Source of the DNA: Deltaproteobacteria bacterium
Lineage (GTDB): Bacteria; Myxococcota_A; UBA9042; DTJE01
Assembly (NCBI GenBank): GCA_029547805.1
Contig: JAKPOP010000010.1
Location: 209,675 to 273,674 of the forward strand
DNA: 64,000 nt
Direction: 5' to 3'
The position numbers were made by a program, and so were the translations under genes. How positions within the stretch are numbered: position 1 is the first letter of the stretch; each line of letters starts with the position of its first letter. Below, piece after piece: positions 1 to 64,000 of the stretch. The notes under the pieces are model-generated. The model saw nothing but the letters and a program-made list of their open reading frames with translations. It ran no database searches and was not told where the DNA came from.

Positions 1-412
1 CGATGTCCCGAGCATGGAGTTCCACGACGCCATCCATCACCTGGTCCAGCACCGGGATCGCCTCGTCGACGGGAAACGGGCCCCGCTCCCGGATCTCGGT
101 CTCCAGCGTGCGGCCGTGGACCAGTTCCATCGCGAAATACGGGATTCCCTCGGGGGTCGTCCCGGTCCGGAGGACCCGGGGAAAGCACGGACTGCGAACC
201 ATGGCCAGGTAGGCCGCCTCCCGCTTGAGCCCGGCCACGGCCGAGGCGACGTCCCCGTGGGCCGCATGGAGGACCTTCAGGGCGACCTTGCGCCGCCCCA
301 CCGACAACTGCTCCGCCAGATAGACCCGGGCGAACCCCCCGAAACCCAGCAGGCGGACGACCCGGAAGTCGTCTCCGAGAATCTGGCCCAGCAGGGGGTC
401 CTGGCCTTCCAT
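1..412 (-). CDS. Hanks-type Ser/Thr protein kinase, N-terminal 137 aa (5' partial, continues upstream of window)
   Basis: Minus-strand frame from the ATG (reverse complement of 410-412) reads MEGQDPLLGQILGDDFRVVRLLGFGGFARVYLAEQ..RKVALKVL..FAMELVHGRTLE. This has the Gly-rich loop and VAxK lysine of kinase subdomains I-II and a hinge-like subdomain V. The frame is open to the window edge and good GC3 codon bias is present. It is absent from the ORF track because there is no stop inside the window. Confidence 0.8.
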   Translation of the reverse strand, partial: MEGQDPLLGQILGDDFRVVRLLGFGGFARVYLAEQLSVGRRKVALKVLHAAHGDVASAVAGLKREAAYLAMVRSPCFPRVLRTGTTPEGIPYFAMELVHGRTLETEIRERGPFPVDEAIPVLDQVMDGVVELHARDI

Positions 413-476
413 GGAGGCATTGTAGCACCTCCCCGAATCTCCGGGCCCAAGGGGGATCTCGACCGGCCCGGGCGCG

Positions 477-505
477 TTGACGGGAGCCGATCCCTGGGAT
501 AAGGT
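477..505 (+). promoter_or_regulatory. Putative sigma-70-type promoter for purM (TTGACG-17nt-TAAGGT); implies a very short or leaderless transcript
   Basis: TTGACG at 477-482, a 17-nt spacer and TAAGGT at 500-505 sit in the divergent intergenic region between the kinase gene and purM. Confidence 0.25.
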
Positions 506-513
506 TGCGCCCC

Positions 514-1551
514 ATGGGAAACCTCACCTACAGGGATGCAGGGGTCAACAACGAGGCGCAGGATCACTTCGCCGACTCCATCGGGTCGATGGCCCGAACA
601 ACCATCGGACCCGAGGTGCTGGCGGGGATCGGCGGATTCGCCGCAGCGGTGGCGCCGGACCTCCGGGGCATGGAGCGCCCGGTGCTGGTCTCGGGAACCG
701 ACGGTGTCGGGACCAAACTGAAGATCGCCTTCGCCCTGGATCGGCACGACACCGTGGGCATCGACCTCGTGGCGATGTGCGTCAACGATGTGATCACCAC
801 CGGGGCCCGCCCCCTCTTCTTCCTGGACTACTTCGCCACGGGCCGCCTCCAGGAGGGTGTCGCCCTCCAGGTGATGTCCGGAATCGTGGAGGGATGCAAC
901 CAGGCCGAGTGCGCCCTCGTGGGGGGCGAGACGGCGGAACTGCCGGGCTTCTACGCCCCCGGGGAGTACGATCTTGCGGGCTTCTGCGTCGGGATCGTCG
1001 ACGCCCCCCGACAGGTGACGGGTCAGGCGTGCCGGGACGGGGATGTCCTGGTCGGCCTCCGGTCCTCGGGAGTGCACTCGAACGGGTTCAGCCTGGTGCG
1101 CCGGGTCGTGGAGCTCCGAGGGCTGTCCCTGGACCGCGTCCATGAAGGCTTCCCCCAGTCCCTGGGCGAGGTCCTGCTGACGCCCACCCGGATCTACTGG
1201 CGGGCCGTGAAGGCCCTGCTGTCCTCGGTGCCCGTCCACGCGATGGCCCACATCACCGGCGGCGGCCTGGAGGGCAATCTCCCCCGGGTGATCCCCGAGG
1301 GGCTCCATCCGGTGGTGCGACGGGAGGCGATCCCCGTGCTGCCGATCTTATCGTTCCTGCAGGGGGCCGGCGGGGAGCCGCGAATCTCCGACGAGGAGAT
1401 GTGGCGGGTCTTCAACATGGGCGTCGGGTATGTCATCGTGGTCCCTCCCGAGGACGCGGATCGGGCGATGACGCTGCTGCGGGGCGCGGGGGAGGAACCC
1501 TTCGTGCTGGGGCACCTGGCCCCCGGGTCCGGCGACCTGGAGTGGATGTGA
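514..1551 (+). CDS. purM: Phosphoribosylformylglycinamidine cyclo-ligase (AIR synthetase)
   Basis: Translation MGNLTYRDAGVNNEAQD..GTDGVGTKLKIAF..CVNDVITTGARPLFFLDYFATG is a classic PurM signature over the full length. ATG at 514 is preferred over the track's TTG at 505. Confidence 0.95.
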   Translation: MGNLTYRDAGVNNEAQDHFADSIGSMARTTIGPEVLAGIGGFAAAVAPDLRGMERPVLVSGTDGVGTKLKIAFALDRHDTVGIDLVAMCVNDVITTGARPLFFLDYFATGRLQEGVALQVMSGIVEGCNQAECALVGGETAELPGFYAPGEYDLAGFCVGIVDAPRQVTGQACRDGDVLVGLRSSGVHSNGFSLVRRVVELRGLSLDRVHEGFPQSLGEVLLTPTRIYWRAVKALLSSVPVHAMAHITGGGLEGNLPRVIPEGLHPVVRREAIPVLPILSFLQGAGGEPRISDEEMWRVFNMGVGYVIVVPPEDADRAMTLLRGAGEEPFVLGHLAPGSGDLEWM

Positions 1552-2171
1552 GCGCCTCCCGCAAGGAACCCCTGGCCATCCTGATCTCGGGCCGGGGGTC
1601 CAACATGGTGTCCCTCGTCGAGGCCGCCCGGCAGGGGCGTCTTTGCGCCGATATCCGCCTGGTCTTCTCGAACCGCCCCGATGCCCCGGGCCTCCAGGCG
1701 GCCCGGTCCCTGGGGATCGAGACGGCGGTCCTGTCCCACCGGGACTTTCCCGACCGGGAGTCCTTTGACCGGGCCCTCGCGGACCTGCTGGAGAGCCGGG
1801 GAGTGCGTTTCGTGGCCCTGGCGGGCTTCATGCGGGTGCTCACCCCGGCCTTCCTGGACCGCTTTCCGGGCCGGGTCGTGAACATCCACCCGGCCCTGCT
1901 CCCGGCCTTCCCGGGAGTCCATGCCCAGCGGCAGGCCCTCGAGTACGGGGTCTGGGTCACGGGCTGCACGGTCCACTTCGTGGACGCCGGGACCGACACC
2001 GGTCCCATCATCGCCCAGGCAGCGGTCCCGGTGGAGGACGGCGACGACGAGGAGACCCTGTCGGCGCGCATCCTGGCCGCGGAACACCAGATCTATCCGT
2101 CGGCCCTGGACGACGTCCTGGGGGGACGCCTTCGCATCCAGGGCCGCCGAGTCCTTCGGACAGGGGGCTGA
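1548..2171 (+). CDS. purN: Phosphoribosylglycinamide formyltransferase
   Basis: GTG start overlaps the purM stop (atGTGa). Translation KEPLAILISGRGSNM..VALAGFMRVL..VVNIHPALLPAFPG..VWVTGCTVHFVD is the PurN fold. The upstream part of track ORF 1401..2171 is an out-of-frame overlap with purM. Confidence 0.9.
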   Translation: MSASRKEPLAILISGRGSNMVSLVEAARQGRLCADIRLVFSNRPDAPGLQAARSLGIETAVLSHRDFPDRESFDRALADLLESRGVRFVALAGFMRVLTPAFLDRFPGRVVNIHPALLPAFPGVHAQRQALEYGVWVTGCTVHFVDAGTDTGPIIAQAAVPVEDGDDEETLSARILAAEHQIYPSALDDVLGGRLRIQGRRVLRTGG

Positions 2172-2173
2172 AG

Positions 2174-3670
2174 ATGCTCCGGTCGTCCTACGACGTGGTG
2201 ATCATCGGCACCGACCTCCCGGGCCTGGTCTTCGGAGCGCTGGCCGCGAAGAAGGGATACCGGGTGCTGGTCCTGGGCCACGGCGGCCAGGACAACATCT
2301 ACGATTTCCGAGGGTTCCAGTTCGTGCGGCGCCCTCACCTGCTGTTCGGGGTCCTGGACTCGAACCCCATCCGGGAGGTCTTCCGGGAACTGGCGCTGGC
2401 CCCCGAGATGCGCAACCTCCCTCGTCCGATGAATCCCATCTGCCACGTGGTCCTGCCAGATGCCCGGGTCGAACTGACCCACATGAAGGGGATCCTGGAG
2501 GAGGAGATCCAGCGGGAGTTCCCCGGGAAGGTGGCCGTCCTCCGGGACTTCCTGTCCCAGGCCGCCGAGGCCGAGAAGGACCTCGAGGCCTTCTTCCGGG
2601 ACCTGCCGCCGCTGCCCCCGGGGACGATCCGGGAGTGGTGGCACGGACGGGCCCATCGCAAGGTCCTGGAGGCCGTCCGCCGGCGATTCCGGGAACAGGT
2701 GGCCCCCCTGCTGGCCGAGGACCCCCGGCTCCGGTCCCTGGTGGCCGCCCCGCTGACCCTGATGTCGGGCCTGGACGACCCCCTGGAGGTCCCCCTGCCG
2801 GCCCTGCGCCTCGTGAACCACCTCTTCCGGGGATTCCACTTCGTCGAGTGGGGCCTGGATTCCTTGAAGGCCCTCTTCGTGGACCGGGTCAAGGCCAACT
2901 CCGGAGACGTCCGCCCCCAGGACTCGGTGGACATGATGCTGGTCCGCCGCGGGGAGATCCGGGAAGTGGAACTGCGGGGTCGCCAGGAGACCATCGGGGC
3001 GAACCTGGTGGTGCTGGCGGGGGACCAGGGCGCACTGCTGGACCTCATCCCCGAGGAGGGGCAGAAGAAGCGCTACCGGCAGAAGGTGGAGCGCCTCGCG
3101 CCATCCCACCACCTGGTGACCGTCAACGTGGGTGTCGACCGGGACGCCATTCCCGAAGGAATGGCCCAGACCGCCTTCGTGGTCGGAAACCCCCGAGAGC
3201 CCCTGGAGGGGCCGAACCTGCTGTGCGTCCAGGTGGACCCGGCCATGCAGCCCCTCGACATGGTCCAGCGGGACCAGGCCACCATTGCCATCTCGGGACG
3301 CCTCCCGGCCGGGTCCTTCGACGGCAAGCCATCGTCCCTGGCGGGCTTCGGGCGGGACCTGTTGCAGCGGGTGCAGACCCTGATGCCCTTCCTCGAGGAA
3401 CACACCCAGGTCTCGGCCATCTCCTCGGTGGGCATCCACCCCCGGAGCGGCGATACGGTGGTCGAACCCGCCGGGTTGGTCCCCTTCTGGTCCGAGACCC
3501 ACAAGCGGAGCCTGGGACTGGCCACCTGGCCCCTCCGGACCGCCTATCGGAACGTGCTCTTCCTGGGCGAGGGCGCCGCAGGACCCCTGGGGTTCGAGGG
3601 GGCCTTCATCGCAGGGCTGCAGGCGTTCCAGCTGCTCAAGGAGAAGCTGCCCCTCAAGAGCGGGGTCTGA
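2174..3670 (+). CDS. FAD/NAD(P)-binding oxidoreductase (phytoene desaturase/amine oxidase superfamily)
   Basis: N-terminal Rossmann dinucleotide motif DVVIIGTDLPGLVFGALAAKKGYRVLVLG. The 498-aa length fits CrtI-like flavoenzymes. Confidence 0.7.
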   Translation: MLRSSYDVVIIGTDLPGLVFGALAAKKGYRVLVLGHGGQDNIYDFRGFQFVRRPHLLFGVLDSNPIREVFRELALAPEMRNLPRPMNPICHVVLPDARVELTHMKGILEEEIQREFPGKVAVLRDFLSQAAEAEKDLEAFFRDLPPLPPGTIREWWHGRAHRKVLEAVRRRFREQVAPLLAEDPRLRSLVAAPLTLMSGLDDPLEVPLPALRLVNHLFRGFHFVEWGLDSLKALFVDRVKANSGDVRPQDSVDMMLVRRGEIREVELRGRQETIGANLVVLAGDQGALLDLIPEEGQKKRYRQKVERLAPSHHLVTVNVGVDRDAIPEGMAQTAFVVGNPREPLEGPNLLCVQVDPAMQPLDMVQRDQATIAISGRLPAGSFDGKPSSLAGFGRDLLQRVQTLMPFLEEHTQVSAISSVGIHPRSGDTVVEPAGLVPFWSETHKRSLGLATWPLRTAYRNVLFLGEGAAGPLGFEGAFIAGLQAFQLLKEKLPLKSGV

Positions 3671-3672
3671 CG

Positions 3673-5076
3673 ATGGCCGCCGGGGCGTTTCGACGGATGC
3701 TGCTGATCTGTCTGGCGGCCGGGATCACCGCGATCCCCGAGGCCCGGGCCGACGCCCCCACCCCCAGGCCCATGACCCTGGAGGAGGCCCTGGACCTGGC
3801 CCTGCGGCAATCGGACCTGATCCAGGCCGCCCGGTCGGGCACGGAGGCCCTGGAGGCCCAACTGGACCAGGCCGCGTCACTGGCCTGGCCTCATCTCCGC
3901 CTGGAGGCCCTGCTGGCCCCGACCCCGGGCCAGCGGGGAAACGCCCTGAAGGGCCACACGGACTACGACGACTGGGGCGTCTTCCTCCGGGGGGAACTGA
4001 GCGGCTACGTGCCCCTCTTCGGTTTCGGCAAGATCCGCTACCTGAAGCGGGCCGCCCGACTGGGCGTCGAGGTGGGACGCCATCGAGAGGCCATCGCCCG
4101 GGCCGAGGTCCGCTATCGGGTGATCCGGGCCTGGCATGCCCTGGGCATGGCCCGGGAACTCCAGGAGGTCCTCCGCGAGGGGCGTGGGTACTTCGACCAG
4201 GCCCGCCGGCACGTCGAGGCCCTCAAACGGGAGGACGACCCCTCCTTCGACCCGGTGGACGAGATGAAGATCCGGGTCTACGACGTCCAGGTCCGGTCCC
4301 GGGAACTGGAGGCGGCCCGGGGACTGGCCCTCGCCGAGGCGACACTGCGGGAGGTGCTGGGCATGGCCCCGGGGGACCCGGCCGCCGTGGACCCGGGCCC
4401 TCCGACGCTCGACATCCCGGTCCGGAAGGTCACGCTGGAGGAGGCCCTGGCCTACGCGCTGGAGAACCGCCCGGAGATGGCCGCCCTCCGGACCGGCATC
4501 CAGGCCCGGAAGGCCGAGGCCGAGGCCCGGAAGCGCAACCTGTTCCCGGACTTCGTACTGGTCGGGCGCCTCAACGGGGCCTACACCAGCGTGGCCGACA
4601 ACCAGCCCACCCCCTTTGCCGACGACCCGTGGAACGGTTGGGGGGCCGGGGCAGGCCTGGGGCTGCGATGGGACATCGAGATCGGCCGGCGCCTCGGGGA
4701 GTGGCGCGAGGCGCAGGCCGGGACACGGCGCCTGGAGTTCGAGAGCCGGGAGGCGGAGCGGGGAATCCGCCTGGAGGTCGAGCGCTGCTTCCGGGAGATG
4801 GAGGACGCCCGGGAGATGGCCGAGGCGCAACAGGTGGCCCTGAAGGCCGCCCGGGGGTGGGTCGTCTCGAAACTGGACCTCTACGAGAACGGCCTGGCGA
4901 CCCTCCGGGACGTCATGGAGGGACTCGTGCAGTTCTTCCAGACCCGCCTGGACCTGGTGAAGGCCACCTACGAGTGGAGCGTCTCGGTGGCGGCCCTGGA
5001 GCGGGCCTCGGGCCTGCGGCTGTTTCCGATCGGCGGCGAACCGGTCGTCCCGGCGGAGGCCCCGTCGGCGCAATAA
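3673..5076 (+). CDS. TolC-family outer-membrane efflux protein
   Basis: ATG at 3673 gives a signal peptide (MAAGAFRRMLLICLAAGITAIPEARA) followed by two coiled-coil/beta-barrel repeat halves typical of OEP/TolC. Everything upstream in the 1051-aa track ORF is out-of-frame overlap with the previous gene. Confidence 0.75.
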   Translation: MAAGAFRRMLLICLAAGITAIPEARADAPTPRPMTLEEALDLALRQSDLIQAARSGTEALEAQLDQAASLAWPHLRLEALLAPTPGQRGNALKGHTDYDDWGVFLRGELSGYVPLFGFGKIRYLKRAARLGVEVGRHREAIARAEVRYRVIRAWHALGMARELQEVLREGRGYFDQARRHVEALKREDDPSFDPVDEMKIRVYDVQVRSRELEAARGLALAEATLREVLGMAPGDPAAVDPGPPTLDIPVRKVTLEEALAYALENRPEMAALRTGIQARKAEAEARKRNLFPDFVLVGRLNGAYTSVADNQPTPFADDPWNGWGAGAGLGLRWDIEIGRRLGEWREAQAGTRRLEFESREAERGIRLEVERCFREMEDAREMAEAQQVALKAARGWVVSKLDLYENGLATLRDVMEGLVQFFQTRLDLVKATYEWSVSVAALERASGLRLFPIGGEPVVPAEAPSAQ

Positions 5077-5128
5077 TCCGGCCGGGCCGCCGTCCAATGC
5101 CGCGGCCTGTGAATCCGGGAGGTACCCG

Positions 5129-5707
5129 ATGCATCGACCGTGGATGGGAGCCGTGATGGTGTTGCTGGTGGCGGCGCCGGTGCGCGCCGAGACGGCACGG
5201 GAGTTCGTGGAGGCCCGCTACCGCGACCTCCAGGCCCTGGTGGAACGGATTCCTCAGAAGGAACCTCTCCAGGCCGAGATCCGAAAGGTGATGGACACCT
5301 TCGTGGACTACGAGGAACTCTCCCGGCGCACCCTGGGAAGCCACTGGGACACTCTGAAGCCCAGGGAGCGGAAGGACTTCCAGCAGGAATTCCGGAAGAT
5401 GGTCCAGCGGTCCTACGTGAAGCGCTTCGACCCGGGAAAGGCCTTCACGATCGAGTATGGCGAGATGGTCCCCGCGGAGGACGGGTCCGTCGTGGTGACC
5501 TCGACGATCCGGGCGGGGCGGTCCGAGGCCCGGGTGGACTACGCGCTGCAGCGCAAGAAGGGCACCTGGTGGGCCTTCGACGTGGTGATCGACGAGGTCA
5601 GCATGGTGCGCAACTACCGCAAGCAGTTCCACGACATCCTCCAGAAGGAGGGCTTCGGGGGACTGATGGATCGCCTCCGAAAGAAGAACGCCCAGGCCCA
5701 GGAATAG
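5129..5707 (+). CDS. mlaC: MlaC/Ttg2D-family periplasmic phospholipid-binding protein
   Basis: Signal peptide followed by Ttg2D/MlaC-like sequence (REFVEARYRDLQALV..SHWDTLKPRERKDFQQEFRKMV..TWWAFDVVIDEVSMVRNYR). Confidence 0.75.
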   Translation: MHRPWMGAVMVLLVAAPVRAETAREFVEARYRDLQALVERIPQKEPLQAEIRKVMDTFVDYEELSRRTLGSHWDTLKPRERKDFQQEFRKMVQRSYVKRFDPGKAFTIEYGEMVPAEDGSVVVTSTIRAGRSEARVDYALQRKKGTWWAFDVVIDEVSMVRNYRKQFHDILQKEGFGGLMDRLRKKNAQAQE

Positions 5708-5818
5708 CCTCGATCCGGCCGGTGGGCCCCCATTTCCCCGGGTTCGGGCCCTCCTCCCGGTTCCCAATTCGTCGGTTCGCTGCTATGGAAGGCCGTCGCT
5801 GGCCCGGGAGGTGCCGCC

Positions 5819-10013
<4,195 letters not shown>

Positions 10014-10059
10014 TCCAGTCCCGGATCGTCCCCGTCCCTGGTCCCTGGACCGCCGGACC

Positions 10060-10455
10060 TCAGACCCGTTCCAGCACCCGCTGCAGCCGTTCCTCCACCT
10101 CCCGGGCCATCGGGGCCAGGGCCTCCTTTCCCACCGGCTGGAACATCGCCGAGGGCCGGGCGATGCTGACCACGCTCCCCTCGGGAGTCGCCGCCACGAC
10201 GACATTGCACGGCAGCACGAGGCCCAGGAAGAACTCCCGGGAGAGGGCCTCGTGAGCCAGAGGCGGATTGCAGGCCCCCAGGATCACGTAGGGGGACATC
10301 TCGACCCCGAGGCGGGCCTTGAGGGTCTCGTGAACGTCGATGCGGGTCAGGACCCCGAATCCCTCGGTCTTCAGGGCCTCCTGGACCCGGCCGAGGGCCT
10401 CCTGCCAGGTCACCTCGCGCAGTTCCTTCGTCAGTCCGTAGGCGGGATGATCCAT
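10060..10455 (-). CDS. DUF302 domain protein
   Basis: MDHPAYGLTKELREVTWQEALGRVQEALKTEGFGVLTRIDVHETL..ILGACNPPLAHEAL..LPCNVVV matches the DUF302 pattern. The internal ATG at 10455 has the RBS GGAGAGAGG 3 nt upstream. Confidence 0.75.
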   Translation of the reverse strand: MDHPAYGLTKELREVTWQEALGRVQEALKTEGFGVLTRIDVHETLKARLGVEMSPYVILGACNPPLAHEALSREFFLGLVLPCNVVVAATPEGSVVSIARPSAMFQPVGKEALAPMAREVEERLQRVLERV

Positions 10456-10582
10456 GTCCTCTCTCCAGAAATCGGGCCGACAGAAACTGGGCAGCGGGTC
10501 CCGCCCTGTCAACCGCTCGGGACCGGACCACGAAGGGCCCCGGTCTTCGGGGCGGGTCCCGGTCCCGGCGACCCGGCGAAGG

Positions 10583-11839
10583 TCACGCTCCGGGGCATCC
10601 CTCGGGGCGATCGCCCAGAATGGCCTGGAGGTCCCTCTCGGTGAAGCCCATCAGGTAGAGCACGCCGTCCAGCGAGGAGGTGTTCAAGGACAGGTCCGCG
10701 GCCTGCTGCAGCACGGGCCTGGCCCGGAAGGCGATCCCCAGCCCCGCCAGGCGGAGCATGCCCATGTCGTTGGCGCCGTCCCCCACGGCCACGCACTGTT
10801 CCAGGGAGCAGCCATAGACCTGGGCCATGTCGGCGACCACCTGGGCCTTCCGGTCCGCATCGACGATCAGGCCCTTCACCTGGCCCGTCAGGACCCCGTC
10901 CTCCACCTCCAGCGTATTGGCGAAGGCGAAATCCAGGCCGAAGCGGCGCTTCAGTTCCTCGACGAAGAAGGTGAAGCCCCCGCTGACCAGGCCGATCCGG
11001 AGCCCCAGGGCCTTCAGCACCGCCACCAACCGGTCCGCCCCGGGCGTCAGCGGCACGTCATCCAGCAGGCGACGGGCCTGTTCGAAGGGGAGCCCCTTGA
11101 GCAGGGCCACCCGCTGCCGGAGGGCGGCCCGGAAGTCCATTTCCCCCCGCATGGCGGCCTCGGTGACCCTGGCCACCTGGTCCCCGACGCCGGCCATCCG
11201 GGCCAGTTCGTCGATGACCTCCATCTGGATGAAGGTGCTGTCCACGTCCAGGCAGATCAGGCGCTTGTTCCGCCGGAAGGGCCCGTCCCGCTGGACCGCC
11301 ATGTCGGCCCCCAGGGCGTTCGCCTTGGCCAGGATCTCCCCCCGGAGCGCCCGCATCTCGGCGGCGGTCCACCGGGTCCCCTGAGGCAGGTCCACCAGCA
11401 GTTCGACCCCGGCCAGCCGGTCCCGGGAGAGGGTCCGGATCTCCCGGATGTTGAACCCTCGGTCCGCCAGAAACCCCGTCGCCTCCGCCAGGGCCCGGCC
11501 GTCACCCAGGTCCCCGAGCATGGTCACGCAGAGGGCACAGGCCGCCGGGTCCGGGACCGCCCCGTCTCGGGGTCCATGGACCGAGACCTCCAGGCGCAAG
11601 CCCATCTCGTGGACCTGCACCAGCGCCCTCCGGAGGCAGTCGGACCCCTTCGGGACCGACAGGACCACCGTCAGGCTCAGGTGACCGTGGAGCACCGTCT
11701 GGCCCAGGTCCACCACCCGGGCCCCCTCGTCCCGGAACAGGGCCGCCAGGGTCGAGGTGATCCCCGGGCGGTCCGGTCCCATCACGTGCAAGGCCAGCAG
11801 GTCTTCCATGTCCTCCCTCGCCAGGACCGGGGACAGCAT
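10583..11839 (-). CDS. serB: Phosphoserine phosphatase with N-terminal ACT domains
   Basis: Tandem ACT-like regions precede the HAD motifs: LICLDVDSTFIQMEVIDELA (DxDxT), GLRIGLVSGGF and VAVGDGANDMGML. Confidence 0.9.
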   Translation of the reverse strand: MLSPVLAREDMEDLLALHVMGPDRPGITSTLAALFRDEGARVVDLGQTVLHGHLSLTVVLSVPKGSDCLRRALVQVHEMGLRLEVSVHGPRDGAVPDPAACALCVTMLGDLGDGRALAEATGFLADRGFNIREIRTLSRDRLAGVELLVDLPQGTRWTAAEMRALRGEILAKANALGADMAVQRDGPFRRNKRLICLDVDSTFIQMEVIDELARMAGVGDQVARVTEAAMRGEMDFRAALRQRVALLKGLPFEQARRLLDDVPLTPGADRLVAVLKALGLRIGLVSGGFTFFVEELKRRFGLDFAFANTLEVEDGVLTGQVKGLIVDADRKAQVVADMAQVYGCSLEQCVAVGDGANDMGMLRLAGLGIAFRARPVLQQAADLSLNTSSLDGVLYLMGFTERDLQAILGDRPEGCPGA

Positions 11840-11969
11840 AGCCGAAACGACGACCAGTCGGGGCCCCGGCCTCCCTGAAGTCCCCGATTCGTCTCGCTGA
11901 AGGTCCTGGAACGCCGACGCCGGCCCCGGGGGCGGACCCGGATCGCCATGGGGTCCGTCCGCCTCGACC

Positions 11970-13637
11970 TCAATAGATCTGGATCAACTCGGTCCCGGGG
12001 TAGTAGGCCTTCAGGATCGTCGCCGCATCCTGCCCGGCCTGGGCCCTGCCGATGGCCCCGACCTGGCACATCCCCACGCCATGGCCGAACCCGCCACCGG
12101 TGAACCGGAAGCCCTCCTGCCCCCCTTCCCGGGCCCGCTCGAAGACGACGAGCGACGACCGGAGGCCCCCAAGGGCCTTCCGGATCCGCAGTTCGGGCGA
12201 CAGCACCCGGGTCCCGGCGGACCCGATCACCTCCAGGCGCGTCACGCGGCCCGAGGCCCCTCGATCCAGCACCCGCAGGTCCCGGACCTCCCCGGGGTCC
12301 TGGCCGGTCTCCCGGGTCACCCCCTGGCGGATCTCCGCGACACTCACGAACCGGTTCCAGCGAAAGGACTCGCGGCCATAACGGGTGGCCCCGCAGTAGG
12401 TCCCGACCGGCGGGTTGGCCAGGAACCGGGCCACCTCTTCCTCGGTGGGCCTCTCCCCCTGGTAGAACCGGGTGCCCCCCGGATGATCCGGCACCCCGAC
12501 GAGGTAGTCGTGGCCCGACCCCTGCCAGACCGCCTCCCCCGACTCGCTGTGGCCTCCGCAGGAGGCGCCATAGACGCTGTCCGCGAGCCCGTCCCCGTGG
12601 AACAGCATGCGGCCGCGGGTGGCGTCCACGGCCCGACTCGTCCGGGGGTCCTCCCGCCCGACCCCCTTGTAGACCTGGCAGTGGACGTCGGCGCAGACCA
12701 TGAAGGGGTCCGCAGTGTGACGATTGCCCAGTTTGGCAAAGAGTTCCCCCCGGGCCACGATGGCCTGGGCCTCCAGGGCCGCCGCCGGCGCATCGACGTA
12801 GATCTCCGAGGGCACGAGCCCCTTCAGCAGCGTCTCCGCATCGACGGCATTGACCACCGCCAGCCGGCCCTCCCGGTCCGGTGTCAGGACCAGGCGTCCC
12901 CGGTAGGATCGGTCCTCCCGTCCGTGCCAGGCGAAGCCCTTGCCATACTCCACTGACCGGAGGGTCAGCGGCCGGCCTTCCGGGCTCCCGACCATCACCA
13001 TGCCCGGGAAGGACATCCGGGCGCTCTGGCCCACGCACTGGACCTCGATGACGCCGGTCGGCCGGTCCACCACCTCCTCGAAGACCTCCAGCGTGGCAAT
13101 GCCGCTCCGGGCCGCCAGGGCATCCCGGCGCTCCATCGCCCCGGCCATCGTCTCTCGGGGGTCGTCCTCGACCAGCGTCACGGTCCGGTTGTCCAGCACC
13201 CGGCCGTAGAATCCGAAGATGCTGCCTCGCTGGAAGGCCCGGACCTTCAGGCCCTGTCCCTCCCAGGCCGCCCGTTCCCGCCGGATGCCGGCCAGGTCCC
13301 TGGCCGGCAGGCGATTCAGGGCGACCCAGTACCGGATCCGAGCCCCATGTCCCTGCTCGATCCGGGCCTTGCACGATGTCCGGCCGATTCCCAGGCGGAT
13401 CGACGGTCCCCCGTAACCCTCGGGCCAGAACTCCAGCGGCCCCTCCGAGTCAAAGGAGACCTCCCGCTCCCCTTCCACGAGGCCCACCGTGACAATGGGC
13501 ACCTGGTCCTCGGTGAACAGGAACTTGGTCTGGTAGAGGAGCGCAGTCCGGTCCCGCCGGGAGAAGTCCTCCCCCTCCTCCTGGGCCCACCCCGGAACGC
13601 TCGCCAGCAGCCACAGGATCCCGATGGCCCGTCTCAT
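11970..13637 (-). CDS. SpoIID/LytB domain protein (lytic transglycosylase / amidase enhancer family), secreted
   Basis: Signal peptide MRRAIGILWLLASVPGWAQ. C-terminal SpoIID signature FTGGGFGHGVGMCQVGA and YCGATRYG. Confidence 0.85.
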   Translation of the reverse strand: MRRAIGILWLLASVPGWAQEEGEDFSRRDRTALLYQTKFLFTEDQVPIVTVGLVEGEREVSFDSEGPLEFWPEGYGGPSIRLGIGRTSCKARIEQGHGARIRYWVALNRLPARDLAGIRRERAAWEGQGLKVRAFQRGSIFGFYGRVLDNRTVTLVEDDPRETMAGAMERRDALAARSGIATLEVFEEVVDRPTGVIEVQCVGQSARMSFPGMVMVGSPEGRPLTLRSVEYGKGFAWHGREDRSYRGRLVLTPDREGRLAVVNAVDAETLLKGLVPSEIYVDAPAAALEAQAIVARGELFAKLGNRHTADPFMVCADVHCQVYKGVGREDPRTSRAVDATRGRMLFHGDGLADSVYGASCGGHSESGEAVWQGSGHDYLVGVPDHPGGTRFYQGERPTEEEVARFLANPPVGTYCGATRYGRESFRWNRFVSVAEIRQGVTRETGQDPGEVRDLRVLDRGASGRVTRLEVIGSAGTRVLSPELRIRKALGGLRSSLVVFERAREGGQEGFRFTGGGFGHGVGMCQVGAIGRAQAGQDAATILKAYYPGTELIQIY

Positions 13638-13770
13638 GGGATGGGATTGTGTCCCGGCCGGGGCGTCGGGTCAACGCCGGCCGTCACCCGCCGAAGTCGG
13701 CCTGCACGACGACCTCCTTGTCCTCGGGTACCCAGCAAGAGGAGGTCGTCGGCAGGGGAAACGGGGGGGC

Positions 13771-13801
13771 CAGAAACGCAAAGGGCGCCCGAAGGCGCCC
13801 C
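13771..13801 (-). terminator. Rho-independent terminator downstream of pilA
   Basis: Perfect GC stem GGGCGCC-cgaa-GGCGCCC at 13783-13800. On the minus strand it is followed by TTTGCGTTTCTG. Confidence 0.55.
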
Positions 13802-13828
13802 CTGCGTGCCGGTGGAAGGAGATAGGGA

Positions 13829-14404
13829 CTACTCGGTCTCGTTGTCCACGAAGAACGCCGAGGAGCCGACCTGGGAGCACTCCGCGTAGATGGCCTTGGG
13901 GTCACCGAAGATCAGCCGCTGGAAGGTCGACATCGTGGTGTCGCAGTCCAGGTCGGCGTGAGCGTTCGCGGTGGCCTTCGCCTGATCCAGCGTGGAGTTG
14001 TTGCTGTCGAAGGAGTAGACGAAGTACACCTCGTCCGAGATCTGGAACGACAGGGCCGCCCAGGTCTTCGTGTTCCAGGCGTCGCTGTTCGAGTCGCAGC
14101 GGTTGTCGGCGTTGGTGTCCAGCGCGGTGTCGCAGCAGGACGCGCCGGGGGTGACGCCCTGGTCGGTCGGGAACTGGCAGTAGATCTTGGAGCCGGTGGC
14201 GGCGATGTGGGGCGCCGTGTAGTAGTACGCAGCGCCCTTGTAGATCTTGTCCAGCTCGTCGATGGCCTCGGTCGTCTTCGCGCGCCGCATGTACTTGATG
14301 AAGGCGGGGACGGCGATGACCGCCAGGATGCCGAGGATGGCCACGACGACCATCAACTCGACCAGCGTGAAGCCCTTGACGTTCAGTTTCCGGAACTTGT
14401 TCAT
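13829..14404 (-). CDS. pilA: Type IVa major pilin (prepilin with N-terminal cleavage/methylation domain)
   Basis: ATG at 14404 has an AAGGAGG RBS. Translation is MNKFRKLNVKGFTLVELMVVVAILGILAVIAVPAFIKYM.., with the class-III signal G|FTLxE and a hydrophobic alpha-1 helix. The Cys-rich variable C-terminal domain resembles Myxococcus PilA. Confidence 0.9.
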   Translation of the reverse strand: MNKFRKLNVKGFTLVELMVVVAILGILAVIAVPAFIKYMRRAKTTEAIDELDKIYKGAAYYYTAPHIAATGSKIYCQFPTDQGVTPGASCCDTALDTNADNRCDSNSDAWNTKTWAALSFQISDEVYFVYSFDSNNSTLDQAKATANAHADLDCDTTMSTFQRLIFGDPKAIYAECSQVGSSAFFVDNETE

Positions 14405-14496
14405 GGAACCCTCCTTTGAGTTGAAAGCCCTGACCCGAACCCCTCGGGTCACTGAACGCCCGCCCTCTCCTGCGGCTCGTTCCGCCCTCCTGACAT

Positions 14497-14514
14497 ATGC
14501 AACCGTCATGCCAA
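14497..14514 (-). promoter_or_regulatory. sigma-54 (RpoN) promoter for pilA
   Basis: The minus strand reads TTGGCATGACGGTTGCAT. TGGCAT-N5-TTGCA matches the -24/-12 consensus TGGCAC-N5-TTGCA with exact GG/GC spacing, about 90 nt upstream of the pilA ATG. Confidence 0.7.
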
Positions 14515-14587
14515 CCACAAACAATCATCAAAACGGAGACTTGCGTAAACTTGGGAGGTCCGAGTTTCGTGACGAAGGCCCGAAGTT

Positions 14588-14616
14588 GTCACCATCGAGG
14601 GACAATTTTTGTCACC
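14588..14616 (-). promoter_or_regulatory. Candidate enhancer (bEBP/PilR-like) binding sites: direct TGTCACC repeats 22 bp apart with embedded TTGTC..GACAA inverted repeat
   Basis: The sequence gttgTCACCatcgaggGACAAtttttgTCACCc lies 75-120 bp upstream of the sigma-54 -24 element, the usual distance for enhancer-binding proteins. Confidence 0.3.
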
Positions 14617-14785
14617 CGCCTCGGGGTTGGACTGTCGGGCCACGAACCCCGGCCGTCGACCCGAGGAACAGGGCTCGGCCCCTTCCGGCCGGCGGCGATT
14701 CCCCGATGCCTGCGCAGACTTTCCTCCTCCCTGTTCGCGGGGACCGCCATGGCATAATCGTCGCTCCGGGGGGGGGGAGGCGGTC

Positions 14786-16846
14786 ATGGGACGACCAGGG
14801 GCCTGGTTCGCGGCGATCCTGGTCGCCGTTGCGCTGCGGTTCGCCTCGGGGTGGCCCCTGGTGGCAGGACCGGAGGCCCTGCCCTTTCCCGATGACGCCC
14901 CCTACCACTGGATCCGCCTTGGGGCCCTGGCGGCAGGCCCCGTGGACCTCCAGGCCCCGGACCCCGGGTCGGCCTGGCCCGAGGGGGTCCGGGCACACTG
15001 GCCCTGGGGGTTCGATCTGGCCATGGCGGCACTGATGCGCCTTGCCGGGGCATCGGGGGACGCCCTCTTTCGATTCAGTTCCTGGGCCATTCCGATCCTG
15101 GGGGCGCTGCTGCTGCCCCTGGTCTGGGTGCTGGCCCGGCGCCTGGGCGGTCCGACGGTGGCGGCGATCGCGACGGCGCTGGCTGCCGTGATGCCGTTCC
15201 ACGTGCAGTACTCGATGGTGGGACGGGTGGACCACCACGTCCTGGAGCCCATCTCCCTGGCCGTGGCCGTGTCGGGCCTGCTTCCGGGCACCTCGTGGAT
15301 CGGTGCCGGGCTCTCGGGACTGGTCCAGGGGATCTCCTTCGCCCTCTTTCCGTCAGCCCTCTACCCGGTATTGGTGGTGCTGACCCTCGGAGGCCCCCTC
15401 GCCGCGTTGCGGCGCCCGGGACCGACCTCCCTCTGGGCCATCGTCACCTGGGCCGGTGCCGCAGCCTCCCTGACCGTCTCCCCCTATGCCCAGGACTGGG
15501 CCTTTTTCGCCCCCTCCCGGACCCACCTCGTGCTCACAGGCATCGGAGTCCTTGGAGTCCTGGGAACCGCCGTCGCCAGGCGCCTGTGTCCGGCGATTCC
15601 GCCATGGCGGTTCCCGCCGGCCGCAAGCGAAGACCAGGGAGGGGGAGCCGCCGCGAACCGTGCGCGGCGCGACGAAGGGGACGGAGCGCTTCCCCGCTGG
15701 CGGACGACCCGGGAGGCCATCGCGCTGGGCGTCGGCGTTGCGGCGGCCGGAGTCGCCGGGGCGGCGCTCTGGTGGGCCTTCCCGTCGTGGGTCGATTCCT
15801 TCCGCGAGGGGATCGCCTACCTGGGTGGAAGCGGCTTCGCCCGCCTCTCCTTCGAGGCCCGCCCCCTGCTCAGCGATCCCCTCCGGGCATGGACTCTCCT
15901 GGGGGTTGCCGCCCCTCTGGGTCTGGCGGGGATCTGGAGACTGGCCGGCCCCGCCGATGCCCCCCCGGGGGTCCGGGAGGCCCGGCAGCGGTTCGCCCTG
16001 CTGGCCCTGGCCCTCTCCGGCGGGGCGCTGCTGCAACGTCGGTTCGTGATGGTGGCCGTGCCCCTGCTGGCGCTGGCCATTGCCGAGGGTCTGGTCCTCT
16101 TGGGGTCCTGGGCGGGCGCTCGGCTGACCCGACGCGGCGTCCGACGCTCCCTGGTGGGGCTGCTGCTCGGGTCCGGCCTCGTCGCCATCCTGGTCCAGGA
16201 CGCCCGGCAGGCCCTCGGGCTGAATCCCTGGCAGCCTCGAGACCAGGCCTTTCTCCAGGCGGCTCGGCTGATCTCCCGGAGGGTCCAGGAGACCCCGGAC
16301 CTCCCCCCGATGGGGGCGCTGGCTCCCTGGGGCGCCGGGCACCTGGTCCGGTGGGCCTCGGGGCTCCCGGTGGTCTGCGACAACTTCTTCGGCGCCCCGG
16401 ACCACGACCGGGGGCTCCGGAACTGCCTCGCGTTCCTGCTCGAGACGGACGAGAACAGGGCGATCCAGATGCGGGAACGGCTCCAGGTCCGGTTCGCGTT
16501 GATCGCGCCGCCCCATCCCGAGGAGGTCCGGGTGATGGGCACCCTGATGGGCCTGCCGGAGGGATCGCTGGTGGACGACCGGGACCGGTTCACGGCCCGC
16601 TTCGCCCGGACGACCTGGGTCCGTCTGGGTCGCTTCGCCAGCGGCTCCGCCCCGGGGTCCCGGGGGCCTCTCGGGTCCTCCCTGGTCGGAAACGTTCTCA
16701 TCCGAGACCGCGATCGTGGGGAGGTCCAGGCGGAGGTCGCGGTGCTGGAGTTCGGAAGCGGCCAGCCCGGCTCCGCTGGGGGGCTTTACCCCGAGGTCCC
16801 CTCGGAAGAGAATGCGGCCCGTCGGATGCCCGGAGAAGCCCCGTGA
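14786..16846 (+). CDS. Polytopic GT-C membrane protein, STT3/AglB/PglB-like oligosaccharyltransferase homologue with degenerate catalytic motif
   Basis: ATG at 14786 has a G-rich RBS. About 13 predicted TM helices are followed by a 200-aa periplasmic domain. The first loop has FPDDAPYHWIR (compare STT3 DPWFNYR and AglB D-x-D..Y-H-x-R). A second GRVDHH loop follows. After the last TM the order ETPDLPP..APWGAGHLV..VVCDNFFG parallels STT3 TPxD..SWWDYGY..vDNnTW. Confidence 0.55.
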   Translation: MGRPGAWFAAILVAVALRFASGWPLVAGPEALPFPDDAPYHWIRLGALAAGPVDLQAPDPGSAWPEGVRAHWPWGFDLAMAALMRLAGASGDALFRFSSWAIPILGALLLPLVWVLARRLGGPTVAAIATALAAVMPFHVQYSMVGRVDHHVLEPISLAVAVSGLLPGTSWIGAGLSGLVQGISFALFPSALYPVLVVLTLGGPLAALRRPGPTSLWAIVTWAGAAASLTVSPYAQDWAFFAPSRTHLVLTGIGVLGVLGTAVARRLCPAIPPWRFPPAASEDQGGGAAANRARRDEGDGALPRWRTTREAIALGVGVAAAGVAGAALWWAFPSWVDSFREGIAYLGGSGFARLSFEARPLLSDPLRAWTLLGVAAPLGLAGIWRLAGPADAPPGVREARQRFALLALALSGGALLQRRFVMVAVPLLALAIAEGLVLLGSWAGARLTRRGVRRSLVGLLLGSGLVAILVQDARQALGLNPWQPRDQAFLQAARLISRRVQETPDLPPMGALAPWGAGHLVRWASGLPVVCDNFFGAPDHDRGLRNCLAFLLETDENRAIQMRERLQVRFALIAPPHPEEVRVMGTLMGLPEGSLVDDRDRFTARFARTTWVRLGRFASGSAPGSRGPLGSSLVGNVLIRDRDRGEVQAEVAVLEFGSGQPGSAGGLYPEVPSEENAARRMPGEAP

Positions 16847-18117
16847 AGGTCGCGGTCATCGGAGGCGGTTCCACCTATACGCCGGAGTTGATGGAGGGGC
16901 TCATTCTGCGCCGGGAGGAACTCTCGCTGGACGAGGTGGTGCTCCAGGACATCGACCTGGACCGCCTGGATCCCGTGGCAGGCTTCTGCCGTCGGATGGC
17001 GAGTCACCTGGGAGCGCCGGACCTCCGGGTCCGCGACACGCGGGACCTTCCGGAGGCCCTCTCGGGGGCCTCCTTCGTGGTGGTCCAGGTCCGGGTCGGG
17101 GGACAGAAGGCACGGCACCTGGACGAGACGCTTCCCCTGCGCCATGGCTGCATCGGCCAGGAGACGACGGGGGCCGGCGGCTTCGCCAAGGCGATGCGCA
17201 CCATCCCGGTCCTGCTGGAGATCGCCGAGGCGGTGAAGCGCCATGCCCCGGGGGCCTGGTGGATCAACTTCACGAACCCCTCGGGAATGGTCACCGAGGC
17301 CCTGATGCGCCACGGAGGCGTCCGGACCGTGGGCCTCTGCAACATCCCGATGGAGATGCGGATCCAGGCGGCGGAACTGCTGGGAGCCCCGGTCGAGGAG
17401 GTCCTGCTGGACTACGTGGGCCTGAACCACCTGGGCTTCGTCCGGGGCGTCCGGTGGCACGGGAAGGACCGCCTCCCGGACCTGCTGGCCTCCCTGGCGG
17501 AGTTCCAGGGACCCGCCAACCTCCCGGGCATCGAGATCCCGGGGGACGTGGTGGCCGCCCTCGGGGCCATCCCCTCGGGGTACGTCCGGTACTACTACTG
17601 CACCGAGGAGGTCCTCCAGGAACTGCAACGACAACCCCGGAGCCGGGCCGAGGTGGTAATGGACCTGGAGGAGCGACTGTTGGCCATCTATCGAGATCCG
17701 GCAGAGTTCCGCAAGCCGGACCTCTTGCAGCAGCGGGGCGGGGCATGGTACAGCCGGGTCGCGGTGGACGTGATGGCGGCCCTGCTGTCCCCGGTGCCGA
17801 GCATCCACGTGGTGAACGCCCGGAACGGGGACACGGTGCCGGGTCTGCCGGCGGACGCCACCGTGGAGGTGCCCTGCCGGGTGTCGGCCCACGGGGTGGA
17901 GCCGCTGCCGCTGACGCGGCGGGTCCCCGACGAGATGATGGGGCTGATCGCCCAGGTGAAGGCCTATGAACGCCTGGCGATCGAGGCTGCGGTGACCCGC
18001 TCGCGACGGTGGGCGCTGCTGGCCCTGATGGCCCATCCCCTGGTGCGGACGGCGGAGAAGGCCAGGGGCATCCTGGAGGAGATGACGCGGGCGGGAAGCA
18101 TTCCGCCCCTGTCCTGA
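16843..18117 (+). CDS. Glycoside hydrolase family 4 protein (NAD+/Mn2+-dependent 6-phospho-glycosidase family)
   Basis: The GTG start overlaps the upstream stop (GTGA). Translation VKVAVIGGGSTYTPELMEGLILRREEL.. is the hallmark GH4 N-terminus, and CNIPME (Cys-containing active-site region) is present. Only the last 424 aa of the 940-aa track ORF are genuine. Confidence 0.85.
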   Translation: MKVAVIGGGSTYTPELMEGLILRREELSLDEVVLQDIDLDRLDPVAGFCRRMASHLGAPDLRVRDTRDLPEALSGASFVVVQVRVGGQKARHLDETLPLRHGCIGQETTGAGGFAKAMRTIPVLLEIAEAVKRHAPGAWWINFTNPSGMVTEALMRHGGVRTVGLCNIPMEMRIQAAELLGAPVEEVLLDYVGLNHLGFVRGVRWHGKDRLPDLLASLAEFQGPANLPGIEIPGDVVAALGAIPSGYVRYYYCTEEVLQELQRQPRSRAEVVMDLEERLLAIYRDPAEFRKPDLLQQRGGAWYSRVAVDVMAALLSPVPSIHVVNARNGDTVPGLPADATVEVPCRVSAHGVEPLPLTRRVPDEMMGLIAQVKAYERLAIEAAVTRSRRWALLALMAHPLVRTAEKARGILEEMTRAGSIPPLS

Positions 18118-18189
18118 CGAGGACCTGCCCCGGGCCCCGTCAGGACGGGCCGGGGCCAGCGCCGGGCTTCGAAGAAGGAGGAGTGTCCC

Positions 18190-19443
18190 ATGAGCGAGGA
18201 ACTGGCACTGTTCGGAGGCACCTCGGTTCGCACGACCCCATTCGCCCCCTGGCCGTACTTCGATGACCGGGAACGGACACTGCTGATGCAGGCCCTGGAG
18301 TCCCGCAACTGGGGTGGCTATCCCTTTCCGAGTCCCCTGGCCGAGGACTTCGGGGAGCGGTTCGCGAAGGTCCACGGCGCCCGCCATGCCACCCCGTGCG
18401 CGAACGGGTCCGTCACGATGGAGATCGCGCTGCAGGCCGCAGGCATCCGGGCCGGAGACGAGGTGATCGTCCCGGCCCTGACCTTCATGGCCACCGCGGC
18501 CTGCGCCATCCGGGTCAACGCGGTGCCGGTCTTCGTGGACATCGAGCCGCGGAACTACTGCATGGACCCCGAGGCCGTCGAGGCCGCCATCACCCCGAAG
18601 ACCCGGGCCATCATCCCGGTGCACCTGGGGGCCAGCATCGCCGACATGGACCGGCTGCTGGAGATCGCCCGGCGCCACGACCTGATCGTGATCGAGGACT
18701 GTGCTCATGCCCACGGCGGGCAGTGGCGAGGCCAGGGCGTCGGGTCGATGGGGGACTTCGGGTCCTTCAGCCTCCAGTCGTCGAAACTGATGACCAGCGG
18801 CGAGGGCGGCGTGCTGACCGTCCGGGACGACGAGATGTTTGAGCGGTGCATGTCGCTGATCAACTGCGGGCGCAAGGAGCCTGGATACGACCGGTTCGAG
18901 GGGCAGTTGTTCGGGGCCAACTACCGGATGAGCGAGCTGCAGATCGCCGTGGCGATGGCCCAGCTGGAGCGCCTGGAGGAGGTGACCGAACGGCGGGCCC
19001 GGATGCACGCCCGCTTCAAGGAACTGCTCCATGGGGCGGTCCAGGGGCTCCGGGTGCTCGACACGGACCCCCGGGTCACCCGCCTCCACTGCTACCAGAC
19101 GATCATGCGCTACGACCCCGAGGCCTTCGCCGGCGTCCCCCGGGACCGGGTCCTGGAGGCCCTGGATGCCGAGGGCGTGCACTTCTCCGGCGATTTCTAC
19201 GAGCCGCTCTACCGCATTCCTCTGATGAACGCCACCAGCGACCGGTGGCCCATGCTTCGGGAGCGGTACGGCGATGGAATCCTGGGCCATCCGGAGATCT
19301 GCTGCCCGGTGGCCGAGAAGGCCGCCTACCAGGAGGGGGTCTGGATGCACTACCCCCATCTCTCGGGCACCCAGAAGGACCTGGAGGACATCGTCGAGGC
19401 GATCGCGAAGGTGCAGCGGCTGGCCCATCGGCTTCGCGGCTGA
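18190..19443 (+). CDS. DegT/DnrJ/EryC1/StrS-family PLP-dependent sugar aminotransferase
   Basis: Fold-type I sugar aminotransferase pattern: ..ATPCANGSVTMEIALQAAG..VIVPALTFMATAA..IPVHLGASIADM..DCAHAHGG..FSLQSSKLMTSGEGG (PLP-lysine region). Confidence 0.9.
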   Translation: MSEELALFGGTSVRTTPFAPWPYFDDRERTLLMQALESRNWGGYPFPSPLAEDFGERFAKVHGARHATPCANGSVTMEIALQAAGIRAGDEVIVPALTFMATAACAIRVNAVPVFVDIEPRNYCMDPEAVEAAITPKTRAIIPVHLGASIADMDRLLEIARRHDLIVIEDCAHAHGGQWRGQGVGSMGDFGSFSLQSSKLMTSGEGGVLTVRDDEMFERCMSLINCGRKEPGYDRFEGQLFGANYRMSELQIAVAMAQLERLEEVTERRARMHARFKELLHGAVQGLRVLDTDPRVTRLHCYQTIMRYDPEAFAGVPRDRVLEALDAEGVHFSGDFYEPLYRIPLMNATSDRWPMLRERYGDGILGHPEICCPVAEKAAYQEGVWMHYPHLSGTQKDLEDIVEAIAKVQRLAHRLRG

Positions 19444-19472
19444 AGAGCCCCAGGACTCGAAAGGAGGCTGCC

Positions 19473-20582
19473 ATGAGCGAGACGTTTGGTGTGGGTCTGG
19501 TGGGTTCGGGGTTCATCAGCCTCACCCACCTCCAGTCCCTGCGCACGATTCCGGGCGTCGAGGTCCGGGCCGTCGCCGACGTGGACCTGGACCGGGGACG
19601 GCTCTTCGCCGAGACCCACGGCATCCCGAAGGCCGTGGCCTCCCACCAGGACCTGCTGGAGGACCCGTCGATCCGGGCCGTCGTGGTGGGTGTGCCGAAC
19701 TGCTTCCATCACGGGATCACGATGGACGCCCTCCGGGCCGGACGGCACGTCATCTGCGAGAAGCCCCTGGCGCTGACGCTGGAGCATGCCGAGGAGATGG
19801 TCCGGACGGCCCGGGAGAAGGGCCTGGTGCTGGGCTATGCCGAGGAGCTGTCGTTCGTGCCGAAGTTCCTCAAGGCCGGGGAACTGATGCGGTCCGGCGG
19901 CATCGGCAAGCCCTACCTGCTGCGGCAGTGCGAGAAGCACGCCGGCCCCTACTCCCCCTGGTTCTGGATCCCCGAGCAGGCCGGCGGGGGCATCCTCATG
20001 GACATGGGATGTCACAGCATCGAGTGCATCCGCTTCCTGCTGGGCAAGCCCCGGGTGGCGTGGGTACAGGCCCACATGGGCACCTACCTCCACCGGGAGA
20101 TCACCGTCGAGGAGGACTTCTGCCTGGTCCTGATGGGCTTCGAGGACGGGACCATCGGGCAGGCCGAGTCCTCCTGGGCCCTGAAGGGGGGCATGGACTC
20201 GACGCTGGAGGTCTTCGGCACCGAGGGGGTCATCCAGGCGGACCTGCTGAAGGGCATGGGGATCCGGGCCTACTCGGAGAAGGGCTTCCCGGAGATGTGG
20301 GAGCCAAACCAGGGCTGGGTCTTCCCGGACTACGAGTGGCTGTGGAACAACGGCTACCCCCAGGAGGACCGGCACTTCATCGAGTGCATGAAGACCGGGC
20401 AGGTCCCAGTGGAGTCCGGGGAGGACGGACTGGCGGTGCTGGAGATCATGCTGGCGGCCTACCACAGCGCCGGGATCGGCCAGAGGGTGCGGCTGCCCTT
20501 CCGGCCCAGGGGCCTGACGGTCCCACCGGTGGACCTGTGGCTCCATCCCCGCCCGGAACTCGGTGCGGGACCGATTCCATGA
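19473..20582 (+). CDS. Gfo/Idh/MocA-family NAD(P)-dependent sugar oxidoreductase
   Basis: AAGGAGG RBS. Rossmann motif GVGLVGSGFISLTH. The EKPLALTLEHAEEMV motif is typical of this family. Confidence 0.9.
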   Translation: MSETFGVGLVGSGFISLTHLQSLRTIPGVEVRAVADVDLDRGRLFAETHGIPKAVASHQDLLEDPSIRAVVVGVPNCFHHGITMDALRAGRHVICEKPLALTLEHAEEMVRTAREKGLVLGYAEELSFVPKFLKAGELMRSGGIGKPYLLRQCEKHAGPYSPWFWIPEQAGGGILMDMGCHSIECIRFLLGKPRVAWVQAHMGTYLHREITVEEDFCLVLMGFEDGTIGQAESSWALKGGMDSTLEVFGTEGVIQADLLKGMGIRAYSEKGFPEMWEPNQGWVFPDYEWLWNNGYPQEDRHFIECMKTGQVPVESGEDGLAVLEIMLAAYHSAGIGQRVRLPFRPRGLTVPPVDLWLHPRPELGAGPIP

Positions 20583-20634
20583 GACGGGTGGGGGCCTCCG
20601 GAGGCGGTCCCCGGGGGCCCGACGCGAGGTGCTT

Positions 20635-20654
20635 CACAAGGCGTGAACCTTGTG
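20635..20654 (+). promoter_or_regulatory. Inverted repeat CACAAGG-n6-CCTTGTG immediately upstream of the sigma-r4 gene (candidate operator)
   Basis: Perfect 7-bp arms at 20635-20641 and 20648-20654, 20 bp upstream of the ATG at 20675. Confidence 0.25.
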
Positions 20655-20674
20655 CTAGGTTCCCAGCACCTTCC

Positions 20675-21202
20675 ATGCGGGCACGAATGGCTTCCCAGGA
20701 AACCAAGAGCGGAACTCGGCAGGGAAGACGAGGGGTTCGCACGATCGCGGCCCGGCGGCTGTCCAAGGTGGACCTCTCGGACGGCCTTCCTTTCGACCCG
20801 GAGGAACTGGAGCGGTTGCGGCCCCGAGTCCGGTCCGACTGCCTTGACGGTCCGAGGCCCTGTCCCTGGGTGGGGTGCAAGTATCACCTGTACCTGGACA
20901 TCAATCCGCGGACCGGGTCGATCAAACTGAACTTCCCGGACATCGAGCCCTGGGAGATGACCCAGTCCTGTGTCCTTGACATCGCCGACCAGGGCCCTGT
21001 GACGCTGGAGGACGTCGGCCGCATCATGAACCTGACCCGGGAACGCATCCGGCAACTGGAGGTGGCGGCGTCCGAGAAGGTCCGGTCCTCCCGGGTCGCC
21101 CTGGAGTACCGGGAGTTCCACCGGGAGACGCCCCGCACGGTCACCCGCCGCCCTGCTCCGGCCGTGGCGGAAGAGGAGGAAGAGGAGGCCGAGGACCTCT
21201 GA
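20675..21202 (+). CDS. Small DNA-binding protein consisting of a Cys/His cluster plus a sigma-70 region-4-like HTH; acidic C-terminal tail
   Basis: ..[18 protein letters not shown].. is followed by [23 protein letters not shown], which resembles the region-4.2 HTH of sigma-70 factors. It ends [11 protein letters not shown]. No sigma region 2 is present. Confidence 0.55.
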
Positions 21203-21420
21203 TCCCGGGACCGATGCCCCCGTCCCGCTGCTCTCCGTCCCCCCTCCCCCGCCGGTCTCCAGTCGACCCGTTCCCGGCCCAAGGATGTCCGGTTCCGTCC
21301 TCCCGGAAGGGTCCGGCCAGCGAGGAATTGCGTCCCGAGCGCAGCGGCGCGGCCTTGAAAGGGTGGGTCCGCTCCTCTACACTGTCCGCGGTGTCTGCTT
21401 CCGTGGCTGGGAGGTGGCAA

Positions 21421-24400
21421 GTGCGAGGCAGGAACTGGTGGATGAGCGCGACGCTGGTGCTGCTGGTTGCCTGCGACCAGGGCGGAGGCGGTTCCACCGA
21501 CGCCCGGGACCCTGGACCGGGGGACACGGCCGACGAGATCCCGGACCTCCCGGTCGTCATCAACCCCGATGACGGCCCTCGGGACGTCCGCGAGACCCTG
21601 GTCGAGGACCAGGGTTCGGGGCCTGACGATGCGGGACCGGACCTCCCGGCGGACCCGGGTGGAGACACCCTCGAACCGGGGGCCCCGGGCTGGCCCTGCG
21701 AGAGGGCCTCGGAGTGCAACTCCCAGTACTGCATGGACTCCCCCGATGGGAGGGTCTGCGCACAGATCTGCATCACCGAGTGCCCGGAAGGGGCGCGGTG
21801 CCTCCAGGTCCAGCAGGTCCCGGACCCCATCTTCGCCTGTGTCTATGTGTTCGCACGACTCTGCCGCCCGTGCATCCAGGACGCCGACTGCGTGGTGCCC
21901 TACGTCCCGGGAACCTCGGGATGCGTCCCCGGGGACCTGGGGTCCTTCTGCGGGGCCTTCTGCAACCGGGACCAGGACTGCCCTGCCGACTTCGGCTGCC
22001 GCGAGGTCCGCCTGGCCGGCGGCCTCCAGGTGAACCAGTGCGTACGCCTCCAGGGAGAGTGCGGATGCAGCCAGGCGGCCATCGAGGCCAAGGGCTGGAC
22101 GGTGTGCTGGGTCGAGAACGAGTTCGGCCGCTGCCGGGGCCAGCGGCGCTGCGAGGAGAACGGCCTGACCCCCTGCGATGCGCCCACCCCGGCCCTGGAG
22201 GCCTGCGACGGGGTGGACAACGACTGCAATGGCGTCACCGACGATATCGAGTCGAAGCCCTGCCTGGTGCGGAACGAGTACGGGTCCTGCCCCGGGCTCT
22301 CGGGCTGCCGCCTGGGTCAGGAGATCTGCGTGGGGACGCCGGCGGCCCCGGAGGCCTGCGACGGGGTGGACAACGACTGCGACGGCCTCACCGACGAGGA
22401 GGATGCCTCAGGGTGCCGCACCTACTACAAGGACCAGGACCAGGACAACTACGGGGTCCTCCAGGACAACCGGTGCCTCTGCGCCCCGCAGGCCCCCTAC
22501 CGGACCACCGCGGCCGGGGACTGCGACGACGAGGACCCGGAGCGGCATCCCAACCTGGCCGAGTCCTGCGACGGCAAGGACAACAACTGCAACGGGGTCA
22601 CTGACGAGCCCGGGACCCAGGGGTGCACGACCTTCTATCGGGACGGCGACGGCGATGGCTACGGAGTCACGGCCGACTCCCAGTGCCTCTGCGTGGCGAC
22701 GGCCCCCTATCTGGCCACCCAGGGAGGCGACTGCAACGATCAGAACCTGGACGTCCACCCGGACGCCCTCGAGACCTGCAACAGCCGGGACGACGACTGT
22801 GATCGGTTGATTGATCCGGAGGGGTCATACAACTGCCAGTCCTATTACTACGACGGGGACGGCGACGGTTTCGGGGCCAGGAACCGCCCGGCCCGGTGCC
22901 TCTGCTGGCCCGACAGGGCGGGGAAGTACACCGCCCTGACGAACACGGACTGCAACGACGGCGACCGGCAGGTCAGCCCGGCGCAACTGGAGCAGTGCGA
23001 GGACGGCATCGACAACGACTGCGACGGATTCACCGACGAGCCGGGCGCACAGGGATGCACGAACCGGTGGATCGACGAGGACCGGGACGGGTGGGGTGGC
23101 GGGGATCCCCTGTGCACCTGCCAGGCCGAGGCTCCCTACCTGGTAGAACGGGGCGGCGACTGCCGGGACCGCGACGCCTCGATCAACCCCGGAGAGAGCG
23201 AAGCGTGCGGGGACGGCATCGACAACAACTGCAACGGGGCCACCGACGAGGAGGGGGCCTCGGGGTGCGTGAACCGATGGGAGGACCTCGACCGGGACGG
23301 GTACGGCCAGGGCAGCCCCCGCTGCCTGTGTGCCGTCGAAGGGACCTACACTGCCCGTTACGGAGGCGACTGCGACGAGAACGACGCCACCCGGAATCCC
23401 GGGGCCTTCGAGGTCTGCGACGGCATCGACAACAACTGCAACGACGTCGCCGACGAGGAGGACGCCATCGGCTGCTCGCCCTGGTACTACGACTTCGACG
23501 GCGACGGCCACGGGGCCGTCGGGTCGGGGCGCTGCCTCTGCGGGTCGGCAGGCTTCTACCGGTCCCAGGATGACCGGGACTGCAACGACCGGGACCCCGC
23601 CATCGGTCCCCAGGCCACCGAGGTCTGCAACGGGGTGGACGACAACTGCGACGGGGCCACCGACGAGGAGAACGCGCAGCAGTGCCAGTCGTATTTCTAC
23701 GATGGGGACCGGGACGGCTATGGGTCGATGGTGGTGGCGTCCCGCTGCCTCTGCGGCCCGGACATCCCCGGGAAGTTCGACACCCGGAACGGGGGCGACT
23801 GCGACGACGGCAATGCCAATGTCCGTCCCGATCAGCCCGAGGTCTGCGAGCCCGAGGGTCAGGCCTCCCGGGACGACAACTGCAACGGCATCCTGAACGA
23901 GGAGAACGCCCTTTACTGCCTGAACTACTACTACGACGGAGACCGGGACGGTCATGGGACGCCTGATCGGTCCCCCAGATGCTTCTGCTCGGGTGGCAAC
24001 GCCGCCCTGAAACATGACAGCCGGTTCTCGGACGACTGCGACGACAACGACCCGCTGACCTCCGGAGGCCTGCTGGAACGCTGCAGCGACGGCAAGGACA
24101 ACAACTGCAACGGGGCCACTGATGAGGAGGGCGGAACCGGATGCCTCCCCTACTACCGGGACAACGACCGGGACGGCTACGGGGCCATCGGGGACTACCG
24201 ATGCCTCTGCGCGCCGGACCCCCTGGGGGTCTATGTCGCCTCGGAGGGCGGGGATTGCGACGACATGGACGGCAACACCCACCCCGGCGGAGCGGTCTGC
24301 GGCAAGGACGGCAACTGCGACGAAGCGCCCCTGGACCCGGGCGAGGCCTGCGACGACGGCAACGCCGTGTCCTGGGACGGGTGCACGAACTGCCAGTTCT

Positions 24401-25545
24401 CGGAGATCCGGGTCAACTCGCCCTATGTGAACGACCAGGTGTACCCGGCGGTGGCCCCGCTGGCCTCCGGAGGATACGTGGTGACCTACCGGACGGACCG
24501 GATCTCCACGAGTTACGACGTCGCCTTCCGGCTGATCGATGACCAGGGGAACCTGGTCGGCACCACCGAAAGCACCGCCAATGCCACCACGGCGGGCACC
24601 CAGCAGTTCCCCTCGGTCGCCGCGCTGCCCGGTGGCGGTTTCGCGATCACGTGGGAGTCCCTGGGCCAGGATGGCGACGGGAGCGGCGTCTATGGCCGGG
24701 TCTTCAACGGCTCCGGCTCTGCGACAAGCGGTGAATTCCTGGTCAACGGGACCACGCTGCTGGACCAGAAGGCGCCCCGGGTCGGGGCCCGGCCCGACGG
24801 GTCCCTGGTCGTGACCTGGCAGTCCTGGCTCCAGGACGGCTCTGAGTGGGGGGTCTATCTGCGCCGCATGGGTGTCGATGGAGTCCCCCTGGGGCCCGAG
24901 ACCCGGGTGAACCAGACGACGGCGGGGCCCCAGGACCAGCCTCGGGTCGCGGTGCTGCCGGACAACCGGTTCGTGATCGCCTGGAGGGGGCTCGTGTCCC
25001 GTGGAGGCTCCTCCACGGACCGGGACATCTTCCTGCGGCGCTACCTGGCCGACGGGACCCCAGATGGCAACGAGTTCGTGGTCAACGCCACCACGACCAA
25101 CGACCAGCAGGTGCCGGGCGTGGCCCCCCTGGGCAGCGACCAGGTGATCGTCGTCTGGGAGTCCTCGGGACAGGACGGCAGCGGAACGGGGGTCTACGGG
25201 CGCATCGTGGGAATGGACGGCACCTTCAAGACCAACGAGTTCCGGGTGAACTCCTATGCCTTGCAGGACCAGGGGATTCCCGCGGTGGCCTCCAACGCCG
25301 CTGGCCAGTTCGTGGTGATCTGGCAGTCGGCCTACCAGGACGGCGACGGCCTCGGGGTCTACTACCAACGCTATGATGCGACCGGCACCCCCATCGGCCT
25401 GGAGACCCGGCCCCACCTCCAGACGGCCAACGACCAGGCCCAGCCGGTCATTGCCGCCCAGAGCCTCCACTTCCTGCCGGTCTGGGCCTCCTTCGGACAG
25501 GATGGTTCGGGGTGGGGGATCTTCGCCCGGCGCCAGACCTGGTAG
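21421..25545 (+). CDS. Giant secreted lipoprotein with 13 tandem MopE-like putative metal/calcium-binding Cys-rich repeats, one myxo disulfide repeat and seven 55-aa C-terminal repeats
   Basis: A GTG at 21421 (or the ATG at 21442) gives [18 protein letters not shown] with a lipobox. Repeats follow: C..YY.D.D.DG[YFW]G....C.C..P..Y......DCDD.D....P.A.E.CDG.DN[DN]C[DN]G.TDE, then [15 protein letters not shown], then VN.T...Q..P.VA.L..GGFVV.W.S..QDGSG.GVYGRR ×7. Clear third-position GC bias. Confidence 0.85.
22171..24396 (+). repeat. Tandem array of about 13 coding repeats (about 200 bp each) encoding the MopE-like Cys-rich modules
   Basis: The recurring nucleotide blocks tgcgacgg(g/c)gtggacaacgactgc(g/a)a(c/t)gg.gtcaccgacgag encode CDGVDNDC[ND]GxTDE. 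Confidence 0.8.
24412..25542 (+). repeat. Seven about 165 bp coding repeats (putative beta-propeller blades) at the 3' end of the giant gene
   Basis: Periodic protein motif ..VNxxTxxxQxxPxVAxLxxGGFVVxWxSxxQDGSGxGVYGRRF.. repeated seven times up to the C-terminus. Confidence 0.6.
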
Positions 25546-25581
25546 TCCTCAGGGGGAGTCCTCAGGGGACCAGACGCGGCT

Positions 25582-25612
25582 GAGCCGGGCCGCACGGCCG
25601 GGCCCTCGGCTC
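25582..25612. terminator. Imperfect GC-rich hairpin between convergent genes (possible bidirectional terminator)
   Basis: gagccgGGCCgcacGGCCgggccctcggctc, with outer arms GAGCCG/CGGCTC. It lies between the giant gene stop (25545) and the phasin gene stop (25630). Confidence 0.3.
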
Positions 25613-25629
25613 CCAAGGGAAACGGGGAA

Positions 25630-26028
25630 TCACGCCTTGGCGCGGGGGGACCGGGAACGGGGCTTCCTGGGGGCGGCAGGGGCCTCCTTGGGCGGCTCGG
25701 GCTCCGCCGACGCCTCCCGCGGTGGGGCGGCCTCGGGCTTCGGGGCCGCTGCCTGGCGGGCCAGTTCCTCCTTGAGCCGAGCGACCTCCGTCTCCAGGCT
25801 CCGGACCACCGCCCGGAGGGAGGACATCTCGTCCCGGGTCACGAGTTCCAGCGTCCGGGCCACCAGGCGCACCTGGGCCTCCACGTTCTGCCGCATGTCG
25901 GCCTGGAGGTTCAGGGCCTGGGTCAGGAGCCCCTGGACCTTCTCGTCCTGGATCACCTTCAGGGCGATGGGCGAGAAACGCTGCAGCACCCCTTTCAGCA
26001 CGACGTCCCTCCACAACTCGAACACCAT
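25630..26028 (-). CDS. Phasin-family (PHA granule-associated) protein, coiled-coil with Pro/Ala/Lys-rich tail
   Basis: MVFELWRDVVLKGVLQRFSPIALKVIQDEKVQGLLTQALNLQADM..EVARLKEELARQ.. resembles TIGR01837 phasins. The ATG at 26028 is preferred over the TTG at 26061. Confidence 0.6.
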   Translation of the reverse strand: MVFELWRDVVLKGVLQRFSPIALKVIQDEKVQGLLTQALNLQADMRQNVEAQVRLVARTLELVTRDEMSSLRAVVRSLETEVARLKEELARQAAAPKPEAAPPREASAEPEPPKEAPAAPRKPRSRSPRAKA

Positions 26029-26147
26029 CGGTTCCTCCTGGATGATGCAACGGGCAGGCAATCATCCCAGACCCCCCGGACCCTGTCAAACCCCCTGGCC
26101 CGCCCCCATTTCGAGGGGGCCGTGCCATCTGGGAACGACAACTCGCA

Positions 26148-26176
26148 TTGACTTGGAGAGGCTCTCCATTACACTT
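26148..26176 (+). promoter_or_regulatory. Putative sigma-70 promoter for gap (TTGACT-16/17-TACACT) overlapping the palindrome GGAGAGgCTCTCC
   Basis: Seen in the divergent region between the phasin and gap genes. Confidence 0.3.
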
Positions 26177-26229
26177 CCTCCGGGACCGGACGGGACGTCC
26201 CCGTCCCATCCTTTTCATGGAGGTGAACG

Positions 26230-27282
26230 ATGGAGCGCAAGATCCGCATCGCAATCAATGGCTTCGGGCGCATCGGCCGGCTGGTGGCCCGGGCGGCCCT
26301 GGAACAGGGCGGCTTCGAGGTCGTGGCGATCAACGACATCCTGGACCCGAAGGACTACGCCAAGGGGGTTCGATTCCACGCGAAACTGTTCCAGTTCGAC
26401 TCGGCCCATGGGCGCTTCCAGGGCACGGTGGAGCCCACCGAGAACCAGATCATCGTCAATGGCCAGCCCATCGACGTCCTGTCCTTCAAGACCCTGGAGG
26501 AACTCCCCTGGGGCAAGTACGACCTGGACTTCGTGGTGGAGTCCACGGGCGTCTTCCGGAAGCGGGAGCAGATCGAGACCCACCTGCGAAACGGCGCGAA
26601 GCGGGTGCTGCTCACGGTGCCGCCCAAGGACTCGGTGGACCACATCACCGTGATGGGCGTCAACGACCACGAGTTGCGGCCGGAGCACCGGCTGATCTCC
26701 AACGCCTCCTGCACCACCAACTGCCTGGCGCCGGTGGTGAAGGTGCTCCACCGGGAGTTTGGACTCGTCCGAGGCTTCATGACGACCGTCCACGCCTACA
26801 CGAACGACCAGCGCATCCTGGACCAGTTCCACAAGGAGGACCTGCGCCGGGCCCGCTCCGCCGGCGTGAACCTGATTCCCACCAGCACCGGCGCCGCGAA
26901 GACGATCGGGAAGATCATCCCGGAACTCGATGGTCGGCTGGACGGCCTGGCGGTCCGGGCCCCGGTCCAGGACGGGTCCCTGGTGGACTTCGTCTGTGAA
27001 CTGGAGCGCATCCAGGTCCAGGACCCCAAGGCGATGATCAGGGAGATCAACGCGGCGATGCGGAAGGCCGCCGAGACGGACCTCAAGGGCATCCTGGAGT
27101 ACAGCGAGGACGCCCTCGTCAGCACCGACATCATCCACAACCCGGCCTCGTCGATCTTCGACGCGAAGTCCACGATGGTGATGCCGAACAGCCGGATGGT
27201 GAAGGTCCTGTCCTGGTATGACAACGAGTGGGGCTACTCCTGCCGCTGCGTGGACCTCATGAAGAAGGCCGCGGCCCTCTGA
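26230..27282 (+). CDS. gap: Glyceraldehyde-3-phosphate dehydrogenase
   Basis: IRIAINGFGRIGRLV.. and ASCTTNCLAPVVKVL (catalytic Cys) and SWYDNEWGYS are unambiguous GAPDH motifs. Confidence 0.95.
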   Translation: MERKIRIAINGFGRIGRLVARAALEQGGFEVVAINDILDPKDYAKGVRFHAKLFQFDSAHGRFQGTVEPTENQIIVNGQPIDVLSFKTLEELPWGKYDLDFVVESTGVFRKREQIETHLRNGAKRVLLTVPPKDSVDHITVMGVNDHELRPEHRLISNASCTTNCLAPVVKVLHREFGLVRGFMTTVHAYTNDQRILDQFHKEDLRRARSAGVNLIPTSTGAAKTIGKIIPELDGRLDGLAVRAPVQDGSLVDFVCELERIQVQDPKAMIREINAAMRKAAETDLKGILEYSEDALVSTDIIHNPASSIFDAKSTMVMPNSRMVKVLSWYDNEWGYSCRCVDLMKKAAAL

Positions 27283-27324
27283 TCCTCGGGCGGCCGGCCT
27301 CGGCACCTGCCGAAGCCCGGGTTC

Positions 27325-28287
27325 CTACTGGACATCGGTGGGGCCTCGGCCAATCCAGGTGGTTGGTTCCCCGTCGTCGGCCGACAACATCCCGCGGTAC
27401 TCCTCCTGCAACTCCCAGAGACGCCGCCTGTCCTGGGCCCGCCGACGCTTTCGAACATAGGCCCACAGGAACAGGCCCACGATGAGGACCCACAGCACGG
27501 CGGACCCCGTCAGCACGTAGAGCCAGGACTCGAGGGGGCTGGTGGTCTGCCGAAAGACCTCGAACAGAGTCTCGGGAGAGGCCCCCCAGGTGGTGTCAAA
27601 GGCCAGGGGGAAGTCCATCCCGGTCCGCATCGCCTCAACCAGCCGCCCCACCCCGCGCCCCCCGGCCCGCCGGTCCAGCCACTGGAGGAACATCCGGGAC
27701 TGGGCGTAGGCCAGGTGCACGGCCGGCGGCCGGTCCGGAAAGGTGTCGTCCAGGTCCGAGAGGGGAAGGTAGGAACCGGTCGCTCCCGCCTCCAGGAAGG
27801 CCTTCAGGCGCATCGCCAGGGGCTCCCCGGCCATCTGCATTGCGAAGCCCTCGTGGAACCAGCGGGGCACCCGGCGTCCCCCGATCGCGGTCTCCAGGTA
27901 CAGATGCGCCAGTTCATGCACAAAGACATCCCGAGCCGAAAAGACCTCGTTGCCACGGGCCGACAGCACGATGCGCCCCTCGTGTGGCCAGGCCATGCCG
28001 GCAATCCACTCCCGGACCGGTCCTGCGCTCCCGACCGCCCGGGACATCTGCGCCTCGTCGGAGGCGATCCGGACCTCGATGACCCGTTCGTCGGAGACCC
28101 CGAGGCGATGCAGCAGCGCCTGCCGGATGTCCTCGGCCCGTTCCGAGAGGTTCCTGGCCAGTCCCACCGAGCCATCGTCCGGCAGAAGGACAAAGTGCGT
28201 CGTACGAATGCTGTCGGGGCCTTCCGAGGCCCGACCATCCACGGACCAGGCCATCGTCGCCAGGAGGAGTGCCAGGCGGGGACCCAT
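27325..28287 (-). CDS. Peptidase MA-family zinc metalloprotease (HExxH), secreted with C-terminal TM anchor
   Basis: Signal peptide MGPRLALLLATMAWSVDGRA, the zinc motif VFVHELAHLYLE and a C-terminal hydrophobic helix LYVLTGSAVLWVLIVGLFLWAYV. Confidence 0.7.
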   Translation of the reverse strand: MGPRLALLLATMAWSVDGRASEGPDSIRTTHFVLLPDDGSVGLARNLSERAEDIRQALLHRLGVSDERVIEVRIASDEAQMSRAVGSAGPVREWIAGMAWPHEGRIVLSARGNEVFSARDVFVHELAHLYLETAIGGRRVPRWFHEGFAMQMAGEPLAMRLKAFLEAGATGSYLPLSDLDDTFPDRPPAVHLAYAQSRMFLQWLDRRAGGRGVGRLVEAMRTGMDFPLAFDTTWGASPETLFEVFRQTTSPLESWLYVLTGSAVLWVLIVGLFLWAYVRKRRRAQDRRRLWELQEEYRGMLSADDGEPTTWIGRGPTDVQ

Positions 28288-28324
28288 CGTTCATCTCCGG
28301 ACTGACCCCTGCCGGGATCGGGAG

Positions 28325-29317
28325 TCACCGTGGCCGGCTCCAGAAGAAGCGCCCTTCCGAGGCCCCGACCTCCAGCAGGAAGCCGAAGGAGAAGACAATC
28401 CGGCCCTGTTCATCGACCAGGCCCGCCGGGGGGTTCGGGAAGGGGCCCGCCTTTCGGAAGGCCCGAACCGCCTCCTCGTCCAGGAAAGGCAGGCCGGACT
28501 CCCGCTTCACCTCCATCCGGAGAATCCTCCCCTCGGCATCCAGGGCCACGGCCAGGATGGTCAAACGGTCCCGTCGCCCGTAGATGCGACCGTCGGGGTC
28601 CCGGGCCGCGTAGAGGGGTCCCGGATTCCATTGGGACCGGACTCGTTCCTTCACCCGCTGGAAGAAGTCCCAGTACTTGAAGGACCGGGTGTTCACCAGC
28701 GTCGTGTCTCCCTCCTCGGGGACCCCCAGGAAGGCATCCCCCGTCACCACCCCCGCCGGCCCTCCCTCGCCGCCCGGGCCCTCACCGTCGTGATGCCCCC
28801 ACACCGGGCCCTGGCCGACTCCCCGCAAGCGGTCCAGCCCCGCCAGGATCCGATGCCCCCTGCCTCGGTCTGCGCCCCGGGAGACCGTCTCCGTCGCCTC
28901 CGGGGTCCCCGGCGGAGGGGATCCCGTTCCCTTCCCGGCGGGGGCTCCCGCGATCGGCCTCTCCCGGGTGTCTTCGGACCCGGGCACCGCACCGGCAGAA
29001 CGACGGGCCTTGCGTTCCCGATCCACCTTCCGGTCATGGCGGGCCAGGAAGCGGGCCTCTGTGGGCACCTCCTCCCGGTCGGGAGGCGGCAGGTCCACCA
29101 CCTGGCCCTCCAACGGGGCCGCCGGGGGAGCCACCTTCCGGGCCCGGTCCAGAATCCGCATGCGCACGGCCCTCTTCTCCTCGGGGCTGGGCGCCGTTTC
29201 TGGGTGCGTCCAGAGCCAGAGGGCCAGCAGGCTGTGGATCAGCAGCGAACAGGACAGGCCGATGACGAGGCTGCGACGGGAACCAAGGTCCGCCGGTCGC
29301 CTGGCATCCCTGTTCAC
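28325..29317 (-). CDS. tonB: TonB-family energy transducer (C-terminal TonB domain)
   Basis: N-terminal TM helix, a Pro-rich spacer and the C-terminal TonB fold (..RIYGRRDRLTILAVALDAEGRILRMEVKRESGLPFLDEEAVRAFRKAGPFPNPP..). Confidence 0.8.
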   Translation of the reverse strand: MNRDARRPADLGSRRSLVIGLSCSLLIHSLLALWLWTHPETAPSPEEKRAVRMRILDRARKVAPPAAPLEGQVVDLPPPDREEVPTEARFLARHDRKVDRERKARRSAGAVPGSEDTRERPIAGAPAGKGTGSPPPGTPEATETVSRGADRGRGHRILAGLDRLRGVGQGPVWGHHDGEGPGGEGGPAGVVTGDAFLGVPEEGDTTLVNTRSFKYWDFFQRVKERVRSQWNPGPLYAARDPDGRIYGRRDRLTILAVALDAEGRILRMEVKRESGLPFLDEEAVRAFRKAGPFPNPPAGLVDEQGRIVFSFGFLLEVGASEGRFFWSRPR

Positions 29318-29362
29318 GCCAACCTCCCCCGGGCCACCAGCCCCAGCCCCGCCGCAGGCTCT

Positions 29363-29782
<420 letters not shown>

Positions 29783-29919
29783 CGTCTCTCCAGGATCAGG
29801 CCTCCAGGAGTCATACTATCGGTCGCGTCCCGAGGCGGTCAAGGAACGACCGTCCTTTCCCCGGCGCCCGAAATGTGGCAGCATCCCGACGACGATCTTT
29901 TTCTGCAGAGGGGTCTCAG

Positions 29920-31086
29920 ATGTCCACCGACTCGTGCCCTGTGTCCCGAAACTGGCGCATCCTGCTGGGAGGCGTGGTGCTCGCAGCGGTGATGCTGCCC
30001 GTAGCGATCGCGTCGTGGGAGGCGGTCTCCCGTCAATGCAGCCTCTCCCGGCAGGTCCGGTACTGGGCCCGTCAGGGAGACGAGGCCTTCCAGAAGGGGG
30101 AGACCAGCCTGGCCGTCCAGGCCTACCAGCGGGCGCTTGCCCTCCAGGCCCATCGCCAGGACCTCGCCAATGCCATTGCCCGGGCTCGCGTCCACGAACT
30201 GGCCTGGCATCCCGATGGGCTGCGCACCGTGGACATGGACGAAGTGACGCTGGACCTCCAGGTGGTCGAGAAGGTCTTCCCGAAGGACATGGCCACTGTC
30301 CAGGCCCTCCGAGGCTTCATGGCTGCTGCCCAGGGCCGAATCTCCGAGGGGCAGGCCCTCTACAAGAAGGCCCTGGAACTGGACCCCGGCAACGGCCCTG
30401 CCCACCTGGGTCTCGCCCTGCTGGCCCGAAGGGACTCGAACCGGCTCGCCGAGGCCATCTCCGAACTGGAGGCGGTCCTTCAGGCCCGTCCCGACCGGGC
30501 GGACCTGAGGGCCCTGCTGGCCCGCACCCAGATGGACCGAGGCATGGCGGCCGAGGCGCTGAAGAACTTCGAGACCGCCGTTGAGAAGAGGCAGGAGGCC
30601 TCCTGGCTCCGGGACCTGGGTCAGGCGGCCCTGATGACCGGGGACGTCAACCGGGCGGTCCAGGCCCTGACCGACTCGAGCCGGTTGCAGGCCAGCGACC
30701 CCGAGACGTGGTCCCTCCTGGCCCAGGCCCACCTGTCGGCCAAGGCCTTTGACAAGGCGGAACAGGCCGCCAGGACGGCCCTCTCCCTCCAGGACAGCCC
30801 CTCGGCCGCCTATCGGCTCGCCGTGGCCCTGAACTCCCAGCAGAAGTTCCAGGAGGCGCTGCCCCTGTTGCAGCGGCTGGTGGCTCAGGGGAACGAGATC
30901 CTGCACTACTACGAGTACGGCGTGGCCCTCGCCGGCACCGGACGCACCCAGGACGCCCTCCGGGTGTTCCAGGGCATTGTCCAGTCGAGGCCCCCGGAGG
31001 ACCAGGTGGTGGCCCGGGTGGTGCAGCAGATCCAGGCCCAGGCCCAGAAGCGCATCGAGCAGCTCCAGGCATCCGGAGGCAAATGA
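29920..31086 (+). CDS. TPR-repeat protein with N-terminal TM/signal anchor
   Basis: MSTDSCPVSRNWRILLGGVVLAAVMLPVAIASW is followed by multiple 34-aa TPR-like helices (..AVQAYQRALAL.., ..ALYKKALELDPGN..). Confidence 0.7.
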   Translation: MSTDSCPVSRNWRILLGGVVLAAVMLPVAIASWEAVSRQCSLSRQVRYWARQGDEAFQKGETSLAVQAYQRALALQAHRQDLANAIARARVHELAWHPDGLRTVDMDEVTLDLQVVEKVFPKDMATVQALRGFMAAAQGRISEGQALYKKALELDPGNGPAHLGLALLARRDSNRLAEAISELEAVLQARPDRADLRALLARTQMDRGMAAEALKNFETAVEKRQEASWLRDLGQAALMTGDVNRAVQALTDSSRLQASDPETWSLLAQAHLSAKAFDKAEQAARTALSLQDSPSAAYRLAVALNSQQKFQEALPLLQRLVAQGNEILHYYEYGVALAGTGRTQDALRVFQGIVQSRPPEDQVVARVVQQIQAQAQKRIEQLQASGGK

Positions 31087-32612
31087 CCGCTCCCCCTGAT
31101 ACCCCCGACCCCGCCAGCGACCGGCCGCCGGAGGTCCCTCCCCTGCGACCGGACCTGCGCCTCTTGCCCCAGGAGGATGGAGGCGCGCTGCTGGTCGGGG
31201 ATGAGCGGACCCGCCGGATCCGCCTCGACGCCCGGGGAAAGGCGCTGGCAACGTTGCTGGACCGGGCCCAGACCCTCGAGGGACTGAACCAGCGATTGGA
31301 GGAGACCACCGGCCGGGCCATGGAACCGGACGCCCTCCGGCGGACCCTTGCGGCCTTCGATCGCCTCGACCTGTTCCAGAGGACCGACGAGGCGCCACCT
31401 CCCGAAACGGCAGACTGGGAGTCTCTGCCGCTGCGCATCGATCCTCGAGGCCGGTTCACCTGCTCGGCCTGCGGGTCCTGCTGCCACGGAGTCAACGTCC
31501 CCTTTGACCGGGACGCCTTGGAGCGCCTGACGCCCGATCGCCTGGAGGTCCTCCAGCGGGACCTGGGATTCCAGGGGGCCCCGGTCCTGATCCTGAACGC
31601 CGAGACAGGCGGCGAGGCCCTGCCCATCTGCCGCAACCGGTTCGGCGCCTGCCTGTTCCTGGAGGACCGCCTCTGCGCCCTGCACAGCCGGTTCGGGCCT
31701 GAGGCAAAGCCCCTGGTCTGCCGGATGTTTCCATGGGACTTCCTCGTGGGGCCCGATGGCATCACCGTGAGCCTCCAGATGGAGTGCCGGGACCCGAAGG
31801 CCCTCCTCGATGGGGAGCCCCTGTCGGCCCAGGAGGCGGAAGTGAGGGAGCTGCTGCGCCTGGTGGGGACCAGGGCCCTGGAACGGGACCGGGCGACGCT
31901 CGATGGGGCCACCGTCGTCTCCTTCGAGGAGTACCTGGACCTGGAACAGGAGGTCCTTCTGGCCCTCGACCGATCCCCAGGCGGGGGATACGATCTCTGG
32001 GCCACCGGCGGCAGGATCCTGCAGCATCGATGGAACCTGGCGCCGCCCCCTGGTACCCCGACCTCACCGGAGGATGCAGCCCGAGACCTCCAGGCGCTGC
32101 TGCATGATCTGCAGCGACGGATGCAGGCCCTCCGGACCAGCGTCCGCCAGGAAGGAAAGGCCATCCGGGTCGAGAGCCGTCACCTGGACGGGGTCCTGGA
32201 GGCCATTGCAACCCTGCCCCGCCATGGGCCCCAGGTGCTCGCATCGGACGAGAACGAAGAGGCCCTCGCCCTGGTCCGGGCCTGGGTGCGGAACTGGTGG
32301 TGGGGACGGACCCCGCTGCGGATGGGAGACATCCTGTCGGCCCAGGGACTGGGGATGCTCCAGTGGCTCCTCACCCGGGCCCTGGCCGTTCACTCGGCGA
32401 GGCTGGTGGAGCGGAGGTTTTTGACGACCCAGGACCTGGTGGACGCCTGGACGCGGGTCCACTTCTTCCTCCGCAATCGCCGAGTGCGGGATGCGATGCG
32501 CTCCCTTCGACCGGCAGTGATCGCGTTGCTGGTCTTCGGCCTGGAGACGCTCAGGCAGGCGGCTCCCCTGCTTCCCGGGGACGACCCGGGGACGGACTTC
32601 TTCCTGCTCTGA
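31083..32612 (+). CDS. YkgJ-family (UPF0153) Cys-cluster Zn/Fe-binding protein, long form
   Basis: The ATG overlaps the upstream stop (ATGA). Motifs CSACGSCCHGVNVPF ... LPICRNRFGACLFL..RLCALH..KPLVCRMFPW. Confidence 0.65.
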   Translation: MTAPPDTPDPASDRPPEVPPLRPDLRLLPQEDGGALLVGDERTRRIRLDARGKALATLLDRAQTLEGLNQRLEETTGRAMEPDALRRTLAAFDRLDLFQRTDEAPPPETADWESLPLRIDPRGRFTCSACGSCCHGVNVPFDRDALERLTPDRLEVLQRDLGFQGAPVLILNAETGGEALPICRNRFGACLFLEDRLCALHSRFGPEAKPLVCRMFPWDFLVGPDGITVSLQMECRDPKALLDGEPLSAQEAEVRELLRLVGTRALERDRATLDGATVVSFEEYLDLEQEVLLALDRSPGGGYDLWATGGRILQHRWNLAPPPGTPTSPEDAARDLQALLHDLQRRMQALRTSVRQEGKAIRVESRHLDGVLEAIATLPRHGPQVLASDENEEALALVRAWVRNWWWGRTPLRMGDILSAQGLGMLQWLLTRALAVHSARLVERRFLTTQDLVDAWTRVHFFLRNRRVRDAMRSLRPAVIALLVFGLETLRQAAPLLPGDDPGTDFFLL

Positions 32613-32636
32613 GGACCTTCCAGGCCCCGAGGGAGT

Positions 32637-33437
32637 TCAGGTCTGGACCAGCAGGACCGTGACGTTGTCCACGCCACCGGCCTCGAGGGCCCGCTGGATG
32701 AGTCGGTCGGCTCGCTGCTCCAGGTCCAGGGTCGAGTCGTTCAGGATGGTCCGGATCAGGCCGTCCTCCAGCATGTCGTTGAGGCCGTCGGAACAGAGCA
32801 GGTAGAGGTCGCCAGCCTGCACCTTCCGGCGGAACCAGTCCACCTCGGCCTTCTCCTTCAGCCCCAGGGCCTTCATGATCACGTTGCGGTGGGGAAAGGA
32901 CCGGGCATCCCCAGGTTCAATCATCTTCAGTCGCAGATACTCGTTCAGCAGCGAGTGATCCCGGGACAGCACCTCCAGCCGCCCCCTCCGGAGGCGATAG
33001 ATGCGACTGTCCCCCGAATAGACCACGAACAGGCCATCACCCTCGAAGAGGGCACCGACCACCGTGGTCCCCATGCCCCGGAAGGTCATCGAGGAGGCCG
33101 ACATCTCGAAGATCATCCGGTTCGCGTACTCCAGGGCGGCCAGCAGTTCCCGCTCCCGGTGGCGAATGCGCGCCCCCAGGGCACGCAGCGTCTCCGAGAC
33201 GAGGTCCCTGGCCCGAGGCCCGACGTTCCGACTGAACCAGTCCCGGACCGCGTCGGTGCACAGGCCCGCCGCCACGTCCCCCCGGCGATGGCCCCCCATG
33301 CCGTCGGCGACCAGGTAGATGCCCACCTCGGGCATGACAAGGTAGGCGTCCTCGTTTCGCTGGCGCACGCGGCCGACGTCGGTCTTCACCGCGAATCCCC
33401 GCACCGGAGACCCGACGCCCTTCGCTGACTGTTTCAT
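32637..33437 (-). CDS. PP2C-family Ser/Thr protein phosphatase
   Basis: ..GRVRQRNEDAY..YLVADGMGGH..VVYSGDSRIYR..LLCSDGLNDM..GGVDNVTV has the PP2C metal-binding Asp motifs. Confidence 0.85.
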   Translation of the reverse strand: MKQSAKGVGSPVRGFAVKTDVGRVRQRNEDAYLVMPEVGIYLVADGMGGHRRGDVAAGLCTDAVRDWFSRNVGPRARDLVSETLRALGARIRHRERELLAALEYANRMIFEMSASSMTFRGMGTTVVGALFEGDGLFVVYSGDSRIYRLRRGRLEVLSRDHSLLNEYLRLKMIEPGDARSFPHRNVIMKALGLKEKAEVDWFRRKVQAGDLYLLCSDGLNDMLEDGLIRTILNDSTLDLEQRADRLIQRALEAGGVDNVTVLLVQT

Positions 33438-35173
33438 GGCGTCTTCTCCTGGGATGGCCAGGGCGGGGGAAGGATCGGAGGTCGCTCGGCGGCCTCCTGG
33501 GCCCGCTGGATCTCGATCTCCGCGAAGATCATGTCCGGAGCCACCGTGCTCACCGGTACCATTCCCGATTCGGCCCCGCAGTACCCGTTGAACACCCCGT
33601 ACCGGTCGGAGGTGGCCACGACCTTGTTGATGCTCGCCAGGGGAGTCCCCACGATCTCGAACCCCCGGACCAGCGTCTCCTCACCGGTCTCGGCATCGAC
33701 CCGCCAGGCGATCCGCGGCACACCCTTGAAGGCCTGGAAGCCGTATGAGGAGGTGTTCGTGGCGCCGCCAGCGATGGTCTGGACGACCAGGCCGAAGGGC
33801 TTTCCCTGACGCCGGACCTCTTCCAGCAGGAGTTCCTTCATCCGGGCGTGGGGCACCGGACTGGCTCCCCGAATCACCAGATTGGCCATGCGTCCCACCG
33901 GCGGCTGAAAGCCATCCGATCGCCCATGTCCGTTGGATCGGTCGAATCCCGGAAGAGGCCGACGGGACATCAGGAAGCCCCGCAGTACCCCCCGCTCCAC
34001 CAGCACCGCCGGCCGGGCATGGACCCCCTCGTCATCCACCCGATAGAAGCCGTTCAGCGACACCCCCCCCTCGGCCTTCAGCAACGGGTCGTCCACAATG
34101 TCCAAAAAGTCCGGCAGGATCCGCTGCCCCACCTGCCCCTTGAAAGTCCGTCCCTCCTCCTCCCCGGACTGGCGTTGTCCCTCCAGGCGATGGCCCACCG
34201 TCTCGTGGAAGAAGACACCGGTGGCCTCGGGATACATCCAGACTGGCACCGACGTCGGCTCCAGCACCGGGGCCGTCCGCAGCCTCCGGAGCCGGTCCAG
34301 CAGGGCCCGGGTCTGGGACTCCACTTCCTTCGGGTCCGGGAGCTCCGCGGTGCTTCGGCCGTACCATGTGGCGGTGTCCTGCAACAGCATGCCGTCCTCG
34401 GCCCGGGTCACTGCGACGACCATCACCTGCACGTAGTCGTCAATGGTCCGTACCCGAACGCCCTCGCTGTTGACCATCCAGCGGGTCAGCCGGGTCGCCG
34501 CGACCTCCACGGAGGAATCGAAGATCTCCGGGTAGCCGTTCGCAATGGCCCCCACCTCGCGCACGACCCCCTCCCAGCGCTTCCGGTCGAAGGACCAGGG
34601 CGGGGCCTCCTCCAGCAGCACCAGGGGCTCCTCCCGGGTCATGCTCCCGGCCTCTCGGGCCTTGGGGTCGTTGACCTCCCGGGCCTTCACCTGGAGGTAG
34701 GACATCAGGGCGGCCTTGTACCGGTAGTCCGTCAACAGCCAGAGCACGGTCCGGAGGGCCGGGATCGAGGGGTCGATGGGGGCGACGTTGTTCGGGGTCC
34801 ATTTCTGTCGCGGGTTGAAGAAGGCCTCGGTGTCCTCGCTGCTGTCCATGTCGTAGGACCCGACCCGCACGTCCACGCTGGCGTTTCGGACCCGGGTGGA
34901 CTGGGACTGGAAGACGGCCCCGGCCTTGCCGGCCACATAGTGCCGATCGAGGTCCCGGACCGTGTAGGACAGGAAATAGGGCGCGTCGTAGCCCTCCAGG
35001 CGCAACCGCTCCCGGCTCCGGTCCATCTCCTGAGTCATGGCCGACATGACCCAGTCGCCGGCCACCGGCCGCCCGGCGGCGGCGCCCCCCGGATCCACCA
35101 CGAGGGTCACCAGGACTCCCAGCACCCCGGCCGCCACATCTCCCCGTGTGATCGCACGTCGGCACACGGTCAT
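33434..35173 (-). CDS. TldD/PmbA-family metalloprotease
   Basis: The N-terminus has a signal or anchor. TldD-type motifs FFHETVGHRLEG (HExxxH) and GxC..DG are present. The stop overlaps the PP2C start by 4 nt. Confidence 0.8.
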   Translation of the reverse strand: MTVCRRAITRGDVAAGVLGVLVTLVVDPGGAAAGRPVAGDWVMSAMTQEMDRSRERLRLEGYDAPYFLSYTVRDLDRHYVAGKAGAVFQSQSTRVRNASVDVRVGSYDMDSSEDTEAFFNPRQKWTPNNVAPIDPSIPALRTVLWLLTDYRYKAALMSYLQVKAREVNDPKAREAGSMTREEPLVLLEEAPPWSFDRKRWEGVVREVGAIANGYPEIFDSSVEVAATRLTRWMVNSEGVRVRTIDDYVQVMVVAVTRAEDGMLLQDTATWYGRSTAELPDPKEVESQTRALLDRLRRLRTAPVLEPTSVPVWMYPEATGVFFHETVGHRLEGQRQSGEEEGRTFKGQVGQRILPDFLDIVDDPLLKAEGGVSLNGFYRVDDEGVHARPAVLVERGVLRGFLMSRRPLPGFDRSNGHGRSDGFQPPVGRMANLVIRGASPVPHARMKELLLEEVRRQGKPFGLVVQTIAGGATNTSSYGFQAFKGVPRIAWRVDAETGEETLVRGFEIVGTPLASINKVVATSDRYGVFNGYCGAESGMVPVSTVAPDMIFAEIEIQRAQEAAERPPILPPPWPSQEKTP

Positions 35174-35580
35174 TCCCTTTCGGGCGCGGTTCGCAACAGG
35201 TCCCGCAACGCGCCCTCGTCCGCCGGAGGAAACGGAAACTCCTCCATCTCCTCCAGGGTCACCCAGCGCAGGTCATGGACCTGCCGAGGCACCAGCCGGT
35301 CCTCCAGCAGATGGCAACGATAGACCCGGAAGTCCAGTTCGAACTCCGGGTAGGAATGCAGGCTCCGCCCCAGGAGAGGCCCGACCTCGACCCGGGCCTC
35401 CAGTTCCTCCAGCAGTTCCCGCCGAAGGGCCTCTCCGTCCTCCTCGCCGGGCTCCACCTTGCCGCCAGGGAATTCCCAGTGCAGGCCATAGGCCGCATGG
35501 GGTCTCCGCTGAGTGATCAGATATCGCCCGTCCCGCTCGATGACCGCTGCGACCACCCGGACCCGTCTTGGAGTGCCCAC
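35170..35580 (-). CDS. NUDIX hydrolase (MutT-like)
   Basis: Nudix box FPGGKVEPGEEDGEALRRELLEELE. The GTG start at 35580 is chosen. The rest of the 523-aa track ORF is out-of-frame overlap with the GNAT and kor genes. Confidence 0.8.
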   Translation of the reverse strand: MGTPRRVRVVAAVIERDGRYLITQRRPHAAYGLHWEFPGGKVEPGEEDGEALRRELLEELEARVEVGPLLGRSLHSYPEFELDFRVYRCHLLEDRLVPRQVHDLRWVTLEEMEEFPFPPADEGALRDLLRTAPERE

Positions 35581-35660
35581 CGTTCCGTCCTCGTTCCAAC
35601 CGCCGGGCCCGGGGGTTCCCTTCCGGTTCCCTGATGGCGGGACCCGGACGAAACCCGGGA

Positions 35661-36260
35661 TCAGTGATCCACCATCGGGTTGAAGTCCCTGGTCAGGTCC
35701 TCCACCGCCTGCCAGACATGGGAGACGTCGTTGGACAGCAGATGCAGGTCCCGAAGCCTCCCGGAGATGTCCTTGACGTGGCGACGCAGCACCGCCTCCT
35801 CCTCGAAGCCCATGCGCTGCATCCCTTCCAGCAGCGGCCTCCTGCCGTCGGGAATCGACACGAAGACCTTCTCGATCCCGGCAGACGGCGCCGAATGGAT
35901 CAGGAACCGGGTCATGATCTTCGCGAGCCCCATCCGCTGGAAGGGACGGGCGATCACCAGCCGGATCTCGGCCACGTGGGCGGTCCACCCGTAGCGGCTC
36001 CGCTCCAGCGTGGCCGAGGCGACGATCTCGCCGCCGCTCTCGCCCACCAGGGACAGGATCATCCGCTCCGTGTCCCGGACCAGTCGATGGGCCACCTCCG
36101 GACGGGTGACGTCGTTCCGCAGGAACAGGCGGTCCGCCTTCGGAAGTCCCCGGAAGAACCGCAGCAGGCCCGCCTCGTCGGAGAGGAGCGTCTCCCGGAT
36201 CACCACCACCCGCCCGTCGGGCAGATGCACCTCGCAGGGCAACTTGTCTGGATGCTCCAC
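35661..36260 (-). CDS. GNAT-family N-acetyltransferase
   Basis: Acetyl-CoA binding motif IARPFQRMGLAKIM.. and overall GNAT topology. Confidence 0.8.
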   Translation of the reverse strand: MEHPDKLPCEVHLPDGRVVVIRETLLSDEAGLLRFFRGLPKADRLFLRNDVTRPEVAHRLVRDTERMILSLVGESGGEIVASATLERSRYGWTAHVAEIRLVIARPFQRMGLAKIMTRFLIHSAPSAGIEKVFVSIPDGRRPLLEGMQRMGFEEEAVLRRHVKDISGRLRDLHLLSNDVSHVWQAVEDLTRDFNPMVDH

Positions 36261-36293
36261 GGCGCCTCCTCCATCGACCCGACCTGAGGCATT

Positions 36294-36887
36294 CTATCCC
36301 AAACGCGGCGCGGAGGCTGCAGGGTCCCTGGCGACCGTTCGCTCCCGGGCCTCGAGGCCATGTTCCAGCCCCTTCTGGAAGGCCGCCCGGTTCAGGGCCT
36401 CGGTCCCCTTGGGGACCAGCGCCAGGAGGGCCTGCTCCGCGGCCTCCCGGGACACAATCCCCGTGACGCCGACGAAGAAGCCCACCATCACGATGTTCAG
36501 CACGAGCCGCCGGCCCAGTTCCTCGGCGAACCGGGTCGCCGGAACCCCGTAGCAACGCACGCCATCGGGCAGGCCCGGGCCCGGCGTCACCAGGTCCTCC
36601 TCGTAGATCAGGATGCCGCCGGGCTTCAACTGGGAGGCGAAGATCTGGTAGGCGTCGGGCGACATCACGACCAGGATGTCCGGCTGGCGGACGTAGGGGT
36701 AGTCCACCGGGTCGTCGTCGATGGTCACCTGGGCGCTGCACGCGCTCCCTCGGGCCTCGGGGCCGAAGGCCTGGATCAGCGTCGCATGACGACCGTCGTG
36801 GATGCTGGCGGCCCGTCCCAGCAGGATCCCCGAGAGGATCACCCCCTGTCCCCCCAGGCCCCCGATCCGAATCTCAACCCTCGACAT
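36294..36887 (-). CDS. korG: 2-oxoacid:ferredoxin oxidoreductase, gamma subunit
   Basis: RIGGLGGQGVILSGILLGRAA..AFGPEARGS.. is the gamma-subunit signature. It overlaps korB by 14 nt. Confidence 0.85.
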   Translation of the reverse strand: MSRVEIRIGGLGGQGVILSGILLGRAASIHDGRHATLIQAFGPEARGSACSAQVTIDDDPVDYPYVRQPDILVVMSPDAYQIFASQLKPGGILIYEEDLVTPGPGLPDGVRCYGVPATRFAEELGRRLVLNIVMVGFFVGVTGIVSREAAEQALLALVPKGTEALNRAAFQKGLEHGLEARERTVARDPAASAPRLG

Positions 36888-37782
36888 GGCTTCCCCCCCC
36901 GACGGGACGGTAGCGGTCCCCGAATACCTTCTGGTAGTAGGCGTCCATGGCCTCGAGCCACGTCGGTCGGGGCCTGTCCACGAAGGTGCCCACGACGATC
37001 TCTCCCTCCATCCCCAGTCCGATGGTCCGGGTGTCCGCCCCGTCGCGGATCACCGACCGCTCCTTGTAGACCCGGACCCCATCCACCCCGTCCCCCAGGC
37101 GGTTGCGCCGCAGAAAGAGCGTGGGACAGGGGGCCAGGATCTCGATGAAGCGGAAGCCCTTGCGGCGGAAGGCCTCCTTGAAGGTCCGGGCCAGTTGCCG
37201 CACGTGGTAGACGGTCCAGCGGGCGACGAAGACCGCTCCGGCCGCCTCGGCGATGTAGGGGAGGCTCATCGGGGCCTCGAAGTTGCCGAAGGGCGCCGTG
37301 GTCTGGGAGGCTCCCTCGGGAGTGGTCGGCGCCAGTTGCCCTCCGGTCATTCCGTAGGTGAAGTTGTTCACGCAGACGACCATCAGGTCCTGGTTGCGTC
37401 GGGCGGCGTGCAGGAAGTGGTTCCCCCCGATGGCGAAGAGGTCGCCGTCGCCGGAATAGACCACCACTTCCAGTTCCGGGCGGGCGAGCTTGAGGCCCGT
37501 GGCGAAGGGGATGGCCCTCCCGTGGGTCGTGTGGAAGGAGTCGAGGTTCAGGTAGCCCGCCACCCGCCCGGTGCAGCCGATGCCGCTCACGATGGCGAGG
37601 CGGTCCAGGCCCACCCCGGCGTCGGTCAGGGCCCGGGTGAAGCAGTTCACCGTGGTGCCGATGCCACAGCCGGGGCACCAGATGTGTGGCATCCGCTCCT
37701 GGCGCAGGAAGGACATCACCGGGTTGTCCAGCGGAGGCTGGATGGCCAGGTTCGGGTCTTCGAGGGGCGTCGTCTCGCTCAT
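36874..37782 (-). CDS. korB: 2-oxoacid:ferredoxin oxidoreductase, beta (TPP-binding) subunit
   Basis: WCPGCGIGT..SGIGCTGRV..GDGDLFAIGGNHF is the TPP/Mg-binding GDG motif. Confidence 0.9.
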   Translation of the reverse strand: MSETTPLEDPNLAIQPPLDNPVMSFLRQERMPHIWCPGCGIGTTVNCFTRALTDAGVGLDRLAIVSGIGCTGRVAGYLNLDSFHTTHGRAIPFATGLKLARPELEVVVYSGDGDLFAIGGNHFLHAARRNQDLMVVCVNNFTYGMTGGQLAPTTPEGASQTTAPFGNFEAPMSLPYIAEAAGAVFVARWTVYHVRQLARTFKEAFRRKGFRFIEILAPCPTLFLRRNRLGDGVDGVRVYKERSVIRDGADTRTIGLGMEGEIVVGTFVDRPRPTWLEAMDAYYQKVFGDRYRPVGGGSHVEG

Positions 37783-38936
37783 CGGGCTGCCTCCAGGATG
37801 CGTTGCAGGATCGCGTCGGGGTCATGAACCGTCCCGCCGGCATGATCCACCGGCAGCACCGGGACGCCGGCCGGGATCGATCGCTCGACCTCCTGGACCA
37901 TCTGTCCCAGGTTCAGTTCGGGCACCACGACTCCCCGGACTCCCGAGGCCAGCGCCCGGATCCGGTCCCGGGGGAAGGGCCAGGCAATGACGAGGCGGGC
38001 ATGGCCGACCCGGATGCCCTTCTCCCGGGCGCTCCGGACGGCCGCCGAGGCCACCCGGGAGGTGATGCCGTAGGACACCACGAGCACCTCGGCCCCCTCG
38101 CACTGGTCCTCCCGGACGTCCACGAGGGCCTCCCCGGCCTTCCGGATCTTGTCGTTGAGCCGTCGGATCAGGCGGTCCTGGTGCTGGGGATTCATGGCCG
38201 GGTAGCCCCGCTCGTCGTGGGTGAGGCCCGTGATGTGGATCCGATAGCCGTCCCCGGCCCGGACCATCTCCGGGACACCGTCGGGGGTCGGCTCGTAGGG
38301 CCGGTACTGCCCCGGGGCCTTCGAAGTCCAGCGCCGCTCCACCACCTCGATGGCCGAGGCCTCCGGGATCACCACCTTCTCGGTCATGTGGCCGACCACC
38401 TCGTCCATCATCACAAAGACGGGGGCCCTCCAGGTCTCTGCCAGATTGAAGGCCCGGATGGTCAGGTCGAAGCACTCCTGGGGCGAGGAGGGGCAGAGGG
38501 CGATCACCTGGTAGTCGCCGTGGGACCCCCATTTCACCTGCATCATGTCCGCCTGGGCCGGCAGGGTCGGCAGCCCCGTGGAGGGCCCGCCCCGCTGGAC
38601 GTCGATGAAGACGCAGGGCGTCTCGGTGATCGCCGCGAAGCCCAGGTGCTCCATCATCAGCGACAGGCCCGGACCGGAGGTCACCGTCATCACCTTCTGC
38701 CCGCCCCAGGCGGCGCCCAGGATGGCAATGGAGGCCGCCAGTTCATCCTCCATCTGGATGAAGACGCCACCGACCAGGGGAATGCGACCGGCGAAGCGCT
38801 CCACCACCTCGGTCGAGGGGGTGATGGGGTAGCCGGCGACGAACCGGCAGCCCGCCGCCAGGGCTCCCTCGCAGGCCGCATGGTCCCCGTCCAGGAAATG
38901 CACGCCCGTCAGCACGCCTCGCGGATCCGCCGTCAT
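37779..38936 (-). CDS. korA: 2-oxoacid:ferredoxin oxidoreductase, alpha subunit
   Basis: GDHAACEGALAAGCRFVAGYPITPSTEV..TSGPGLSLMME is the alpha-subunit N-terminus. The ATG overlaps the ferredoxin stop (ATGA). Confidence 0.9.
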   Translation of the reverse strand: MTADPRGVLTGVHFLDGDHAACEGALAAGCRFVAGYPITPSTEVVERFAGRIPLVGGVFIQMEDELAASIAILGAAWGGQKVMTVTSGPGLSLMMEHLGFAAITETPCVFIDVQRGGPSTGLPTLPAQADMMQVKWGSHGDYQVIALCPSSPQECFDLTIRAFNLAETWRAPVFVMMDEVVGHMTEKVVIPEASAIEVVERRWTSKAPGQYRPYEPTPDGVPEMVRAGDGYRIHITGLTHDERGYPAMNPQHQDRLIRRLNDKIRKAGEALVDVREDQCEGAEVLVVSYGITSRVASAAVRSAREKGIRVGHARLVIAWPFPRDRIRALASGVRGVVVPELNLGQMVQEVERSIPAGVPVLPVDHAGGTVHDPDAILQRILEAAR

Positions 38937-39235
38937 TTCGGGGTCCCTCCCTCGTTCTGGGTCCTGGCCATGAGCCGCTCCCGCATCGCCTCGATCTCCT
39001 GGAAACGCATCCCGAAGATCGCGAAGTCGGGGCAATAGAGGCCGCAGAGGCCGCACCCGGTGCAGTCCTCGGGCCGGGCCAGCGTCGGGTAGTGGTAGCC
39101 CTTCGCGTTGAAGTTCGGGCTGAATTCCAGGCAGTCGGTCGGACAGAACTCGATGCAGTAATCGCACCCCTTGCAGAGTTCCGGACGAACGAAGACCGTG
39201 CCCCTGGCCTTGCGAGATGTCCCGTTGCCAGCCAT
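38933..39235 (-). CDS. korD: 2x[4Fe-4S] ferredoxin delta subunit of the oxoacid:ferredoxin oxidoreductase
   Basis: CKGCDYCIEFCP and CTGCGLCGLYCP. The ATG at 39235 is preferred over the upstream alternative start. Confidence 0.85.
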   Translation of the reverse strand: MAGNGTSRKARGTVFVRPELCKGCDYCIEFCPTDCLEFSPNFNAKGYHYPTLARPEDCTGCGLCGLYCPDFAIFGMRFQEIEAMRERLMARTQNEGGTPK

Positions 39236-39429
39236 GCGTTTGCCCTCCCAAGACGCCCCGCCCAAGGGACGAGGTCTGGCCTGTCCTAAACCCGCCCCCA
39301 CGGCCTGTCAAGCGTCCGATCCGCGACCGGAATCGAGGAAGGCCCCACCCCCGCTTGCCGATCCCGTGGGCGCGCCCCATTGTATCGGAGATTTTTTGTC
39401 CTGGTTCCTTTTTCCTCCGAGGAGGTCCC

Positions 39430-39693
39430 ATGAAACTCCGGTTCCTTCAGAGAGTCCCCGTTTCGGTACGCCTGGCGATGGCTGCGCTGCTGGGCGTCCT
39501 GGGGGGCCTGGCATGGTATCGCTTCGTGGGATGCCGCAGCGGGGGCTGTCCACTGACATCGAATCCCTGGCTGATGGCCTTGTTCGGCGCGGCGATGGGC
39601 CTGTCGCTGGGGTGGCCCGACGGCGGGATCCGATCCGGCCGGGGCCCCAAGGACCCCGGTCAGGAGGCCTCCGAAGACCGCAATGTGGTATGA
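39430..39693 (+). CDS. Small two-TM membrane protein with GC-x-SGGCP-x-TSNPW motif (DUF6132-like)
   Basis: GGAGG RBS 4 nt upstream. MKLRFLQRVPVSVRLAMAALLGVLGGLAWYRFVGCRSGGCPLTSNPWLMALFGAAMGLSLGW. Confidence 0.55.
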   Translation: MKLRFLQRVPVSVRLAMAALLGVLGGLAWYRFVGCRSGGCPLTSNPWLMALFGAAMGLSLGWPDGGIRSGRGPKDPGQEASEDRNVV

Positions 39694-39720
39694 TGCCGGC
39701 CGGATCGGGAGGTCCAGGCC

Positions 39721-40485
39721 ATGGGATTTCTGAGCAGACTGTTCGGCGGGGGAGGTCAGGGAAGCGGAGGAACGGGCGACGGGCAGCCCGGGGGACTCCC
39801 GCCAGCCATCGCCCGCCTGGTCAAGAAGGTCGAGAACAAGTACGGACAGCCCGAGGACCGCCGGGCGGCCATCAAGCAACTGGCCGAGATGGGGACCACC
39901 GACGCGGTGCGGGGCCTGCTCCGGCGCTTCACCTTCCGCATCGAGCAGACCATCGGGGACGAGGAGGAGAAGCAGATGGTCTTCGAGGAGGTGGTGCGCC
40001 TGGGCCCCACCTCGGTCCCGGCCCTGCTGGAGTTCCTGGAGAAGGAGAACTCCCCCTTCTGGCCCACCCGGGCCCTGCGGGAGATCGTGGGAGACCAGCA
40101 GGCGGTCACCCACCTGCTGGACATCATCGACCGCACCGAGGCCATCTTCGACCGCGACATCGAGCGGAAGGTGGAACTGGTCTCGAACCTCCGAGAATTC
40201 CAGGACGAACGGGTCAAGGAGCGGCTCCTGGGACTGCTCCAGGACGAGAACGAGGAACTCCGGGTGCACGCCCTGGAGGGGCTCGCGGAGCGAGACGCCG
40301 AGGAGATGACCGACGTGCTGGTGGAGCGCCTGCTGGACGAGAACGAGACCCAGCGGGTGAAGACCACCGTGCTGAACCTCCTGATCGACCGCAAGTGGAA
40401 GGTCAAGCGGCACAAGGAGGCCATCCGGAAGGTCATCCCCCAGACCTTCTGGATCGATGACGTCGGGGTCATCCACCGGCGGTGA
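39721..40485 (+). CDS. HEAT/PBS-lyase-like repeat protein
   Basis: Repeated ..AI.aL.ElG..dAv..L.. helical pairs (AAIKQLAEMGTTDAVRGLL; VHALEGLAERDAEEMTDVLVERLLDE). Confidence 0.65.
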   Translation: MGFLSRLFGGGGQGSGGTGDGQPGGLPPAIARLVKKVENKYGQPEDRRAAIKQLAEMGTTDAVRGLLRRFTFRIEQTIGDEEEKQMVFEEVVRLGPTSVPALLEFLEKENSPFWPTRALREIVGDQQAVTHLLDIIDRTEAIFDRDIERKVELVSNLREFQDERVKERLLGLLQDENEELRVHALEGLAERDAEEMTDVLVERLLDENETQRVKTTVLNLLIDRKWKVKRHKEAIRKVIPQTFWIDDVGVIHRR

Positions 40486-40513
40486 CCCGGAACCCGCGAC
40501 CAGGAGGACCCCC

Positions 40514-41521
40514 GTGGCCAGCACGACCGCGGAGCAGTGGAATCGGGTCCGTTTCCTGGACCCGGGCCCCATCGTCGAGTCCCTCTTCCTGAAACTGCAC
40601 CTCCCAGGGGAAGGGGCCTTCTGGGCCCGCTACACCCTGCGCCGGGGTCCCGACGGGGATCACGGAGGCCTGTGGGGCGTCTTCAGCGGGCCCGACGGGA
40701 TGGCCGCCGCCTGCCACCTCTACCCCAGGGACCAGGTGGACATCGCCCGGGACCGCTTCTTCCTGCGGATCGGCCCCGGCGAGCTGTCGATGGGCCGGGC
40801 GGTGGGCACGGTCACTGGCCTGAAGTCCCGGGAGGGGTCCCCCCTGGCGGGGGACCTGGCCTGGGACCTGGCCTTCTCGTCGGGCCCCCACTGGACCGCC
40901 CTGCCGTTCGACTGGCTCCAGCGAGGCCCCTTTCCCCGGAACAAGGTCCTGTCCCCCCTGGCCTTCACCCGCTTCTCGGGGGTGATCCGGATCGGGTCCC
41001 GAGAAATCCGCGTGCGCCAGGCCCCGGGGATGCAGGGCCACAACTGGGGAGCCGCCGTGGCTCCCCGGTGGGCCTGGGGACATGTGGCGGGCTTCGAGGA
41101 GGACCCGGAGGCGGTGCTGGAGGTGGTCCACGGGGGCATCCCGGCGGGGCCCTGGCAGGTGCCGGTGACCGCGGCGCTGGTCCGCATGGGCGGGCGGGAA
41201 TGGCGCCTGAACGGCCCCCTGGCGATGGCCCGGGCCCGGTCCCGGGTGGACGGCCTGCGCTGGGTCCTCGAGGCCCGGGGAGGGGGTCTGGTCCTCCGAG
41301 GCGCCCTGGAGGCGCCCCTGGACCGGACCCTTGGACTGGACTACCGGTCGTCGGACGGCCGCATCATCCGGGTGGTGAACAGCAATCAGGCCACGGCCCG
41401 CCTCGAGGTCGAGGGACCGGAGGGCGTCGGGAGGCGGCGCCTGCACGCCTCAGGGACCGCCACGCTGGAACTGGGTGGGGACCTGGCCCCCCGAGACCTG
41501 CCGGGAGTCGTGCTGGGCTGA
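40514..41521 (+). CDS. Hypothetical protein
   Basis: The GTG at 40514 has an AGGAGG RBS 5 nt upstream. Coding-like composition and no recognisable motif. It overlaps the 3' end of dacB convergently by about 70 nt. Confidence 0.5.
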   Translation: MASTTAEQWNRVRFLDPGPIVESLFLKLHLPGEGAFWARYTLRRGPDGDHGGLWGVFSGPDGMAAACHLYPRDQVDIARDRFFLRIGPGELSMGRAVGTVTGLKSREGSPLAGDLAWDLAFSSGPHWTALPFDWLQRGPFPRNKVLSPLAFTRFSGVIRIGSREIRVRQAPGMQGHNWGAAVAPRWAWGHVAGFEEDPEAVLEVVHGGIPAGPWQVPVTAALVRMGGREWRLNGPLAMARARSRVDGLRWVLEARGGGLVLRGALEAPLDRTLGLDYRSSDGRIIRVVNSNQATARLEVEGPEGVGRRRLHASGTATLELGGDLAPRDLPGVVLG

Positions 41522-43000
41522 GCCCGACTCCACCAGGGTGTTCCAGAGGCCGACCAGCGCCCGGTCCATGGCCCCCCGGACCTCGTTGCGGTCCCAGCCG
41601 GGGCACTTCCGCCCCTCCGAAGGACAGGGCGGCCCCTCGACCAGGAAGGCGAACTCCACGGGGTCCCCGTCGGGGAGTTCCAGGTAGCCGGCCAGACTGA
41701 CCACCCGATCCAGCGTGCCGGTCTTGGCCCGGACGCGGCCCTCCAGGGGGCTCCCCTTCAGCCGCCTTCGCATCGTCCCCGTGTCGGCCCCGGCCACGGC
41801 CAGGGTCTCGCGGAAGACCGGAAACCAGGGCTGGGCACGGACCCATCGGAGCAGGTGCACGGTGGCCTCGGGCGTGACCTCGTTGGCGTCGTAGAGGCCA
41901 GACCCGTTCCGGAACCGAGCCCCGGCCTCGGGAATCCCGACCTGATCCCGCAGGAAGCGATGGAGCGCCGTAACGCCCCCGGCGAATCCCACCCGCGGGG
42001 CCTCGCCCTTCCCGGCCGGCCTTCCCAGTTCCCGGAGGATCGCCTCGGCGACTGGATTCAGGCTGTCTCGGATCATCGGGACCAGGATCTCCGCCAGGGG
42101 GGCCGACTCGACCCGGCAGACCTCCCGTGCGCCGGGGGGAACCGTGCCTGGCTGCCCCGCCGAGGACACGGCGATCCCGGCGTCCTTCAGGGCCTGCTGA
42201 AAGGCCCCCAGGGCGTGCCCCTGGGGGTCCGGGACCCGGAAGGACTCCACGTGGACCCTGCGGCCGGACAGACGCCCCGAGACCTGGATCACGAGCCTCC
42301 CATCCGGGTCCTCCCGAGCCCGGACCCGGAAGGGGTCCTTCCGAGCCCCAGGCGAGGACCCGCCGGCAGTCACCGACCGGTTGTCCAGCACCACCCGATC
42401 CGAGGTGGTGGAGAGGGAGGCGCTGGTGGGCTCTCCGGGCTTGCCCGGGCGGACGGTCAACGTCACGGCCCCCAGGTCCACTTGAAAGGGCGCGGCACCG
42501 GCGCGGTAGGGCGCCAGCGTGGCCTTCCGATCAAATCTCGGCGGGGTGGCCCCAGGGTCCAGTCCGCCAGGGTCCAGGACCAGCCGCGCAATCCTCCGGA
42601 CTCCCTGTTGCTGGAGGCAGCGGGCCATCTCCTCCAGAGACTTCCTGGTCAGGGTGGGGTCCCCCGAGGCCCGGATCGCGACCCCGTCCTTCCCGCCGCT
42701 TGCGAAGCGCCAGGACGTGGTGACGAAGCGGAACTCCGGCCCGAGGCGATCCAGGGCCGCCGCACCGGTGAAGACCTTGCTGACGGAGGCCGGATTCCGA
42801 GGCTCGTCGGCCCGGTGAGCGGCCAGCACCCGGTCGCCCCGGCTCATGATCGCCCCGACCCGCGCCCCCCGCGACTCGAGGGCCTTCAGGGGAGCCAGGA
42901 GGTCCGGGGCAGGGCCCGCCAGGACCGGCACGGCCAACAGGAACGGGGCGACGCAGGAGACGGTCCAGAGACCCGCGCGTCCCGAGGCCCGCCTTCCCAT
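41450..43000 (-). CDS. dacB: D-alanyl-D-alanine carboxypeptidase/endopeptidase (PBP4, peptidase S13)
   Basis: Signal peptide MGRRASGRAGLWTVSCVAPFLLAVPVLAG. Active-site SxxK (NPASVSKVF), SxN-like and KTG (RAKTGTLD) motifs. The ATG at 43000 has a GAGGGGAG RBS. Confidence 0.85.
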   Translation of the reverse strand: MGRRASGRAGLWTVSCVAPFLLAVPVLAGPAPDLLAPLKALESRGARVGAIMSRGDRVLAAHRADEPRNPASVSKVFTGAAALDRLGPEFRFVTTSWRFASGGKDGVAIRASGDPTLTRKSLEEMARCLQQQGVRRIARLVLDPGGLDPGATPPRFDRKATLAPYRAGAAPFQVDLGAVTLTVRPGKPGEPTSASLSTTSDRVVLDNRSVTAGGSSPGARKDPFRVRAREDPDGRLVIQVSGRLSGRRVHVESFRVPDPQGHALGAFQQALKDAGIAVSSAGQPGTVPPGAREVCRVESAPLAEILVPMIRDSLNPVAEAILRELGRPAGKGEAPRVGFAGGVTALHRFLRDQVGIPEAGARFRNGSGLYDANEVTPEATVHLLRWVRAQPWFPVFRETLAVAGADTGTMRRRLKGSPLEGRVRAKTGTLDRVVSLAGYLELPDGDPVEFAFLVEGPPCPSEGRKCPGWDRNEVRGAMDRALVGLWNTLVESGSAQHDSRQVSGGQVPTQFQRGGP

Positions 43001-43011
43001 GGCGGCTCCCC

Positions 43012-44082
43012 TCATGGAGCGGCGTCGGCGGCGCAGCGGAAGCCCACGTCCGGCCGGACCTGGTCCAGGGACCATTTCTGGCTCCGGTCCACGGTCCGGG
43101 CCCGGCAGATGTTGTTCTTGTTGGTCAGGAAGTTGCCCCCCCGGACCGCCACCTCGGTCCCGGAGGTGACCCGAAGCACGTCGGGCGACTGCTCGCCCTG
43201 ATACTGGATGCAGCGGGGCAGGCCCCTCGGGGCGAACACCGCCGCGGAGCACTGGGTGAAGCAGGCGTCACCGGCACTCTCGCAGGCGGGGCACTGGGTG
43301 TAGCAGTCCTCCTTGCAGGCGGCCGTCAGACAGGCGAAGCAGTCGCAGGACTCCGGGAGGGCATCCCGGCAGGTCAGGTTCTCCCGCCAGCGGTTGTCCA
43401 CCCACTCCGACACGTTGCCGGTCAGGTCCCAGATCTTCCGGTCCCCCTCCAGCACCCAGTCGTCGGCAGACCCTTTCACCGGATTGGGCCGCTGGACCCC
43501 CGTGCAGGCCAGCATCGCCACGTTCAAGGACTCGGCCGGACACTTCTCCAACGGCTTCGCGCCGTTCTGGATGGCCGACCGGCGCTTGTCGGCCTCCTCG
43601 CCTGCAAGGCCCGCCGCAGCCCGCTCCCACTCCACCTCGGTGGGCAGACGGCGACCGAGAAACTCGCAGTACTGCCGAGCCTGCTCCTGGGTGACCCCGA
43701 AGACCGGGTAGTCGTCGAAGTCAGGATTGCCGAAATAGTCCTCGACGCCGGTGGTGCCGGTGATCTTCGGCTCGGTGCAGGCCCCCATCTCGACGCAGTA
43801 GCGGTACTGGAAGTTGGTGACCTCGTGCTCCTCGATCTGGAAGGGCGGCAGGTTCACGAGGACGGTCGGCCAGGCCTTCTTGAGCCCGGCAGGGTCCCGG
43901 TTCTGCTCTGCGTCCTTGCACTGGATGGGGGTCTCGCCGATATTGAAGCACGTCTCGGTGCTCCCGAACAGGAACAGGCCCCCGGCAATCGGCACCAGAG
44001 GAGTGGGGTCCGGCGGCTTCACGCCGGTCACGCAGCCCCCGAACGCCCACAGGATCGTCGTCCACGTGAGTTGTCGACGCAT
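43012..44082 (-). CDS. Formylglycine-generating-enzyme (SUMF1/FGE-sulfatase) domain lipoprotein with Cys-rich insert
   Basis: Lipoprotein signal MRRQLTWTTILWAFGGC. FGE-like motifs ..FQIEEHEVTNFQYRYCVEMGAC.., ..GNVSEWVDN.. and ..RGGNF... A Cys-dense segment CDCFACLTAACKEDCYTQCPACESAGDACFTQC is inserted. GAGGAGGAG RBS. Confidence 0.75.
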   Translation of the reverse strand: MRRQLTWTTILWAFGGCVTGVKPPDPTPLVPIAGGLFLFGSTETCFNIGETPIQCKDAEQNRDPAGLKKAWPTVLVNLPPFQIEEHEVTNFQYRYCVEMGACTEPKITGTTGVEDYFGNPDFDDYPVFGVTQEQARQYCEFLGRRLPTEVEWERAAAGLAGEEADKRRSAIQNGAKPLEKCPAESLNVAMLACTGVQRPNPVKGSADDWVLEGDRKIWDLTGNVSEWVDNRWRENLTCRDALPESCDCFACLTAACKEDCYTQCPACESAGDACFTQCSAAVFAPRGLPRCIQYQGEQSPDVLRVTSGTEVAVRGGNFLTNKNNICRARTVDRSQKWSLDQVRPDVGFRCAADAAP

Positions 44083-44093
44083 CTTGCTCCTCC

Positions 44094-45242
44094 TCACCAC
44101 GACCCCGAGACGCCCACCACCGCCGATCGCCCCTCGGGGCCCGGAATCGCGAAGGGGGCCCAGGTCGTCCGGGCCTCCAGGCGGTCCTCGGGCCGGACGG
44201 CCTTCCGGGTGTACTCCCAGATCACGAGCCCCGTCCCCAGCGCCAGCAGTCCTGAACCGACTCCGTACCCCACGTAGGCCCAGGTGCGGTAGGTCTTGAA
44301 GCGGTCCGTCGTGTTGAACTCCTTGTTGGCCTCGTACCGGAGCCAGAATCCGGCCCCGAGCCCCCCGGCCCCCAGGATCATCGACGCCACACCGACTCCC
44401 CCGCGCCAGGAGAAGGGGTTGTGCACGAGCACCAGTTCCGCCTGGACGTCCGTGACGGCCCCGGCATGGATCTCCACCACCTCGGCCTTCTGGGTGTAGT
44501 CGTCCTTCTCCACCAGCACCTGGTGACGCCCGGCCTCCAGCCGCAGGGGCTCCTCCAGCGGCGACGCCGCGACCACCTTGCCGTCGACGTAGATCCGGGC
44601 CTTGCGGATGTTCACGAAGACCCGCAGGAACCCATCGTTGCGGATCCGCTCCAGGGCGAAGGTCAGCCGGAGAGGCTCCCGGGACCGCACCAGGAACTCC
44701 CGCTCAAACCCCTGGTACCCGGGTTTCCGCAGGAACACCTTGTGGGTCCCCTCGGGCAGGTGCGTGGTGAAGGGAGTCTGACCCAGCAGCCGCTCCGGGT
44801 CATCCACGTAGATGTCCGCCCCCTGGGGGTCCGAGTCGATCGTGACCTCCGGAAGGGCCAGGAAGGCCTTTTCCCGCATCACGTCGATGGTCCGTCGGAC
44901 GTCCTCCGCATCCGGTGGCTCGGCACCCTGGTTCTGGGCGACGAAGAGGTCCAGGTACGCCCGGTAGGCATCGGCGGCCTTCTGGTACTCGGCGGCCTTC
45001 TCCCAGGCCTTTGCCGCGTTGAACAGGTTGCTGGGATGGGGGAACAGGGCCTGCGCCTCCTGGAAGAGCCGGGCCGCCTCGACGAAGCGCCCGGCCTCGA
45101 AGGCCTCCATGCCCTGCCGCGCCTTCTGCTGGGCGACCTCCCGATCCGGCGCCGCCGCGGGCGGTTCCCCGGCCCCCTGCCCCCGGACCTCCCCGGCCCC
45201 CAACAGGACCACTGCCACGACCCAAAGCCCGATCCGTCGCAT
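44094..45242 (-). CDS. PEGA-domain protein with N-terminal TPR-like region and C-terminal TM helices
   Basis: Signal peptide MRRIGLWVVAVVLLGAG. PEGA-like beta-sandwich segments (VTIDSDPQGADIYVDD..; FVNIRKARIYVDGKVV). Confidence 0.7.
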   Translation of the reverse strand: MRRIGLWVVAVVLLGAGEVRGQGAGEPPAAAPDREVAQQKARQGMEAFEAGRFVEAARLFQEAQALFPHPSNLFNAAKAWEKAAEYQKAADAYRAYLDLFVAQNQGAEPPDAEDVRRTIDVMREKAFLALPEVTIDSDPQGADIYVDDPERLLGQTPFTTHLPEGTHKVFLRKPGYQGFEREFLVRSREPLRLTFALERIRNDGFLRVFVNIRKARIYVDGKVVAASPLEEPLRLEAGRHQVLVEKDDYTQKAEVVEIHAGAVTDVQAELVLVHNPFSWRGGVGVASMILGAGGLGAGFWLRYEANKEFNTTDRFKTYRTWAYVGYGVGSGLLALGTGLVIWEYTRKAVRPEDRLEARTTWAPFAIPGPEGRSAVVGVSGSW

Positions 45243-45374
45243 CGTCCTCCCCCCTTCGATCGACACCCAGGCAGCCTGTGCGCGGCGATCGGGATCGCCC
45301 TTGCCCATGCGATGGGAAAACCGCCTAGAATGCTAGGGCTGGCCCTGAGGTGAGTCAAGGAACGGGGGACGACG

Positions 45375-46304
45375 ATGCGGCGGAGACGACTGGGGTCGAC
45401 CGACTGGCAGGTCTCGGCGATGGCCGTGGGGACCTGGGCGATGGGCGGCGTTGACTTCGGCCGGGTGGACGACCGGGACTCGGTCAAGGCGATTCACCGG
45501 GCGATGGACCTCGGGATCAACCTGTTCGACACCGCCCCGATCTACGGGTCCGGGCGGTCCGAGGAGGTGCTGGGCAAGGCCCTCCGGGGGATCCGGGGCG
45601 AGGTCCTGGTGGCCACCAAGTGCGGACCGGTAGAGCCCCGGCCGGGGCTGGTCCGAATGGACTGCTCCCCGGAGGGGATCGAGGCCCAGGTGGAGGCCAG
45701 CCTGCGACGCCTCCGGACCGACTGGATCGACCTGCTGCAACTCCACTGGCCCGACCCGGCCTGGCCCATCGAGGGGGCCGTCGAGGCGATGGACCGGCTG
45801 CGGCGGGCGGGCCTGGTGCGGGAACTGGGGGTGTCCAACACCTCCGCCGACGAACTGAGACGGGCCCTGGGAGCTGGCCCGGTGAAGACCCTCCAGCCCC
45901 GCTACAACCTGCTGGAACGGGACTTCGAAAAGGAATTGCTGCCGCTGACCCGGGAGCGAGACCTGGGGGTGCTGGTGTACGAGCCCCTGGCCCGAGGTCT
46001 CCTGTCGGGCCGGATGGAGACCACCCGGCGTTTCGACCCTGGGGATGTCCGCCTGGCGGACCCGCGGTTCCGGGGTGAGGCCTTCCGGCGCAACCTGGAA
46101 CGGGTGGAGCGGCTGCGACAGGTTGCGGGCCGCCACGGGCTCACATGTCTGCAGGCCGCCATCGCCTGGGTCCTCTCCCAGGGGGACCACCTGGTGGCCC
46201 TCTGTGGCGCCAAGACGGCCCTGCAGGTCGTGGAGAACGCCCGGGCGGCGGAGATCGACCTGGACCCCGCCACGGCAGAGGAGTTCGCTGCCGCGGTGGA
46301 GTGA
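45375..46304 (+). CDS. Aldo/keto reductase
   Basis: LGTWAMGG..DTAPIYGSGRSEEVLGKAL..ATKCG..IDLLQLHWPD..GVSNTS are AKR catalytic-tetrad regions. Confidence 0.9.
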   Translation: MRRRRLGSTDWQVSAMAVGTWAMGGVDFGRVDDRDSVKAIHRAMDLGINLFDTAPIYGSGRSEEVLGKALRGIRGEVLVATKCGPVEPRPGLVRMDCSPEGIEAQVEASLRRLRTDWIDLLQLHWPDPAWPIEGAVEAMDRLRRAGLVRELGVSNTSADELRRALGAGPVKTLQPRYNLLERDFEKELLPLTRERDLGVLVYEPLARGLLSGRMETTRRFDPGDVRLADPRFRGEAFRRNLERVERLRQVAGRHGLTCLQAAIAWVLSQGDHLVALCGAKTALQVVENARAAEIDLDPATAEEFAAAVE

Positions 46305-46333
46305 CGGCGCCGGAAAGGGACCGCCGGACCGCC

Positions 46334-47110
46334 CTACCACTTCCGGGGACGACTCGGGCGGCGTCCGGGCCGCAGCACGCGCCAGACCAGGGCCCCGAAC
46401 CACTCGGCGGGACCCAGCACCACGTAGAGCAGGCCCAGGGTCAGCAGCACGGCGCTGGTGTGGGTCTTCAGCACCGCGATCAGCAGCAGGCACGCTCCGA
46501 TCAGAATGCCGGCCTTGCCCCAGGGCCCTATCCGAACGTGCTTGAAGTTGCGGTAGCGGACGGTGCTGACCATCAGCACCGCCATGGTCACTGTCGCGGA
46601 GCCCACCAGCACGGTCCGGATCGGCTCCCCGACCTCCAGGTCCACGAGGGTCCAGCAGAGGGTCGCGATGATCCCGGCGCCCCCGGGAATCGGGAGCCCG
46701 GTGAAATAGCCCGTGGGCCCCCGGGCCCGTGCCGCCTGGACGTTGAACCGGGCCAGGCGCAGGGCCCCGCAGGCGACGAAGAAGAAGGCCAGGAAGGTGC
46801 CGACGTAGCCCCCGTGACCGTCGAGGTGCCGCAGGGCGAAGACCCAGGACAGCACCGCAGGGGCCATGCCGAAGGACAGCACGTCGGCCAGGGAGTCCAG
46901 TTCCACCCCGAAGGCGGACTCGGTCCGGGTGAGGCGGGCCACCCGCCCGTCGATGCCATCGGCGATGGCCGCCAGGATGATCGCCAGGGCCGCGTTCCGG
47001 CAGGCCTCGTCGGTGCCGGGCATGCAGGAGAGGATGGCCCACATCCCCAGCAGGATGCTGCTCAGGGTGAAGAGGTTCGGCAGGATGAACTTGCTCTGGC
47101 GCAGGTCCAT
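46334..47110 (-). CDS. pssA: CDP-diacylglycerol--serine O-phosphatidyltransferase
   Basis: CDP-alcohol phosphatidyltransferase motif DGIDGRVAR..G..LDSLADVLSFG. Multi-TM protein. Confidence 0.85.
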   Translation of the reverse strand: MDLRQSKFILPNLFTLSSILLGMWAILSCMPGTDEACRNAALAIILAAIADGIDGRVARLTRTESAFGVELDSLADVLSFGMAPAVLSWVFALRHLDGHGGYVGTFLAFFFVACGALRLARFNVQAARARGPTGYFTGLPIPGGAGIIATLCWTLVDLEVGEPIRTVLVGSATVTMAVLMVSTVRYRNFKHVRIGPWGKAGILIGACLLLIAVLKTHTSAVLLTLGLLYVVLGPAEWFGALVWRVLRPGRRPSRPRKW

Positions 47111-47281
47111 GGGGGAAGGGTAGTCCACCGGCGGCCATCAGGGCAAGCACCTCCTCCGGGACCGTCGTCCCCTGCCATGGGTGCTTCCCTGACGCCAACC
47201 GATCAAAGGCCCTCTTTTCGCGCTTTCCGTGGCGGTTCCCCTTGCGTATCATTGCCCCCGGCCCTGGCATGGGAGCCCCCG

Positions 47282-48049
47282 ATGCGCCCGGTCCCTCTGG
47301 TTCTGCTGGCGTGCTGCCTCGCGGCACTCTCCTGTGGCCTGGTGGACGACTACCCCACCGGCCTGGGCCAGGGGGCCCTCCCGGGAGACCCGTTGTACCC
47401 GAAGCCGGACCCGGGTCCCTCGGGATGCGCGGTCCCGACCGATCCGGGGACCTCCGATGTCCCGGACCTGGCGGTGTCCGACCTGTCGGGCATGGCCTGG
47501 CGATTCGACGCCCTGGCCCTGGGCCGGCCCCTGACGGAAGACCTGCTGCCCCTGGTGAACCAGGTCGTCGCGGATCAGGTCTCCCAGCAGCAGTTGAACC
47601 TGCTGCTGGCGGTGGACCAGGACGACCGGGAGGCCGGTACGCTCCGGGGCCGGGTGGGCACCGCCACCCCGAACCAGGATGCCTGGGCCTTCCAGGGGAC
47701 CCCCTCGGAGGTGAGGCTGGGACTGGATCGCTCCCGCTTCCAGTCCACCGACGAGTCCTCCCTGAGCATCTCGGTCGCCATCGGGACGGATACGCTGACG
47801 CTGCCGATCCAGGCCCTGCGCCTGTTCGGGGCCTTCCCCTCCGACGCGACGACGATCGGGGATGGCCGCATCCAGGGCGCCATCACCGTCGAGGATGCAG
47901 CGCAGGTGTCGATCCCCCTCTACGGGACCCTCCAGGTGCTGATGGAGACCAACGAGGTCCCGCCAGACACCACCGTCGGCCCGGATCGGAAACCGGCCTG
48001 GTCCTTCGAGGCGACCTTCACCGCGGTGAAGGTCCCCCTGGCCCCGTGA
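47282..48049 (+). CDS. Hypothetical lipoprotein
   Basis: MRPVPLVLLACCLAALSCG lipobox. Coding-like composition. The upstream 379 codons of the track ORF are antisense to pssA. Confidence 0.6.
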   Translation: MRPVPLVLLACCLAALSCGLVDDYPTGLGQGALPGDPLYPKPDPGPSGCAVPTDPGTSDVPDLAVSDLSGMAWRFDALALGRPLTEDLLPLVNQVVADQVSQQQLNLLLAVDQDDREAGTLRGRVGTATPNQDAWAFQGTPSEVRLGLDRSRFQSTDESSLSISVAIGTDTLTLPIQALRLFGAFPSDATTIGDGRIQGAITVEDAAQVSIPLYGTLQVLMETNEVPPDTTVGPDRKPAWSFEATFTAVKVPLAP

Positions 48050-48074
48050 CGCCCCCCTTTCCAGGAGCATCGCC

Positions 48075-49178
48075 ATGAGACGCCCCCCTTCCAGGCTCGC
48101 CGGAATCCTCCTGGTGGTCCTCTGGGCCTTCTCGGCCACCGGCCTGGCCCGGATGAAGACCGAGACCACCGGGGCCGCGGTGCAGCCCACGACCCGGACG
48201 GACTTTCTGCGTCATCCCCACGACTCCAAGTACTACACCGAGTCGTGGACCATGATCCTCCAGTCCGAGGAAGGGCACATCCTCTACGTCAACTTCATGT
48301 ACAGCAACATCGGGGTGACCTCGGGCCGAAGCGCGGTGAGCGTGAACCTGACGATGCCCGGGGGCCAGGGGAAGCCCTATGGCTGGGAATACGACCAGGA
48401 CGACTATCGCGAGGATTTCGACAAGAACACGCTGACCATCGGCCCCCACGCCCTCACCCTCGATGGCCGGACCGCGACCTTCCGGGTCGAGGGGTCGGAA
48501 CTCCGTCTCCACGGCACCCTCCGTGGCTGGAACAACGGCGTCAAGTTCCACGGCGGTCGGATCTGCCTGGACGACGGCTGCAAGGACTTCGTGCAGTCGT
48601 TCTTCCATGTCCCCCGGGGGGACTTCGAGGCGGACCTGTCGGTCGCCGGCCAGCGCCTGCGCCTGAAGGGCGCCGGCTACCTGGACCACATGGTGAACAC
48701 CGAGATGAGCAGCAAATGGTCCTCCCACTGGTGGACCGTCCGGTATTTCCACAAGGACTACACGGTGGCCCTGCTGGCCTTCCGCCCTCGGAAGGACTAC
48801 GGGTCAGGCACCATCCTGCGGCTGCTGTTCGCCGACCGGAACCGGGTGCTGGCCCTCACGGACCGCTTCACCCTGGAGACGGACCAGGAGGCCCGGGACC
48901 CCTCCAAGAAGGGACACTCCTACGCCACGAGATACCGGATCGAGGTTCCCCTGCCCAAGGGGTCCCTCCGGGGCCTCTTCACGGGCCGGCGGGTCCATGA
49001 GCGGGACGCCGTGCTGGAGCGCCTGCCCTGGGCCCAGCGGACGATCGCCCAGGCGGTGGCCGGAAATCCGGTGATCTATCGTCAGGAGGGCACCCCGGAC
49101 CTGGTGCTGGTGTTGGATGACGACACCGAGGTCCACCTCTCCGAGGGCACCGCCCTCATGGAGTCCATCGTCAACTGA
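48075..49178 (+). CDS. Hypothetical secreted protein (possible lipocalin/AttH-CrtC-like fold)
   Basis: Signal peptide MRRPPSRLAGILLVVLWAFSATGLA. The beta-rich, Trp/Tyr-rich sequence has no decisive motif. Confidence 0.6.
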   Translation: MRRPPSRLAGILLVVLWAFSATGLARMKTETTGAAVQPTTRTDFLRHPHDSKYYTESWTMILQSEEGHILYVNFMYSNIGVTSGRSAVSVNLTMPGGQGKPYGWEYDQDDYREDFDKNTLTIGPHALTLDGRTATFRVEGSELRLHGTLRGWNNGVKFHGGRICLDDGCKDFVQSFFHVPRGDFEADLSVAGQRLRLKGAGYLDHMVNTEMSSKWSSHWWTVRYFHKDYTVALLAFRPRKDYGSGTILRLLFADRNRVLALTDRFTLETDQEARDPSKKGHSYATRYRIEVPLPKGSLRGLFTGRRVHERDAVLERLPWAQRTIAQAVAGNPVIYRQEGTPDLVLVLDDDTEVHLSEGTALMESIVN

Positions 49179-49275
49179 TCCTCCCTCCCGGGGATTCGCT
49201 TCTCCCTGGCCTCCGTGCTGCCGGCCCCAATGAACCCGGACAAAAACCTTCCTATTGAAATCATTTATTTTTCCA

Positions 49276-49304
49276 TTGACGGCCCGAGTGGTCTTGGTTA
49301 GCGT
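49276..49304 (+). promoter_or_regulatory. Putative promoter (TTGACG-17nt-TAGCGT) inside an unusually AT-rich island with ATTGA direct repeats
   Basis: The stretch 49240-49300 (caaaaaccttcctattgaaatcatttatttttccattgacgg) stands out from the 70+% GC background. It is 60-90 bp upstream of the respiratory-module operon. Confidence 0.3.
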
Positions 49305-49363
49305 CCCCACCAGGATGTCCCGGCCTCCCTGCCGGGCGGTTTCTCTCTCACCCGGAGGTACGA

Positions 49364-50005
49364 ATGGATGGCTTTCTCTCCTTCCTCTCGGGACCGCTGT
49401 TCCGATTCTGCCTGACGGTGGCGATCCTGGGGGTCCTGTCCCAGTTCCTGCAGAACGCGATGATCCTGGTCGCCACGGATCCGGGCCGCCCCTTCCGGGC
49501 GCTGGGGCAGGGTCTGCGACGCTGGATGGACCCCGTCACGCGTACCCGCCGCAACCCGTGGTGGGTCGAGGTGCTGGTCTGGGCATCGGTGGCCGGGGTC
49601 GTCGTGGTGCCCCTCTTCTACCTGGGCCATGCCCGCCTCTGGGGACGGTCCCTGGGCCTGCTGTGGCCGGCGGTCCCGGCGGCCTGGTCCGACGTGCTGA
49701 CCCGGGTCACGATGGTCACGTTGGGCCTCCTGTTGCTGGCCCGCCTGCTGGACCGGTCGGTCCGGCGGTCCTGGACCCTGGTGGACTGGGGCCCCCTGGT
49801 GCTGGCCTGGACGGCCTTCGTGACCGGCTATCTGGTCGCCCACCCGGGCCGCAGCCCCTTCGCGCCCGACACGACGGCCCTGCTGCACTTCCTGTCGGCG
49901 GACCTGTTGCTGGTGCTGCTGCCCTTCACTCGGGTCTCCCGGTGCGTGCTGATGCCGCCGCCCTGCGAGGGATCGGCCCCGACGACCCCGGAGGTGACGC
50001 GATGA
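49364..50005 (+). CDS. Integral membrane protein (4-5 TM), first gene of the respiratory module; possibly a NarI/DsrM-like haem-b subunit
   Basis: GGAGG RBS. Hydrophobic helices carry conserved His (YLGHARLW, YLVAHPG, LLHFL). The stop overlaps the next start (ATGA). Confidence 0.55.
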   Translation: MDGFLSFLSGPLFRFCLTVAILGVLSQFLQNAMILVATDPGRPFRALGQGLRRWMDPVTRTRRNPWWVEVLVWASVAGVVVVPLFYLGHARLWGRSLGLLWPAVPAAWSDVLTRVTMVTLGLLLLARLLDRSVRRSWTLVDWGPLVLAWTAFVTGYLVAHPGRSPFAPDTTALLHFLSADLLLVLLPFTRVSRCVLMPPPCEGSAPTTPEVTR

Positions 50006-50802
50006 AGGCCATCCTGACTGACGTGACCCTCTGCATCGGGTGCGAGCGCTGTGTCGATGCCTGCCGCATGGCAAACGACCTCGGGCCCCAGTTGCCCTTC
50101 CGGTGGCTGTTGGAGGACGGACTCTCATCGGAGCGCTGGTGCAGCGTCCTTCGGAAGGAGGACCACTTCGTGCGGCGGCAGTGCATGCACTGCATCCAGC
50201 CCGCCTGCGCCTCCGCCTGCCCGGTCGGTGCCCTGCAGAAGACCGCCGAAGGCCCGGTCATCTACGACGACAAGAAGTGCCTGGGCTGCCGTTACTGCAT
50301 GATGGCCTGCCCCTTTGGGATCCCCCGATACTCCTGGGAATCCCCGATCCCCCTGGTCCGCAAGTGCCAGATGTGCTTCCAGAACCGGGTCTCGAAGGGC
50401 CAACAGCCCGGCTGCACGGCCGCCTGTCCGGTCAAGGCCACCATCTTCGGAGAGCGGGAGGACCTGCTGGCCGAGGCCCATCGGCGCATCCAGGAGAACC
50501 CTGACCGCTACCAGGGAAAGGTCTTCGGCGAGACGGAGGTGGGCGGCACCTGCGTGCTGTATCTGGCCCCCTTCGACCTGAACATGCTGACCCTGGGCAA
50601 CCGACTGGACGAACGGCCGATGCCCGAGCGAACCGTCTACGCGATGACGGCGGTGCCACCGGTGTTCCTGACCATGGGGGCGGTGATGACCGGCATCTGG
50701 TGGGTGATCGACCGCCGGATGCAGCGCCAGCGGGAACAGGACGCCGCCAGGCGCGACGGACATGCCGAACCCACCTCCCCCGATGATGGAAAGGAGGGCT
50801 GA
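50002..50802 (+). CDS. HybA/DmsB/NrfC-type 4x[Fe-S] ferredoxin subunit with C-terminal TM anchor
   Basis: CIGCERCVDAC, CMHCIQPACASACP, CLGCRYCMMACP and CQMCFQNRV..CTAACP cluster motifs. Terminal helix AVPPVFLTMGAVMTGIWWVI. Confidence 0.85.
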   Translation: MKAILTDVTLCIGCERCVDACRMANDLGPQLPFRWLLEDGLSSERWCSVLRKEDHFVRRQCMHCIQPACASACPVGALQKTAEGPVIYDDKKCLGCRYCMMACPFGIPRYSWESPIPLVRKCQMCFQNRVSKGQQPGCTAACPVKATIFGEREDLLAEAHRRIQENPDRYQGKVFGETEVGGTCVLYLAPFDLNMLTLGNRLDERPMPERTVYAMTAVPPVFLTMGAVMTGIWWVIDRRMQRQREQDAARRDGHAEPTSPDDGKEG

Positions 50803-50805
50803 GCG

Positions 50806-52656
50806 ATGACGACCACTCCTCCGACAACGGGCGCCCCGCTGCAGACCCGGCGCCTCAAGAACGTGAAGGCCCTGCTCTGGTTCCTGGTCGGGATGGCAGC
50901 CTCCTTCGCCCTCTTCCGGTTCTGGCGGGGCATGGGCGCCACGACGAACCTCACGGACCTGACCCCCTGGGGCTTCTGGATCGGCTTCGACGTGATGGGT
51001 GGCGTCGCGCTGGCCGCCGGCGGCTTCGTGATCGCCGCGACGGTCTATGTCTTCCACCTGGAGCGGTATCGCCCCATCCTGCGCCCTGCAGTGCTGACCG
51101 CCTTCCTGGGCTACCTGGCGGTGGTCGTGGGCCTGCTCTTCGACCTGGGCCTCCCCTGGCACATCTGGCACCTGATCATCTTCTGGAACCCCCGCTCCCC
51201 GCTCTTCGAGGTGGGCTGGTGCGTGATGCTCTACCTGACGGTGCTGCTGCTGGAGTTCCTGCCGGTGGTGCTGGAACTGGCGAAGCACCCCGTGTTGTCC
51301 CGGATCTACCACGTGCTGAAGAAGGCGACGGTCCCGCTGGTGATCCTCGGGATCATGCTCTCGACGCTCCACCAGTCGTCCCTGGGCTCGCTGCTGCTGA
51401 TCATGCCCCACCGGATCGACCCTCTCTGGTACTCGCCGATCCTGCCGATCCTGTTCTTCCTGTCGGCGGTGGGCCTGGGGCTGATGATGGTGACCACCGA
51501 GTCCCTCTTCTCGGCCTGGGTCTATGAGCAGCACTACGAACTGGACCTCCTCCAGGGTCTGGCCAAGGTGGCGGCGCCGGTGCTCTGGCTCTACGGGGCG
51601 GTCCGGATCGGGGACCTGGCCTGGCGAGGGTCCCTGGGCCACGTGCTGGACTCGGGTCTGGCGCCCAGACTCTTCGTCGCCGAGATGCTCATCGCGGTGA
51701 TCATCCCGGCGACCCTGCTGTCGATCCCCGCGACCCGCCGGTCGATGAAGGGGCTGGCCATCGCGGCGGGCATGACGGTGGTCGGGTTCGTCTTCAACCG
51801 GATCAACGCCGGGGGACTGGCGATGATCGAGACGACCGGCACCCGATACGTCCCGGCGTGGACCGAGTTCATCGCCTCCCTGGGGATCGTGGCCGGAGCG
51901 GCGCTGGTCTTCTTCTTCATCGCGGAGCGGTTCCACCTGCTGCCGGCAGGGCCCATGCGCCACGCCCGGGAGCGGCTGCCGAGTGTGGGGGAGTTCCGGC
52001 CGATGCTGAACCGGGGCGCGGCGATGTTCGTGTTCGGGACGGCCCTGGCCGTGATGCTGCTTCCGTCCTCGGCGCTGGACGGGTGGCCCGTGGTGGCCCA
52101 GCCGGTCCATGGTCCGGGCTACAACGACGTGATGATCATCGACGGCAACCGGAACGACAAGGGCGTGCGGTTCGACCACAAGATGCACCTGGACGTCGTG
52201 GACACTCAGGACAAGTGCGCCTACTGCCATCACATGGTGAAGCCCGGAGCCCACGCGACGGGCTGCAGCCAGTGCCACTCCGACGAGCACCTGCCGGTCA
52301 GCATCTTCAACCATCGACTGCACCAGGAGGCCCTGTCCAAGGGCCCGGGCTGCCTCACCTGCCACGAGGACACCTCCCGGCCCAAGGACCTGGAGCACTC
52401 GCGGCCCTGCCTGGACTGCCACCGGACGATGATTCCCGAAGGGGCGGCCTTCCAGCCCGCCGGGGCCCCCAACATTGGACTGGCGGTGGGGTACATGGAC
52501 GCGATGCACGGCCTCTGCCTGAAGTGCCACCAGGAGCAGGATGGAGGCCACGCGGGCGACGCCCCGGTGCTGTCCCGCTGCAACACCTGCCACTCGGGGG
52601 TGGTCCAGCCCTTCGACCCCCTGCGCCCGGACCAGCGACTCCGGGTGTCTCCCTGA
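50806..52656 (+). CDS. NrfD/PsrC-family quinol-interacting membrane subunit fused to a C-terminal hexahaem cytochrome c domain
   Basis: About 10 TM helices over 440 aa. They are followed by six CxxCH motifs (CAYCH, CSQCH, CLTCH, CLDCH, CLKCH, CNTCH) in the last 170 aa. Confidence 0.8.
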   Translation: MTTTPPTTGAPLQTRRLKNVKALLWFLVGMAASFALFRFWRGMGATTNLTDLTPWGFWIGFDVMGGVALAAGGFVIAATVYVFHLERYRPILRPAVLTAFLGYLAVVVGLLFDLGLPWHIWHLIIFWNPRSPLFEVGWCVMLYLTVLLLEFLPVVLELAKHPVLSRIYHVLKKATVPLVILGIMLSTLHQSSLGSLLLIMPHRIDPLWYSPILPILFFLSAVGLGLMMVTTESLFSAWVYEQHYELDLLQGLAKVAAPVLWLYGAVRIGDLAWRGSLGHVLDSGLAPRLFVAEMLIAVIIPATLLSIPATRRSMKGLAIAAGMTVVGFVFNRINAGGLAMIETTGTRYVPAWTEFIASLGIVAGAALVFFFIAERFHLLPAGPMRHARERLPSVGEFRPMLNRGAAMFVFGTALAVMLLPSSALDGWPVVAQPVHGPGYNDVMIIDGNRNDKGVRFDHKMHLDVVDTQDKCAYCHHMVKPGAHATGCSQCHSDEHLPVSIFNHRLHQEALSKGPGCLTCHEDTSRPKDLEHSRPCLDCHRTMIPEGAAFQPAGAPNIGLAVGYMDAMHGLCLKCHQEQDGGHAGDAPVLSRCNTCHSGVVQPFDPLRPDQRLRVSP

Positions 52657-52862
52657 GGTCCCAGGCGCCATCGGAAGACACCCCTGCCCGGAAATGGGTC
52701 CCAGGCGAAATGCGACGGTCGAAGTCGGCCCGTCGATGGCGGTGGAACCCACCAGGGGACGTCTGCTGGACGGGGGAATGGTGAGACGGTTGACGGGGGG
52801 AGGCGAAATGGGGGATACCAGCAGCCGATGAGGCGGAACGGGGTCTGCAACGGAGGAAGGCC

Positions 52863-54572
52863 ATGAAGAAGGCGACGGGCATCCTGGTGCTGGCAGCGAT
52901 GCTGGCGGCCTGCGCGAAGGAGGGAACGGTGGTGCGAGGCGACGGGAGGCAGGGCTCCCTGGAGGCGGAGGCGAGGACCTTCCTGGAGGGCTACAACCTC
53001 CGGCGGGCGGCACTTGAGAAGAAGGCCGCGGAGGCCTACTGGCAGGCGGCGAACAGCGGTCGGAAGGAGGACTTCGAGGCCTTCGCGGAGGCGGACCTGG
53101 CCACCCGGAAGTTCCACAGCGACCGGGAGGCCTATCGGACGGCGGAGCGGCTGCTGGCGGCCTCCGAGGGGTTCGACCCGGTGACCCGGCGGTCGCTGCA
53201 GGTGGTCCGGCTGGCCTACCAGGAGAACCAGTTGCCGCCGGAGATGCTGGAGGAACTGGTCCGGCGGTCGTCGGAGATCGAGCAGACGTTCAACACCTAC
53301 CGGGCGACGCTGGACGGGCGGGCCTGGTCCAACAACGAGTTGCTGGAGATGCTGCAGAAGACCACGGACTCGGCCCGCCGGCAGGCGATCTGGGAGGCCC
53401 TGAAGGGGGTCGGGGCGAAGGTGGGGCCGATGCTGCTGGAACTGGCGCAGGTCCGGAATCGGGCCGCGAGGATGCTGGGCCATGGGAACTTCTGGGAGAT
53501 GCGGATCCGGATGCAGGAGCACGACCCGGAGATGCTGCTGGCGATCTTCGACCGGCTGGAGCGGGACACGGAGACCCCCTTCAGGGAGATGAAGGCCCGG
53601 CTCGACGCGGAGGTGGCTGCCCGGCTGAAGGTGCCCGTGGAGGCGCTGATGCCCTGGCACTACGACAACCCGTTCTTCCAGGCGGCGCCGCCCTCGGCGA
53701 GGGTGGACCCGGACGTGTTCTATGAGGACAGGAAGAAGGAGGACATCGTCGCCATCGCGCAGCGGTTCTACGCCGACATCGGGCTGCCGATGGACGCGAT
53801 CATCGCCCGGTCGGACTACTACGAGCGGGAGGGCAAGGACCAGCACGCGTTCTGCACGGACATCGACCGGGCGGGGGACGTCCGGATGCTCCTGAACATC
53901 CGGCCCTCGGCGGAATGGATGGACACGATGCTCCACGAGGCGGGACACGCGGTCTATGCGGCCTACAACGACCCGTCGCTGCCCTGGGTGCTCCGGGACT
54001 CGGCCCACATCCTGACGACCGAGGGGGTGGCGATGCTGTTCGGGGCGCTGGGGCAGAACCCGACGTGGATGGTGGACTACGCGGGGGTGGACCGGGCCCG
54101 GGCGGAGGCGGCGGCAGAGGCGCTGTACGAGCAGCGGCGCCGGGAGCAGCTGCTGTTCGCCCGGTGGGACATGGTGATGTTCCGGTTCGAGAAGGCGCTC
54201 TACGAGGACCCGACCCAGGACCTGAACCGGCTGTGGTATGACCTGGTGGAGCGCCTGCAGCACCTGCGACGGCCGGCGGGGAGGGACCTGCCGGACTGGG
54301 CGGCGAAGCCGCACTTCACGATCGCGCCGGTGTACTACCACAACTATCTGCTGGGGGAACTGTTCGCGGCGCAGGTGCGGGCCCGGCTGGTGGAGATCGC
54401 GGGCCACCAGGGCCCGGCGGCGACACTGTCGTTCCGGGGCCGGAAGGACTTCGGGGCGTTCTTCCGCGATGCGGTGTTCCGGCCGGGCATGCGTTGGGAG
54501 TGGCCGGAGTTCGTCCGGCGGGCGACGGGGCGGCCGTTCGGTCCGGAGGCGTTCGTGGCGGAGGTCCGCTGA
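52863..54572 (+). CDS. Peptidase M2 (angiotensin-converting-enzyme-like) zinc metallopeptidase lipoprotein
   Basis: Lipobox LVLAAMLAAC. HEAGH with the third-ligand Glu (TTEGV) exactly 28 residues after the first His, as in ACE (HEMGH...E). Confidence 0.75.
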   Translation: MKKATGILVLAAMLAACAKEGTVVRGDGRQGSLEAEARTFLEGYNLRRAALEKKAAEAYWQAANSGRKEDFEAFAEADLATRKFHSDREAYRTAERLLAASEGFDPVTRRSLQVVRLAYQENQLPPEMLEELVRRSSEIEQTFNTYRATLDGRAWSNNELLEMLQKTTDSARRQAIWEALKGVGAKVGPMLLELAQVRNRAARMLGHGNFWEMRIRMQEHDPEMLLAIFDRLERDTETPFREMKARLDAEVAARLKVPVEALMPWHYDNPFFQAAPPSARVDPDVFYEDRKKEDIVAIAQRFYADIGLPMDAIIARSDYYEREGKDQHAFCTDIDRAGDVRMLLNIRPSAEWMDTMLHEAGHAVYAAYNDPSLPWVLRDSAHILTTEGVAMLFGALGQNPTWMVDYAGVDRARAEAAAEALYEQRRREQLLFARWDMVMFRFEKALYEDPTQDLNRLWYDLVERLQHLRRPAGRDLPDWAAKPHFTIAPVYYHNYLLGELFAAQVRARLVEIAGHQGPAATLSFRGRKDFGAFFRDAVFRPGMRWEWPEFVRRATGRPFGPEAFVAEVR

Positions 54573-54578
54573 GGGGCC

Positions 54579-55478
54579 TCACTCGTCGGGGTCGAAGAAG
54601 TCCCTCCAGGGGTCCACCCTTCGGAAGTACAGCGTCAGGAAGCCGGCGGAGACCACCCGGCGCACCATGCCCATGTCGTTTTCCTGGGTCCGGTGGAGGC
54701 GGGTGGCCTCGGCCATGAAGTGGGCGCAGGAGAGGCCCGGGACGGCCGGGAGGGAGGCGTCGAAGGTGTGGGTGACGGGGCCGGGGTCGCCGCCCCCGCC
54801 GAGTCGAAAGACCCAGAAGCGGTTCTGCTGGAGGATGGTCCGGGCGACCCGGTGGGGCGAGAGGCCGGGGGTCTCGAAGGTGGGATCGGCAGCCTGCCGG
54901 ACGGCGAGGACGGCCAGGCGGGCGGTGAGCTGGTGCTCGGGATGGCCGGTGGCGCCGACGTATGGGTCGAAGGTGACGAGGAGGTCGGGGCGGAAGTCCC
55001 GGATGGCGGTGACGATGTCCCGGAGGGGGTCTCCCTGGGCGCGCCAGCGGGCGAGGATCTCCCGGCGGGGCGGGAAGGAGGAGACGGGCAAGGGGGCGTT
55101 CCAGTAGCGGTGGTGGTAGAGGCGGGCACGGTACATGCGGGCCACCTGAGCCATCTCCCGCCCGCGAACGGTGGCGAGGTCGGGTTCGCACCCGTCGGGG
55201 AGGCCGCACTCGCCGCCGTCGCCGTGGGTCATGACGACGAAGGCGAGGGGGTTCCGGTAATGGATGGAGGCCCGTGCCAGGAGGCCCCCGGGGAAGCACT
55301 CGTCGTCGGGGTGGGCGGCGACCCACATGGTGCGGGCGCCGGCGGCCAGGACGTCGTCGAGGGGCGGGTCAGTGGGGTCGGGTCGGCCCCGGCGGTCGGC
55401 ACCACCGCATCCGGCAATGGTTGCGAGGGGCCACAGCCCGGCGGCGACGGCCCTCTGGAGGAACGTTCTCCGGTCCAT
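54579..55478 (-). CDS. PIG-L/LmbE-family N-acetylglucosaminyl deacetylase with Tat-like signal
   Basis: MDRRTFLQRAVAAGLW (RR-x-FL twin-arginine motif). LmbE motifs WVAAHPDDE and HPEH. Confidence 0.8.
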   Translation of the reverse strand: MDRRTFLQRAVAAGLWPLATIAGCGGADRRGRPDPTDPPLDDVLAAGARTMWVAAHPDDECFPGGLLARASIHYRNPLAFVVMTHGDGGECGLPDGCEPDLATVRGREMAQVARMYRARLYHHRYWNAPLPVSSFPPRREILARWRAQGDPLRDIVTAIRDFRPDLLVTFDPYVGATGHPEHQLTARLAVLAVRQAADPTFETPGLSPHRVARTILQQNRFWVFRLGGGGDPGPVTHTFDASLPAVPGLSCAHFMAEATRLHRTQENDMGMVRRVVSAGFLTLYFRRVDPWRDFFDPDE

Positions 55479-55547
55479 GGGTCACCTCCGCCGGGATTCT
55501 AGCCCAGTTGGTCCGGGAGGACCGGGGGCCAGGGGACCCGGGCGCGG

Positions 55548-56432
55548 GGCGTCGGGGGCGGGGGGACCGGGGGCGGGGGGACCGGGGGCGGGGGGACCGG
55601 GGGCGGGGGGACCGGGGGCCGGGCCTCCGGACTCGACGTCGCCCCGGGGGCGCTGCCCCCGGGGCGCGTCTGCGCCTCGGCGCGCGCGAGGGCATCGATG
55701 GCCCCCGCAAGGTCGCGCGCGCCTCCGGAGCGTCCTCCGGGCCCTGCCCCCGGCCGCCCCGATGTGACGCCGTCTGGGTCACCGGAGCGCGGGGGCTGGG
55801 AGAGGTCGACGGTGGATTGGGAGAAGTGGGAGAGAACGGGTGGGGGTGTGGACAGGGACGAGGATACGCCGGAGTGGGGACCAGGGAGGAGGCTTCCTGG
55901 GACGTCGGGGGCGGGGGGACCGGGGGCCGGGCCTCCGGACTCGACGTCGCCCCGGGGGCGCTGCCCCCGGGGCGCGTCTGCAACCTCGGCGCGCGCGAGA
56001 GCATCGATGGCCCCCGCAAGGTCGCGCGCGCCTCCGGAGCGTCCTCCGGGCCCGGCCCCCGGCCCCCCCCCGATGTGACGCCGTCTGGGTCACCAGAGCG
56101 CGGGGGCTGGGAGAGGCCGACGGTGGATTGGGAGAAGTGGGAGAGGACGGCTGGGGGTGTGGACAGGGGCACGGATACGCCGGTGTGGGGGCCAGGGAGG
56201 AGGCTTCAGGGACGTCGGGGGCGGGGGGACCGGGGGCCGGGCCTCCGGACTCGACGTCGCCCCGGGGGCGCTGCCCCCGGGGCGCGTCTGCGCCTCGGCG
56301 CGCGCGAAAGCATCGATGACCCCCGCATGGTCGCGCGCGCCTCCGGAGCGTCCTCCGGGCCCGGCCCCCGGCCCCCCCGATGTGGCGCCGTCTGGATCAC
56401 CAGAGCGCAGGGGCTGGGAGAGGTCGGCGAGG
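55548..56432. repeat. Three tandem direct copies (third truncated) of an about 310 bp non-coding repeat
   Basis: Copy 1 is about 55548-55900, copy 2 is 55901-56210 and copy 3 is 56211 to about 56432. They are nearly identical. Each contains the 9-bp inverted repeat CCCCGGGGG-cgctg-CCCCCGGGG and alternating CGCGCGCG tracts. The block lies in the 1 kb divergent spacer between the PIG-L deacetylase and sbcD genes. Confidence 0.85.
55559..55618 (+). repeat. 15-nt minisatellite (CGGGGGGACCGGGGG)x4 forming a run of about nine G5-6 tracts (G-quadruplex-prone)
   Basis: The unit is present once in repeat copies 2 and 3 but expanded to four units in copy 1. Confidence 0.85.
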
Positions 56433-56488
56433 AGTGGGCAAGGATGATGTCCCACCGCCGTGCAAGAATGAGGCGATCCCGGAAGGGG

Positions 56489-57646
56489 AGGGACAAGATG
56501 CGGATCCTGCAGACCGGCGACTGGCATCTGGGACGGCGGCTGAAAGGGCTGGACCTGCTGGAGGACCAGCGGTTCGTGCTGGAACAGGTGATCGAGCATG
56601 TGGAACAGGAGCGACCGGACCTGGTGCTCATTGCGGGGGACATCTATGACCGGGCGGACCCTCCGGCGGCGGCGGTGGACCTGCTGGACGAGGTGCTGTC
56701 CCGCCTGGTGCTGGACCTGCATGTGCCGGTGGTGCTGCTGGCGGGCAACCACGACAGCCCGGAGCGGCTGGCCTTCTGCTCGGGCATCCTGAAGCGCCAG
56801 GGGCTGCGAATTGTCGGGGAGATCCCCGAGGCACCGGAACCCCTCGTGCTGGAGGACGAGGCGGGGCCGGTGCACCTGTTTGCCCTGCCCTACCTGGACC
56901 CGGAGCGGGTCCGGGAGGGACTCGGCCGAGACGACCTGAGGGGCCACCAGGCCGCGATGGAGATCGTGCTGGATCAGGTCCGACGGCAATGCCACGCCGG
57001 GGTCCGGACGGTGCTGGCGGGCCATGCCTTCGTCCAGGGCGGATGCTCCAGCGAGTCGGAGCGGCTGCTGACGGTGGGCGGATCGGGAGCAGTGGATGCC
57101 TCGCTCTTCGAGGGGTTCGACCATGTGGCGCTGGGACATTTGCACCGGCCGCAGTCGGTCGGCCCACGAATCCACTACGCCGGGTCGCTGCTGGCCTACT
57201 CGATCTCGGAGACGGACCACTCGAAGGGCTTTCTGTGGGTGGACCTGCCGGCCTCGGGACCGCCATCGGTCGCCCAGGTGCCCCTGACGCCAAGGCGCCG
57301 GCTGCGTCGGGTCCAGGGGACCTTCCAGCAGGTGATGGACGGAGCCAGGCAGGATGAGGACCGGGAGGACCTCATCGTGGCGGTGCTGACAGACCCGGCA
57401 CCGGTCCCGGACGCGATCGGGCGCCTGCGGCAACACTACCCGAATACGTTGCACCTGGAATGGGAGGCGCTGGAGCACCCGGTCGGCGGCAGCACGGTCT
57501 CGAGAGAGGTGCTCCGGCTGGACCCGCTCTCTCTGTTCCAGCGGTTCTACCAGGAGGTCACCGGAAGGCCGATGGACGAGGCGGCCACGGCCCTGCTGGG
57601 CCCGGTGGTGGAACGGGCGATGCGGCCCGGGGAGGAGGCCCGATGA
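56489..57646 (+). CDS. sbcD: Exonuclease SbcCD, nuclease subunit D (Mre11-like)
   Basis: MRILQTGDWHLG.. and LIAGDIYD and LLAGNHD and GHLH phosphoesterase motifs. The stop overlaps the sbcC ATG (ATGA). Upstream parts of the 790-aa track ORF run through the repeats and are rejected. Confidence 0.9.
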   Translation, partial: RDKMRILQTGDWHLGRRLKGLDLLEDQRFVLEQVIEHVEQERPDLVLIAGDIYDRADPPAAAVDLLDEVLSRLVLDLHVPVVLLAGNHDSPERLAFCSGILKRQGLRIVGEIPEAPEPLVLEDEAGPVHLFALPYLDPERVREGLGRDDLRGHQAAMEIVLDQVRRQCHAGVRTVLAGHAFVQGGCSSESERLLTVGGSGAVDASLFEGFDHVALGHLHRPQSVGPRIHYAGSLLAYSISETDHSKGFLWVDLPASGPPSVAQVPLTPRRRLRRVQGTFQQVMDGARQDEDREDLIVAVLTDPAPVPDAIGRLRQHYPNTLHLEWEALEHPVGGSTVSREVLRLDPLSLFQRFYQEVTGRPMDEAATALLGPVVERAMRPGEEAR

Positions 57647-60600
57647 TCCCGATCCGACTGACGGTGCAGGCATTCGGACCCTACGTCCAGCGCCAGGTGG
57701 TGGACTTCGGGCCGGCCCGGGACGCCGGGGTGTTCCTGGTCCACGGACCGACGGGAGCCGGCAAGACCACGCTGTTCGATGCGATCTGTTACGCCCTCTA
57801 CGGGCAGTCGTCGGGGGCGGAACGGACCGACCAGCAGATGCGCAGCCAACTGGCGCCATCGACCCTGCGAACCGAGGTGGAACTGGAGTTCGCGCTGGGG
57901 GAGTGGCACTACCGCTGCTGGCGTTCGCCGACCTGGGATCGCCCGGCCCTCCGGGGCCAGGGGACCACGAAGGCCAAGGCGGAGGCCCACCTCCATCGAC
58001 GGCCCGCCGGCGGGACCGGGGAGTGGTCCCTGTTGCAGACGGGCGACGGCAAGGTCACGGAGGCCATCCAGGCGGTGTTGGGCTTCACGGCGGAGGAGTT
58101 CCGGCAGGTGATCCTGATCCCCCAGGGGCAGTTCCGGAGCCTGCTGGTCGCCGAGGTGAAGGATCGGGAGCACATCCTGGGCAACCTCTTCAATACGGCC
58201 CTCTACCGCCGCATCGAGGAGGAGTTGAAGGCCGAGACGGCCCGCCGGCAGACGGAATTCCGGACCCTCGAGGAGCGCCATCAGACCTTGCTCGGGACCG
58301 GCGACGTGGCGTCCCTGGAGGACCTGGAACAGCGGATACGGCAGCGGCAGGTCGAACTGGAGACGATGCAGGCGGGGGTGAAGCAGCGACGGGACAGCCT
58401 CCAGTCGGCCAGGGCTGCCGCCGAGGAGGGCCGGCGGGTCCGGGGGATCTTCGAGGAGGCCCGCCGGGCCAGGCGACGCCTGGAGGACCTGGAGCAGCGC
58501 CGTGAGGAGATCGGATCGCAGAAGGCCCTGCTGGAGAGGGCTCGCCGGGCCCTGACCCTGAACGACCTGGCCGATGGGCTGCATCGGCTGCGCCAGCAGG
58601 CCGAACAGCGCCGGGAGGACCTGTCGAGGGCGAACCGGGACCTGGAGGAGGCCCGGCTGGCGCTGGACCTGGCCCGGGACGGCCTGGAACGACAGCGGGC
58701 GAACGTCCCGGAGACCGAGGCGATGGAGCGGGCTCTGGTCGAGCTCAAGGAGATGGGACCGCGCCTCCAGGCCCTGGAACAGGCCGAGGGGGAGGTCCAG
58801 GCGGCGGAAGAACGGCTGACGGCGGCGGAGGAACGGCTCCGGGCGGCCCGGGAGGGCCTGGAGGCCCTGGAGCAGGAGATGCGGGGGCTGGACCGGACCA
58901 TCGAGGCCCTGGACCCCCTGGCCGAGGACAAGGCCCGACGGGGGTCGATCCGGGACCAGCAGGTCCAGCAGCGGAACCTCCGCAGGCGCCTGGGCGAACT
59001 GCAGGATCAGCACCGGACCCTGGAAAAGCGGCTTCAGCGGCAGGCCGACCAGGAGCGGATGGCCTCCGCCGGGCTGGAGCAGGCCCGTCGCACGCTGGAG
59101 GAGGCCCTGGAGGTCCAGCGTCGGGAGATGGCCGCGGTGCTGGCGGCCCGGCTGGTCCCGGGCGATCCCTGCCCGGTCTGCGGATCGACCTCCCATCCGG
59201 CCCCGGCCCCGATCCGGGAGAACCTGCCCGATGGGGCGCTGCTGGACCGCCTCCGGCAGGAGGCCGATGCCGCCGCGGAGACCTGGAAGGTCGCATCGGA
59301 CGAGATGCTGCGCATCCAGGAGCAGTGGAAGGCCCTGGGCCAGCGCATCGAGGAGATGGTCCAGGACCTGGGAGAAGCCGCCGGGGCCTCCCTGGAGGAA
59401 CTGGAGGCCCGCTGCCAGGAGGCCGAACAGCAGGTCCGGGAGGCGGAAGAGGCCGCCCGTCGGCTGGCCGAGGCCCGAACCCGGCGGCGGGAGGCGGAGA
59501 CCCGGCTGGAGCAGGGACGGGAGGTCCTGGAGGCCATCCAGGGTCAGGTCCAGGAGGCCCGGTCGGCCCGGGACCGGGCAGCGGCCCTCCGGCAGGAGCG
59601 GCAGGCCGGCCTGCCCCCGGGGAGGGACCGAGGGACCTGGGAACAGCAGGTCGCCGAGTCCCGCGCGGCCCTCGCGGCAAGGAAGCAGGCCCTGGAGAAG
59701 GCGGAACAGTCGTTCCGGGAGGCATCGGCCCGATGGACCGGTGCCGAGGCGCGTCAGACCGCGGCGGCGACCGAGTCCGATCGGACCGCATCGGAACTCG
59801 AGGAGATGGATCGTCGCTTCCAGGAGCGGCTCCGAGAGCAGGGCTTCATGACCCCCGAGGAGTGGTCGGCGGCGCGGCTGGCGCCGGATGGGCTGGCGGC
59901 CCTGGAGGAGCAGATCCAGGGCTGGGTGCGGGACGTGGTCCAGGCCCAGGGGGACGTGGACCGCCTGGAGGCCGGGGTGGCGGGTCTGCAGGAGCCGGAC
60001 GTGGCGGCCCTGGAGGCCGCCGAGGCCGAGGCCCTGGCAGGGCTGGAGGCGGCTCAGGCCGCCGCGGCCCAGGCGGTGGCGGACCAGGAGCGGGACCAGG
60101 ACCTGGCAACCCGGCTGCGGCAGGTCCAATCCGAGCAGAAGGCGATCGAGGAGAGGCTCCGAGGCATGGAGAGGTTGTCCGGGGTGGCCAGGGGCGAGAA
60201 CCCCGTCAAGTTGTCCTTCCACGACTTCGTGCTGGGCCTGCTGCTGGATCAGGTCCTGGAGGCGGCGAACCTGCGTTTGAAGGTCATGAGCCGGGGCCGT
60301 TTCCAGTTGTTCCGACGAAGGGTTCCGGCGGACCGCCGGAAGCGGGAGGGGTTGTCCCTGGACGTCGAGGACGGCTACAGCGGCAGCCTCCGGGCCGTGC
60401 ACACCCTGTCGGGCGGCGAGTCCTTCCAGGCGGCCCTGGCCCTGTCCCTGGGACTGGCGGACGTCGTGCAGCAGCGGGCCGGCGGCATCCGGCTCGAGAC
60501 CCTCTTCCTGGACGAGGGCTTCGGCAACCTGGACGCCGAGGCCCGGGAGGAGGCCTGGAACCACCTGGCGGAGATGTCCGGCCGCGAGGGCGGCCGCCTG

Positions 60601-60714
60601 GTGGGCATCATCTCCCACATGGAGGACCTGAAGGCCCTGTGTCCCCGGCGCCTCGAGGTCCGGTCCGGCCCCGCCGGCGCCACGGTCCGCTGGAGCCATG
60701 CCCCGGTCCCCTAG
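57643..60714 (+). CDS. sbcC: Exonuclease SbcCD, ATPase subunit C (Rad50-like)
   Basis: Walker A FLVHGPTGAGKTTLFDA. A long coiled coil has a central CPVCGS zinc hook. C-terminal signature LSGGESFQAALALSLGL and D-loop LFLDEGFGNLD. Confidence 0.9.
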   Translation: MIPIRLTVQAFGPYVQRQVVDFGPARDAGVFLVHGPTGAGKTTLFDAICYALYGQSSGAERTDQQMRSQLAPSTLRTEVELEFALGEWHYRCWRSPTWDRPALRGQGTTKAKAEAHLHRRPAGGTGEWSLLQTGDGKVTEAIQAVLGFTAEEFRQVILIPQGQFRSLLVAEVKDREHILGNLFNTALYRRIEEELKAETARRQTEFRTLEERHQTLLGTGDVASLEDLEQRIRQRQVELETMQAGVKQRRDSLQSARAAAEEGRRVRGIFEEARRARRRLEDLEQRREEIGSQKALLERARRALTLNDLADGLHRLRQQAEQRREDLSRANRDLEEARLALDLARDGLERQRANVPETEAMERALVELKEMGPRLQALEQAEGEVQAAEERLTAAEERLRAAREGLEALEQEMRGLDRTIEALDPLAEDKARRGSIRDQQVQQRNLRRRLGELQDQHRTLEKRLQRQADQERMASAGLEQARRTLEEALEVQRREMAAVLAARLVPGDPCPVCGSTSHPAPAPIRENLPDGALLDRLRQEADAAAETWKVASDEMLRIQEQWKALGQRIEEMVQDLGEAAGASLEELEARCQEAEQQVREAEEAARRLAEARTRRREAETRLEQGREVLEAIQGQVQEARSARDRAAALRQERQAGLPPGRDRGTWEQQVAESRAALAARKQALEKAEQSFREASARWTGAEARQTAAATESDRTASELEEMDRRFQERLREQGFMTPEEWSAARLAPDGLAALEEQIQGWVRDVVQAQGDVDRLEAGVAGLQEPDVAALEAAEAEALAGLEAAQAAAAQAVADQERDQDLATRLRQVQSEQKAIEERLRGMERLSGVARGENPVKLSFHDFVLGLLLDQVLEAANLRLKVMSRGRFQLFRRRVPADRRKREGLSLDVEDGYSGSLRAVHTLSGGESFQAALALSLGLADVVQQRAGGIRLETLFLDEGFGNLDAEAREEAWNHLAEMSGREGGRLVGIISHMEDLKALCPRRLEVRSGPAGATVRWSHAPVP

Positions 60715-60891
60715 CCCTCTTCCCGGGGATCGGGGGCCTCGGCATCGGTGGCCCCACGCCCATGGGCATCATCGCCCCCGCGTATCGGTCTCATGACCGG
60801 ACGGTCGCCCCATCGCGGATCGCTGCGATCGTCTCGGCCGCCGAGATTGCGGGATCCGTGCGCGTCCCGGACCCCAACGCCTTGCCCCTCG

Positions 60892-62748
60892 TCAGAGGCA
60901 CGGGCAGGTGCAGGCCTGCACCTCGATGGTGGCCGTGGCGCCCTCCTCCGTCAGGACGACGATCGCCCCGCTGGCATGGTCGCCCGAGAAGGCGAGATCG
61001 ATCTCGGCCCCGTAGATGTCCAACTCCCGGCCGTCCGGAGCCGTGTAGCGGCTGCAGCAGAAGCCCGTCAGTTCCGGGTCGTGGACATACGTGCCGAAGA
61101 CCCGATCGCGAGTGACCTGAAAGGTCGTCTCGCGGGGCTTGCCCCCGGAGAAGGTCACGCCGAAATCGATCTCCTCGTTGGTCGTCGGGTTGCGGCCGGA
61201 CAGCGAGAACTGGCCGAGCGTGGTCGCGCTGCTCCACATGATCATGAGCTCGCCCAGCCAGGCGCTGCCCACTTGCGGGGTCTCGCAGTAGTCGCACAGC
61301 GCCTTGACCGGGCAGGAGTTGAGCTCGGCCGGCTCCTCGGCCGGGCAGTCCACAGGGCACGTCCCGTGATCCTCGCCCTCCGAGGTCTCGCACTCGCCGT
61401 TGCCACAAGGGTCGATCCGGATGATCAGGCTGAGCGGGGCCTTGTACCCGCGCGACGGGTCCGCGACCTCGAAGTGGAACACGAACGTGTCGCCCGCATC
61501 GGACCTGTCGGGCGTGAACTCCAGCACCTGGATCAGCTCCGGGCTGGTCGGCGGGCGCATCACCGCCCGGCTGCCCACACGATCCGCCGCAAACGCGTCG
61601 GGCGTCGCGGTCACCGTCACCGTCATCGCCTCGCTCTGCACCGTCGCGTAGTCGCCGAAGCCGCCCGGGATGGGCAGCCCCGGGAGCCAGTTCGCCTCCC
61701 GGGCCGCGCCCACGATGCCGAATTGCAACTTCTCGTCGGTCGCCTTGACCTCGACCTCCTGGACGGCAACCGTGTTCGCGAACTGCATGTACGGGGTCAG
61801 CAGCGCGTCCGGGGCGCTGACGATGTTCACGCCGGCGGCCTCCCACGCGGCCTCCGCCAGCCCCACGCAAGACCAGCCGCCGAACCCGCCGGCGCCGCCA
61901 GTCCCGATCGGAAGCCCGCCCAGGATCCCGTATGGCTCGAACTGCTTCCCGGTGGCCCACGCGACCGCCGCCTTCCCGGCCTCCTCGGTCGCGCCCTCCC
62001 GCGGGCGCCGGGCACCGACGAAGACGTGCGCGCCGCACAGGCGCATGAAGTCCAGGTAGTCGTGGATGTCGACCCCGTCGATGCCGACGCCGCAAGTCGG
62101 CGTCTGCAGCGTGGACTCGATCACCTTCCCCTGGCCGAGGTACAGACCGACGTGCATCGGCTTGATCGTCGCGTGCGTGAAGCCCTCGGCACTCGTCAGG
62201 ACGTACAGGATGTCCCCGGGTCGCAGCGTGCTGGCGGGGAACTCGATCGCCGCCAGGAACTTCGGATAACTCAAGATATGGGCGACCGAGAAGTGCCGGA
62301 GCGGGAAGGTGATCCGCCCGCCCGACACGGTCACGTCCTCGGCCGTCACGAACGGATCGACCTCGGATCCGGCCCGGGGGAACGGGTTGGTCCGGCTGAC
62401 GACCTCCACAGCGAGCCCTTCCTGATCGTAATCGAGGTCGGAGACCCAGGTGACCGTGGCGGGCGTCGAGAGCGTCAGTCCGTCCGGCTCCAGCACGAGG
62501 ATTCCCACCGTTCCTTCGGCCCGGAAGACGTCACGACTCGCTGGACGCGATAGCGTGATGGTTGTGTCCTCGGCCAGCGCCCCGGCCGGGATCTGGATCC
62601 CGGTGCCATCGCCGAAGGCCACGGTGCCGCCGGTCGCGGCCGCGATGCGCCCAGACACGGCCTCGGTGCCCGCCCCGTCCTTCCCGTCCCCGCATCCGGC
62701 CGCCACGCACCCCAGGGCCCACAACGTGGCCATCCGTCCGTGCCTCAT
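60892..62748 (-). CDS. Secreted lipoprotein with permuted papain-fold (YiiX/NlpC-P60-like) domain and C-terminal Cys-rich region
   Basis: Lipobox MRHGRMATLWALGCVAAGC. ..LRPGDILYVLTSAEGFTHATIKPMHVGLYLGQGKVIES.. resembles the YiiX/C92 family. C-terminal CGNGECE..CPVDC..CPVKALCDYC..CTCPCL. Confidence 0.6.
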   Translation of the reverse strand: MRHGRMATLWALGCVAAGCGDGKDGAGTEAVSGRIAAATGGTVAFGDGTGIQIPAGALAEDTTITLSRPASRDVFRAEGTVGILVLEPDGLTLSTPATVTWVSDLDYDQEGLAVEVVSRTNPFPRAGSEVDPFVTAEDVTVSGGRITFPLRHFSVAHILSYPKFLAAIEFPASTLRPGDILYVLTSAEGFTHATIKPMHVGLYLGQGKVIESTLQTPTCGVGIDGVDIHDYLDFMRLCGAHVFVGARRPREGATEEAGKAAVAWATGKQFEPYGILGGLPIGTGGAGGFGGWSCVGLAEAAWEAAGVNIVSAPDALLTPYMQFANTVAVQEVEVKATDEKLQFGIVGAAREANWLPGLPIPGGFGDYATVQSEAMTVTVTATPDAFAADRVGSRAVMRPPTSPELIQVLEFTPDRSDAGDTFVFHFEVADPSRGYKAPLSLIIRIDPCGNGECETSEGEDHGTCPVDCPAEEPAELNSCPVKALCDYCETPQVGSAWLGELMIMWSSATTLGQFSLSGRNPTTNEEIDFGVTFSGGKPRETTFQVTRDRVFGTYVHDPELTGFCCSRYTAPDGRELDIYGAEIDLAFSGDHASGAIVVLTEEGATATIEVQACTCPCL

Positions 62749-62941
62749 GGGCCCTCCTCGCGATGGCATCCCGCCGCACTGTCGGCTCGACCGCACCAGT
62801 CTCCACGAGGTCCGGGCAGGAGTCAATCGCGGCAGTCAGGGCGGCATCCGCGGCGACCGCTGCCGGGTCAGTGGCGGACCGGCGAGCCCCCGCGGAGCAC
62901 GGCAACGGATGGCCCCTCATGCAGCCTGGAGCACCGCGGCC

Positions 62942-62971
62942 TTGACTCTCGGATAGGACTAGTCCTTATTT
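62942..62971 (+). promoter_or_regulatory. Putative promoter (TTGACT-18nt-TTATTT) overlapping the perfect 12-bp palindrome AGGACTAGTCCT
   Basis: The locally AT-rich stretch cttgactctcggatAGGACTAGTCCTtatttggtagtgcaacc lies 30-60 bp upstream of the ATG at 63001. Confidence 0.3.
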
Positions 62972-63000
62972 GGTAGTGCAACCTGACGGGAGCCCCTGTC

Positions 63001-64000
63001 ATGACGACGCTTCGCACGCTGTTGCCCGCGCTGCTGATGACCCTCCCCGTGGCCGCCTGCGGGGACGGAAGCGACTCGACGACCACCGACACATCCGTGT
63101 TCCAGGTCACCTGGGCCGACAACGCCCGGCTGGTCTCCGAGACCGATGGCAAGGCCCACCTGAAGGGCAACGCCCCCGGCCCCGACACGCTGGAGTACCG
63201 CTTCGACGGTGGCGCCACGGCCATCGAGGCCCTGCAGCCGGGGCAGGTGGCGGTGCTGGCCGGCATCGCCTACCGCAAGGTCGTGGAGGTCCGTCGGGAG
63301 GGCGATGACATCGTGCTGGCCACCGCTCGCACAACGCTGCCCGAGGCCATTCGGGACGGCACGATGGAGTGGAACCTGCCGGTGGACTTCGCCCGGGCGG
63401 CACAGTCGGGCGCCCTTCGGGTCACCTACGGCGACGCGGAACTGCACCGGGTCTCGTCGGCGCTGGAGGGAGGCATCTCGTGGGAGGGGGAGCTGGAGGG
63501 CTGGAATCTGGCGGTCCGGCTGGTGCCCTCGACGGGGCGCCTGGACGTGGAGGCCACCGCGAAGAAGAAGGTCCTGGGCGAGGACCGCATCGGCCTCAAT
63601 GCCACGGGTCACGTCGAGGGGCTGCGCCTGTCGGGGCGGGTCGGCATCGCGGGCGGCGTCACCGAGACCTTCCAGGCGGCGGCCCAGGACGTCCGTGGGC
63701 AGCTGCACGTGAAGGCGGCCGCCTTCAACGCCGGCGCCAGCCAGGAACTGCTGCGCGTGCCGCTGGGCATCGACGTGCCGGTCGAGATCGGGCCGGTGCC
63801 GCTGATCGTGAAGATCAAGGCCCACGTGAACGTCACGGCGGAGCTGGCCCTGAACGACAGCGAGGCCGACGCCGAGGTGGACTTCGCCTTCGACGCGCAT
63901 CAGGGCATCCGGCTGGCGGGGTCGTCCATCGCCCCCGACGCGAATCTGGACTCTTTCAGCGCCGAGAACATCCTGGGTGGCGCGGCGGACTACGTGGCGG
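63001..64000 (+). CDS. Hypothetical lipoprotein, 3' partial (runs off window end)
   Basis: ATG at 63001. MTTLRTLLPALLMTLPVAACGDG lipobox. The open frame with strong GC3 bias runs to position 64000. It is not in the ORF track because no stop is in the window. Confidence 0.7.
   Translation, partial: MTTLRTLLPALLMTLPVAACGDGSDSTTTDTSVFQVTWADNARLVSETDGKAHLKGNAPGPDTLEYRFDGGATAIEALQPGQVAVLAGIAYRKVVEVRREGDDIVLATARTTLPEAIRDGTMEWNLPVDFARAAQSGALRVTYGDAELHRVSSALEGGISWEGELEGWNLAVRLVPSTGRLDVEATAKKKVLGEDRIGLNATGHVEGLRLSGRVGIAGGVTETFQAAAQDVRGQLHVKAAAFNAGASQELLRVPLGIDVPVEIGPVPLIVKIKAHVNVTAELALNDSEADAEVDFAFDAHQGIRLAGSSIAPDANLDSFSAENILGGAADYVA

What the first reader, a model, noticed from the sequence alone, without database searches (positions are those of the whole stretch)
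16843..20582. GH4 glycosidase - DegT aminotransferase - Gfo/Idh/MocA oxidoreductase operon translationally coupled to the OTase-like gene
Stop/start overlap (GTGA) links the OTase-like gene to a GH4-family enzyme, followed by a sugar aminotransferase and a sugar dehydrogenase. Gfo/Idh/MocA plus DegT is the standard pair for making 3-amino (or 3-acetamido) sugars, as in WbpB/WbpE-like or NtdC/NtdA-like routes. A GH4 enzyme, which oxidises C3 with NAD+ and acts on phospho-glycosides, in a biosynthetic/glycosylation context is unusual. It hints at a trimming or C3-oxidation step rather than catabolism.
Basis: inference. Interest (0 to 1): 0.6.

Follow-up and report, generated by a model that had tools for sequence, protein, structure and literature searches.

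The report
Amino-sugar glycoside salvage genes beside OTase-like gene
The four genes are really there and probably co-transcribed, but related genomes suggest the GH4 glycosidase, aminotransferase and dehydrogenase form an uncharacterised module for breaking down or salvaging an amino-sugar glycoside, not a sugar-building arm of the neighbouring glycosylation enzyme.

Summary
Observation confirmed. In this ~70% GC Myxococcota MAG, an AglB/STT3-like gene (14786-16846) overlaps by GTGA a GH4 gene (16843-18117). A DegT aminotransferase (18190-19443) and a Gfo/Idh/MocA oxidoreductase (19473-20582) follow, each behind a strong Shine-Dalgarno.

Interpretation partly supported. The Gfo and DegT proteins most resemble 6nor/6jw6 (GenD2/KanD2 by my recollection) and BtrR, not WbpB/WbpE or NtdC/NtdA. 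That fits ring oxidation and transamination on a non-nucleotide sugar.

The glycosylation link is weak:
- The trio keeps its order in 11 related Myxococcota loci, but the OTase-like gene is missing from two.
- The next GH4 clades pair GH4 and DegT with a NagK-like kinase, PIG-L or YdjC deacetylases, MFS/ABC importers and ceramidase-like proteins.
- Gfo homologues elsewhere sit as DegT-Gfo-kinase without GH4.
- The GH4 keeps nearly every residue conserved in 58 mostly kinase-linked relatives.
- The window holds no glycan-assembly genes.

Best reading (about 0.5): a cytoplasmic salvage or catabolic module for an amino-sugar beta-glycoside. Substrate and amine position are unknown. I found no description of this combination. 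Moderate interest.

The parts
16843..18117 (+). GH4 NAD+/Mn2+-type glycosidase (424 aa) of the 6-phospho-beta-glycosidase subfamily
   Evidence: Pfam GH4 N and C domains. Full-length match to 6-phospho-beta-glucosidases 5c3m/1s6y (about 1e-92) and BglT 1up6 (6e-77). CNIP motif, His196, Tyr247 and the conserved Arg residues are retained, compared with 58 relatives.
16843..16846 (+). GTGA stop/start overlap between the OTase-like gene and GH4
   Evidence: Read directly from the sequence. The same overlap appears in public gene calls.
18190..19443 (+). DegT/DnrJ/EryC1-family PLP aminotransferase (417 aa), closest to 2-deoxy-scyllo-inosose aminotransferase BtrR
   Evidence: Pfam 1.7e-93. Matches 5w71 and 2c7t at about 1e-73 over residues 4-410, with the PLP lysine in SLQSSK-LMTSGEGG aligned. 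It is 52-56% identical to DegTs next to GH4 or kinase genes in other lineages.
19473..20582 (+). Gfo/Idh/MocA NAD(P) oxidoreductase (369 aa) of the 6nor/6jw6 (GenD2/KanD2-like) subfamily
   Evidence: Pfam. Full-length alignments to 6nor (1.4e-72) and 6jw6 (1.3e-67), including the C-terminal WEPNQGW..EW..GY block; the next PDB hit scores only 133 bits. The EKP and DMGCH motifs are read directly from the translation.
14786..16846 (+). AglB/STT3-like GT-C membrane protein (686 aa): first gene of the apparent operon, a lineage-specific neighbour rather than part of the conserved module
   Evidence: A profile of 11 homologues hits A. fulgidus AglB-L 3waj/5gmy at 3e-28. D37, D149/H151 and E357 are aligned. 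WWDYG is replaced by PWGAGH. The gene is absent upstream of the trio in L006 and L015.
20675..21202 (+). Small sigma-70 region-4-only protein (start uncertain; public call starts at about 20870), a possible downstream operon member
   Evidence: Pfam Sigma70_r4 1.7e-07. A homologous small gene follows Gfo in L001 and in L091/L092.
21214..25545 (+). Large MopE-repeat ('putative metal-binding motif') protein, conserved downstream neighbour; functional link unknown
   Evidence: Pfam PF11617, 10 repeats, 5.8e-79. It lies downstream of the trio in L001, L005, L009, L011-L013 and L015.

Best explanation
GH4, DegT and Gfo form a conserved cytoplasmic module for salvage or catabolism of an amino-sugar beta-glycoside.

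Inferred steps:
1. A NagK-like kinase phosphorylates the glycoside at O6. This kinase is not encoded in the window. Deacetylases or amidases elsewhere may first remove N-acyl groups.
2. The GH4 enzyme cleaves the 6-phospho-beta-glycoside by the family's NAD+/Mn2+ cycle: C3 oxidation, C2 deprotonation, elimination, hydration and re-reduction.
3. The DegT aminotransferase and the GenD2/KanD2-like oxidoreductase convert a ring amine to a ketone and then to a hydroxyl. The position is most likely C3, by analogy. This may happen after cleavage, feeding the sugar into central metabolism, or before it, because GH4 chemistry needs a free 3-OH.

Shown: gene identities, intact catalytic motifs, conserved gene order, and the partner genes found in other lineages. 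Inferred: direction, substrate, amine position and order of steps. The AglB-like gene is co-transcribed here but is a lineage-specific neighbour.
For: Conserved order: the trio keeps the order GH4-DegT-Gfo in 11 other Myxococcota loci, at GH4 55-90%, DegT 64-95% and Gfo 66-96% identity.

GH4-DegT adjacency beyond this clade: it recurs in a sister Myxococcota clade as TPR, BadF/NagK-like kinase, GH4, DegT, PIG-L. Flanking genes there are an MFS_2 importer, ceramidase-like proteins and a Glucosamine_iso gene. It also recurs in Actinomycetes inside ROK/SBP/permease/MalK loci with kinase, SIS and deacetylase genes. Those loci resemble the published chitosan-oligosaccharide cluster csnREFGHK, which contains a GH4 (PMC6097792).

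Gfo partners: homologues of the window Gfo at 52-56% identity sit as DegT-Gfo-kinase in 3 of 3 loci sampled, once followed by the ceramidase-like gene.

Kinase linkage: a BadF-type kinase flanks the GH4 in 57 of 76 non-window-type loci. Thermotogae have PIG-L, kinase, GH4. Paenibacillus has RpiR, a MurQ-like SIS protein, ABC transport, GH4 and kinase.

Intact enzyme: the window GH4 keeps the conserved residue at all but three of the internal positions that are at least 90% conserved in those relatives; the three exceptions (48, 288, 310) are shared with, or variable in, its Myxococcota sister clades. The other differences are a C-terminal extension.

Direction is feasible: GenD2 plus GenS2 run the deamination direction in vitro on kanamycin B and tobramycin (PMC4340712).
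Against: None of the 12 window-type loci has the kinase, a deacetylase or a transporter within about 8 kb, so the source of a 6-phospho substrate is unexplained here. In this clade the trio usually follows an AglB-like gene (six of the eight distinct loci where the upstream DNA can be judged, plus the window), with a GT87 gene between them in L012. That could mean the module was co-opted. No enzyme of this exact clade has been characterised. The GH4 tree is neighbour-joining without support values. The identification of 6nor as GenD2 and 6jw6 as KanD2 rests on my memory; the PDB labels say only 'dehydrogenase'.
Confidence: 0.5

Rival explanations
1. Gfo and DegT make a 3-amino or 3-acetamido sugar for the glycan that the AglB-like enzyme (and GT87 in some relatives) transfers, and GH4 acts as a trimming or C3-oxidising step.
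For: The OTase-like gene and GH4 are translationally coupled. The STT3-like gene stays adjacent to GH4 in L001, L005, L007, L009 and L012 despite rearrangement of the genes upstream, and a GT87 gene lies between them in L012. The Gfo also gives a weaker match to archaeal UDP-GlcNAc 3-dehydrogenase, 139 bits against a cutoff of 450. No kinase or transporter lies nearby.
Against: The trio persists intact without the OTase-like gene in L006 and L015. The 64-kb window has no phosphoglycosyltransferase, flippase, GT-A/B enzyme, acetyltransferase or nucleotidyltransferase. The closest characterised homologues act on non-nucleotide substrates. Orthologous GH4-DegT and DegT-Gfo pairs elsewhere travel with kinases, deacetylases and importers. 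A related AglB-like gene (P0128) has no such neighbours upstream (its contig ends about 1.6 kb downstream).
Confidence: 0.2
2. The genes make or interconvert a small aminocyclitol or amino-sugar metabolite, for example scyllo-inosamine- or kanosamine-type compounds. GH4 would release it from, or process, a phosphoglycoside precursor.
For: The DegT is closest to 2-deoxy-scyllo-inosose aminotransferase. The Gfo matches IolG at 163 bits as well as the 6nor/6jw6 pair. The locus is embedded in housekeeping synteny.
Against: There is no cyclitol synthase, glycosyltransferase or other aminoglycoside-cluster gene in the window or in related loci. The partner genes elsewhere are importers, a NagK-like kinase and deacetylases.
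Confidence: 0.12
3. The three genes are functionally unrelated and sit together only through shared ancestry of a syntenic region.
For: All window-type loci come from one Myxococcota lineage in which LigA, SpoIID, the pilin-like gene and the MopE gene are also syntenic.
Against: GH4-DegT adjacency recurs in Actinomycetes and in a 36% GC 'Deltaproteobacteria' MAG. DegT-Gfo adjacency recurs in three further loci with different flanks.
Confidence: 0.05

Closest known systems
GH4 amino-sugar disaccharide systems: E. coli/Vibrio ChbF with the ChbG deacetylase, and Streptomyces csnREFGHK (CsnH GH4 plus CsnK kinase)
   Same: They use a GH4 6-phospho-beta-glycosidase, and relatives of the window GH4 sit beside YdjC or PIG-L deacetylases, a sugar kinase and ABC or ROK genes (PMC6097792). 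The CN(I/V)P motif and metal-ligand residues are intact.
   Different: The window locus has no PTS, ABC or MFS transporter, no kinase and no deacetylase. It carries DegT and Gfo, which, as far as I recall, the chb and csn clusters lack. No NCBIfam equivalog threshold is reached.
GenD2/GenS2 and KanD2/KanS2, the aminoglycoside 3''-dehydrogenase and aminotransferase pairs
   Same: A Gfo/Idh/MocA dehydrogenase and a DegT aminotransferase act in tandem on a ring carbon of a non-nucleotide glycoside, reversibly (PMC4340712). The window Gfo aligns over its full length with 6nor and 6jw6.
   Different: No aminoglycoside cluster genes are present. The link from those PDB entries to GenD2 and KanD2 is from memory. 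The DegT's best PDB match is BtrR, not a 3''-aminotransferase. The module is partnered with a glycosidase.
NtdC/NtdA (KabC/KabA) kanosamine pathway and WbpB/WbpE or GnnA/GnnB UDP-sugar 3-amination
   Same: The chemical logic is the same: C3 oxidation followed by transamination with a Gfo and DegT pair.
   Different: Similarity is much weaker: NtdA 104 bits, WbpE 138 bits, and 60-68 bits for 3q2k/3q2i, which I recall as WlbA. There is no HAD phosphatase partner and no nucleotide-sugar genes.
Multi-enzyme 3-keto-glycoside cleavage pathways (levoglucosan dehydrogenase, A. tumefaciens OGE, Bacteroides BT_2157-2159)
   Same: A Gfo-family enzyme oxidises C3 of a glycoside, which is the step GH4 performs internally. 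The window Gfo gives weak matches to the LGDH, DgpA and BT_2159 families.
   Different: No eliminase or hydratase genes are present. Cleavage here would be done by the self-contained GH4.
Archaeal AglB / bacterial PglB oligosaccharyltransferase loci
   Same: The upstream gene is a true STT3/AglB homologue with its catalytic acidic residues conserved.
   Different: WWDYG is degenerate (PWGAGH). No pgl- or agl-type assembly genes accompany it. The single sequence falls below the Pfam STT3 gathering score.

Membership tests
Glycoside hydrolase family 4 (6-phospho-beta-glycosidase subfamily) | GH4 N-terminal Rossmann domain and GH4 C-terminal domain above Pfam gathering scores | tested here: met
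   178 and 164 bits against cutoffs of 23 and 24.
Glycoside hydrolase family 4 (6-phospho-beta-glycosidase subfamily) | Metal-ligand Cys within the CN(V/I)P motif (beta-specific phospho-enzymes, versus CDMP in alpha-specific ones), metal-ligand His, and catalytic Tyr. The residue roles are from my memory of the BglT and GlvA literature. | tested here: met
   C166-N167-I-P, H196 and Y247 are invariant in the window clade and in 58 relatives. Full-length alignment to 5c3m.
Glycoside hydrolase family 4 (6-phospho-beta-glycosidase subfamily) | Hydrolysis that depends on a 6-phosphate on the glycone | not testable with these tools
   The only support is conservation of all subfamily-conserved Arg and Lys residues, plus kinase adjacency in relatives but not in this locus.
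Glycoside hydrolase family 4 (6-phospho-beta-glycosidase subfamily) | Reaches an NCBIfam equivalog or subfamily cutoff | tested here: not met
   The best hit is PRK15076 at 201 bits against a cutoff of 486.
DegT/DnrJ/EryC1 sugar or cyclitol aminotransferases | Family domain plus the PLP-binding lysine (aminotransferase, not a His-type dehydratase) | tested here: met
   314 bits. The lysine in SLQSSK aligns with the BtrR lysine in SCQQGK.
2-deoxy-scyllo-inosose aminotransferase (BtrR/NeoB type) | Acts on an inosose within a 2-deoxystreptamine pathway, with DOI synthase nearby | tested here: not met
   No DOI synthase or aminoglycoside genes are present in the window. Sequence similarity alone is about 1e-73.
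GenD2/KanD2-type glycoside 3''-dehydrogenase (Gfo/Idh/MocA) | Gfo/Idh/MocA fold with the EKP and D-x3-H motifs, and full-length similarity to the solved enzymes | tested here: met
   Pfam. ICEKP and DMGCH are read directly from the translation. 248 and 232 bits against 6nor and 6jw6, with the next hit at 133 bits.
GenD2/KanD2-type glycoside 3''-dehydrogenase (Gfo/Idh/MocA) | Regiospecific oxidation of C3 of a glycoside | not testable with these tools
   Inferred by analogy only.
WbpB/WbpE or NtdC/NtdA 3-amination pairs | Closest characterised homologues should be these enzymes, in a nucleotide-sugar or G6P context | tested here: not met
   3q2k/3q2i (WlbA by my recollection) 60-68 bits, WbpE 138 bits, NtdA 104 bits, all far below the best hits. 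No UDP-sugar genes or phosphatase are adjacent.
STT3/AglB/PglB oligosaccharyltransferase (upstream gene) | Homology to STT3 with the catalytic acidic residues of EL1, the second metal site and the EL5 glutamate | tested here: met
   The profile hits AfAglB-L at 3e-28 over positions 12-544. D37, D149/H151 and E357 are invariant.
STT3/AglB/PglB oligosaccharyltransferase (upstream gene) | WWDYG sequon-binding motif | tested here: not met
   The aligned segment is PWGAGH. Only W515, G518 and H519 are conserved across 11 homologues.
N-glycosylation (pgl/agl-type) gene cluster | Initiating phosphoglycosyltransferase, glycosyltransferases and flippase near the OTase | tested here: not met
   Pfam scans of the candidate ORFs across the 64-kb window found none; 31.1-33.4 kb and 43.3-44.1 kb held no candidate ORF and were not scanned.

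The most novel reading that the evidence does not exclude
The trio, together with the NagK-like kinase, PIG-L/YdjC deacetylases and ceramidase-like amidases found with it elsewhere, could be an undescribed pathway that lets a GH4 enzyme cleave 3-amino-3-deoxy (or otherwise aminated) beta-glycosides. DegT and Gfo would swap the ring amine for the hydroxyl or ketone that GH4 redox-elimination chemistry requires. Possible substrates include GlcN3N-type lipid A backbones or diacetamido sugars from prey or self glycans. In this Myxococcota clade the pathway would have been wired into an operon with a WWDYG-less AglB homologue, perhaps to recycle that enzyme's glycan.
Probability: 0.15. Interest if true: 0.7.

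Novelty: new variant of a known kind. Interest (0 to 1): 0.4.

Why it matters
GH4 enzymes are known as stand-alone phosphoglycosidases fed by a PTS or a kinase. A conserved partnership with an aminoglycoside-type dehydrogenase and aminotransferase pair has not been described in the literature I could search. It would point to an unrecognised route for amino-sugar glycoside turnover in Myxococcota, Actinomycetes and other phyla. It also warns against reading 'DegT plus Gfo next to an OTase' as glycan biosynthesis by default. The upstream AglB homologue with a degenerate WWDYG motif is a separate lead on bacterial STT3 diversity.

Tried and rejected
- A single-sequence PDB search with the OTase-like protein found nothing even at E=10. 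Only a profile of homologues showed the AglB relationship.
- Literature searches found no paper describing this gene combination and no confirmation that 6nor and 6jw6 are GenD2 and KanD2.
- I looked for a degraded STT3-like remnant in L006 and L015 and found none at E<=10.
- I searched the window for the kinase, MFS, ceramidase-like and YdjC partners of the sister clade. Only a distant PIG-L gene at 54579-55481 turned up, 34 kb away.
- The GC-rich hairpin over the GH4 stop codon is not better than shuffled sequence (z = -1.4). I rejected it as a regulatory element.
- The promoter and terminator scan gave nothing within or between the GH4, DegT and Gfo genes, but it is weak evidence in a 70% GC myxobacterium.
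- My crude GC3-based gene caller mis-called several actinomycete loci. I therefore relied on tblastn coordinates and public gene calls instead.
- I considered that the window-type GH4 had lost phosphate binding or hydrolase residues and rejected this.
Full report
**What is in the sequence**

The window is about 70% GC. The GH4 protein is 100% identical to a protein annotated from a Myxococcota MAG.

Four same-strand genes occupy 14786-20582:
- an STT3-like membrane protein, 14786-16846
- a GH4 glycosidase, 16843-18117
- a DegT/DnrJ/EryC1 aminotransferase, 18190-19443
- a Gfo/Idh/MocA oxidoreductase, 19473-20582

The DegT and Gfo starts have AAGGAGGAG and AAAGGAGG at the right spacing.

Public gene calls on two contigs carrying the identical GH4 give the same genes and the same overlap. 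The consensus scan found no promoter-like site inside the block, and no terminator-like site downstream of the OTase-like gene; its two hits inside that gene (15055, 15488) are within the number expected by chance. The 366-nt, relatively AT-rich spacer shared with a divergent pilin-like gene is the likely promoter region. A small sigma-70 region-4 protein and a 1443-aa MopE-repeat protein follow on the same strand.

**What each protein resembles**

GH4:
- It aligns end to end with 6-phospho-beta-glucosidases 5c3m and 1s6y (about 1e-92) and with T. maritima BglT (6e-77).
- No NCBIfam equivalog cutoff is reached.

DegT:
- Its best solved relatives are the 2-deoxy-scyllo-inosose aminotransferase BtrR entries 5w71 and 2c7t (about 1e-73, residues 4-410). 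The PLP lysine is aligned.
- WbpE scores 138 bits and NtdA 104 bits.

Gfo:
- It stands out against 6nor (248 bits) and 6jw6 (232 bits) in full-length alignments that include a distinctive C-terminal WEPNQGW..EW..GY block. The next structure scores 133 bits, and 3q2k/3q2i, which I recall as WlbA/WbpB-type, score 60-68 bits.
- From memory, 6nor is GenD2 and 6jw6 is KanD2, the aminoglycoside 3''-dehydrogenases. I could not confirm this in the paper library.
- GenD2 with its aminotransferase GenS2 oxidises and transaminates C3'' of a glycoside. It also runs the deamination direction on kanamycin B and tobramycin (PMC4340712).

So a 'ring oxidation plus transamination pair' is a reasonable reading. 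The resemblance, however, is to enzymes that act on free glycosides or cyclitols, not on UDP-sugars or glucose-6-phosphate.

**The OTase-like gene**

As a single sequence it is below the Pfam STT3 gathering score and hits nothing in the PDB. A profile of 11 homologues matches A. fulgidus AglB-L at 3e-28 over most of its length. The EL1 aspartate (D37), the second metal site (D149/H151) and the EL5 glutamate (E357) are aligned and invariant. The WWDYG motif is replaced by PWGAGH, with only W-x-x-G-H conserved.

It is therefore a genuine but atypical STT3 homologue. A more canonical relative, P0128, stands without GH4, DegT or Gfo genes upstream, though its contig ends about 1.6 kb downstream.

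**Comparative context**

I fetched 80 loci from species-representative genomes using the GH4 as query, and further loci through exact-protein look-ups.

Window-type arrangement:
- tblastn with the window proteins shows GH4-DegT-Gfo in the same order in 11 Myxococcota loci. Identities are GH4 55-90%, DegT 64-95% and Gfo 66-96%.
- The STT3-like gene lies upstream in most of them, but at only 31-65% identity. In L012 a GT87 gene sits between it and GH4.
- It is absent from L006 and L015, whose closest GH4 relative L007 has it. No remnant is detectable.

Sister clades in a neighbour-joining GH4 tree without support values:
- The sister Myxococcota clade has a different, recurrent architecture: TPR, BadF/NagK-like kinase, GH4, DegT (54-56% identical to the window's), PIG-L.
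- That block is flanked by a divergent Gfo of another subfamily, an MFS_2 transporter, two or three ceramidase-like proteins and a Glucosamine_iso gene.
- The next branches pair GH4 with the ceramidase-like gene or with a YdjC (ChbG-like) deacetylase.

Actinomycetes:
- This clade places GH4 next to a divergently transcribed DegT (43-52% identical).
- The surrounding genes are ROK, SBP, permease and MalK, with a BadF kinase, SIS, PfkB and polysaccharide-deacetylase genes.
- The layout resembles the published csnREFGHK chitosan-oligosaccharide cluster, which contains a GH4 and a kinase (PMC6097792).

Across all non-window-type loci:
- 57 of 76 have a BadF-type kinase beside the GH4. None of the window-type loci does.
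- Thermotogae show PIG-L, kinase, GH4. Paenibacillus shows RpiR, a MurQ-like SIS protein, ABC transport, GH4 and kinase.

Gfo homologues:
- Homologues of the window Gfo at 52-56% identity, sampled in three long contigs, all sit as DegT-Gfo-(small ORF)-BadF kinase with no GH4.
- In one of the three the ceramidase-like gene follows.

**What this implies**

GH4, this DegT, this Gfo, a NagK-like kinase, PIG-L/YdjC deacetylases and a ceramidase-like family form a recurrent association network. They occur in varying combinations across several phyla. Dedicated kinases and importers point to capture of an external or recycled amino-sugar glycoside, not to de novo synthesis.

The window GH4 keeps the conserved residue at all but three of the internal positions that are at least 90% conserved among 58 mostly kinase-linked relatives, including C166-N167, H196, Y247 and the conserved arginines. 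The three exceptions (48, 288, 310) are shared with, or variable in, its Myxococcota sister clades, and the remaining differences are a C-terminal extension. There is no sign that it has become something other than a phosphoglycosidase. The rest of the window encodes housekeeping functions and no phosphoglycosyltransferase, flippase, GT-A/B or sugar-nucleotide enzymes.

**Most likely mechanism (confidence about 0.5)**

1. A kinase encoded elsewhere makes a 6-phospho-beta-glycoside of an amino sugar, possibly after deacylation.
2. GH4 cleaves it by the family's NAD+/Mn2+ oxidation-elimination-hydration-reduction cycle.
3. DegT and Gfo convert a ring amine via a ketone to a hydroxyl. C3 is the likely position by analogy with GenD2/GenS2.

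This last conversion may come after cleavage. It may instead come before, which would explain the tight GH4-DegT linkage, because GH4 chemistry needs a free 3-OH.

Gene identities, motifs and associations are shown. Substrate, regiochemistry, order and direction are inferred.

**Weak points and rivals**

Weak points:
- The window-type clade lacks an adjacent kinase, deacetylase or transporter.
- It usually carries the AglB-like gene, and sometimes GT87, in the same transcription unit. Co-option for glycan synthesis or glycan recycling therefore remains possible.

Rivals:
- Biosynthesis for the AglB-like enzyme: about 0.2.
- A small aminocyclitol or kanosamine-type metabolite: about 0.12.
- Unrelated neighbours: about 0.05.

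**Novelty and interest**

Each protein is an ordinary member of a large family. The conserved GH4 + BtrR-like DegT + GenD2/KanD2-like Gfo combination, and the wider network with the kinase and ceramidase-like genes, was not described in any paper I could find.

I rate it a new variant of a known kind (amino-sugar disaccharide catabolism with an added transamination and reduction branch) and of moderate interest at 0.4. The glycosylation framing is the part the evidence does not support.

Noticed in passing
window 14786-16846 (+): The AglB/STT3 homologue has conserved catalytic residues but WWDYG is replaced by PWGAGH (only W-x-x-G-H conserved across 11 homologues). This suggests a non-canonical acceptor. 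It evolves much faster than the trio (31-65% against 55-96% identity).
   Followed up: partly
window 13829-14404 (-): A pilin-like protein with an N-terminal methylation motif is transcribed divergently from the OTase-like gene across a 366-nt AT-richer spacer. It is 75-96% identical in relatives, so it is a candidate glycosylation target.
   Followed up: no
window 20675-21202 (+) and 21214-25545 (+): A sigma-70 region-4-only small protein and a 1443-aa MopE-repeat ('putative metal-binding motif', 10 repeats) protein follow the Gfo gene. They are conserved downstream of the trio in related loci.
   Followed up: partly
window 54579-55481 (-) and 52794-54572 (+): A PIG-L family deacetylase, weakly Mca/MshB-like, lies next to a Peptidase_M2/M3-like gene, 34 kb from the trio. 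A similar Peptidase_M2-like gene lies about 3 kb downstream of the DegT-Gfo-kinase-ceramidase-like block in L090.
   Followed up: partly
L087:13985-18570, L086:10280-11569, L090:9116-10456: A family of roughly 400-446-aa 'Ceramidase_alk'-like proteins and an unannotated 470-aa protein repeatedly accompany GH4, DegT, Gfo and kinase genes in Myxococcota. Their function is unknown, possibly N-acyl amidases.
   Followed up: partly
L012:4396-5586 (+): A GT87 (polyprenol-phosphate-mannose-type GT-C) gene overlaps the end of the STT3-like gene and sits immediately upstream of GH4 in one Anaeromyxobacteraceae relative.
   Followed up: no
window 18112-18146 (+): An 8-bp perfect GC-rich inverted repeat (TCCTGACG...CGTCAGGA) spans the GH4 stop codon. 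The fold is -43.8 kcal/mol but not better than shuffles (z = -1.4), and there is no T-tract.
   Followed up: yes
window 50803-52656 (+): The ORF combines an NrfD-like membrane domain with class III / c7-type multihaem cytochrome domains.
   Followed up: no
window 46334-47137 (-): A CDP-alcohol phosphatidyltransferase gene is present. It may be relevant if inositol or other head-group lipids are involved.
   Followed up: no
L026:6496-7989 (+): In a 36% GC 'Deltaproteobacteria' MAG, the GH4-DegT pair is preceded by a signal-peptide-bearing 498-aa protein with no Pfam hit. It overlaps the GH4 start by 4 nt and could be an outer-membrane protein.
   Followed up: no

Follow-up and report, generated by a model that had tools for sequence, protein, structure and literature searches.

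What is a bacterial lipoprotein built for when most of its length consists of small, acidic, cysteine-rich modules, and does the copper-binding name of their family say anything about its task? The question is raised by one gene in the window, by which is meant the whole stretch of 64,000 nt of DNA analysed here.

The gene and its product

The gene is an open reading frame of the plus strand, running from a GTG at 21421 to a TAG at 25545 (Table 1), with a GC3 of 0.87 in its reading frame; the start called for the orthologue P0001 is the equivalent GTG. The preliminary description gave a lipoprotein of 1375 aa: the class stands, and the length is 1374 aa, since the stop codon had been counted. 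The scan behind the candidate promoter, which is a consensus match only, returned three sites in the region against 0.2 expected.

Table 1. Features of the lipoprotein gene and of its product, with positions in the window
Feature	Residues (aa)	Position	Strand	Basis
Candidate sigma-70-like promoter, TTGAAA-17-TACACT		21355..21383	+	consensus scan, consensus match only
Shine-Dalgarno-like GGGAGG, 6 nt 5' of the GTG start		21409..21414	+	read from the sequence
Lipoprotein CDS, GTG start, TAG stop	1-1374	21421..25545	+	ORF, GC3 0.87, P0001 start
Predicted lipoprotein signal peptide, lipobox LVAC, Cys18 the acylated residue	1-18	21421..21474	+	sequence
Acidic Asp/Gly/Pro-rich linker, no Cys	19-87	21475..21681	+	composition
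N-terminal Cys-rich domain	88-226	21682..22098	+	conservation, AF2
Two short modules without a DxDxD loop	227-333	22099..22419	+	sequence, AF2
Nine tandem units, 68-78 aa each		22420..24372	+	PF11617, motif counts, alignment, AF2
Partial cysteine-rich acidic ('myxo disulfide') repeat	965-990	24313..24390	+	TIGR02232 on the excised segment
Predicted 7-bladed beta-propeller, 381 aa, no Cys	994-1374	24400..25542	+	sequence repeats, AF2, Foldseek

In the N-terminal 18 residues a basic n-region precedes a hydrophobic core, and an L-V-A-C lipobox closes the segment with Cys18. Judged by eye, these residues agree with the lipoprotein signature (an n-region with K/R, an h-region free of charges, and [LVI][ASTVI][GAS]C with its Cys within positions 15-35). 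A lipobox-like motif stands at the equivalent place in most full-length orthologues, and a lipobox is present in 79 of the 120 best homologues; in the orthologue comparison no such motif was seen in P0020, P0045 and P0007, of which the last two are shorter than the others (1247 and 1161 aa). The segment that follows had been described as an acidic low-complexity linker, and its composition agrees (21.7% Asp, 18.8% Gly, 15.9% Pro, net charge -16); it is probably disordered. The residue at +2 of the lipoprotein is Asp, which in E. coli leads to retention in the inner membrane. In M. xanthus, inner-membrane lipoproteins are associated with Lys at +2 (PMC3222651), a residue that neither this lipoprotein nor any of its orthologues has there. 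A location in the outer membrane or at the cell surface would agree with the M. xanthus rule, which may not be transferable to this lineage.

A stalk of fixed length

Between the linker and the array lie two kinds of module. The Cys-rich domain contains two copies, of ~60 aa each, of a P-C-x3-[SD]-[DE]-C ... C-P ... C-V module, in which every Cys is invariant among 15 orthologues; AF2 models it with a pLDDT of 80-92, and it has no match among Pfam or NCBIfam families and no PDB relative by sequence or by fold. Each of the two short modules is formed by a beta-hairpin, N-E-[FY]-G-x-C, and, after it, a 10-aa stretch that is followed by [ND]-G-x-TD[DE].

The nine units of the array start at aa 334, 404, 474, 548, 618, 687, 757, 835 and 910, with a period of 207-234 nt. 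In each, a small sheet of three strands carries a [YFW]-[YFW]-x-D-x-D-x-D-x-[YFWH]-G loop, and next come C-x-C and then the PF11617 motif, D-C-[ND]-D...E-x-C-DG-x-DN-x-C-x-G-x-TDE...C. DxDxD-x-[YFWH]-G loops are found nine times (aa 338-914), and C-x-DG-x-DN-x-C motifs, degenerate ones included, 11 times in the protein. Both the acidic, Cys-rich modular build and the membership in PF11617 that had been proposed are confirmed: the 30-residue Pfam model (Cu-binding_MopE) matches 10 stretches and, with 260.9 bits (E 4e-79), clears its gathering threshold of 27. The 13 consecutive repeats of ~65 aa that had been counted reduce to nine complete units of 68-78 aa, and the array is no extreme expansion of the module, as had been claimed, because the 120 best homologues have a median of 12 and a maximum of 28 DxDxD loops against its nine, and relatives have 12-29 PF11617 stretches against its 10. 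A 'myxo disulfide repeat', also part of the preliminary description, turns out to be borderline. Scanning the whole protein with TIGR02232 reports nothing at E<=0.1, and the excised aa 936-1000 reach 20.1 bits against the curated cut-off of 20.8, so that what remains is a partial repeat, which covers positions 3-28 of the 38 in the profile and shares residues with the degenerate end of unit 9.

Conservation within this architecture is strict. Every unit has six invariant Cys, 87 of the 89 Cys of the protein are conserved across orthologues, and none of the 27 Asp of the nine DxDxD loops varies among 18 sequences with identities of 39-81%. Asp amounts to 12.6% of the mature protein (171 residues, net charge -148) and to 16.4% of the array. 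AF2 gives array units 1-2 a pLDDT of 90-95, and the model of aa 88-476 combines a pLDDT of 89.5 with a pTM of 0.52, so the modules are confidently modelled and their mutual orientation is uncertain, like that of beads on a string. For the stalk modules Foldseek finds no similar solved structure (best E 0.15).

Full-length orthologues (1344-1401 aa) share the nine units, the Cys pattern and the gene neighbourhood, and about 18 orthologues, taken from assemblies other than this one, can be aligned over all nine loops; the copy number is fixed at nine. The preliminary description saw near-identical DNA repeats in this gene and warned of a likely assembly collapse. Codon-aligned DNA identity between units is 49-64%, Tandem Repeats Finder detects no array, and the gene has only one long exact repeat, of 31 nt, whose copies at 22197 and 22350 belong to the two short modules and lie outside the nine-unit array; with units so diverged and exact repeats so short, collapse is unlikely and the worry is unfounded for the array. 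An artefactual unit number, whether by collapse or by expansion, is extremely improbable. It would have in its favour that the encoded protein sequence is repetitive and that in L001, the nearest genome, the start of a contig truncates the orthologue ~20 nt past the position of the first 31-nt copy; however, L001 is colinear across all nine units, and the sequences that align all nine loops come from independent assemblies.

The C-terminal head

The propeller had been overlooked in the preliminary description. The C-terminal 381 aa are confidently predicted to form a seven-bladed beta-propeller (AF2 pLDDT 91.2, pTM 0.92, 24 strands), and they contain seven repeats, or blades, of ~55 aa with the consensus E-F-R-V-N-x-x-T-x-x-x-Q-x-x-P-x-V-A...G-x-F-V-V-V-W-x-S-x-x-Q-D-G-S-x-x-G-V-F-G-Q-R, blades 1 and 4 being the most degenerate. 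The best Foldseek match in the PDB is the C-terminal propeller of CylK (7ron: TMq 0.82, E 8e-12, rmsd 3.1 A, 14% identity), which has the same seven-bladed fold, also in 7fh6; the seven-bladed lectins PHL and CV39L come next (TMq 0.61-0.67, compared by fold), and then sialidases. Sequence identity to CylK and the lectins is 12-15%, and the profile of the propeller family matches no PDB chain by sequence at E<=1. Membership among the CylK-type Friedel-Crafts alkylases was considered and rejected: identity is 13-14%, the alignment takes in about half of a chain of 633-653 residues (TMt 0.48-0.50), and no PDB match appears at profile level.

Across the family, conservation is periodic from blade to blade and shows no single asymmetric site, a pattern more in keeping with a binding surface that recurs than with a lone catalytic centre. 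Weak matches link its members to two NCBIfam families, NF053835 'PDIAV motif-containing lipoprotein' (24 of 48 members, best E 5.5e-8) and NF038383 'LIC12048 family lipoprotein' (10 of 48, best E 8.6e-9); the P-x-V-A of the blades is similar to the 'PDIAV' motif of the former. The propeller studied here matches neither at E<=0.01. The relation is a distant one, and these families, too, come without an assigned function.

Likeness to calcium-binding modules

The stalk is more likely a calcium than a copper binder. The 27 invariant Asp of the loops, together with a C-x-DG-x-DN-x-C-x-G-x-x-DE motif in the register of teneurin and thrombospondin type 3 repeats, point to structural Ca2+. Dx[DN]xDG loops bind Ca2+ in a near-identical manner in many unrelated folds (PMC3123361). 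Here each of the nine loops has Asp at positions 1, 3 and 5, without variation among the 18 sequences, and position 6 is Gly in eight of the nine but T, S, D, N or Q in orthologues, so that the loops are not canonical.

In teneurin, the C-rich sequence C-G-D-N-L-D-N-D-G-D-G-L-T-D-C (PMC3278476) includes Ca2+ ligands that were identified in a 1.5 A structure as D840, D843, N844, D845, D847 and D851, and sites I and II of this domain are described as thrombospondin type 3 repeat-like (PMC9058538). The D-x-D-x-D-G and C-x-D-x-x-D-N-D-x-D-G-x-x-D patterns of the lipoprotein are in register with these ligands (PMC9058538, PMC3278476), and almost all of the 11 motif copies have D/N, D, N/D, D/N, D/N and D at the ligand positions. 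Thrombospondin type 3 repeats, the teneurin C-rich domain and LDL-receptor A modules are, like the stalk, short acidic disulfide modules without a hydrophobic core, and teneurin also pairs its C-rich Ca2+ domain with a beta-propeller (NHL). The likeness does not extend to family membership. The Cys spacing differs from that of teneurin, a Cys replaces G846, and of the features that define the teneurin domain (six Cys paired 1-3, 2-5 and 4-6; eight acidic ligands for three Ca2+) the C-C pair is absent, as are the equivalents of D854 and D856, the residues of the third, LA-like site. hhalign recovers the same register over nine columns only, D-N-[DN]-x-[DN]-G-x-x-D, with a probability of 2.3% that is not significant, and in the whole protein no Pfam TSP_3 (PF02412), Ldl_recept_a (PF00057) or EGF_CA match appears at E<=0.1; the paralogue P0070 is among those that do have true TSP_3 repeats as well. 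The resemblance of the stalk to the eukaryotic Ca2+ modules is one of motifs and could be a product of convergence.

Proposed model and alternative explanations

The current model, which is given an even chance of being right, proposes an envelope lipoprotein of an uncultured member of the Myxococcota in which a stalk stiffened by Ca2+ and disulfides presents a ligand-binding propeller. Lipidated Cys18 would fix the protein in a membrane, and the 69-aa acidic linker would act as its tether. The stalk would consist of ~900 aa of small modules that have no hydrophobic core of their own and are joined by ~44 disulfides, with structural Ca2+ bound both by the invariant DxDxD loops and by the C-x-DG-x-DN-x-C-x-G-x-x-DE clusters (2-3 ions for each 70-aa unit, ~20-30 per molecule), in a role akin to that of Ca2+ in thrombospondin type 3 repeats, LDL-receptor A modules and the teneurin C-rich domain. 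The model also ascribes rigidity to the stalk. The propeller, probably the functional head, would be held off the anchoring membrane and bind a ligand through sites repeated in each blade, a carbohydrate or some other surface polymer being the likeliest candidate. Calcium binding and an adhesion-type role are plausible, and a ligand-binding head on a stalk would argue for adhesion or ligand capture and not for copper trafficking.

Other functions can be assigned to the same architecture. It is unlikely that the protein serves as a high-capacity cation buffer or a structural part of the envelope or matrix, its 171 Asp sequestering Ca2+ or other di- or trivalent cations or cross-linking, with the propeller as a mere attachment point. 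The extreme acidity and net charge would suit such a task, as would the thousands of paralogues in the same clade (>6311 similar proteins at E<=1e-10) and the protection of MopE* from proteolysis by CaCl2 (PMC3423442); however, invariant Asp and Cys positions and a copy number of nine units held across orthologues point to definite structural sites and a definite length, not to bulk charge, and the different binding heads that relatives carry on the same stalk speak for the array as a scaffold. Quite unlikely, too, is a propeller acting as an enzyme (a glycoside hydrolase, a lyase or a CylK-like alkylating enzyme), with the stalk as a mere tether to the envelope. Its closest fold match, CylK, is an enzyme and not a lectin, and Foldseek lists many sialidase, GH93, GH43 and rhamnose-lyase propellers at E 1e-9 to 1e-7, but identity to the enzyme structures is 9-15%, the family profile matches none of their chains, and about half of the 633-residue CylK chain is left out of the alignment (TMt 0.50). 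The active site of CylK is reportedly formed jointly with its N-terminal domain. In the propeller no blade-specific catalytic residues are evident, and the presence of the same conserved residues in every blade indicates structural conservation.

That the protein handles copper like MopE/CorA, its PF11617 modules serving to take up or detoxify the metal by binding it as Cu(I) or Cu(II) at the cell surface, is very unlikely. The idea, already present in the preliminary description, has the Pfam name as its only basis there, and several matches seem to agree with it: the PF11617 score itself, a match of the repeat profile to MopE* (2vov, E 7e-4), IMAC data suggesting that the first 24 residues of MopE* add to weak Cu(II) binding (PMC3423442), and a CopC match in the propeller that stays below the threshold, at 21.7 bits where 23.3 are required (among 48 members of the family, 19 match at E<=0.01). 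However, where the CopC match lies, the confident prediction is of propeller blades and not of a CopC-type beta-sandwich, and the repeat profiles match MopE* only at residues 12-43 or 12-44, within the 46 N-terminal residues that are unseen in the crystal, whereas the high-affinity Cu(I) site lies elsewhere and is made of His132, His203 and the kynurenine Kyn130 (PMC3423442). MopE* and CorA, which are secreted or surface proteins of methanotrophs (PDB 2vov; CorA structure, PMC3912023), are extracytoplasmic like the lipoprotein. MopE* shares with it a single D-C-N-D...P-G-A-x-E...DG-V-D-x-N-C-D-G copy, disordered or cleaved in the crystal (PMC3423442), against 10-11 copies in the lipoprotein, and the beta-sheet core that carries the His/His/kynurenine site has no detectable similarity there, and neither phmmer nor the repeat profiles support homology to that core; against the PDB, whole-protein phmmer finds nothing at E<=1. 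Moreover, 1356 residues include only 8 His (0.6%) and 5 Met (0.4%), the Cys are conserved and even in number per module, as expected of disulfides, and no cop, cus or other copper genes adjoin the gene.

Relatives and wider significance

PF11617 'putative metal-binding motif' proteins of Myxococcota and 'Deltaproteobacteria' MAGs have the same 30-aa tandem motif, and the orthologue group studied here is set apart among them by its C-terminal propeller and otherwise by nothing essential. No member of these repeat proteins has a demonstrated function, and the neighbours of the gene, which are housekeeping or sugar-modifying genes, give no functional clue. The head is swapped among relatives: after 12-29 PF11617 motifs, P0027 ends in a PQQ-type propeller, P0034 has a C-type lectin at its extreme C-terminus, and P0090 continues with FG-GAP repeats. 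A tentative and more doubtful extension of the preferred model holds that the 70-aa PF11617 unit is the bacterial counterpart of the thrombospondin type 3 and teneurin 'calcium wire', a universal myxococcotal stalk for interchangeable heads. It would be a rod of defined length, with nine units in this orthologue group and up to ~29 in relatives, and the head would be the founding example of a family of ~65,000 representatives acting as multivalent binders of glycans or surfaces. If both the calcium-wire stalk and the multivalent head hold, they would define a widespread, so far undescribed class of bacterial surface adhesins and would also be relevant to the bacterial origin that has been proposed for teneurin modules.

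The protein is a real and fairly ordinary myxobacterial envelope lipoprotein, and the gene alone changes little because uncultured Myxococcota hold >6,000 similar proteins. The plan of a lipid anchor, an acidic tether, a Ca2+- and disulfide-dependent stalk of fixed length and a swappable head can be tested as a model for what is a large and so far uncharacterised share of the myxobacterial envelope. For annotation, the Pfam name 'Cu-binding_MopE' is no evidence for copper, as the motif lies outside the copper site of MopE and has the character of a structural calcium motif; the CopC cross-match on the propeller could strengthen the same false lead. The abundant propeller family merits a model of its own and a search for its ligand: it comprises 64,975 cluster representatives, with no Pfam model and no solved structure, and the domain occurs also as a stand-alone secreted protein of ~415 aa, fused to dockerin, RTX and T9SS modules, and in up to tens of copies in giant proteins.

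Gene structure and domain organization

The gene ends with a TAG stop codon, and its product, read from GTG 21421, has 1374 residues. This start is supported by a GGGAGG sequence 6 nt 5' of it, by an upstream promoter-like site matching the consensus, by the closest orthologue, which is also called from the equivalent GTG, and by a GC content at third codon positions of 0.87 in the gene's frame. At the N-terminus, the n-region and h-region of a lipoprotein signal peptide precede an L-V-A-C lipobox, and comparable lipoboxes are found in most full-length orthologues. The preliminary description of a 1375-aa lipoprotein was thus right about the lipoprotein, while its length included the stop codon. 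The interval between the stop codon and the following convergent gene yielded no terminator-like hairpin. A 13-nt unit, AGTCCTCAGGGGG, is directly duplicated there (1.9 copies, 100% match), beginning at the stop codon.

Features of the PF11617-repeat lipoprotein gene, its product and its surroundings
Feature	Residues (aa)	Window (nt)	Remarks
Upstream genes		14609-21202	In order: STT3-like membrane protein, GH4-like enzyme, DegT aminotransferase, Gfo/Idh/MocA oxidoreductase, small Sigma70_r4 protein
Sigma70_r4 protein		20699-21202	Last gene upstream
Promoter-like site		21355-21383	TTGAAA-17-TACACT
GGGAGG		21409-21414	
Gene	1-1374	21421-25545	Forward strand; TAG at 25543-25545
Signal peptide	1-18		Lipoprotein type; predicted acylated Cys18
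Tether	19-87		Acidic, Cys-free
N-terminal Cys-rich domain	88-226	21682-22098	Two modules of about 60 aa
Short modules	227-333		Two; hairpin and Ca-type motif
Longest exact repeat		22197-22227; 22350-22380	31 nt, between the two short modules
Repeat array	334-984		Nine units of about 70 aa
DxDxD loops	338, 408, 478, 552, 622, 691, 761, 839, 914		[YFW][YFW]-x-D-x-D-x-D-x-[YFWH]-G
Partial Cys-rich acidic repeat	965-990		
Propeller	994-1374	24400-25542	Seven blades of about 55 aa, Cys-free
13-nt direct duplication		25544-25568	
Convergent gene		25630-26061	
Downstream genes			BMFP-like (opposite orientation), GAPDH; further on Peptidase_MA_2, TonB, ExbD

The acidic low-complexity linker noticed earlier corresponds to the tether, in which Asp (21.7%), Gly (18.8%) and Pro (15.9%) predominate. 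The mature protein contains 88 Cys, sufficient for 44 disulfides, and 87 of the 89 Cys of the precursor are kept in at least 90% of the full-length orthologues. The two modules of the N-terminal Cys-rich domain share the pattern P-C-x3-[SD]-[DE]-C...C-P...C-V, whose Cys are invariant in the orthologues. AlphaFold2 models this domain confidently (pLDDT 80-92), and it corresponds to no Pfam or NCBIfam family and to no PDB entry by sequence or fold. A longer model covering residues 88-476, built with 14 orthologues, reached a pLDDT of 89.5 and a pTM of 0.52, which means small modules predicted with confidence in an undefined mutual orientation. In this model every unit shows a mini-sheet of three strands (xYYxD, xRCLC, YxT) with an irregular acidic segment behind it; for the model as a whole, Foldseek returned no meaningful PDB match (best E 0.15).

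Number and reliability of the repeats

The identification of the repeats as MopE-like PF11617 modules holds far beyond chance: ten stretches match, and the score of 260.9 bits (E 4e-79) lies well above the cut-off of 27. Their number does not: 13 repeats of about 65 aa had been counted, whereas there are nine loops with a period of 207-234 nt, that is, 68-78 aa. Every unit contains six invariant Cys, and the second half of the unit is the Pfam motif D-C-[ND]-D-x-[DN]...P...E-x-C-DG-x-DN-x-C-x-G-x-TDE. The pattern C-x-DG-x-DN-x-C is present in 11 copies including degenerate ones, two of which sit in the short modules, without a DxDxD loop. The single myxo disulfide repeat described after the array is present as a partial repeat, but the excised segment narrowly misses the TIGR02232 cut-off (20.1 against 20.8 bits) and covers only part of the profile.

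It had been argued that near-identical DNA repeats could have led to assembly collapse. The units are only 30-58% identical in protein and 49-64% in codon-aligned DNA, Tandem Repeats Finder reported no array in the gene, and together with a seed-based repeat search it revealed no near-identical DNA array there in which such a collapse could occur; the longest exact repeat is 31 nt. When the window protein is aligned with 17 homologues (39-81% identical) taken from other assemblies, the nine loops all align and all 27 loop Asp are invariant, and the orthologue in Myxococcota bacterium Go_SlDig_bin_299, which is the nearest genome, is colinear over all nine units. The copy number is therefore corroborated independently, and that it is an assembly artefact is exceedingly improbable. 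If anything, the 153-nt duplication between the two 31-nt repeats, and not the nine-unit array, would be the likelier trouble spot for short-read assembly, and loss or gain of these 153 nt is the only plausible copy-number error. The Go_SlDig_bin_299 contig starts inside the orthologue, about 20 nt past the position of the first 31-mer copy.

Putative metal binding by the repeats

The module had been described as implicated in copper or calcium handling. The Pfam name of PF11617, Cu-binding_MopE, hints at copper, and IMAC loosely implicates the first 24 residues of MopE*, the methanotroph copper-binding protein, in weak Cu(II) binding (PMC3423442). However, the repeat profile aligns only to MopE* residues 12-43 (E 7e-4), whereas the high-affinity Cu(I) site of MopE* is formed elsewhere, by His132, His203 and kynurenine 130 (PMC3423442), and the mature window protein is very poor in His (8 residues) and Met (5). 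The confinement of the match and the scarcity of His and Met leave no positive evidence for copper, so that copper handling by this protein is very unlikely and the copper reading of PF11617 is corrected here.

Ca2+ binding by the repeats, on the other hand, can be inferred with good reason from their invariant residues, which are of the kind seen in calcium sites. Dx[DN]xDG loops bind Ca2+ in a nearly identical manner across many unrelated folds (PMC3123361), MopE* and the methanotroph copper-binding protein CorA each harbor a structural Ca2+ site (PMC3423442, PMC3912023), and CaCl2 stabilises MopE* (PMC3423442). The second motif of the unit can be aligned residue for residue with the teneurin C-rich sequence C-G-D-N-L-D-N-D-G-D-G-L-T-D-C (PMC3278476). 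In the 1.5 A structure of teneurin-4, D840, D843, N844, D845, D847 and D851 are Ca2+ ligands, and two of the three Ca2+ sites are described as thrombospondin type 3 repeat-like (PMC9058538). The likeness of the window repeats to teneurin would be one of analogy only: hhalign placed the unit profile and the teneurin-1 C-rich peptide in the right register, over 9 columns and with a non-significant probability of 2.3%. Among Pfam models, neither TSP_3 nor LDL-A nor EGF_CA matches the window protein, and Gly6 of the loop varies among orthologues.

PDB searches (phmmer and profile) that took the whole protein, the repeat unit, the N-terminal region or the propeller as query returned only the 30-residue MopE* match and, weakly, mammalian acyloxyacyl hydrolase (AOAH; 5w7a chain B, residues 48-79, E 0.05 with the repeat profile); neither the N-terminal Cys-rich domain nor the propeller matched any entry. 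This AOAH segment reads D-C-N-D-S-D...P-G...D-S-N-C-N-G, and if the crystal structure has a Ca2+ site there, this would be the sole PF11617 motif with a solved structure.

The C-terminal propeller

The C-terminal quarter of the protein had been overlooked entirely. AlphaFold2, with 47 aligned homologues, predicts there an all-beta propeller with 24 strands in seven repeats (pLDDT 91.2, pTM 0.92). Among PDB structures, Foldseek ranks highest the Friedel-Crafts alkylase CylK, whose propeller (7ron) aligns with E 8e-12, a TMq of 0.82 and an rmsd of 3.1 A at 14% identity, followed by the seven-bladed lectins CV39L and PHL, and then by sialidases and GH93/GH43 enzymes. The family has no Pfam model and, by profile search, no PDB relative, although it is very large: a search of 1.84 billion cluster representatives (50% identity) retrieved 64,975 proteins with E<=1e-3, of which 23,475 reached E<=1e-30; most members are named "hypothetical protein", and some very long proteins, of up to 7,900 aa, contain the propeller many times over. 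Often the propeller makes up a whole protein of about 415 aa, and it is also found joined to dockerin, RTX or T9SS sorting modules, in phyla from Myxococcota to Alphaproteobacteria and Chlamydiota. Some members weakly match the NCBIfam "PDIAV motif" and LIC12048 lipoproteins.

The CopC model (PF04234) scores 21.7 bits on the propeller blades, below its cut-off of 23.3, matches 19 of the 48 aligned family members at E<=0.01, and is present in the precomputed annotations of several propeller homologues. This match was judged a spurious cross-hit, as the predicted fold is a propeller, and it could wrongly strengthen a "copper" annotation.

Conservation is alike in every blade (N-x-x-T-x-x-x-Q-x-x-P-x-V-A, W-x-S, Q-D-G-S, G-V-F-G-Q-R), and no blade-specific residues stand out in the family. 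This periodicity speaks for a binding surface that recurs from blade to blade more than for one active site, so that, despite the enzymes among the fold neighbours, an enzymatic head is improbable. The fold neighbours and the blade-periodic conservation together suggest a carbohydrate or another repetitive surface polymer as the ligand.

A stalk-and-head model

With E<=1e-10, more than 6,311 proteins match the window protein. Metagenome bins of Myxococcota or "Deltaproteobacteria" supply nearly all of them, and any name they bear is "putative metal-binding motif-containing protein"; about 15 are full-length orthologues of 1344-1401 aa. The array had been regarded as an extreme expansion, yet the best 120 homologues have a median of 12 DxDxD loops and a maximum of 28, against nine here. 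No experimental work on myxobacterial PF11617 or TIGR02232 proteins was found in the literature, and the protein is of a known, functionally uncharacterised kind that would not surprise a specialist in myxobacterial genomics. In its relatives the array is followed by other binding domains: P0027 has a PQQ-type propeller, P0034 ends in a C-type lectin and P0090 has FG-GAP repeats; another homologue, P0070, additionally bears true thrombospondin type 3 repeats. The case that the array would act as a stalk or spacer is made most strongly by this exchange of heads on a shared array.

The model offered here for the PF11617-repeat family, to which about an even chance is given, proposes that the protein is exported, lipidated at Cys18 and oxidatively folded in the periplasm. 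Lacking hydrophobic cores, the modules would be fixed by three disulfides and a putative two to three structural Ca2+ per unit. The result would be a strongly acidic, semi-rigid rod, and the number of units, being fixed, would determine how long it is. The acidic tether would join this rod to the membrane, and the propeller would form the binding head at its distal end. A bulk cation buffer or matrix component, conceivable for a mature protein with 12.6% Asp and a net charge of -148, is an unlikely alternative to a stalk that carries exchangeable heads.

Lys at position +2, associated with inner-membrane retention in M. xanthus (PMC3222651), is absent from the window protein and its orthologues. 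An outer-membrane or surface location would be compatible with this, although the M. xanthus rule may not transfer. In E. coli, Asp at +2 would mean the opposite, namely inner-membrane retention.

Genomic neighbourhood

Gene order around the orthologues is conserved, and the upstream order is kept at three further loci (L009, L011 and L012) whose orthologues are only 43-53% identical; the assignment of the STT3-like membrane protein is faint. A functional operon was considered and rejected: with housekeeping genes for neighbours and a promoter-like site of its own in front of the gene, the conserved order is attributed to lineage-wide synteny. The remainder of the window is core chromosome (LigA, SbcCD, NrfD-cytochrome), and a regex search of all six frames found no other gene with the MopE-type motif in it. 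The sugar-modifying genes that adjoin this heavily exported protein could hint at glycosylation.

Follow-up and report, generated by a model that had tools for sequence, protein, structure and literature searches.

A three-gene NrfD-hexahaem cytochrome locus in Myxococcota: a probable periplasm-facing quinone:cytochrome c module derived from a transmembrane electron conduit

Results

Gene content of the locus

We analyzed a DNA stretch of 64,000 nt from an uncultured myxobacterium (hereafter, the window), and our statements on absent genes cover these 64 kb. At 49364-52656 the window carries a three-gene module (g1, g2 and g3; Table 1), with all three genes where the initial annotation had placed them and in one orientation. 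Profile, motif and fold evidence also bore out the naming of its three parts as a small membrane protein, a HybA-like 4Fe-4S subunit and an NrfD-hexahaem fusion. GGAGG precedes g1, and the g1 stop is overlapped by the g2 ATG, as ATGA. The genes had been described as translationally coupled through this type of overlap; since g3 begins 3 nt after the g2 stop, the description applies to the g1/g2 junction only.

The predicted promoter sits 3' of a T-rich stretch. When the upstream regions of seven loci that lack the CCG gene discussed below were aligned, the -35 element kept TxGAC without variation, and the -10 element kept T116, T121, A122 and T126. A consensus promoter scanner did not call this site, and no sigma-54 motif was found upstream above chance.

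The flanking genes encode a lipoprotein, an Svf1-like lipocalin and an M2/M3 peptidase. Among the other predicted long genes, those at 52863-54572, 55274-57646 and 57460-60714 encode this M2/M3 peptidase, an SbcD-like and an SbcC-like protein, the last two named from their translations only. No molybdopterin or hydrogenase protein was found among the flanking genes or in any of the 10 scanned ORFs of ≥498 aa elsewhere in the window, a scan to which the long gene at 41450-43252 did not belong. It had been noted that no catalytic molybdopterin or hydrogenase subunit lies nearby, and we likewise found no catalytic CISM or hydrogenase subunit in the window scans or adjoining the homologous operons. 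The window contains no CxxCH protein other than g3. A tblastn analysis showed no CCG, kinase or regulator genes in the window, and CCG-like sequence was absent even at E=10.

Table 1. Positions of the genes and features of the module in the window
Feature	Position	Strand	Description
Predicted sigma-70-type promoter	49276..49304	+	Inferred; TTGACG (49276-49281), 17-nt spacer, TAGCGT (49299-49304)
g1	49364..50005	+	213-aa NarI/HmcE/TmcC-family membrane protein, 5 TMH; one periplasm-side haem b predicted
g1 Val76 codon GTG	49589..49591	+	Lost proximal-haem ligand site, equivalent to NarI His56
g1 His89 codon CAT	49628..49630	+	TM2; retained periplasm-side (distal) haem b ligand
g1 His175 codon CAC	49886..49888	+	TM5; retained distal-haem ligand, equivalent to E. 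coli NarI His187
g1 Arg193 codon CGG	49940..49942	+	Second lost proximal-haem ligand site, equivalent to NarI His205
g2	50002..50802	+	266-aa HybA/HmcB-like ferredoxin, four [4Fe-4S] motifs, C-terminal anchor, signal peptide absent
g3	50806..52656	+	616-aa NrfD protein, 11th helix, C-terminal c3-like six-CxxCH domain
g3 residues 1-381	50806..51948	+	NrfD/HybB/HmcC-type quinone-interacting domain; 10 TMH, N-terminus cytoplasmic
g3 11th TM helix, residues ~400-426	52003..52083	+	Returns chain to periplasm; hydropathy; AF2 helix 394-418
g3 hexahaem domain, residues ~440-616	52123..52656	+	Periplasmic, c3/HmcA-like; Pfam Cytochrom_CIII, Cytochrome_C7

An NrfD domain fused to a hexahaem cytochrome c

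Residues 50-333 of g3 belong to the Pfam NrfD family (PF03916; 68 bits against a cut-off of 25.8, 1.4e-18), and the NCBIfam models HmcC (2.5e-85) and HybB (9.1e-80) were matched over the full length, with HybB profile positions 6-376 of 377 colinear. The NrfD/PsrC family has a core of 8-10 TM helices, and g3 has the 10 helices of the HybB/ActC type and one extra. The four-cluster ferredoxin expected beside a member of this family is g2, immediately 5' of g3. The best fold matches of the membrane domain were ActC and ActF of alternative complex III; the AF2 model of g3 is of low confidence (pLDDT 62). The HybB residues D58, R89, Y99, D109, S129, E133, E148, E155, H184, S186, S187, E291 and R329 are conserved when g3 is aligned with E. 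coli HybB. The set assigned to the quinone site and proton path (D58, D109, S129, E133 and S190, with R89, Y99, E148 and H184), whose roles are summarized in PMC8076601, appears to be conserved in full.

An Arg-rich loop (residues 382-399) precedes the 11th helix, which is present in all family members. The g3 C-terminus had been read as a 170-aa extension with six CxxCH motifs. The six motifs are there (residues 471, 487, 516, 535, 571 and 592), but the extension is ~235 aa long, comprising a cytoplasmic linker, the 11th TM helix and a haem domain of ~180 aa. Because g3 has 11 TM helices and an N-in topology, this domain is predicted to be periplasmic. It scored 41.5 bits for Cytochrom_CIII (cut-off, 22.9), and its PDB profile matches were the 16-haem HmcA-type cytochrome 1z1n (6.7e-14) and many cytochromes c3. 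Among 23 homologues with identities as low as 45%, there is no variation in the six CxxCH motifs or in six distal His (458, 461, 476, 503, 506 and 568), and such a ligand set is evidently not due to chance.

A four-cluster ferredoxin without an export signal

The g2 protein matched Pfam Fer4_11 (7e-21) and the NCBIfam models HmcB (4.1e-70, from profile position 37) and HybA (2.1e-60, from position 41). Its 16 Cys, arranged in four cluster motifs, are invariant across 79 sequences, and a C-terminal membrane anchor spans approximately residues 214-236. Thus, g2 has the clusters and the C-tail of a HybA-type, Tat-dependent C-tail ferredoxin but not the twin-arginine leader. The Tat motif of E. 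coli HybA lies in a 38-residue N-terminal leader that is missing from g2, whose N-terminus lies at profile positions 4-6 of DmsB, QrcC and ArrB and at positions 37-46 of HybA, HmcB, DsrO and NrfC. Nowhere in the family did we find a Tat signal or N-terminal extension on the FeS subunit, and in many relatives in-frame stops occur 1-14 codons upstream of the FeS gene. There is also no signal-bearing partner within the operon. Given that both are lacking, the periplasmic location that we infer for g2 is unexplained. With its signal-less N-terminus, g2 may depend on an unlinked Tat-exported partner.

A NarI-like subunit predicted to bind one haem b

The g1 protein had no match in Pfam, and its NCBIfam matches to TmcC (1.5e-22) and HmcE (2.6e-19) were both under the cut-off. 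Its AF2 model (pLDDT 85) has five long helices, and in a fold search the top eight PDB matches were all NarI (probability 0.85-0.99, TM-score ~0.46-0.49), so that g1 has a five-helix NarI-like fold.

In NarI, haem bP is ligated by H56 and H205, and haem bD by H66 and H187. Dihaem cytochromes b of the NarI/HmcE/TmcC/DsrM type have four His and two stacked haems; only two of the four His are left in g1. The position of His89 is His in 75/75 aligned family members and in 18/18 short-form database proteins, and that of His175, which a NarI profile alignment puts on H187, is His in 75/75. The equivalence of H89 to NarI H66 is ambiguous, as the spacing is 13 vs 10 and HMMER aligned H89 to NarI H74. 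At both lost sites, all 67 four-His proteins have His. The Val76 position is A/V/L/I in 8/8 CCG-less loci and 18/18 short-form proteins; the Arg193 position is Arg throughout the clade of the window and Ala in locus L022. The earlier description of g1 as 'haem-b-like' is right for the family and for the ligands of one haem, but both ligands of the cytoplasm-side haem are gone.

Against the closest relatives, dN/dS was 0.16-0.22 for g1 and 0.07-0.12 for g2 and g3. Thus, g1 is under purifying selection with relaxed constraint, and we regard it as functional.

A widespread four-gene operon and the linked losses

The NrfD-hexahaem fusion family occurs in at least 458 species genomes from more than 10 phyla and comprises more than 100 protein clusters at 45-94% identity. 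Our literature search turned up no account of this family. In current databases, its members are named 'Ni/Fe-hydrogenase cytochrome b subunit' or 'polysulfide reductase NrfD'. Where upstream DNA was present, the gene order is almost always CCG protein, NarI-like subunit, FeS subunit and NrfD-hexahaem fusion. The CCG protein of these four-gene relatives is cytoplasmic and DsrK/HmcF-like (best match DsrK, 2.7e-84), and the usual neighbours of the operon are a PAS kinase, response regulators and a sigma-54 activator. Judging from these sequences, the module in the window is not an independent invention but a reduced form of this widespread operon.

In a midpoint-rooted, unbootstrapped NJ tree without support values, the window groups with the CCG-less loci L007, L008 and L010-L014 in a single clade, which is nested among sequences of CCG-bearing Myxococcota and Anaeromyxobacter loci. 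Locus L022 is on a separate long branch, and therefore it may represent a second loss. In 26 sequences (8 CCG-less loci and 18 short-form proteins), the equivalents of NarI H56 and H205 are non-His, the other two His are kept, and a cytoplasmic C-terminal tail of ~25 aa is missing; four-His proteins keep all four His in 67 of 67 cases. CCG adjacency is not absolute, because locus L031 has the four His without an adjoining CCG gene. We suggest that the Myxococcota subclade of the window lost the CCG gene. As only 64 kb of the genome are visible, a CCG protein or other partner could sit elsewhere.

Discussion

Proposed mechanism and alternative explanations

On balance, we consider it probable that g1-g3 go back to a transmembrane conduit that was remodelled, and now form a periplasm-facing quinone:cytochrome c module. 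Our observations concern gene content, cofactor ligands, predicted topology, operon structure, correlated losses and purifying selection; the electron path, quinone specificity and direction outlined here are our interpretation. The ancestor would have been a transmembrane electron conduit of the Hmc/DsrMKJOP type, for which the cryo-EM structure of DsrMKJOP (bioRxiv 10.64898/2026.08.25.746951) provides the mechanistic template. By analogy, the NrfD subunit of the four-gene form would handle quinol at its periplasm-side site. Electrons would flow on through the ferredoxin with its four clusters and through the haems c, after which the NarI-like subunit would carry them across the membrane on its two haems b to the cytoplasmic DsrK/HmcF-like CCG protein. 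In the Myxococcota lineage, the CCG gene would have been deleted, and the NarI-like subunit would have shed the ligands of its cytoplasm-side haem and its cytoplasmic tail. The reduced module would exchange electrons only between the quinone pool and the periplasm, by way of the NrfD domain, with its quinone site and proton path apparently intact, the four [4Fe-4S] clusters and six bis-His haems c tethered to NrfD by the 11th helix. The single haem b of g1, beside the cytochrome domain, may be a side station or a structural partner.

The initial annotation had proposed a stand-alone menaquinol-to-periplasm conduit. A stand-alone, periplasm-facing module is indeed the best reading. As to direction, electron flow in the nearest characterized relatives (Hmc, Hyb and Qrc) runs opposite to the one proposed. 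Quinol oxidation to a periplasmic acceptor and quinone reduction by a periplasmic donor seem about equally likely.

Alternatively, an unlinked, Tat-exported periplasmic enzyme might use the three gene products as its membrane anchor and electron-transfer base, with g2 hitchhiking across the membrane as FdnH is taken across by FdnG, or a C-tail ferredoxin by its Tat [FeFe] hydrogenase. Candidates for such an enzyme are a hydrogenase, a formate dehydrogenase or a CISM-type subunit. The signal peptide is missing from g2 family-wide, its N-terminus starts as in the hitchhikers DmsB, QrcC and ArrB, and the nearest E. coli homologues of the module are HybA and HybB, all of which would fit this explanation. 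There is also a precedent in just such a pair, a signal-less C-tail ferredoxin with a HybB-like protein, adjoining a Tat hydrogenase (PMC10924467). However, no Tat-signal catalytic gene adjoined the operon where gene content was read across ~80 loci from more than 10 phyla, and Pfam scans of ORFs on either side of the operon revealed none, nor did the 10 long ORFs scanned in the window include one. In addition, the fused hexahaem domain already gives a periplasmic entry or exit for electrons, and therefore we think this explanation unlikely.

Less likely still is that the module remains a full transmembrane conduit of the Hmc/Dsr type, drawing on a cytoplasmic partner, CCG/HdrD-like or otherwise, whose gene lies elsewhere in the genome. 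The visible genome is 64 kb only, L031 keeps four His without an adjoining CCG gene, and g1 is under purifying selection. Against this, the cytoplasm-side haem ligands and the C-terminal tail are gone in 26/26 sequences; one haem near the periplasmic face would leave the membrane without a bridging redox centre, and the window also lacks the regulators found with the four-gene form. It is very improbable that the locus is a decaying, functionless remnant of a broken operon, even though the rate of g1 relative to g2 and g3 is approximately twice that in four-gene relatives and its identity to the L001 protein is 37%, vs 60-63% for g2 and g3. The three reading frames are intact. Every one of the 16 Cys and the 12 haem-c ligands is conserved, as are both distal haem-b His and the functional residues of HybB. 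Moreover, dN/dS is 0.07-0.22, the three-gene form has been kept in a clade whose g1 sequences are down to 49% identity, and promoter-like elements upstream are conserved.

Significance of the module

If the remodelling took place as proposed, the locus is a natural experiment, in which a cytoplasmic subunit was lost in one lineage-specific step together with the tail that probably bound it and precisely the two ligands of the haem that supplied it with electrons. These correlated losses support the electron path proposed from the DsrMKJOP structure, and the locus would illustrate how a transmembrane conduit becomes a periplasm-only quinone:cytochrome c module. Members of the parent four-gene family, which carry wrong names in databases, are common in uncultured Acidobacteriota, Zixibacteria, Ignavibacteria, Planctomycetota, Myxococcota and further groups. 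Recognizing the family would alter the respiratory annotation of many metagenome-assembled genomes. The signal-less ferredoxin poses a concrete, testable question of Tat export.

We also considered a more far-reaching reading, which we hold to be unlikely: that these operons are an unrecognized major Hmc/Dsr-like class outside sulfate reducers, with a ferredoxin that is periplasmic without Tat signal or partner, and with two same-side quinone sites in the derivative found in the window. If this were true, the ferredoxin would imply a new export route for folded FeS proteins, or a wiring unlike that of every solved NrfD complex. The orphan single-haem NarI-like subunit could then retain a working quinol site, and both quinone sites of the complex would face the same side.

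Comparison with known systems

Alternative complex III (ActABCDEF) is a quinol:cytochrome c oxidoreductase built from NrfD, FeS and multihaem c modules. However, it has two NrfD-like subunits and no NarI-like subunit, its molybdopterin-like ActB1 domain bears a Tat signal, and sequence identity is 14-18%. QrcABCD shares a hexahaem cytochrome c, a signal-less four-cluster FeS protein and a 10-TMH NrfD-like subunit, and is periplasm-facing and quinone-reactive, but it needs the molybdopterin-like, Tat-exported QrcB, which is absent among the flanks and the ten scanned ORFs. The matches to its subunits were weak and well under the cut-offs (QrcA, 0.0034; QrcC, 3.5e-15, 56/400 bits; QrcD, 5.7e-33, 115/570 bits).

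DsrMKJOP follows the same five-module plan, namely the NrfD-like DsrP with a periplasm-side quinol site, the four-cluster DsrO, the cytochrome c DsrJ, the NarI-like dihaem DsrM and the CCG protein DsrK. In contrast to the six CxxCH motifs and six invariant distal His here, DsrJ has three haems, one of them with His/Cys ligation, and is a protein of its own; DsrO carries a Tat signal, and the window has no DsrK-like gene. No dsr genes were seen here.

The resemblance to Hmc without identity, as initially proposed, is upheld: HmcB, HmcC and HmcE/TmcC were the best NCBIfam matches, all under the equivalog cut-offs (score/cut-off in bits: HmcB 236/420, HmcC 287/550 and HmcE 70/275). HmcABCDEF of Desulfovibrio/Nitratidesulfovibrio, whose module set is described in PMC10924467, has a periplasmic c3-type multihaem cytochrome, the four-cluster C-tail ferredoxin HmcB, the HybB-like HmcC and the NarI-like HmcE, and the wider fusion family also has an HmcF-like cytoplasmic CCG protein. 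It differs in that HmcA is a separate 16-haem protein, whereas here six haems are fused to NrfD through an extra helix, and g3 reached 28.7 bits against the 400 of the HmcA model. HmcD is absent here, the gene order of the family is F-E-B-C::A, and the Tat signal of the C-tail ferredoxin is missing (g2 begins at HmcB profile position 37). The window further lacks the HmcF-like subunit and one haem b, and the hosts of the fusion family are not sulfate reducers.

Modules of a ferredoxin, a HybB/NrfD-like protein and a cytochrome c have been reported as Nhc, as tail-anchored ferredoxin modules (PMC10924467), as TMH1-DsrOhPh-tetrahaem in cable bacteria (PMC13047784) and as 'MK:cytochrome c oxidoreductases' in Methanoperedenaceae (PMC7327174). 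These stand-alone modules, like the one in the window, have neither a catalytic nor a cytoplasmic subunit and presumably link the quinone pool to periplasmic cytochromes. However, their cytochrome is a separate protein, their ferredoxin is Tat-signalled, and none has a single-haem NarI-like subunit; the state found in the window would have been reached by loss from a transmembrane complex.

The three-gene locus and its surroundings

The locus consists of g1 (NarI/HmcE/TmcC-like), g2 (a HybA/HmcB-like ferredoxin) and g3 (an NrfD protein fused to a hexahaem cytochrome c), all on one strand. Coordinates, family profile matches and six CxxCH motifs confirmed this gene set, as proposed in the initial annotation. 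The ATGA coupling proposed with it was found at the g1/g2 junction and not at the g2/g3 junction, where there is a 3-nt gap. We also found no catalytic molybdopterin or hydrogenase subunit in the flanking genes or among ten scanned ORFs of at least 498 aa elsewhere in the window, as the same annotation had claimed, and no adjacent catalytic CISM subunit within the window. Apart from g3, no protein encoded in the 64 kb carries a CxxCH motif.

Features of the three-gene locus and its surroundings in the window
Feature	Position	Strand	Remarks
MopE-motif protein gene	21214-25545		1443 aa; six MopE-type putative copper-binding motifs
2-oxoacid:ferredoxin oxidoreductase alpha-like gene	37779-39431	-	POR_N and PFOR_II domains; cluster 35661-39431
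Lipoprotein gene	47285-48049		Upstream of g1; 254 aa, family unknown
Svf1-like lipocalin gene	48075-49178		Upstream of g1; 367 aa
g1	49364-50005	+	213 aa; good ribosome-binding site
g2	50002-50802	+	266 aa; ATGA overlap with g1; good ribosome-binding site
g3	50806-52656	+	616 aa; start 3 nt past g2 stop; good ribosome-binding site
M2/M3-type peptidase gene	52863-54572		Downstream of g3
PIG-L family deacetylase gene	54579-55478	-	Twin-arginine lipoprotein-like N-terminal signal (MDRRTFLQRAVAAGLWPLATIAGCGG)
Long ORF	55274-57646		Traverses the tandem repeats
Tandem repeats	55514-56423		15-bp G-rich unit x7.3; 309-bp unit x2.7 at 94% identity; just upstream of SbcD/Mre11-like gene
SbcD/Mre11-like gene	~56440-57646
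SbcC-like ATPase gene	57460-60714		Near tandem repeats

The lipoprotein and lipocalin genes are kept ahead of the operon in the window and in the homologous loci L007, L008, L010, L011 and L013 of other genomes. Both are missing in L012 and L014, where a CDP-alcohol phosphatidyltransferase gene directly precedes the operon, and we therefore rejected them as obligatory partners. A sigma-70-like -35/-10 pair is common to the upstream regions of the three-gene operons and is proposed as their promoter by conservation only. The search for sigma-54 promoters in the window gave no signal (15 matches against 16 expected), a consensus promoter and terminator scan returned nothing useful, and an Rfam scan of 48-57 kb had no match. 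Elsewhere in the window, three small genes downstream of the oxidoreductase alpha-like gene may encode its other subunits; since this gene is present, an anaerobic or microaerobic lifestyle of the host myxobacterium is hinted at.

A widespread four-gene family

The NrfD::hexahaem architecture occurs in more than 100 protein clusters of ~600-670 aa. When each species was represented by a single genome, a scan detected relatives in at least 458 of the genomes, including Myxococcota, Bdellovibrionota, Anaeromyxobacter, Acidobacteriota, Zixibacteria, Ignavibacteria, Planctomycetota, Poribacteria, Gemmatimonadota, Armatimonadota and further groups. A Myxococcota MAG, Go_SlDig_bin_299 (JAGOKF01), carries the closest relative of the window's g3 (96% identity), so the window is assigned to an uncultured myxobacterium. 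In databases the fusion proteins are named 'Ni/Fe-hydrogenase cytochrome b subunit' or 'polysulfide reductase NrfD'. Our literature search for an NrfD-cytochrome c fusion, its operon or a named family found no description; modules with separate ferredoxin, NrfD-like and cytochrome c proteins are well established (PMC10924467; PMC13047784; PMC7327174).

Gene neighbourhoods and tblastn at 80 loci revealed a conserved core in the order CCG protein (a cytoplasmic iron-sulfur subunit of ~450 aa), NarI-like protein (234 aa), ferredoxin and NrfD::hexahaem protein. A sigma-54 activator usually comes before this core, and a PAS histidine kinase and response regulators after it. The CCG protein matched DsrK best (2.7e-84), followed by TmcB and HmcF, and the family is therefore regarded as an Hmc/Tmc/DsrMKJOP-type transmembrane complex whose cytochrome has been shortened and fused. 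The window locus is a reduced form within this Hmc/Dsr-like family, which is widespread although undescribed. The initial reading of the locus as a stand-alone menaquinol-to-periplasm conduit is supported in part. The locus is of moderate interest for bioenergetics and for metagenome annotation.

Other genes recur around the four-gene operons. Small Nitro_FeMo-Co (NifX/NifB-like) domain proteins adjoin them repeatedly in distant phyla (L001, 13967-14395; L004, 4180-4587 and 6247-7002; L031, 5480-5845; and the homologous P0067 locus), in L031 together with Mrp/NBP35 and MinD-ferredoxin genes. In Myxococcota/Anaeromyxobacter-type operons the gene ahead of the CCG gene encodes a small HTH protein of excisionase/MerR-like type, Cys-rich at its C-terminus, which may be a redox-sensing regulator (L001, 6656-7132; homologues in L018-L020, L029, L030 and L087). 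MopE/VWA proteins lie near the L001 operon as well; their occurrence there and that of a MopE-motif protein in the window probably coincide by chance.

Probable loss of the CCG gene and of two haem ligands

With tblastn at permissive thresholds, neither a CCG gene nor the kinase or regulator was detected in the 64-kb window, and L007, L008, L010-L014 and L022 likewise lack all three. The NarI-like g1 sequence has no Pfam match, and its NCBIfam matches to TmcC (1.5e-22) and HmcE (2.6e-19) are both far below the equivalog cut-offs; it was modelled (pLDDT 85) as a bundle of five helices, for which every top PDB match is a NarI structure. Among 75 aligned NarI-like proteins, four histidines are invariant in 67, namely 66 linked to a CCG gene and that of L031. 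In all eight from CCG-less loci, precisely two of these histidines are lost, the other two remain, and a C-terminal tail of ~25 residues is missing. A database search with g1 added 18 short-form proteins (49-90% identity), all with the pattern aliphatic/His/His/Arg, and the next matches (35-40% identity, 234 aa) were all of the four-His type.

In NarGHI, His56 and His205 bind the proximal, cytoplasm-side haem, and His66 and His187 the distal, periplasm-side haem. When the four-His profile was aligned with E. coli NarI, the lost positions corresponded to His56 and His205, while His187 matched one of those retained. In window numbering, V76 and R193 stand at the lost positions, and H89 and H175 are the histidines that remain; the weak point of this assignment is the inexact alignment of H89 with NarI His66 (spacing 13 versus 10).

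L031 (Phycisphaerales MAG, 2712-7201) is the exception, being the only locus found with a four-His NarI-like gene, here with the full tail, and no CCG gene upstream. FeS-assembly-type genes occupy the CCG position, a 100-N scaffold gap is nearby, and the sister genome carrying L028 has the CCG gene.

In a neighbour-joining, midpoint-rooted tree, the CCG-less g3 sequences of the window group form one clade, which branches from within the CCG-bearing sequences of Myxococcota, Anaeromyxobacter and Polyangia; as this tree has neither support values nor an outgroup, the polarity read from it is provisional. L022 may represent a second, independent loss, because it lies on a separate long branch and its replacement residues differ from those of the window group. 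Decay of the three-gene operon was rejected given the dN/dS values of 0.07-0.22 (closest pairs: g1, 0.16-0.22; g2, 0.07-0.12; g3, 0.07-0.09). In four-gene relatives, the relative rate of g1 is about equal to those of g2 and g3.

Predicted topology of g3 and missing signal of g2

Pfam identified an NrfD domain and class III cytochrome c domains in g3, and the membrane part matched NCBIfam HmcC (2.5e-85) and HybB (9.1e-80), far under the equivalog cut-offs. The haem-motif search bore out the hexahaem assignment, giving CxxCH at residues 471, 487, 516, 535, 571 and 592. Transmembrane prediction gave 11 helices both by hydropathy and in an AF2 model (pLDDT 62, with higher confidence in the membrane region and too weak for statements on the haem domain). 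Ten of the helices correspond to those of HybB/ActC-type NrfD proteins; the additional one, at about residues 400-426, follows an Arg-rich loop. The closest folds are those of ActC and ActF from alternative complex III. The six CxxCH and six further histidines are invariant across 23 homologues, down to 45% identity, which implies six bis-His haems; the haem domain is closest to the 16-haem HmcA-type cytochrome and cytochromes c3.

Given the basic N-terminus and the need for the periplasm in haem c attachment, g3 is placed N-in/C-out. In this predicted topology the NrfD core is oriented as in HybB, with the ferredoxin-binding, quinone-proximal face towards the periplasm. The quinone-site and proton-path residues listed for E. 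coli HybB (PMC8076601), namely D58, R89, Y99, D109, S129, E133, E148, E155, H184, S186, S187, E291 and R329, are conserved in the alignment of g3 with HybB.

The four-cluster ferredoxin g2 matched NCBIfam HmcB (4.1e-70) and HybA (2.1e-60), far below the equivalog cut-offs, and no signal peptide was found on it. Its start lies 5-10 residues ahead of the first cluster in 79 of 79 sequences, and many loci have in-frame stops 1-14 codons upstream. The C-terminal anchor of E. coli HybA is conserved, whereas its 38-residue Tat leader is absent from g2. A near-invariant RR past the anchor helix was rejected as a reverse Tat signal because E. coli HybA carries the same RR. Known C-tail ferredoxins that lack a signal hitchhike on a Tat-exported partner (PMC10924467), and no such partner is encoded in or near the family operons. 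For this reason we retain, as a distinctly improbable explanation, docking of a Tat enzyme encoded elsewhere in the genome onto the three-gene module; such an enzyme would supply the partner that signal-less g2 calls for. In the most speculative reading, the missing signal would point to an unknown export route.

The PIG-L gene is syntenic with the operon in the window, L007 and L012, and the L012 homologue (10953-11948) matches Pfam TAT_signal. The protein is an implausible redox partner, and as an export partner of g2 it was rejected, there being no rationale and no conserved neighbourhood.

Comparison with known complexes

According to the DsrMKJOP cryo-EM preprint (10.64898/2026.08.25.746951), the NrfD-like DsrP binds quinol close to the periplasm, within 8 Å of a DsrO cluster, and electrons pass from the DsrJ haems through the DsrM haems to DsrK; DsrM contacts the cytochrome on the periplasmic side, and the NarI-type quinol site of DsrM itself is blocked, for which arginine and TMH3-loop features are reported. 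By analogy, the four-gene form would wire the quinone pool and the periplasmic haems to the cytoplasmic CCG active site. In the reduced window form, the cytoplasmic route would be interrupted three times over, through loss of the CCG subunit, of the proximal haem and of the tail, which would leave electron exchange only between quinone and periplasm. The retained distal haem b of g1 could then serve as a side station or as a structural partner of the cytochrome domain. For this putative complex, both directions of electron flow are compatible with the sequence. Among known systems, transfer runs towards quinone or the cytoplasm in Hmc, Hyb and Qrc, while Dsr, ACIII and CymA-like systems oxidize quinol.

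Follow-up and report, generated by a model that had tools for sequence, protein, structure and literature searches.

Does a palindrome-rich tandem repeat directly upstream of the genes for a hairpin-processing nuclease have anything to do with that nuclease? The question is raised by a stretch of 64,000 nucleotides from a deltaproteobacterium (contig JAKPOP010000010.1; the whole stretch is called the window here), in which a reading made from the sequence alone had noticed near-identical repeat copies between a deacetylase gene and sbcDC. We consider it rather probable that an interspersed, non-coding mosaic repeat specific to this lineage occupies several loci, of which this array is one, and that the array's adjacency to sbcDC is coincidental.

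The genes and control sequences on the two sides of the array are as follows (L numbers are our handles for the public contigs compared).

54579-55478, minus strand: PIG-L family gene (GlcNAc-PI de-N-acetylase-like), divergent from sbcD (Pfam PF02585, E=5e-16).
55479-55513, minus strand: unique 35-nt PIG-L leader with the Shine-Dalgarno sequence GGAGGTG and a TAGAAT -10-like hexamer (sequence reading).
56449-56493, plus strand: sbcD-proximal block of 45 nt, GTCCCACC-N3-GTGCAAGAAT..GGAAGGGGAGGGA, outside the array (local alignments to L010 and L011).
56498-57646, plus strand: sbcD, the Mre11-like nuclease subunit (Pfam Metallophos and SbcD_C).
57643-60714, plus strand: sbcC, the Rad50-like ATPase subunit (Pfam AAA_23 and SbcC_Walker_B; start from public gene calls).

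The PIG-L gene, which has a GC3 of 0.92, also flanks the array in L001 and in L013-L015, and in the relative L010 it neighbours sbcD too. Its leader is a putative promoter, with no full sigma-70 match in the consensus scan. On the other side, the 45-nt block is conserved in relatives whose SbcD is 74-80% identical, while nothing else in the intergenic region can be aligned; the block probably comprises the sbcD promoter/operator and the ribosome-binding site. This conserved block lies outside the array, and the sbcD control region is therefore likely to be untouched. The sbcC coordinates follow a 1023-aa gene call taken from L001, whose start overlaps the sbcD stop by 4 nt (57643-57646), an arrangement that suggests translational coupling of the two genes. 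The first in-frame ATG, at 57460, would give an alternative sbcC product of 1084 aa.

The window carries ordinary chromosomal genes, including ligA, GAPDH, PFOR and TonB/ExbD genes, and the roughly 40 window genes tested include no transposase, RAYT, Cas protein, reverse transcriptase or integrase. Its SbcD is 100% identical to HOU54366.1 and HQK51239.1 (NCBI 'Myxococcota bacterium'). Contigs bearing this SbcD reach 889 kb and come from anaerobic-digester and sludge metagenomes. In contrast to the array between PIG-L and sbcD, another tandem repeat of the window is coding: positions 21214-25545 (plus strand) encode a protein of 1443 aa built from at least eight Cys-rich repeats in tandem, each of about 70 aa, with a DNA period of 207-234 bp. 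The protein has a match (E=6e-79) to Pfam PF11617, the MopE-type 'putative metal-binding motif'.

The intergenic distance between the divergent PIG-L and sbcD genes is 1019 bp, and it is filled by the array together with a minisatellite at the array's left edge, much as the sequence-only reading had it when it placed the repeat in a divergent gap of about 1 kb between the deacetylase gene and sbcDC. Its count of two full and one partial tandem copy of a unit of about 310 bp is also correct. Tandem Repeats Finder (TRF) reports a period of 309, 2.7 copies and 94% matches over 55598-56423 (score 1478), and alignment gives anchor-to-anchor spacings of 308 and 310 bp between successive units, the third unit being cut after about 230 bp. 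The units are set apart by 1- and 2-nt indels and by diagnostic substitutions. Weak similarity, judged by eye, possibly runs about 25 nt past position 56432. The parts of the array are listed below.

55514-55623, plus strand: G-rich minisatellite of CGGGGGGACCGGGGG, four perfect copies and further degenerate ones (TRF, period 15).
55596-55762, plus strand: core module copy 1, a self-complementary, predicted three-way junction (nhmmer module profile, E=1e-41).
55640-55666, no strand: hairpin with a perfect 12-bp stem and a 3-nt loop (exact match).
55763-55900, plus strand: G/A-rich linker copy 1, A type (alignment, unit comparison).
55901-56072, plus strand: core module copy 2 (inverted-repeat search, fold).
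56073-56210, plus strand: G/A-rich linker copy 2, B type, unstructured (fold, composition).
56211-56380, plus strand: core module copy 3 (nhmmer, E=9e-44).
56381-56432, plus strand: truncated linker, the end of the array (alignment).

Each unit begins with an extremely GC-rich, self-complementary core of about 167 nt (for example 55906-56072), and a G-rich linker of about 137 nt makes up the rest. In core copy 2, the G-arm GGGGGGACCGGGGGCCGGGCC (55913-55933) pairs with a C-arm located 115 nt downstream (56049-56069); the two arms are 21 nt each and 95% complementary in the inverted-repeat search, and their pairing is predicted to close a three-way junction with inner hairpins at 55943-55978 and 55989-56033. 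The hairpin CGCCCCGGGGGC-GCT-GCCCCCGGGGCG recurs identically at 55948-55974 and 56258-56284, so that there is exactly one per unit. Its stem is made up entirely of G-C pairs and can be extended to 16 bp, and dinucleotide shuffles of the window contained no match to the 12-bp hairpin. The perfect 9-bp inverted repeat that had been reported from the sequence is real, but it is longer than described and forms the centre of this 12-bp stem and 3-nt loop. The Z-DNA-like (CG)n tracts reported with it are likewise present, as (CG)4-5, but they are better read as the arms of the second inner hairpin.

The core folds with a z score of -6.1 as DNA and -5.6 as RNA, and none of 200 shuffles was as stable. 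The linker, with 52% G and 19% C, has a fold z score of +0.17 and is unstructured. Both strands of the core fold, as expected of a DNA palindrome, and the model makes the core strongly cruciform-capable. The 15-bp repeat CGGGGGGACCGGGGG, which spans 55514-55623 in 7.3 copies according to TRF, is a nested expansion of the core's G-arm. It has nine matches in the window against 0.56 expected, and its copy number is equal in L001, L014 and L015. The minisatellite holds three G-quadruplex motifs (regular-expression matches, 55515-55603), and the 1-kb gap as a whole contains 6 of the 13 plus-strand G-quadruplex motifs of the 64-kb window. The core-plus-linker anatomy, the pairing of the 21-nt arms, the minisatellite and the G-quadruplex motifs were absent from the sequence-only reading.

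The array DNA is non-coding. Its GC content by codon phase is flat (0.81/0.75/0.83), compared with a GC3 of 0.87-0.96 and a GC2 of about 0.45 in the genes of the window, and none of the unit lengths of 308, 310 and 247 bp is a multiple of three. Two long open reading frames traverse the array, neither of them matching a Pfam family, and a search of the array translation against 1.84 billion proteins returned one low-complexity match only, to the 15-mer tract. One frame is open from 55274 into sbcD, as can be expected by chance at a GC content of 75%. In public annotations the arrays are covered by predicted 'proteins' of 70-252 aa (L021 9211-9969, L022 2-742, L014 3-365 and L015 1-213), none of them with a Pfam match; these calls are likely to be spurious open reading frames of high-GC repeat DNA. 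The period, the flat codon-phase composition and the missing Pfam matches bear out the lack of coding capacity that had been supposed at the outset.

Structured RNA families gave no match either, the whole window having no match in Rfam 15 at gathering thresholds and, at a permissive threshold, only a chance miRNA match (E=0.34). Compensatory changes were seen at none of the 57 predicted core pairs, and the changes observed break pairs, in a covariation test that has no power at the 90% or higher identity of the core copies. A consensus scan found no sigma-70-like promoter or intrinsic terminator. The array had also been said to have no CRISPR-like organisation of repeats and spacers, and this holds: CRISPR repeats are short (23-55 bp), with unique spacers between them and usually with cas genes, and the linkers here are 93-99% identical between units. 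A CRISPR array was rejected on the grounds that there are no unique spacers and no Cas domains among the neighbours, and readings as integron attC sites, a retron msr/msd or the ends of an insertion sequence were rejected because there are no cassettes, reverse transcriptase, integrase or transposase nearby.

The PIG-L/sbcD array is not an assembly artefact, since its junctions are identical in at least six independent public assemblies and recur across JGI, ENA, NCBI and Logan data. The arrangements at this locus are:

L001 (JGI contig): one full unit plus the terminal partial unit (1.7), gap of 709 bp.
Window: two full units plus the partial unit (2.7).
L014: at least three full units, then the end of the contig.
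L002, L012 and L015: contig breaks inside the array.

Diagnostic substitutions divide the units into types A, B, B' and a terminal type T. Because the units carry these substitutions, the assemblies represent distinct alleles or arrangements rather than simple collapse, with copy numbers that, being drawn from mixed populations assembled from short metagenome reads, could partly be assembly choices.

The sequence-only reading had proposed looking for copies elsewhere, and this search revealed a small interspersed family with three loci in the same species, within about 100 kb of sequence read from it. A metagenome scan with the hairpin identified cores 90-94% identical to those of the window in the arrays of L005-L009. 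In these arrays the core is combined with another G-rich linker, and the period is 245-247 bp (versus 308/310 bp at sbcD). The two linker types align no better than shuffled sequences (score 26.5 versus 28 +/- 6), giving no sign of homology. Exact-protein look-up identified the CarA beside the L005 array as HOU54872.1/HQK52187.1 and the alpha-2-macroglobulin (A2M) beside the L009 array as HOU55271.1/HQK52567.1. L005 and L007 are the two sides of one locus, a divergent gap in which the array lies between FKBP (minus strand) and carA (plus strand), and a TTGACA-17-TAGGCT promoter sits between the array and carA. The A2M array follows the stop codon of A2M and precedes a small lipoprotein-like gene, in a region that is not divergent. 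ENA contig k141_114018 (ERZ27257440) carries both the sbcD and the A2M arrays, about 117 kb apart. Judged by these protein and contig matches, which place all three loci in one MAG accession series, the sbcD, carA/FKBP and A2M arrays belong to one species.

Copy number differs between assemblies at the other two loci as well. The carA locus has two cores in L021 and at least three in L005; the A2M locus has one core plus a core-less unit in L030, at least two cores in L009 and at least three in L031. In the core-less unit (L030 11100-11215), linker is joined to linker where GGCCCGGGG meets GAGGTGGTCG, and other assemblies retain a core at this position. The loss looks like a hairpin-mediated deletion. 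The cores are direct repeats at all three loci, and all three arrays stop 65-235 nt upstream of a start codon. The gene downstream of the A2M array (L030 11450-11851) encodes 133 aa with a lipoprotein-type signal, MRRWLMLLSLVLLGGAGC; its GC content is visibly below that of its surroundings, and the relative L029 lacks it at the corresponding position.

A fourth array, in the sister-metagenome contig L006, has an IS-like fragment nearby. This contig has three short palindromes of the form GGACGTG..CACGTCC, followed by GATAG, at about 170-200, 395-425 and 860-880, and at its end (1-110) an open reading frame fragment, ..RKREVVIRMLRGESIEALSRELSV, that resembles the helix-turn-helix N-terminus of an IS transposase. 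The palindromes and the fragment could be a second repeat family or the end of an insertion sequence. Among 185,579 species genomes, the 27-nt hairpin had one match, to the hairpin alone in Streptomyces; because this was the sole match, the arrays of the window species are absent from that collection. Exact matches to 25-27 nt of the hairpin, lacking the rest of the core, occur in L003 (4866-4892, Streptomyces sp. JH14), L004 (17-41) and L008 (2471-2495), and these are presumably independent GC-rich hairpins. Searches of viral contigs and, by blastn, of plasmids and phages gave no match to the repeat.

Relatives lack the element at the orthologous sites. In L010 (MAG GCA_020047475.1), whose SbcD is 80% identical, the synteny of PIG-L, sbcD and sbcC is kept, with a PIG-L/sbcD gap of 254 bp in which the core module profile was not found. 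A candidate relic of core and linker in L010, GGCCCGGCC..CCGAGGGA, was rejected, since shuffled sequences give local scores of up to 40 and this stretch has 36. The core is also absent from the carA site of L016-L020 (CarA 72-77% identical) and from the A2M site of L029 (A2M 90% identical) and L026 (66%).

In the explanation we prefer, a unit of core and G-rich linker would have been amplified head to tail in intergenic DNA. The arrays would expand and contract by unequal homologous recombination or by replication slippage between units that are about 94% identical, the 15-bp tract would change its length by slippage, and slippage across the base of the hairpin would occasionally delete a core. 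New loci could be reached by non-autonomous mobilisation or ectopic recombination; we infer mobility from patchy presence only. The arrays would be tolerated since they lie outside the flanking promoters, and the promoter-proximal blocks outside the arrays at the sbcD and carA loci count in favour of this explanation. At most, such hairpins may be substrates of SbcCD throughout the genome. The repeat looks like ordinary selfish or neutral DNA.

Counting against the preferred explanation, the core, its loops included, is far better conserved than the linker. This difference could reflect function rather than recent spread or homogenisation. Further points against it are that no mobilising enzyme, target-site duplication, solo copy or defined element end was found, that the documented loci number three, and that the copy numbers could partly be assembly choices. 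There is a small chance that the core is the cis-acting heart of an undescribed non-autonomous element, or a new structured RNA gene in tandem copies. If such an element existed, head-to-tail concatemers might arise through a circular or rolling-circle intermediate, and their spread would explain both the arbitrary phase of the array ends and the occurrence of cores with different linkers. For either the element or the RNA gene, the conservation of core over linker would mean function and not recent spread.

The proposal that the array is functionally tied to SbcCD, as substrate, decoy, regulatory region or recombination hotspot, draws on its position beside sbcDC and on its stems of 12-16 bp, which are within the range cleavable by E. 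coli SbcCD in vitro according to PMC3733652, which cites Connelly 1999. However, the same species has its two other arrays beside carA/FKBP and A2M, the 254-bp region upstream of sbcDC in the 80%-identical relative L010 is without the repeat, and the array does not include the conserved block next to sbcD. The tie is largely refuted by this distribution and we regard it as highly improbable, so that the sequence-only reading's interest in the placement beside SbcCD was not rewarded. Because stems of 12-16 bp can be cleaved in vitro, SbcCD may, by analogy with the E. coli enzyme, contribute to the instability of such cores anywhere in the genome. A cis-acting role in DNA topology or protein binding is a different proposal and in our judgment an unlikely one. 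Cruciform-, Z-DNA- and G-quadruplex-prone arrays upstream of promoters could absorb the negative supercoils of divergent transcription or, like the BIMEs of E. coli, recruit gyrase or nucleoid proteins, and in this way insulate or tune the neighbouring promoters. Two of the three loci are divergent promoter regions (the window and L021), all three arrays end at the distances from a start codon given above, the core is predicted to form cruciforms readily, nearly half of the plus-strand G-quadruplex motifs are concentrated in this 1 kb, and BIMEs and REPs are reported in PMC2817692 as binding sites for several proteins. Yet relatives have the same gene pairs without arrays, which makes the arrays dispensable. 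Their copy number is free to vary, there is no divergent gap at the third locus, and two divergent sites out of three is not a significant number. We know of no protein that binds the arrays.

A tandemly repeated gene for a structured non-coding RNA, in which one strand of the 167-nt three-way junction is transcribed and acts as an RNA, would account for a fold that is very stable and well defined and for a core that is conserved across loci down to its loop sequences when the linker is not. Against it stand the empty Rfam searches at both thresholds, the absence of compensatory changes among 57 pairs and the pair-breaking changes seen instead, the lack of promoter- or terminator-like sites, folding of both strands as in any DNA palindrome, and the clean loss of the core from one unit at the A2M locus (L030); we consider such a gene quite doubtful. 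The remaining proposal, that the array is an assembly artefact or a real or decayed protein-coding repeat, could appeal to the several contigs that break inside arrays, to the open reading frames that gene callers place over them and to the frame open from 55274 into sbcD. It is hard to reconcile with junctions shared among JGI, ENA, NCBI and Logan assemblies, with diagnostic substitutions that order the units, with a period that is not a multiple of three and DNA without codon-phase signal, and with the absence of any Pfam or library homologue save the one low-complexity match, and we give it almost no weight.

The coincidental, interspersed mosaic repeat that we favour reveals no new SbcCD-linked system and is of modest practical use. 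Short-read assemblies of this uncultured digester and sludge bacterium are broken by the family, many contigs ending in the repeat, and it draws spurious gene calls. Its arrays are ready-made VNTR markers for the tracking of strains across samples. It is a large-unit, high-GC addition to the bacterial mosaic repeats, with cruciform, (CG)n and G-quadruplex potential in a 167-nt core, and it may be useful as a natural system in which to study the influence of palindrome-processing enzymes on the stability of repeats.

Several known repeat families resemble parts of this one. The likeness to MITEs and to the large imperfect palindromes of the ERIC/IRU type lies in a core of about 170 nt with inverted arms of 21 nt (95% complementary) at its two ends, as terminal inverted repeats would be, and in its non-autonomous nature and patchy presence among close relatives. 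However, MITEs are not normally amplified in tandem along with a linker, and the array ends are found 12-45 nt before the G-arm and 15-55 nt after the C-arm or inside the core, rather than at the arms. No target-site duplication (flanking direct repeats), solo copy or partner insertion sequence was seen at the arrays examined, in a comparison for which the empty sites of relatives are too diverged to align. The suggestion that this is a satellite or MITE-like element stands as to its repeat nature, but the element is not a classical MITE, given array ends at variable points in the linker and the lack of any observed target duplication, solo copy or partner transposase.

The BOX elements of Streptococcus pneumoniae and the RIME elements of Sinorhizobium are modular intergenic mosaics with stable predicted structure, and the number of tandem copies of one of their modules varies. 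Their module sizes, sequences and GC content are unlike those found here, and the defined A and C end modules of BOX have no counterpart in these arrays. The MIRU/VNTR minisatellites of Mycobacterium tuberculosis, which Supply and coworkers reportedly described in 1997 and 2000, are said to form head-to-tail arrays at several intergenic loci and to be polymorphic in copy number. MIRU units are 40-100 bp long, are not palindromic and often contain small open reading frames in phase with the neighbouring genes. As with MIRUs, one family forms head-to-tail arrays here at several intergenic loci of one genome, and its copy number differs between (short-read) assemblies at every locus. In contrast to MIRUs, the units are 247-310 bp, have a large palindromic core and come from another phylum, making the family an analogue and not a member.

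The BIMEs of E. coli and its relatives, which are clusters of REPs, share with this family a non-coding, intergenic, GC-rich palindromic module, alternative non-palindromic linker motifs and tandem clusters whose numbers vary between strains. They differ in the size of the palindrome, REPs being 20-40 bp long and the conserved core here 167 nt, although its inner hairpin taken alone (27-35 nt) would fit, and in orientation, which alternates in BIMEs whereas the cores here are all direct. The unpaired GTAG/CGTC tag is missing, no RAYT occurs among the roughly 40 window genes and there is no sequence similarity. REPs number tens to hundreds of copies per genome, while few loci of this family are known in the roughly 100 kb read. 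The REPs described by Di Nocera et al. 2013 (PMC3733652) have an unpaired CGTC tag, stems of 8-9 bp that open with A-T pairs, loops of 4-5 nt and a CCA tail. Here, too, CGTC directly precedes a GC-rich hairpin (GACGTCGCCCCGGGGGC...), but it is paired in the extended stem, the stem has 12 G-C pairs, the loop has 3 nt and there is no CCA tail. Membership of the CGTC-REP or GTAG-REP families was rejected on this geometry of tag, stem, loop and tail. The array represents a sequence family that is new but belongs to a known kind, the bacterial mosaic and minisatellite repeats, and is unusual among them in its large core, its stacked non-B-DNA motifs, its nested minisatellite and its two types of linker.
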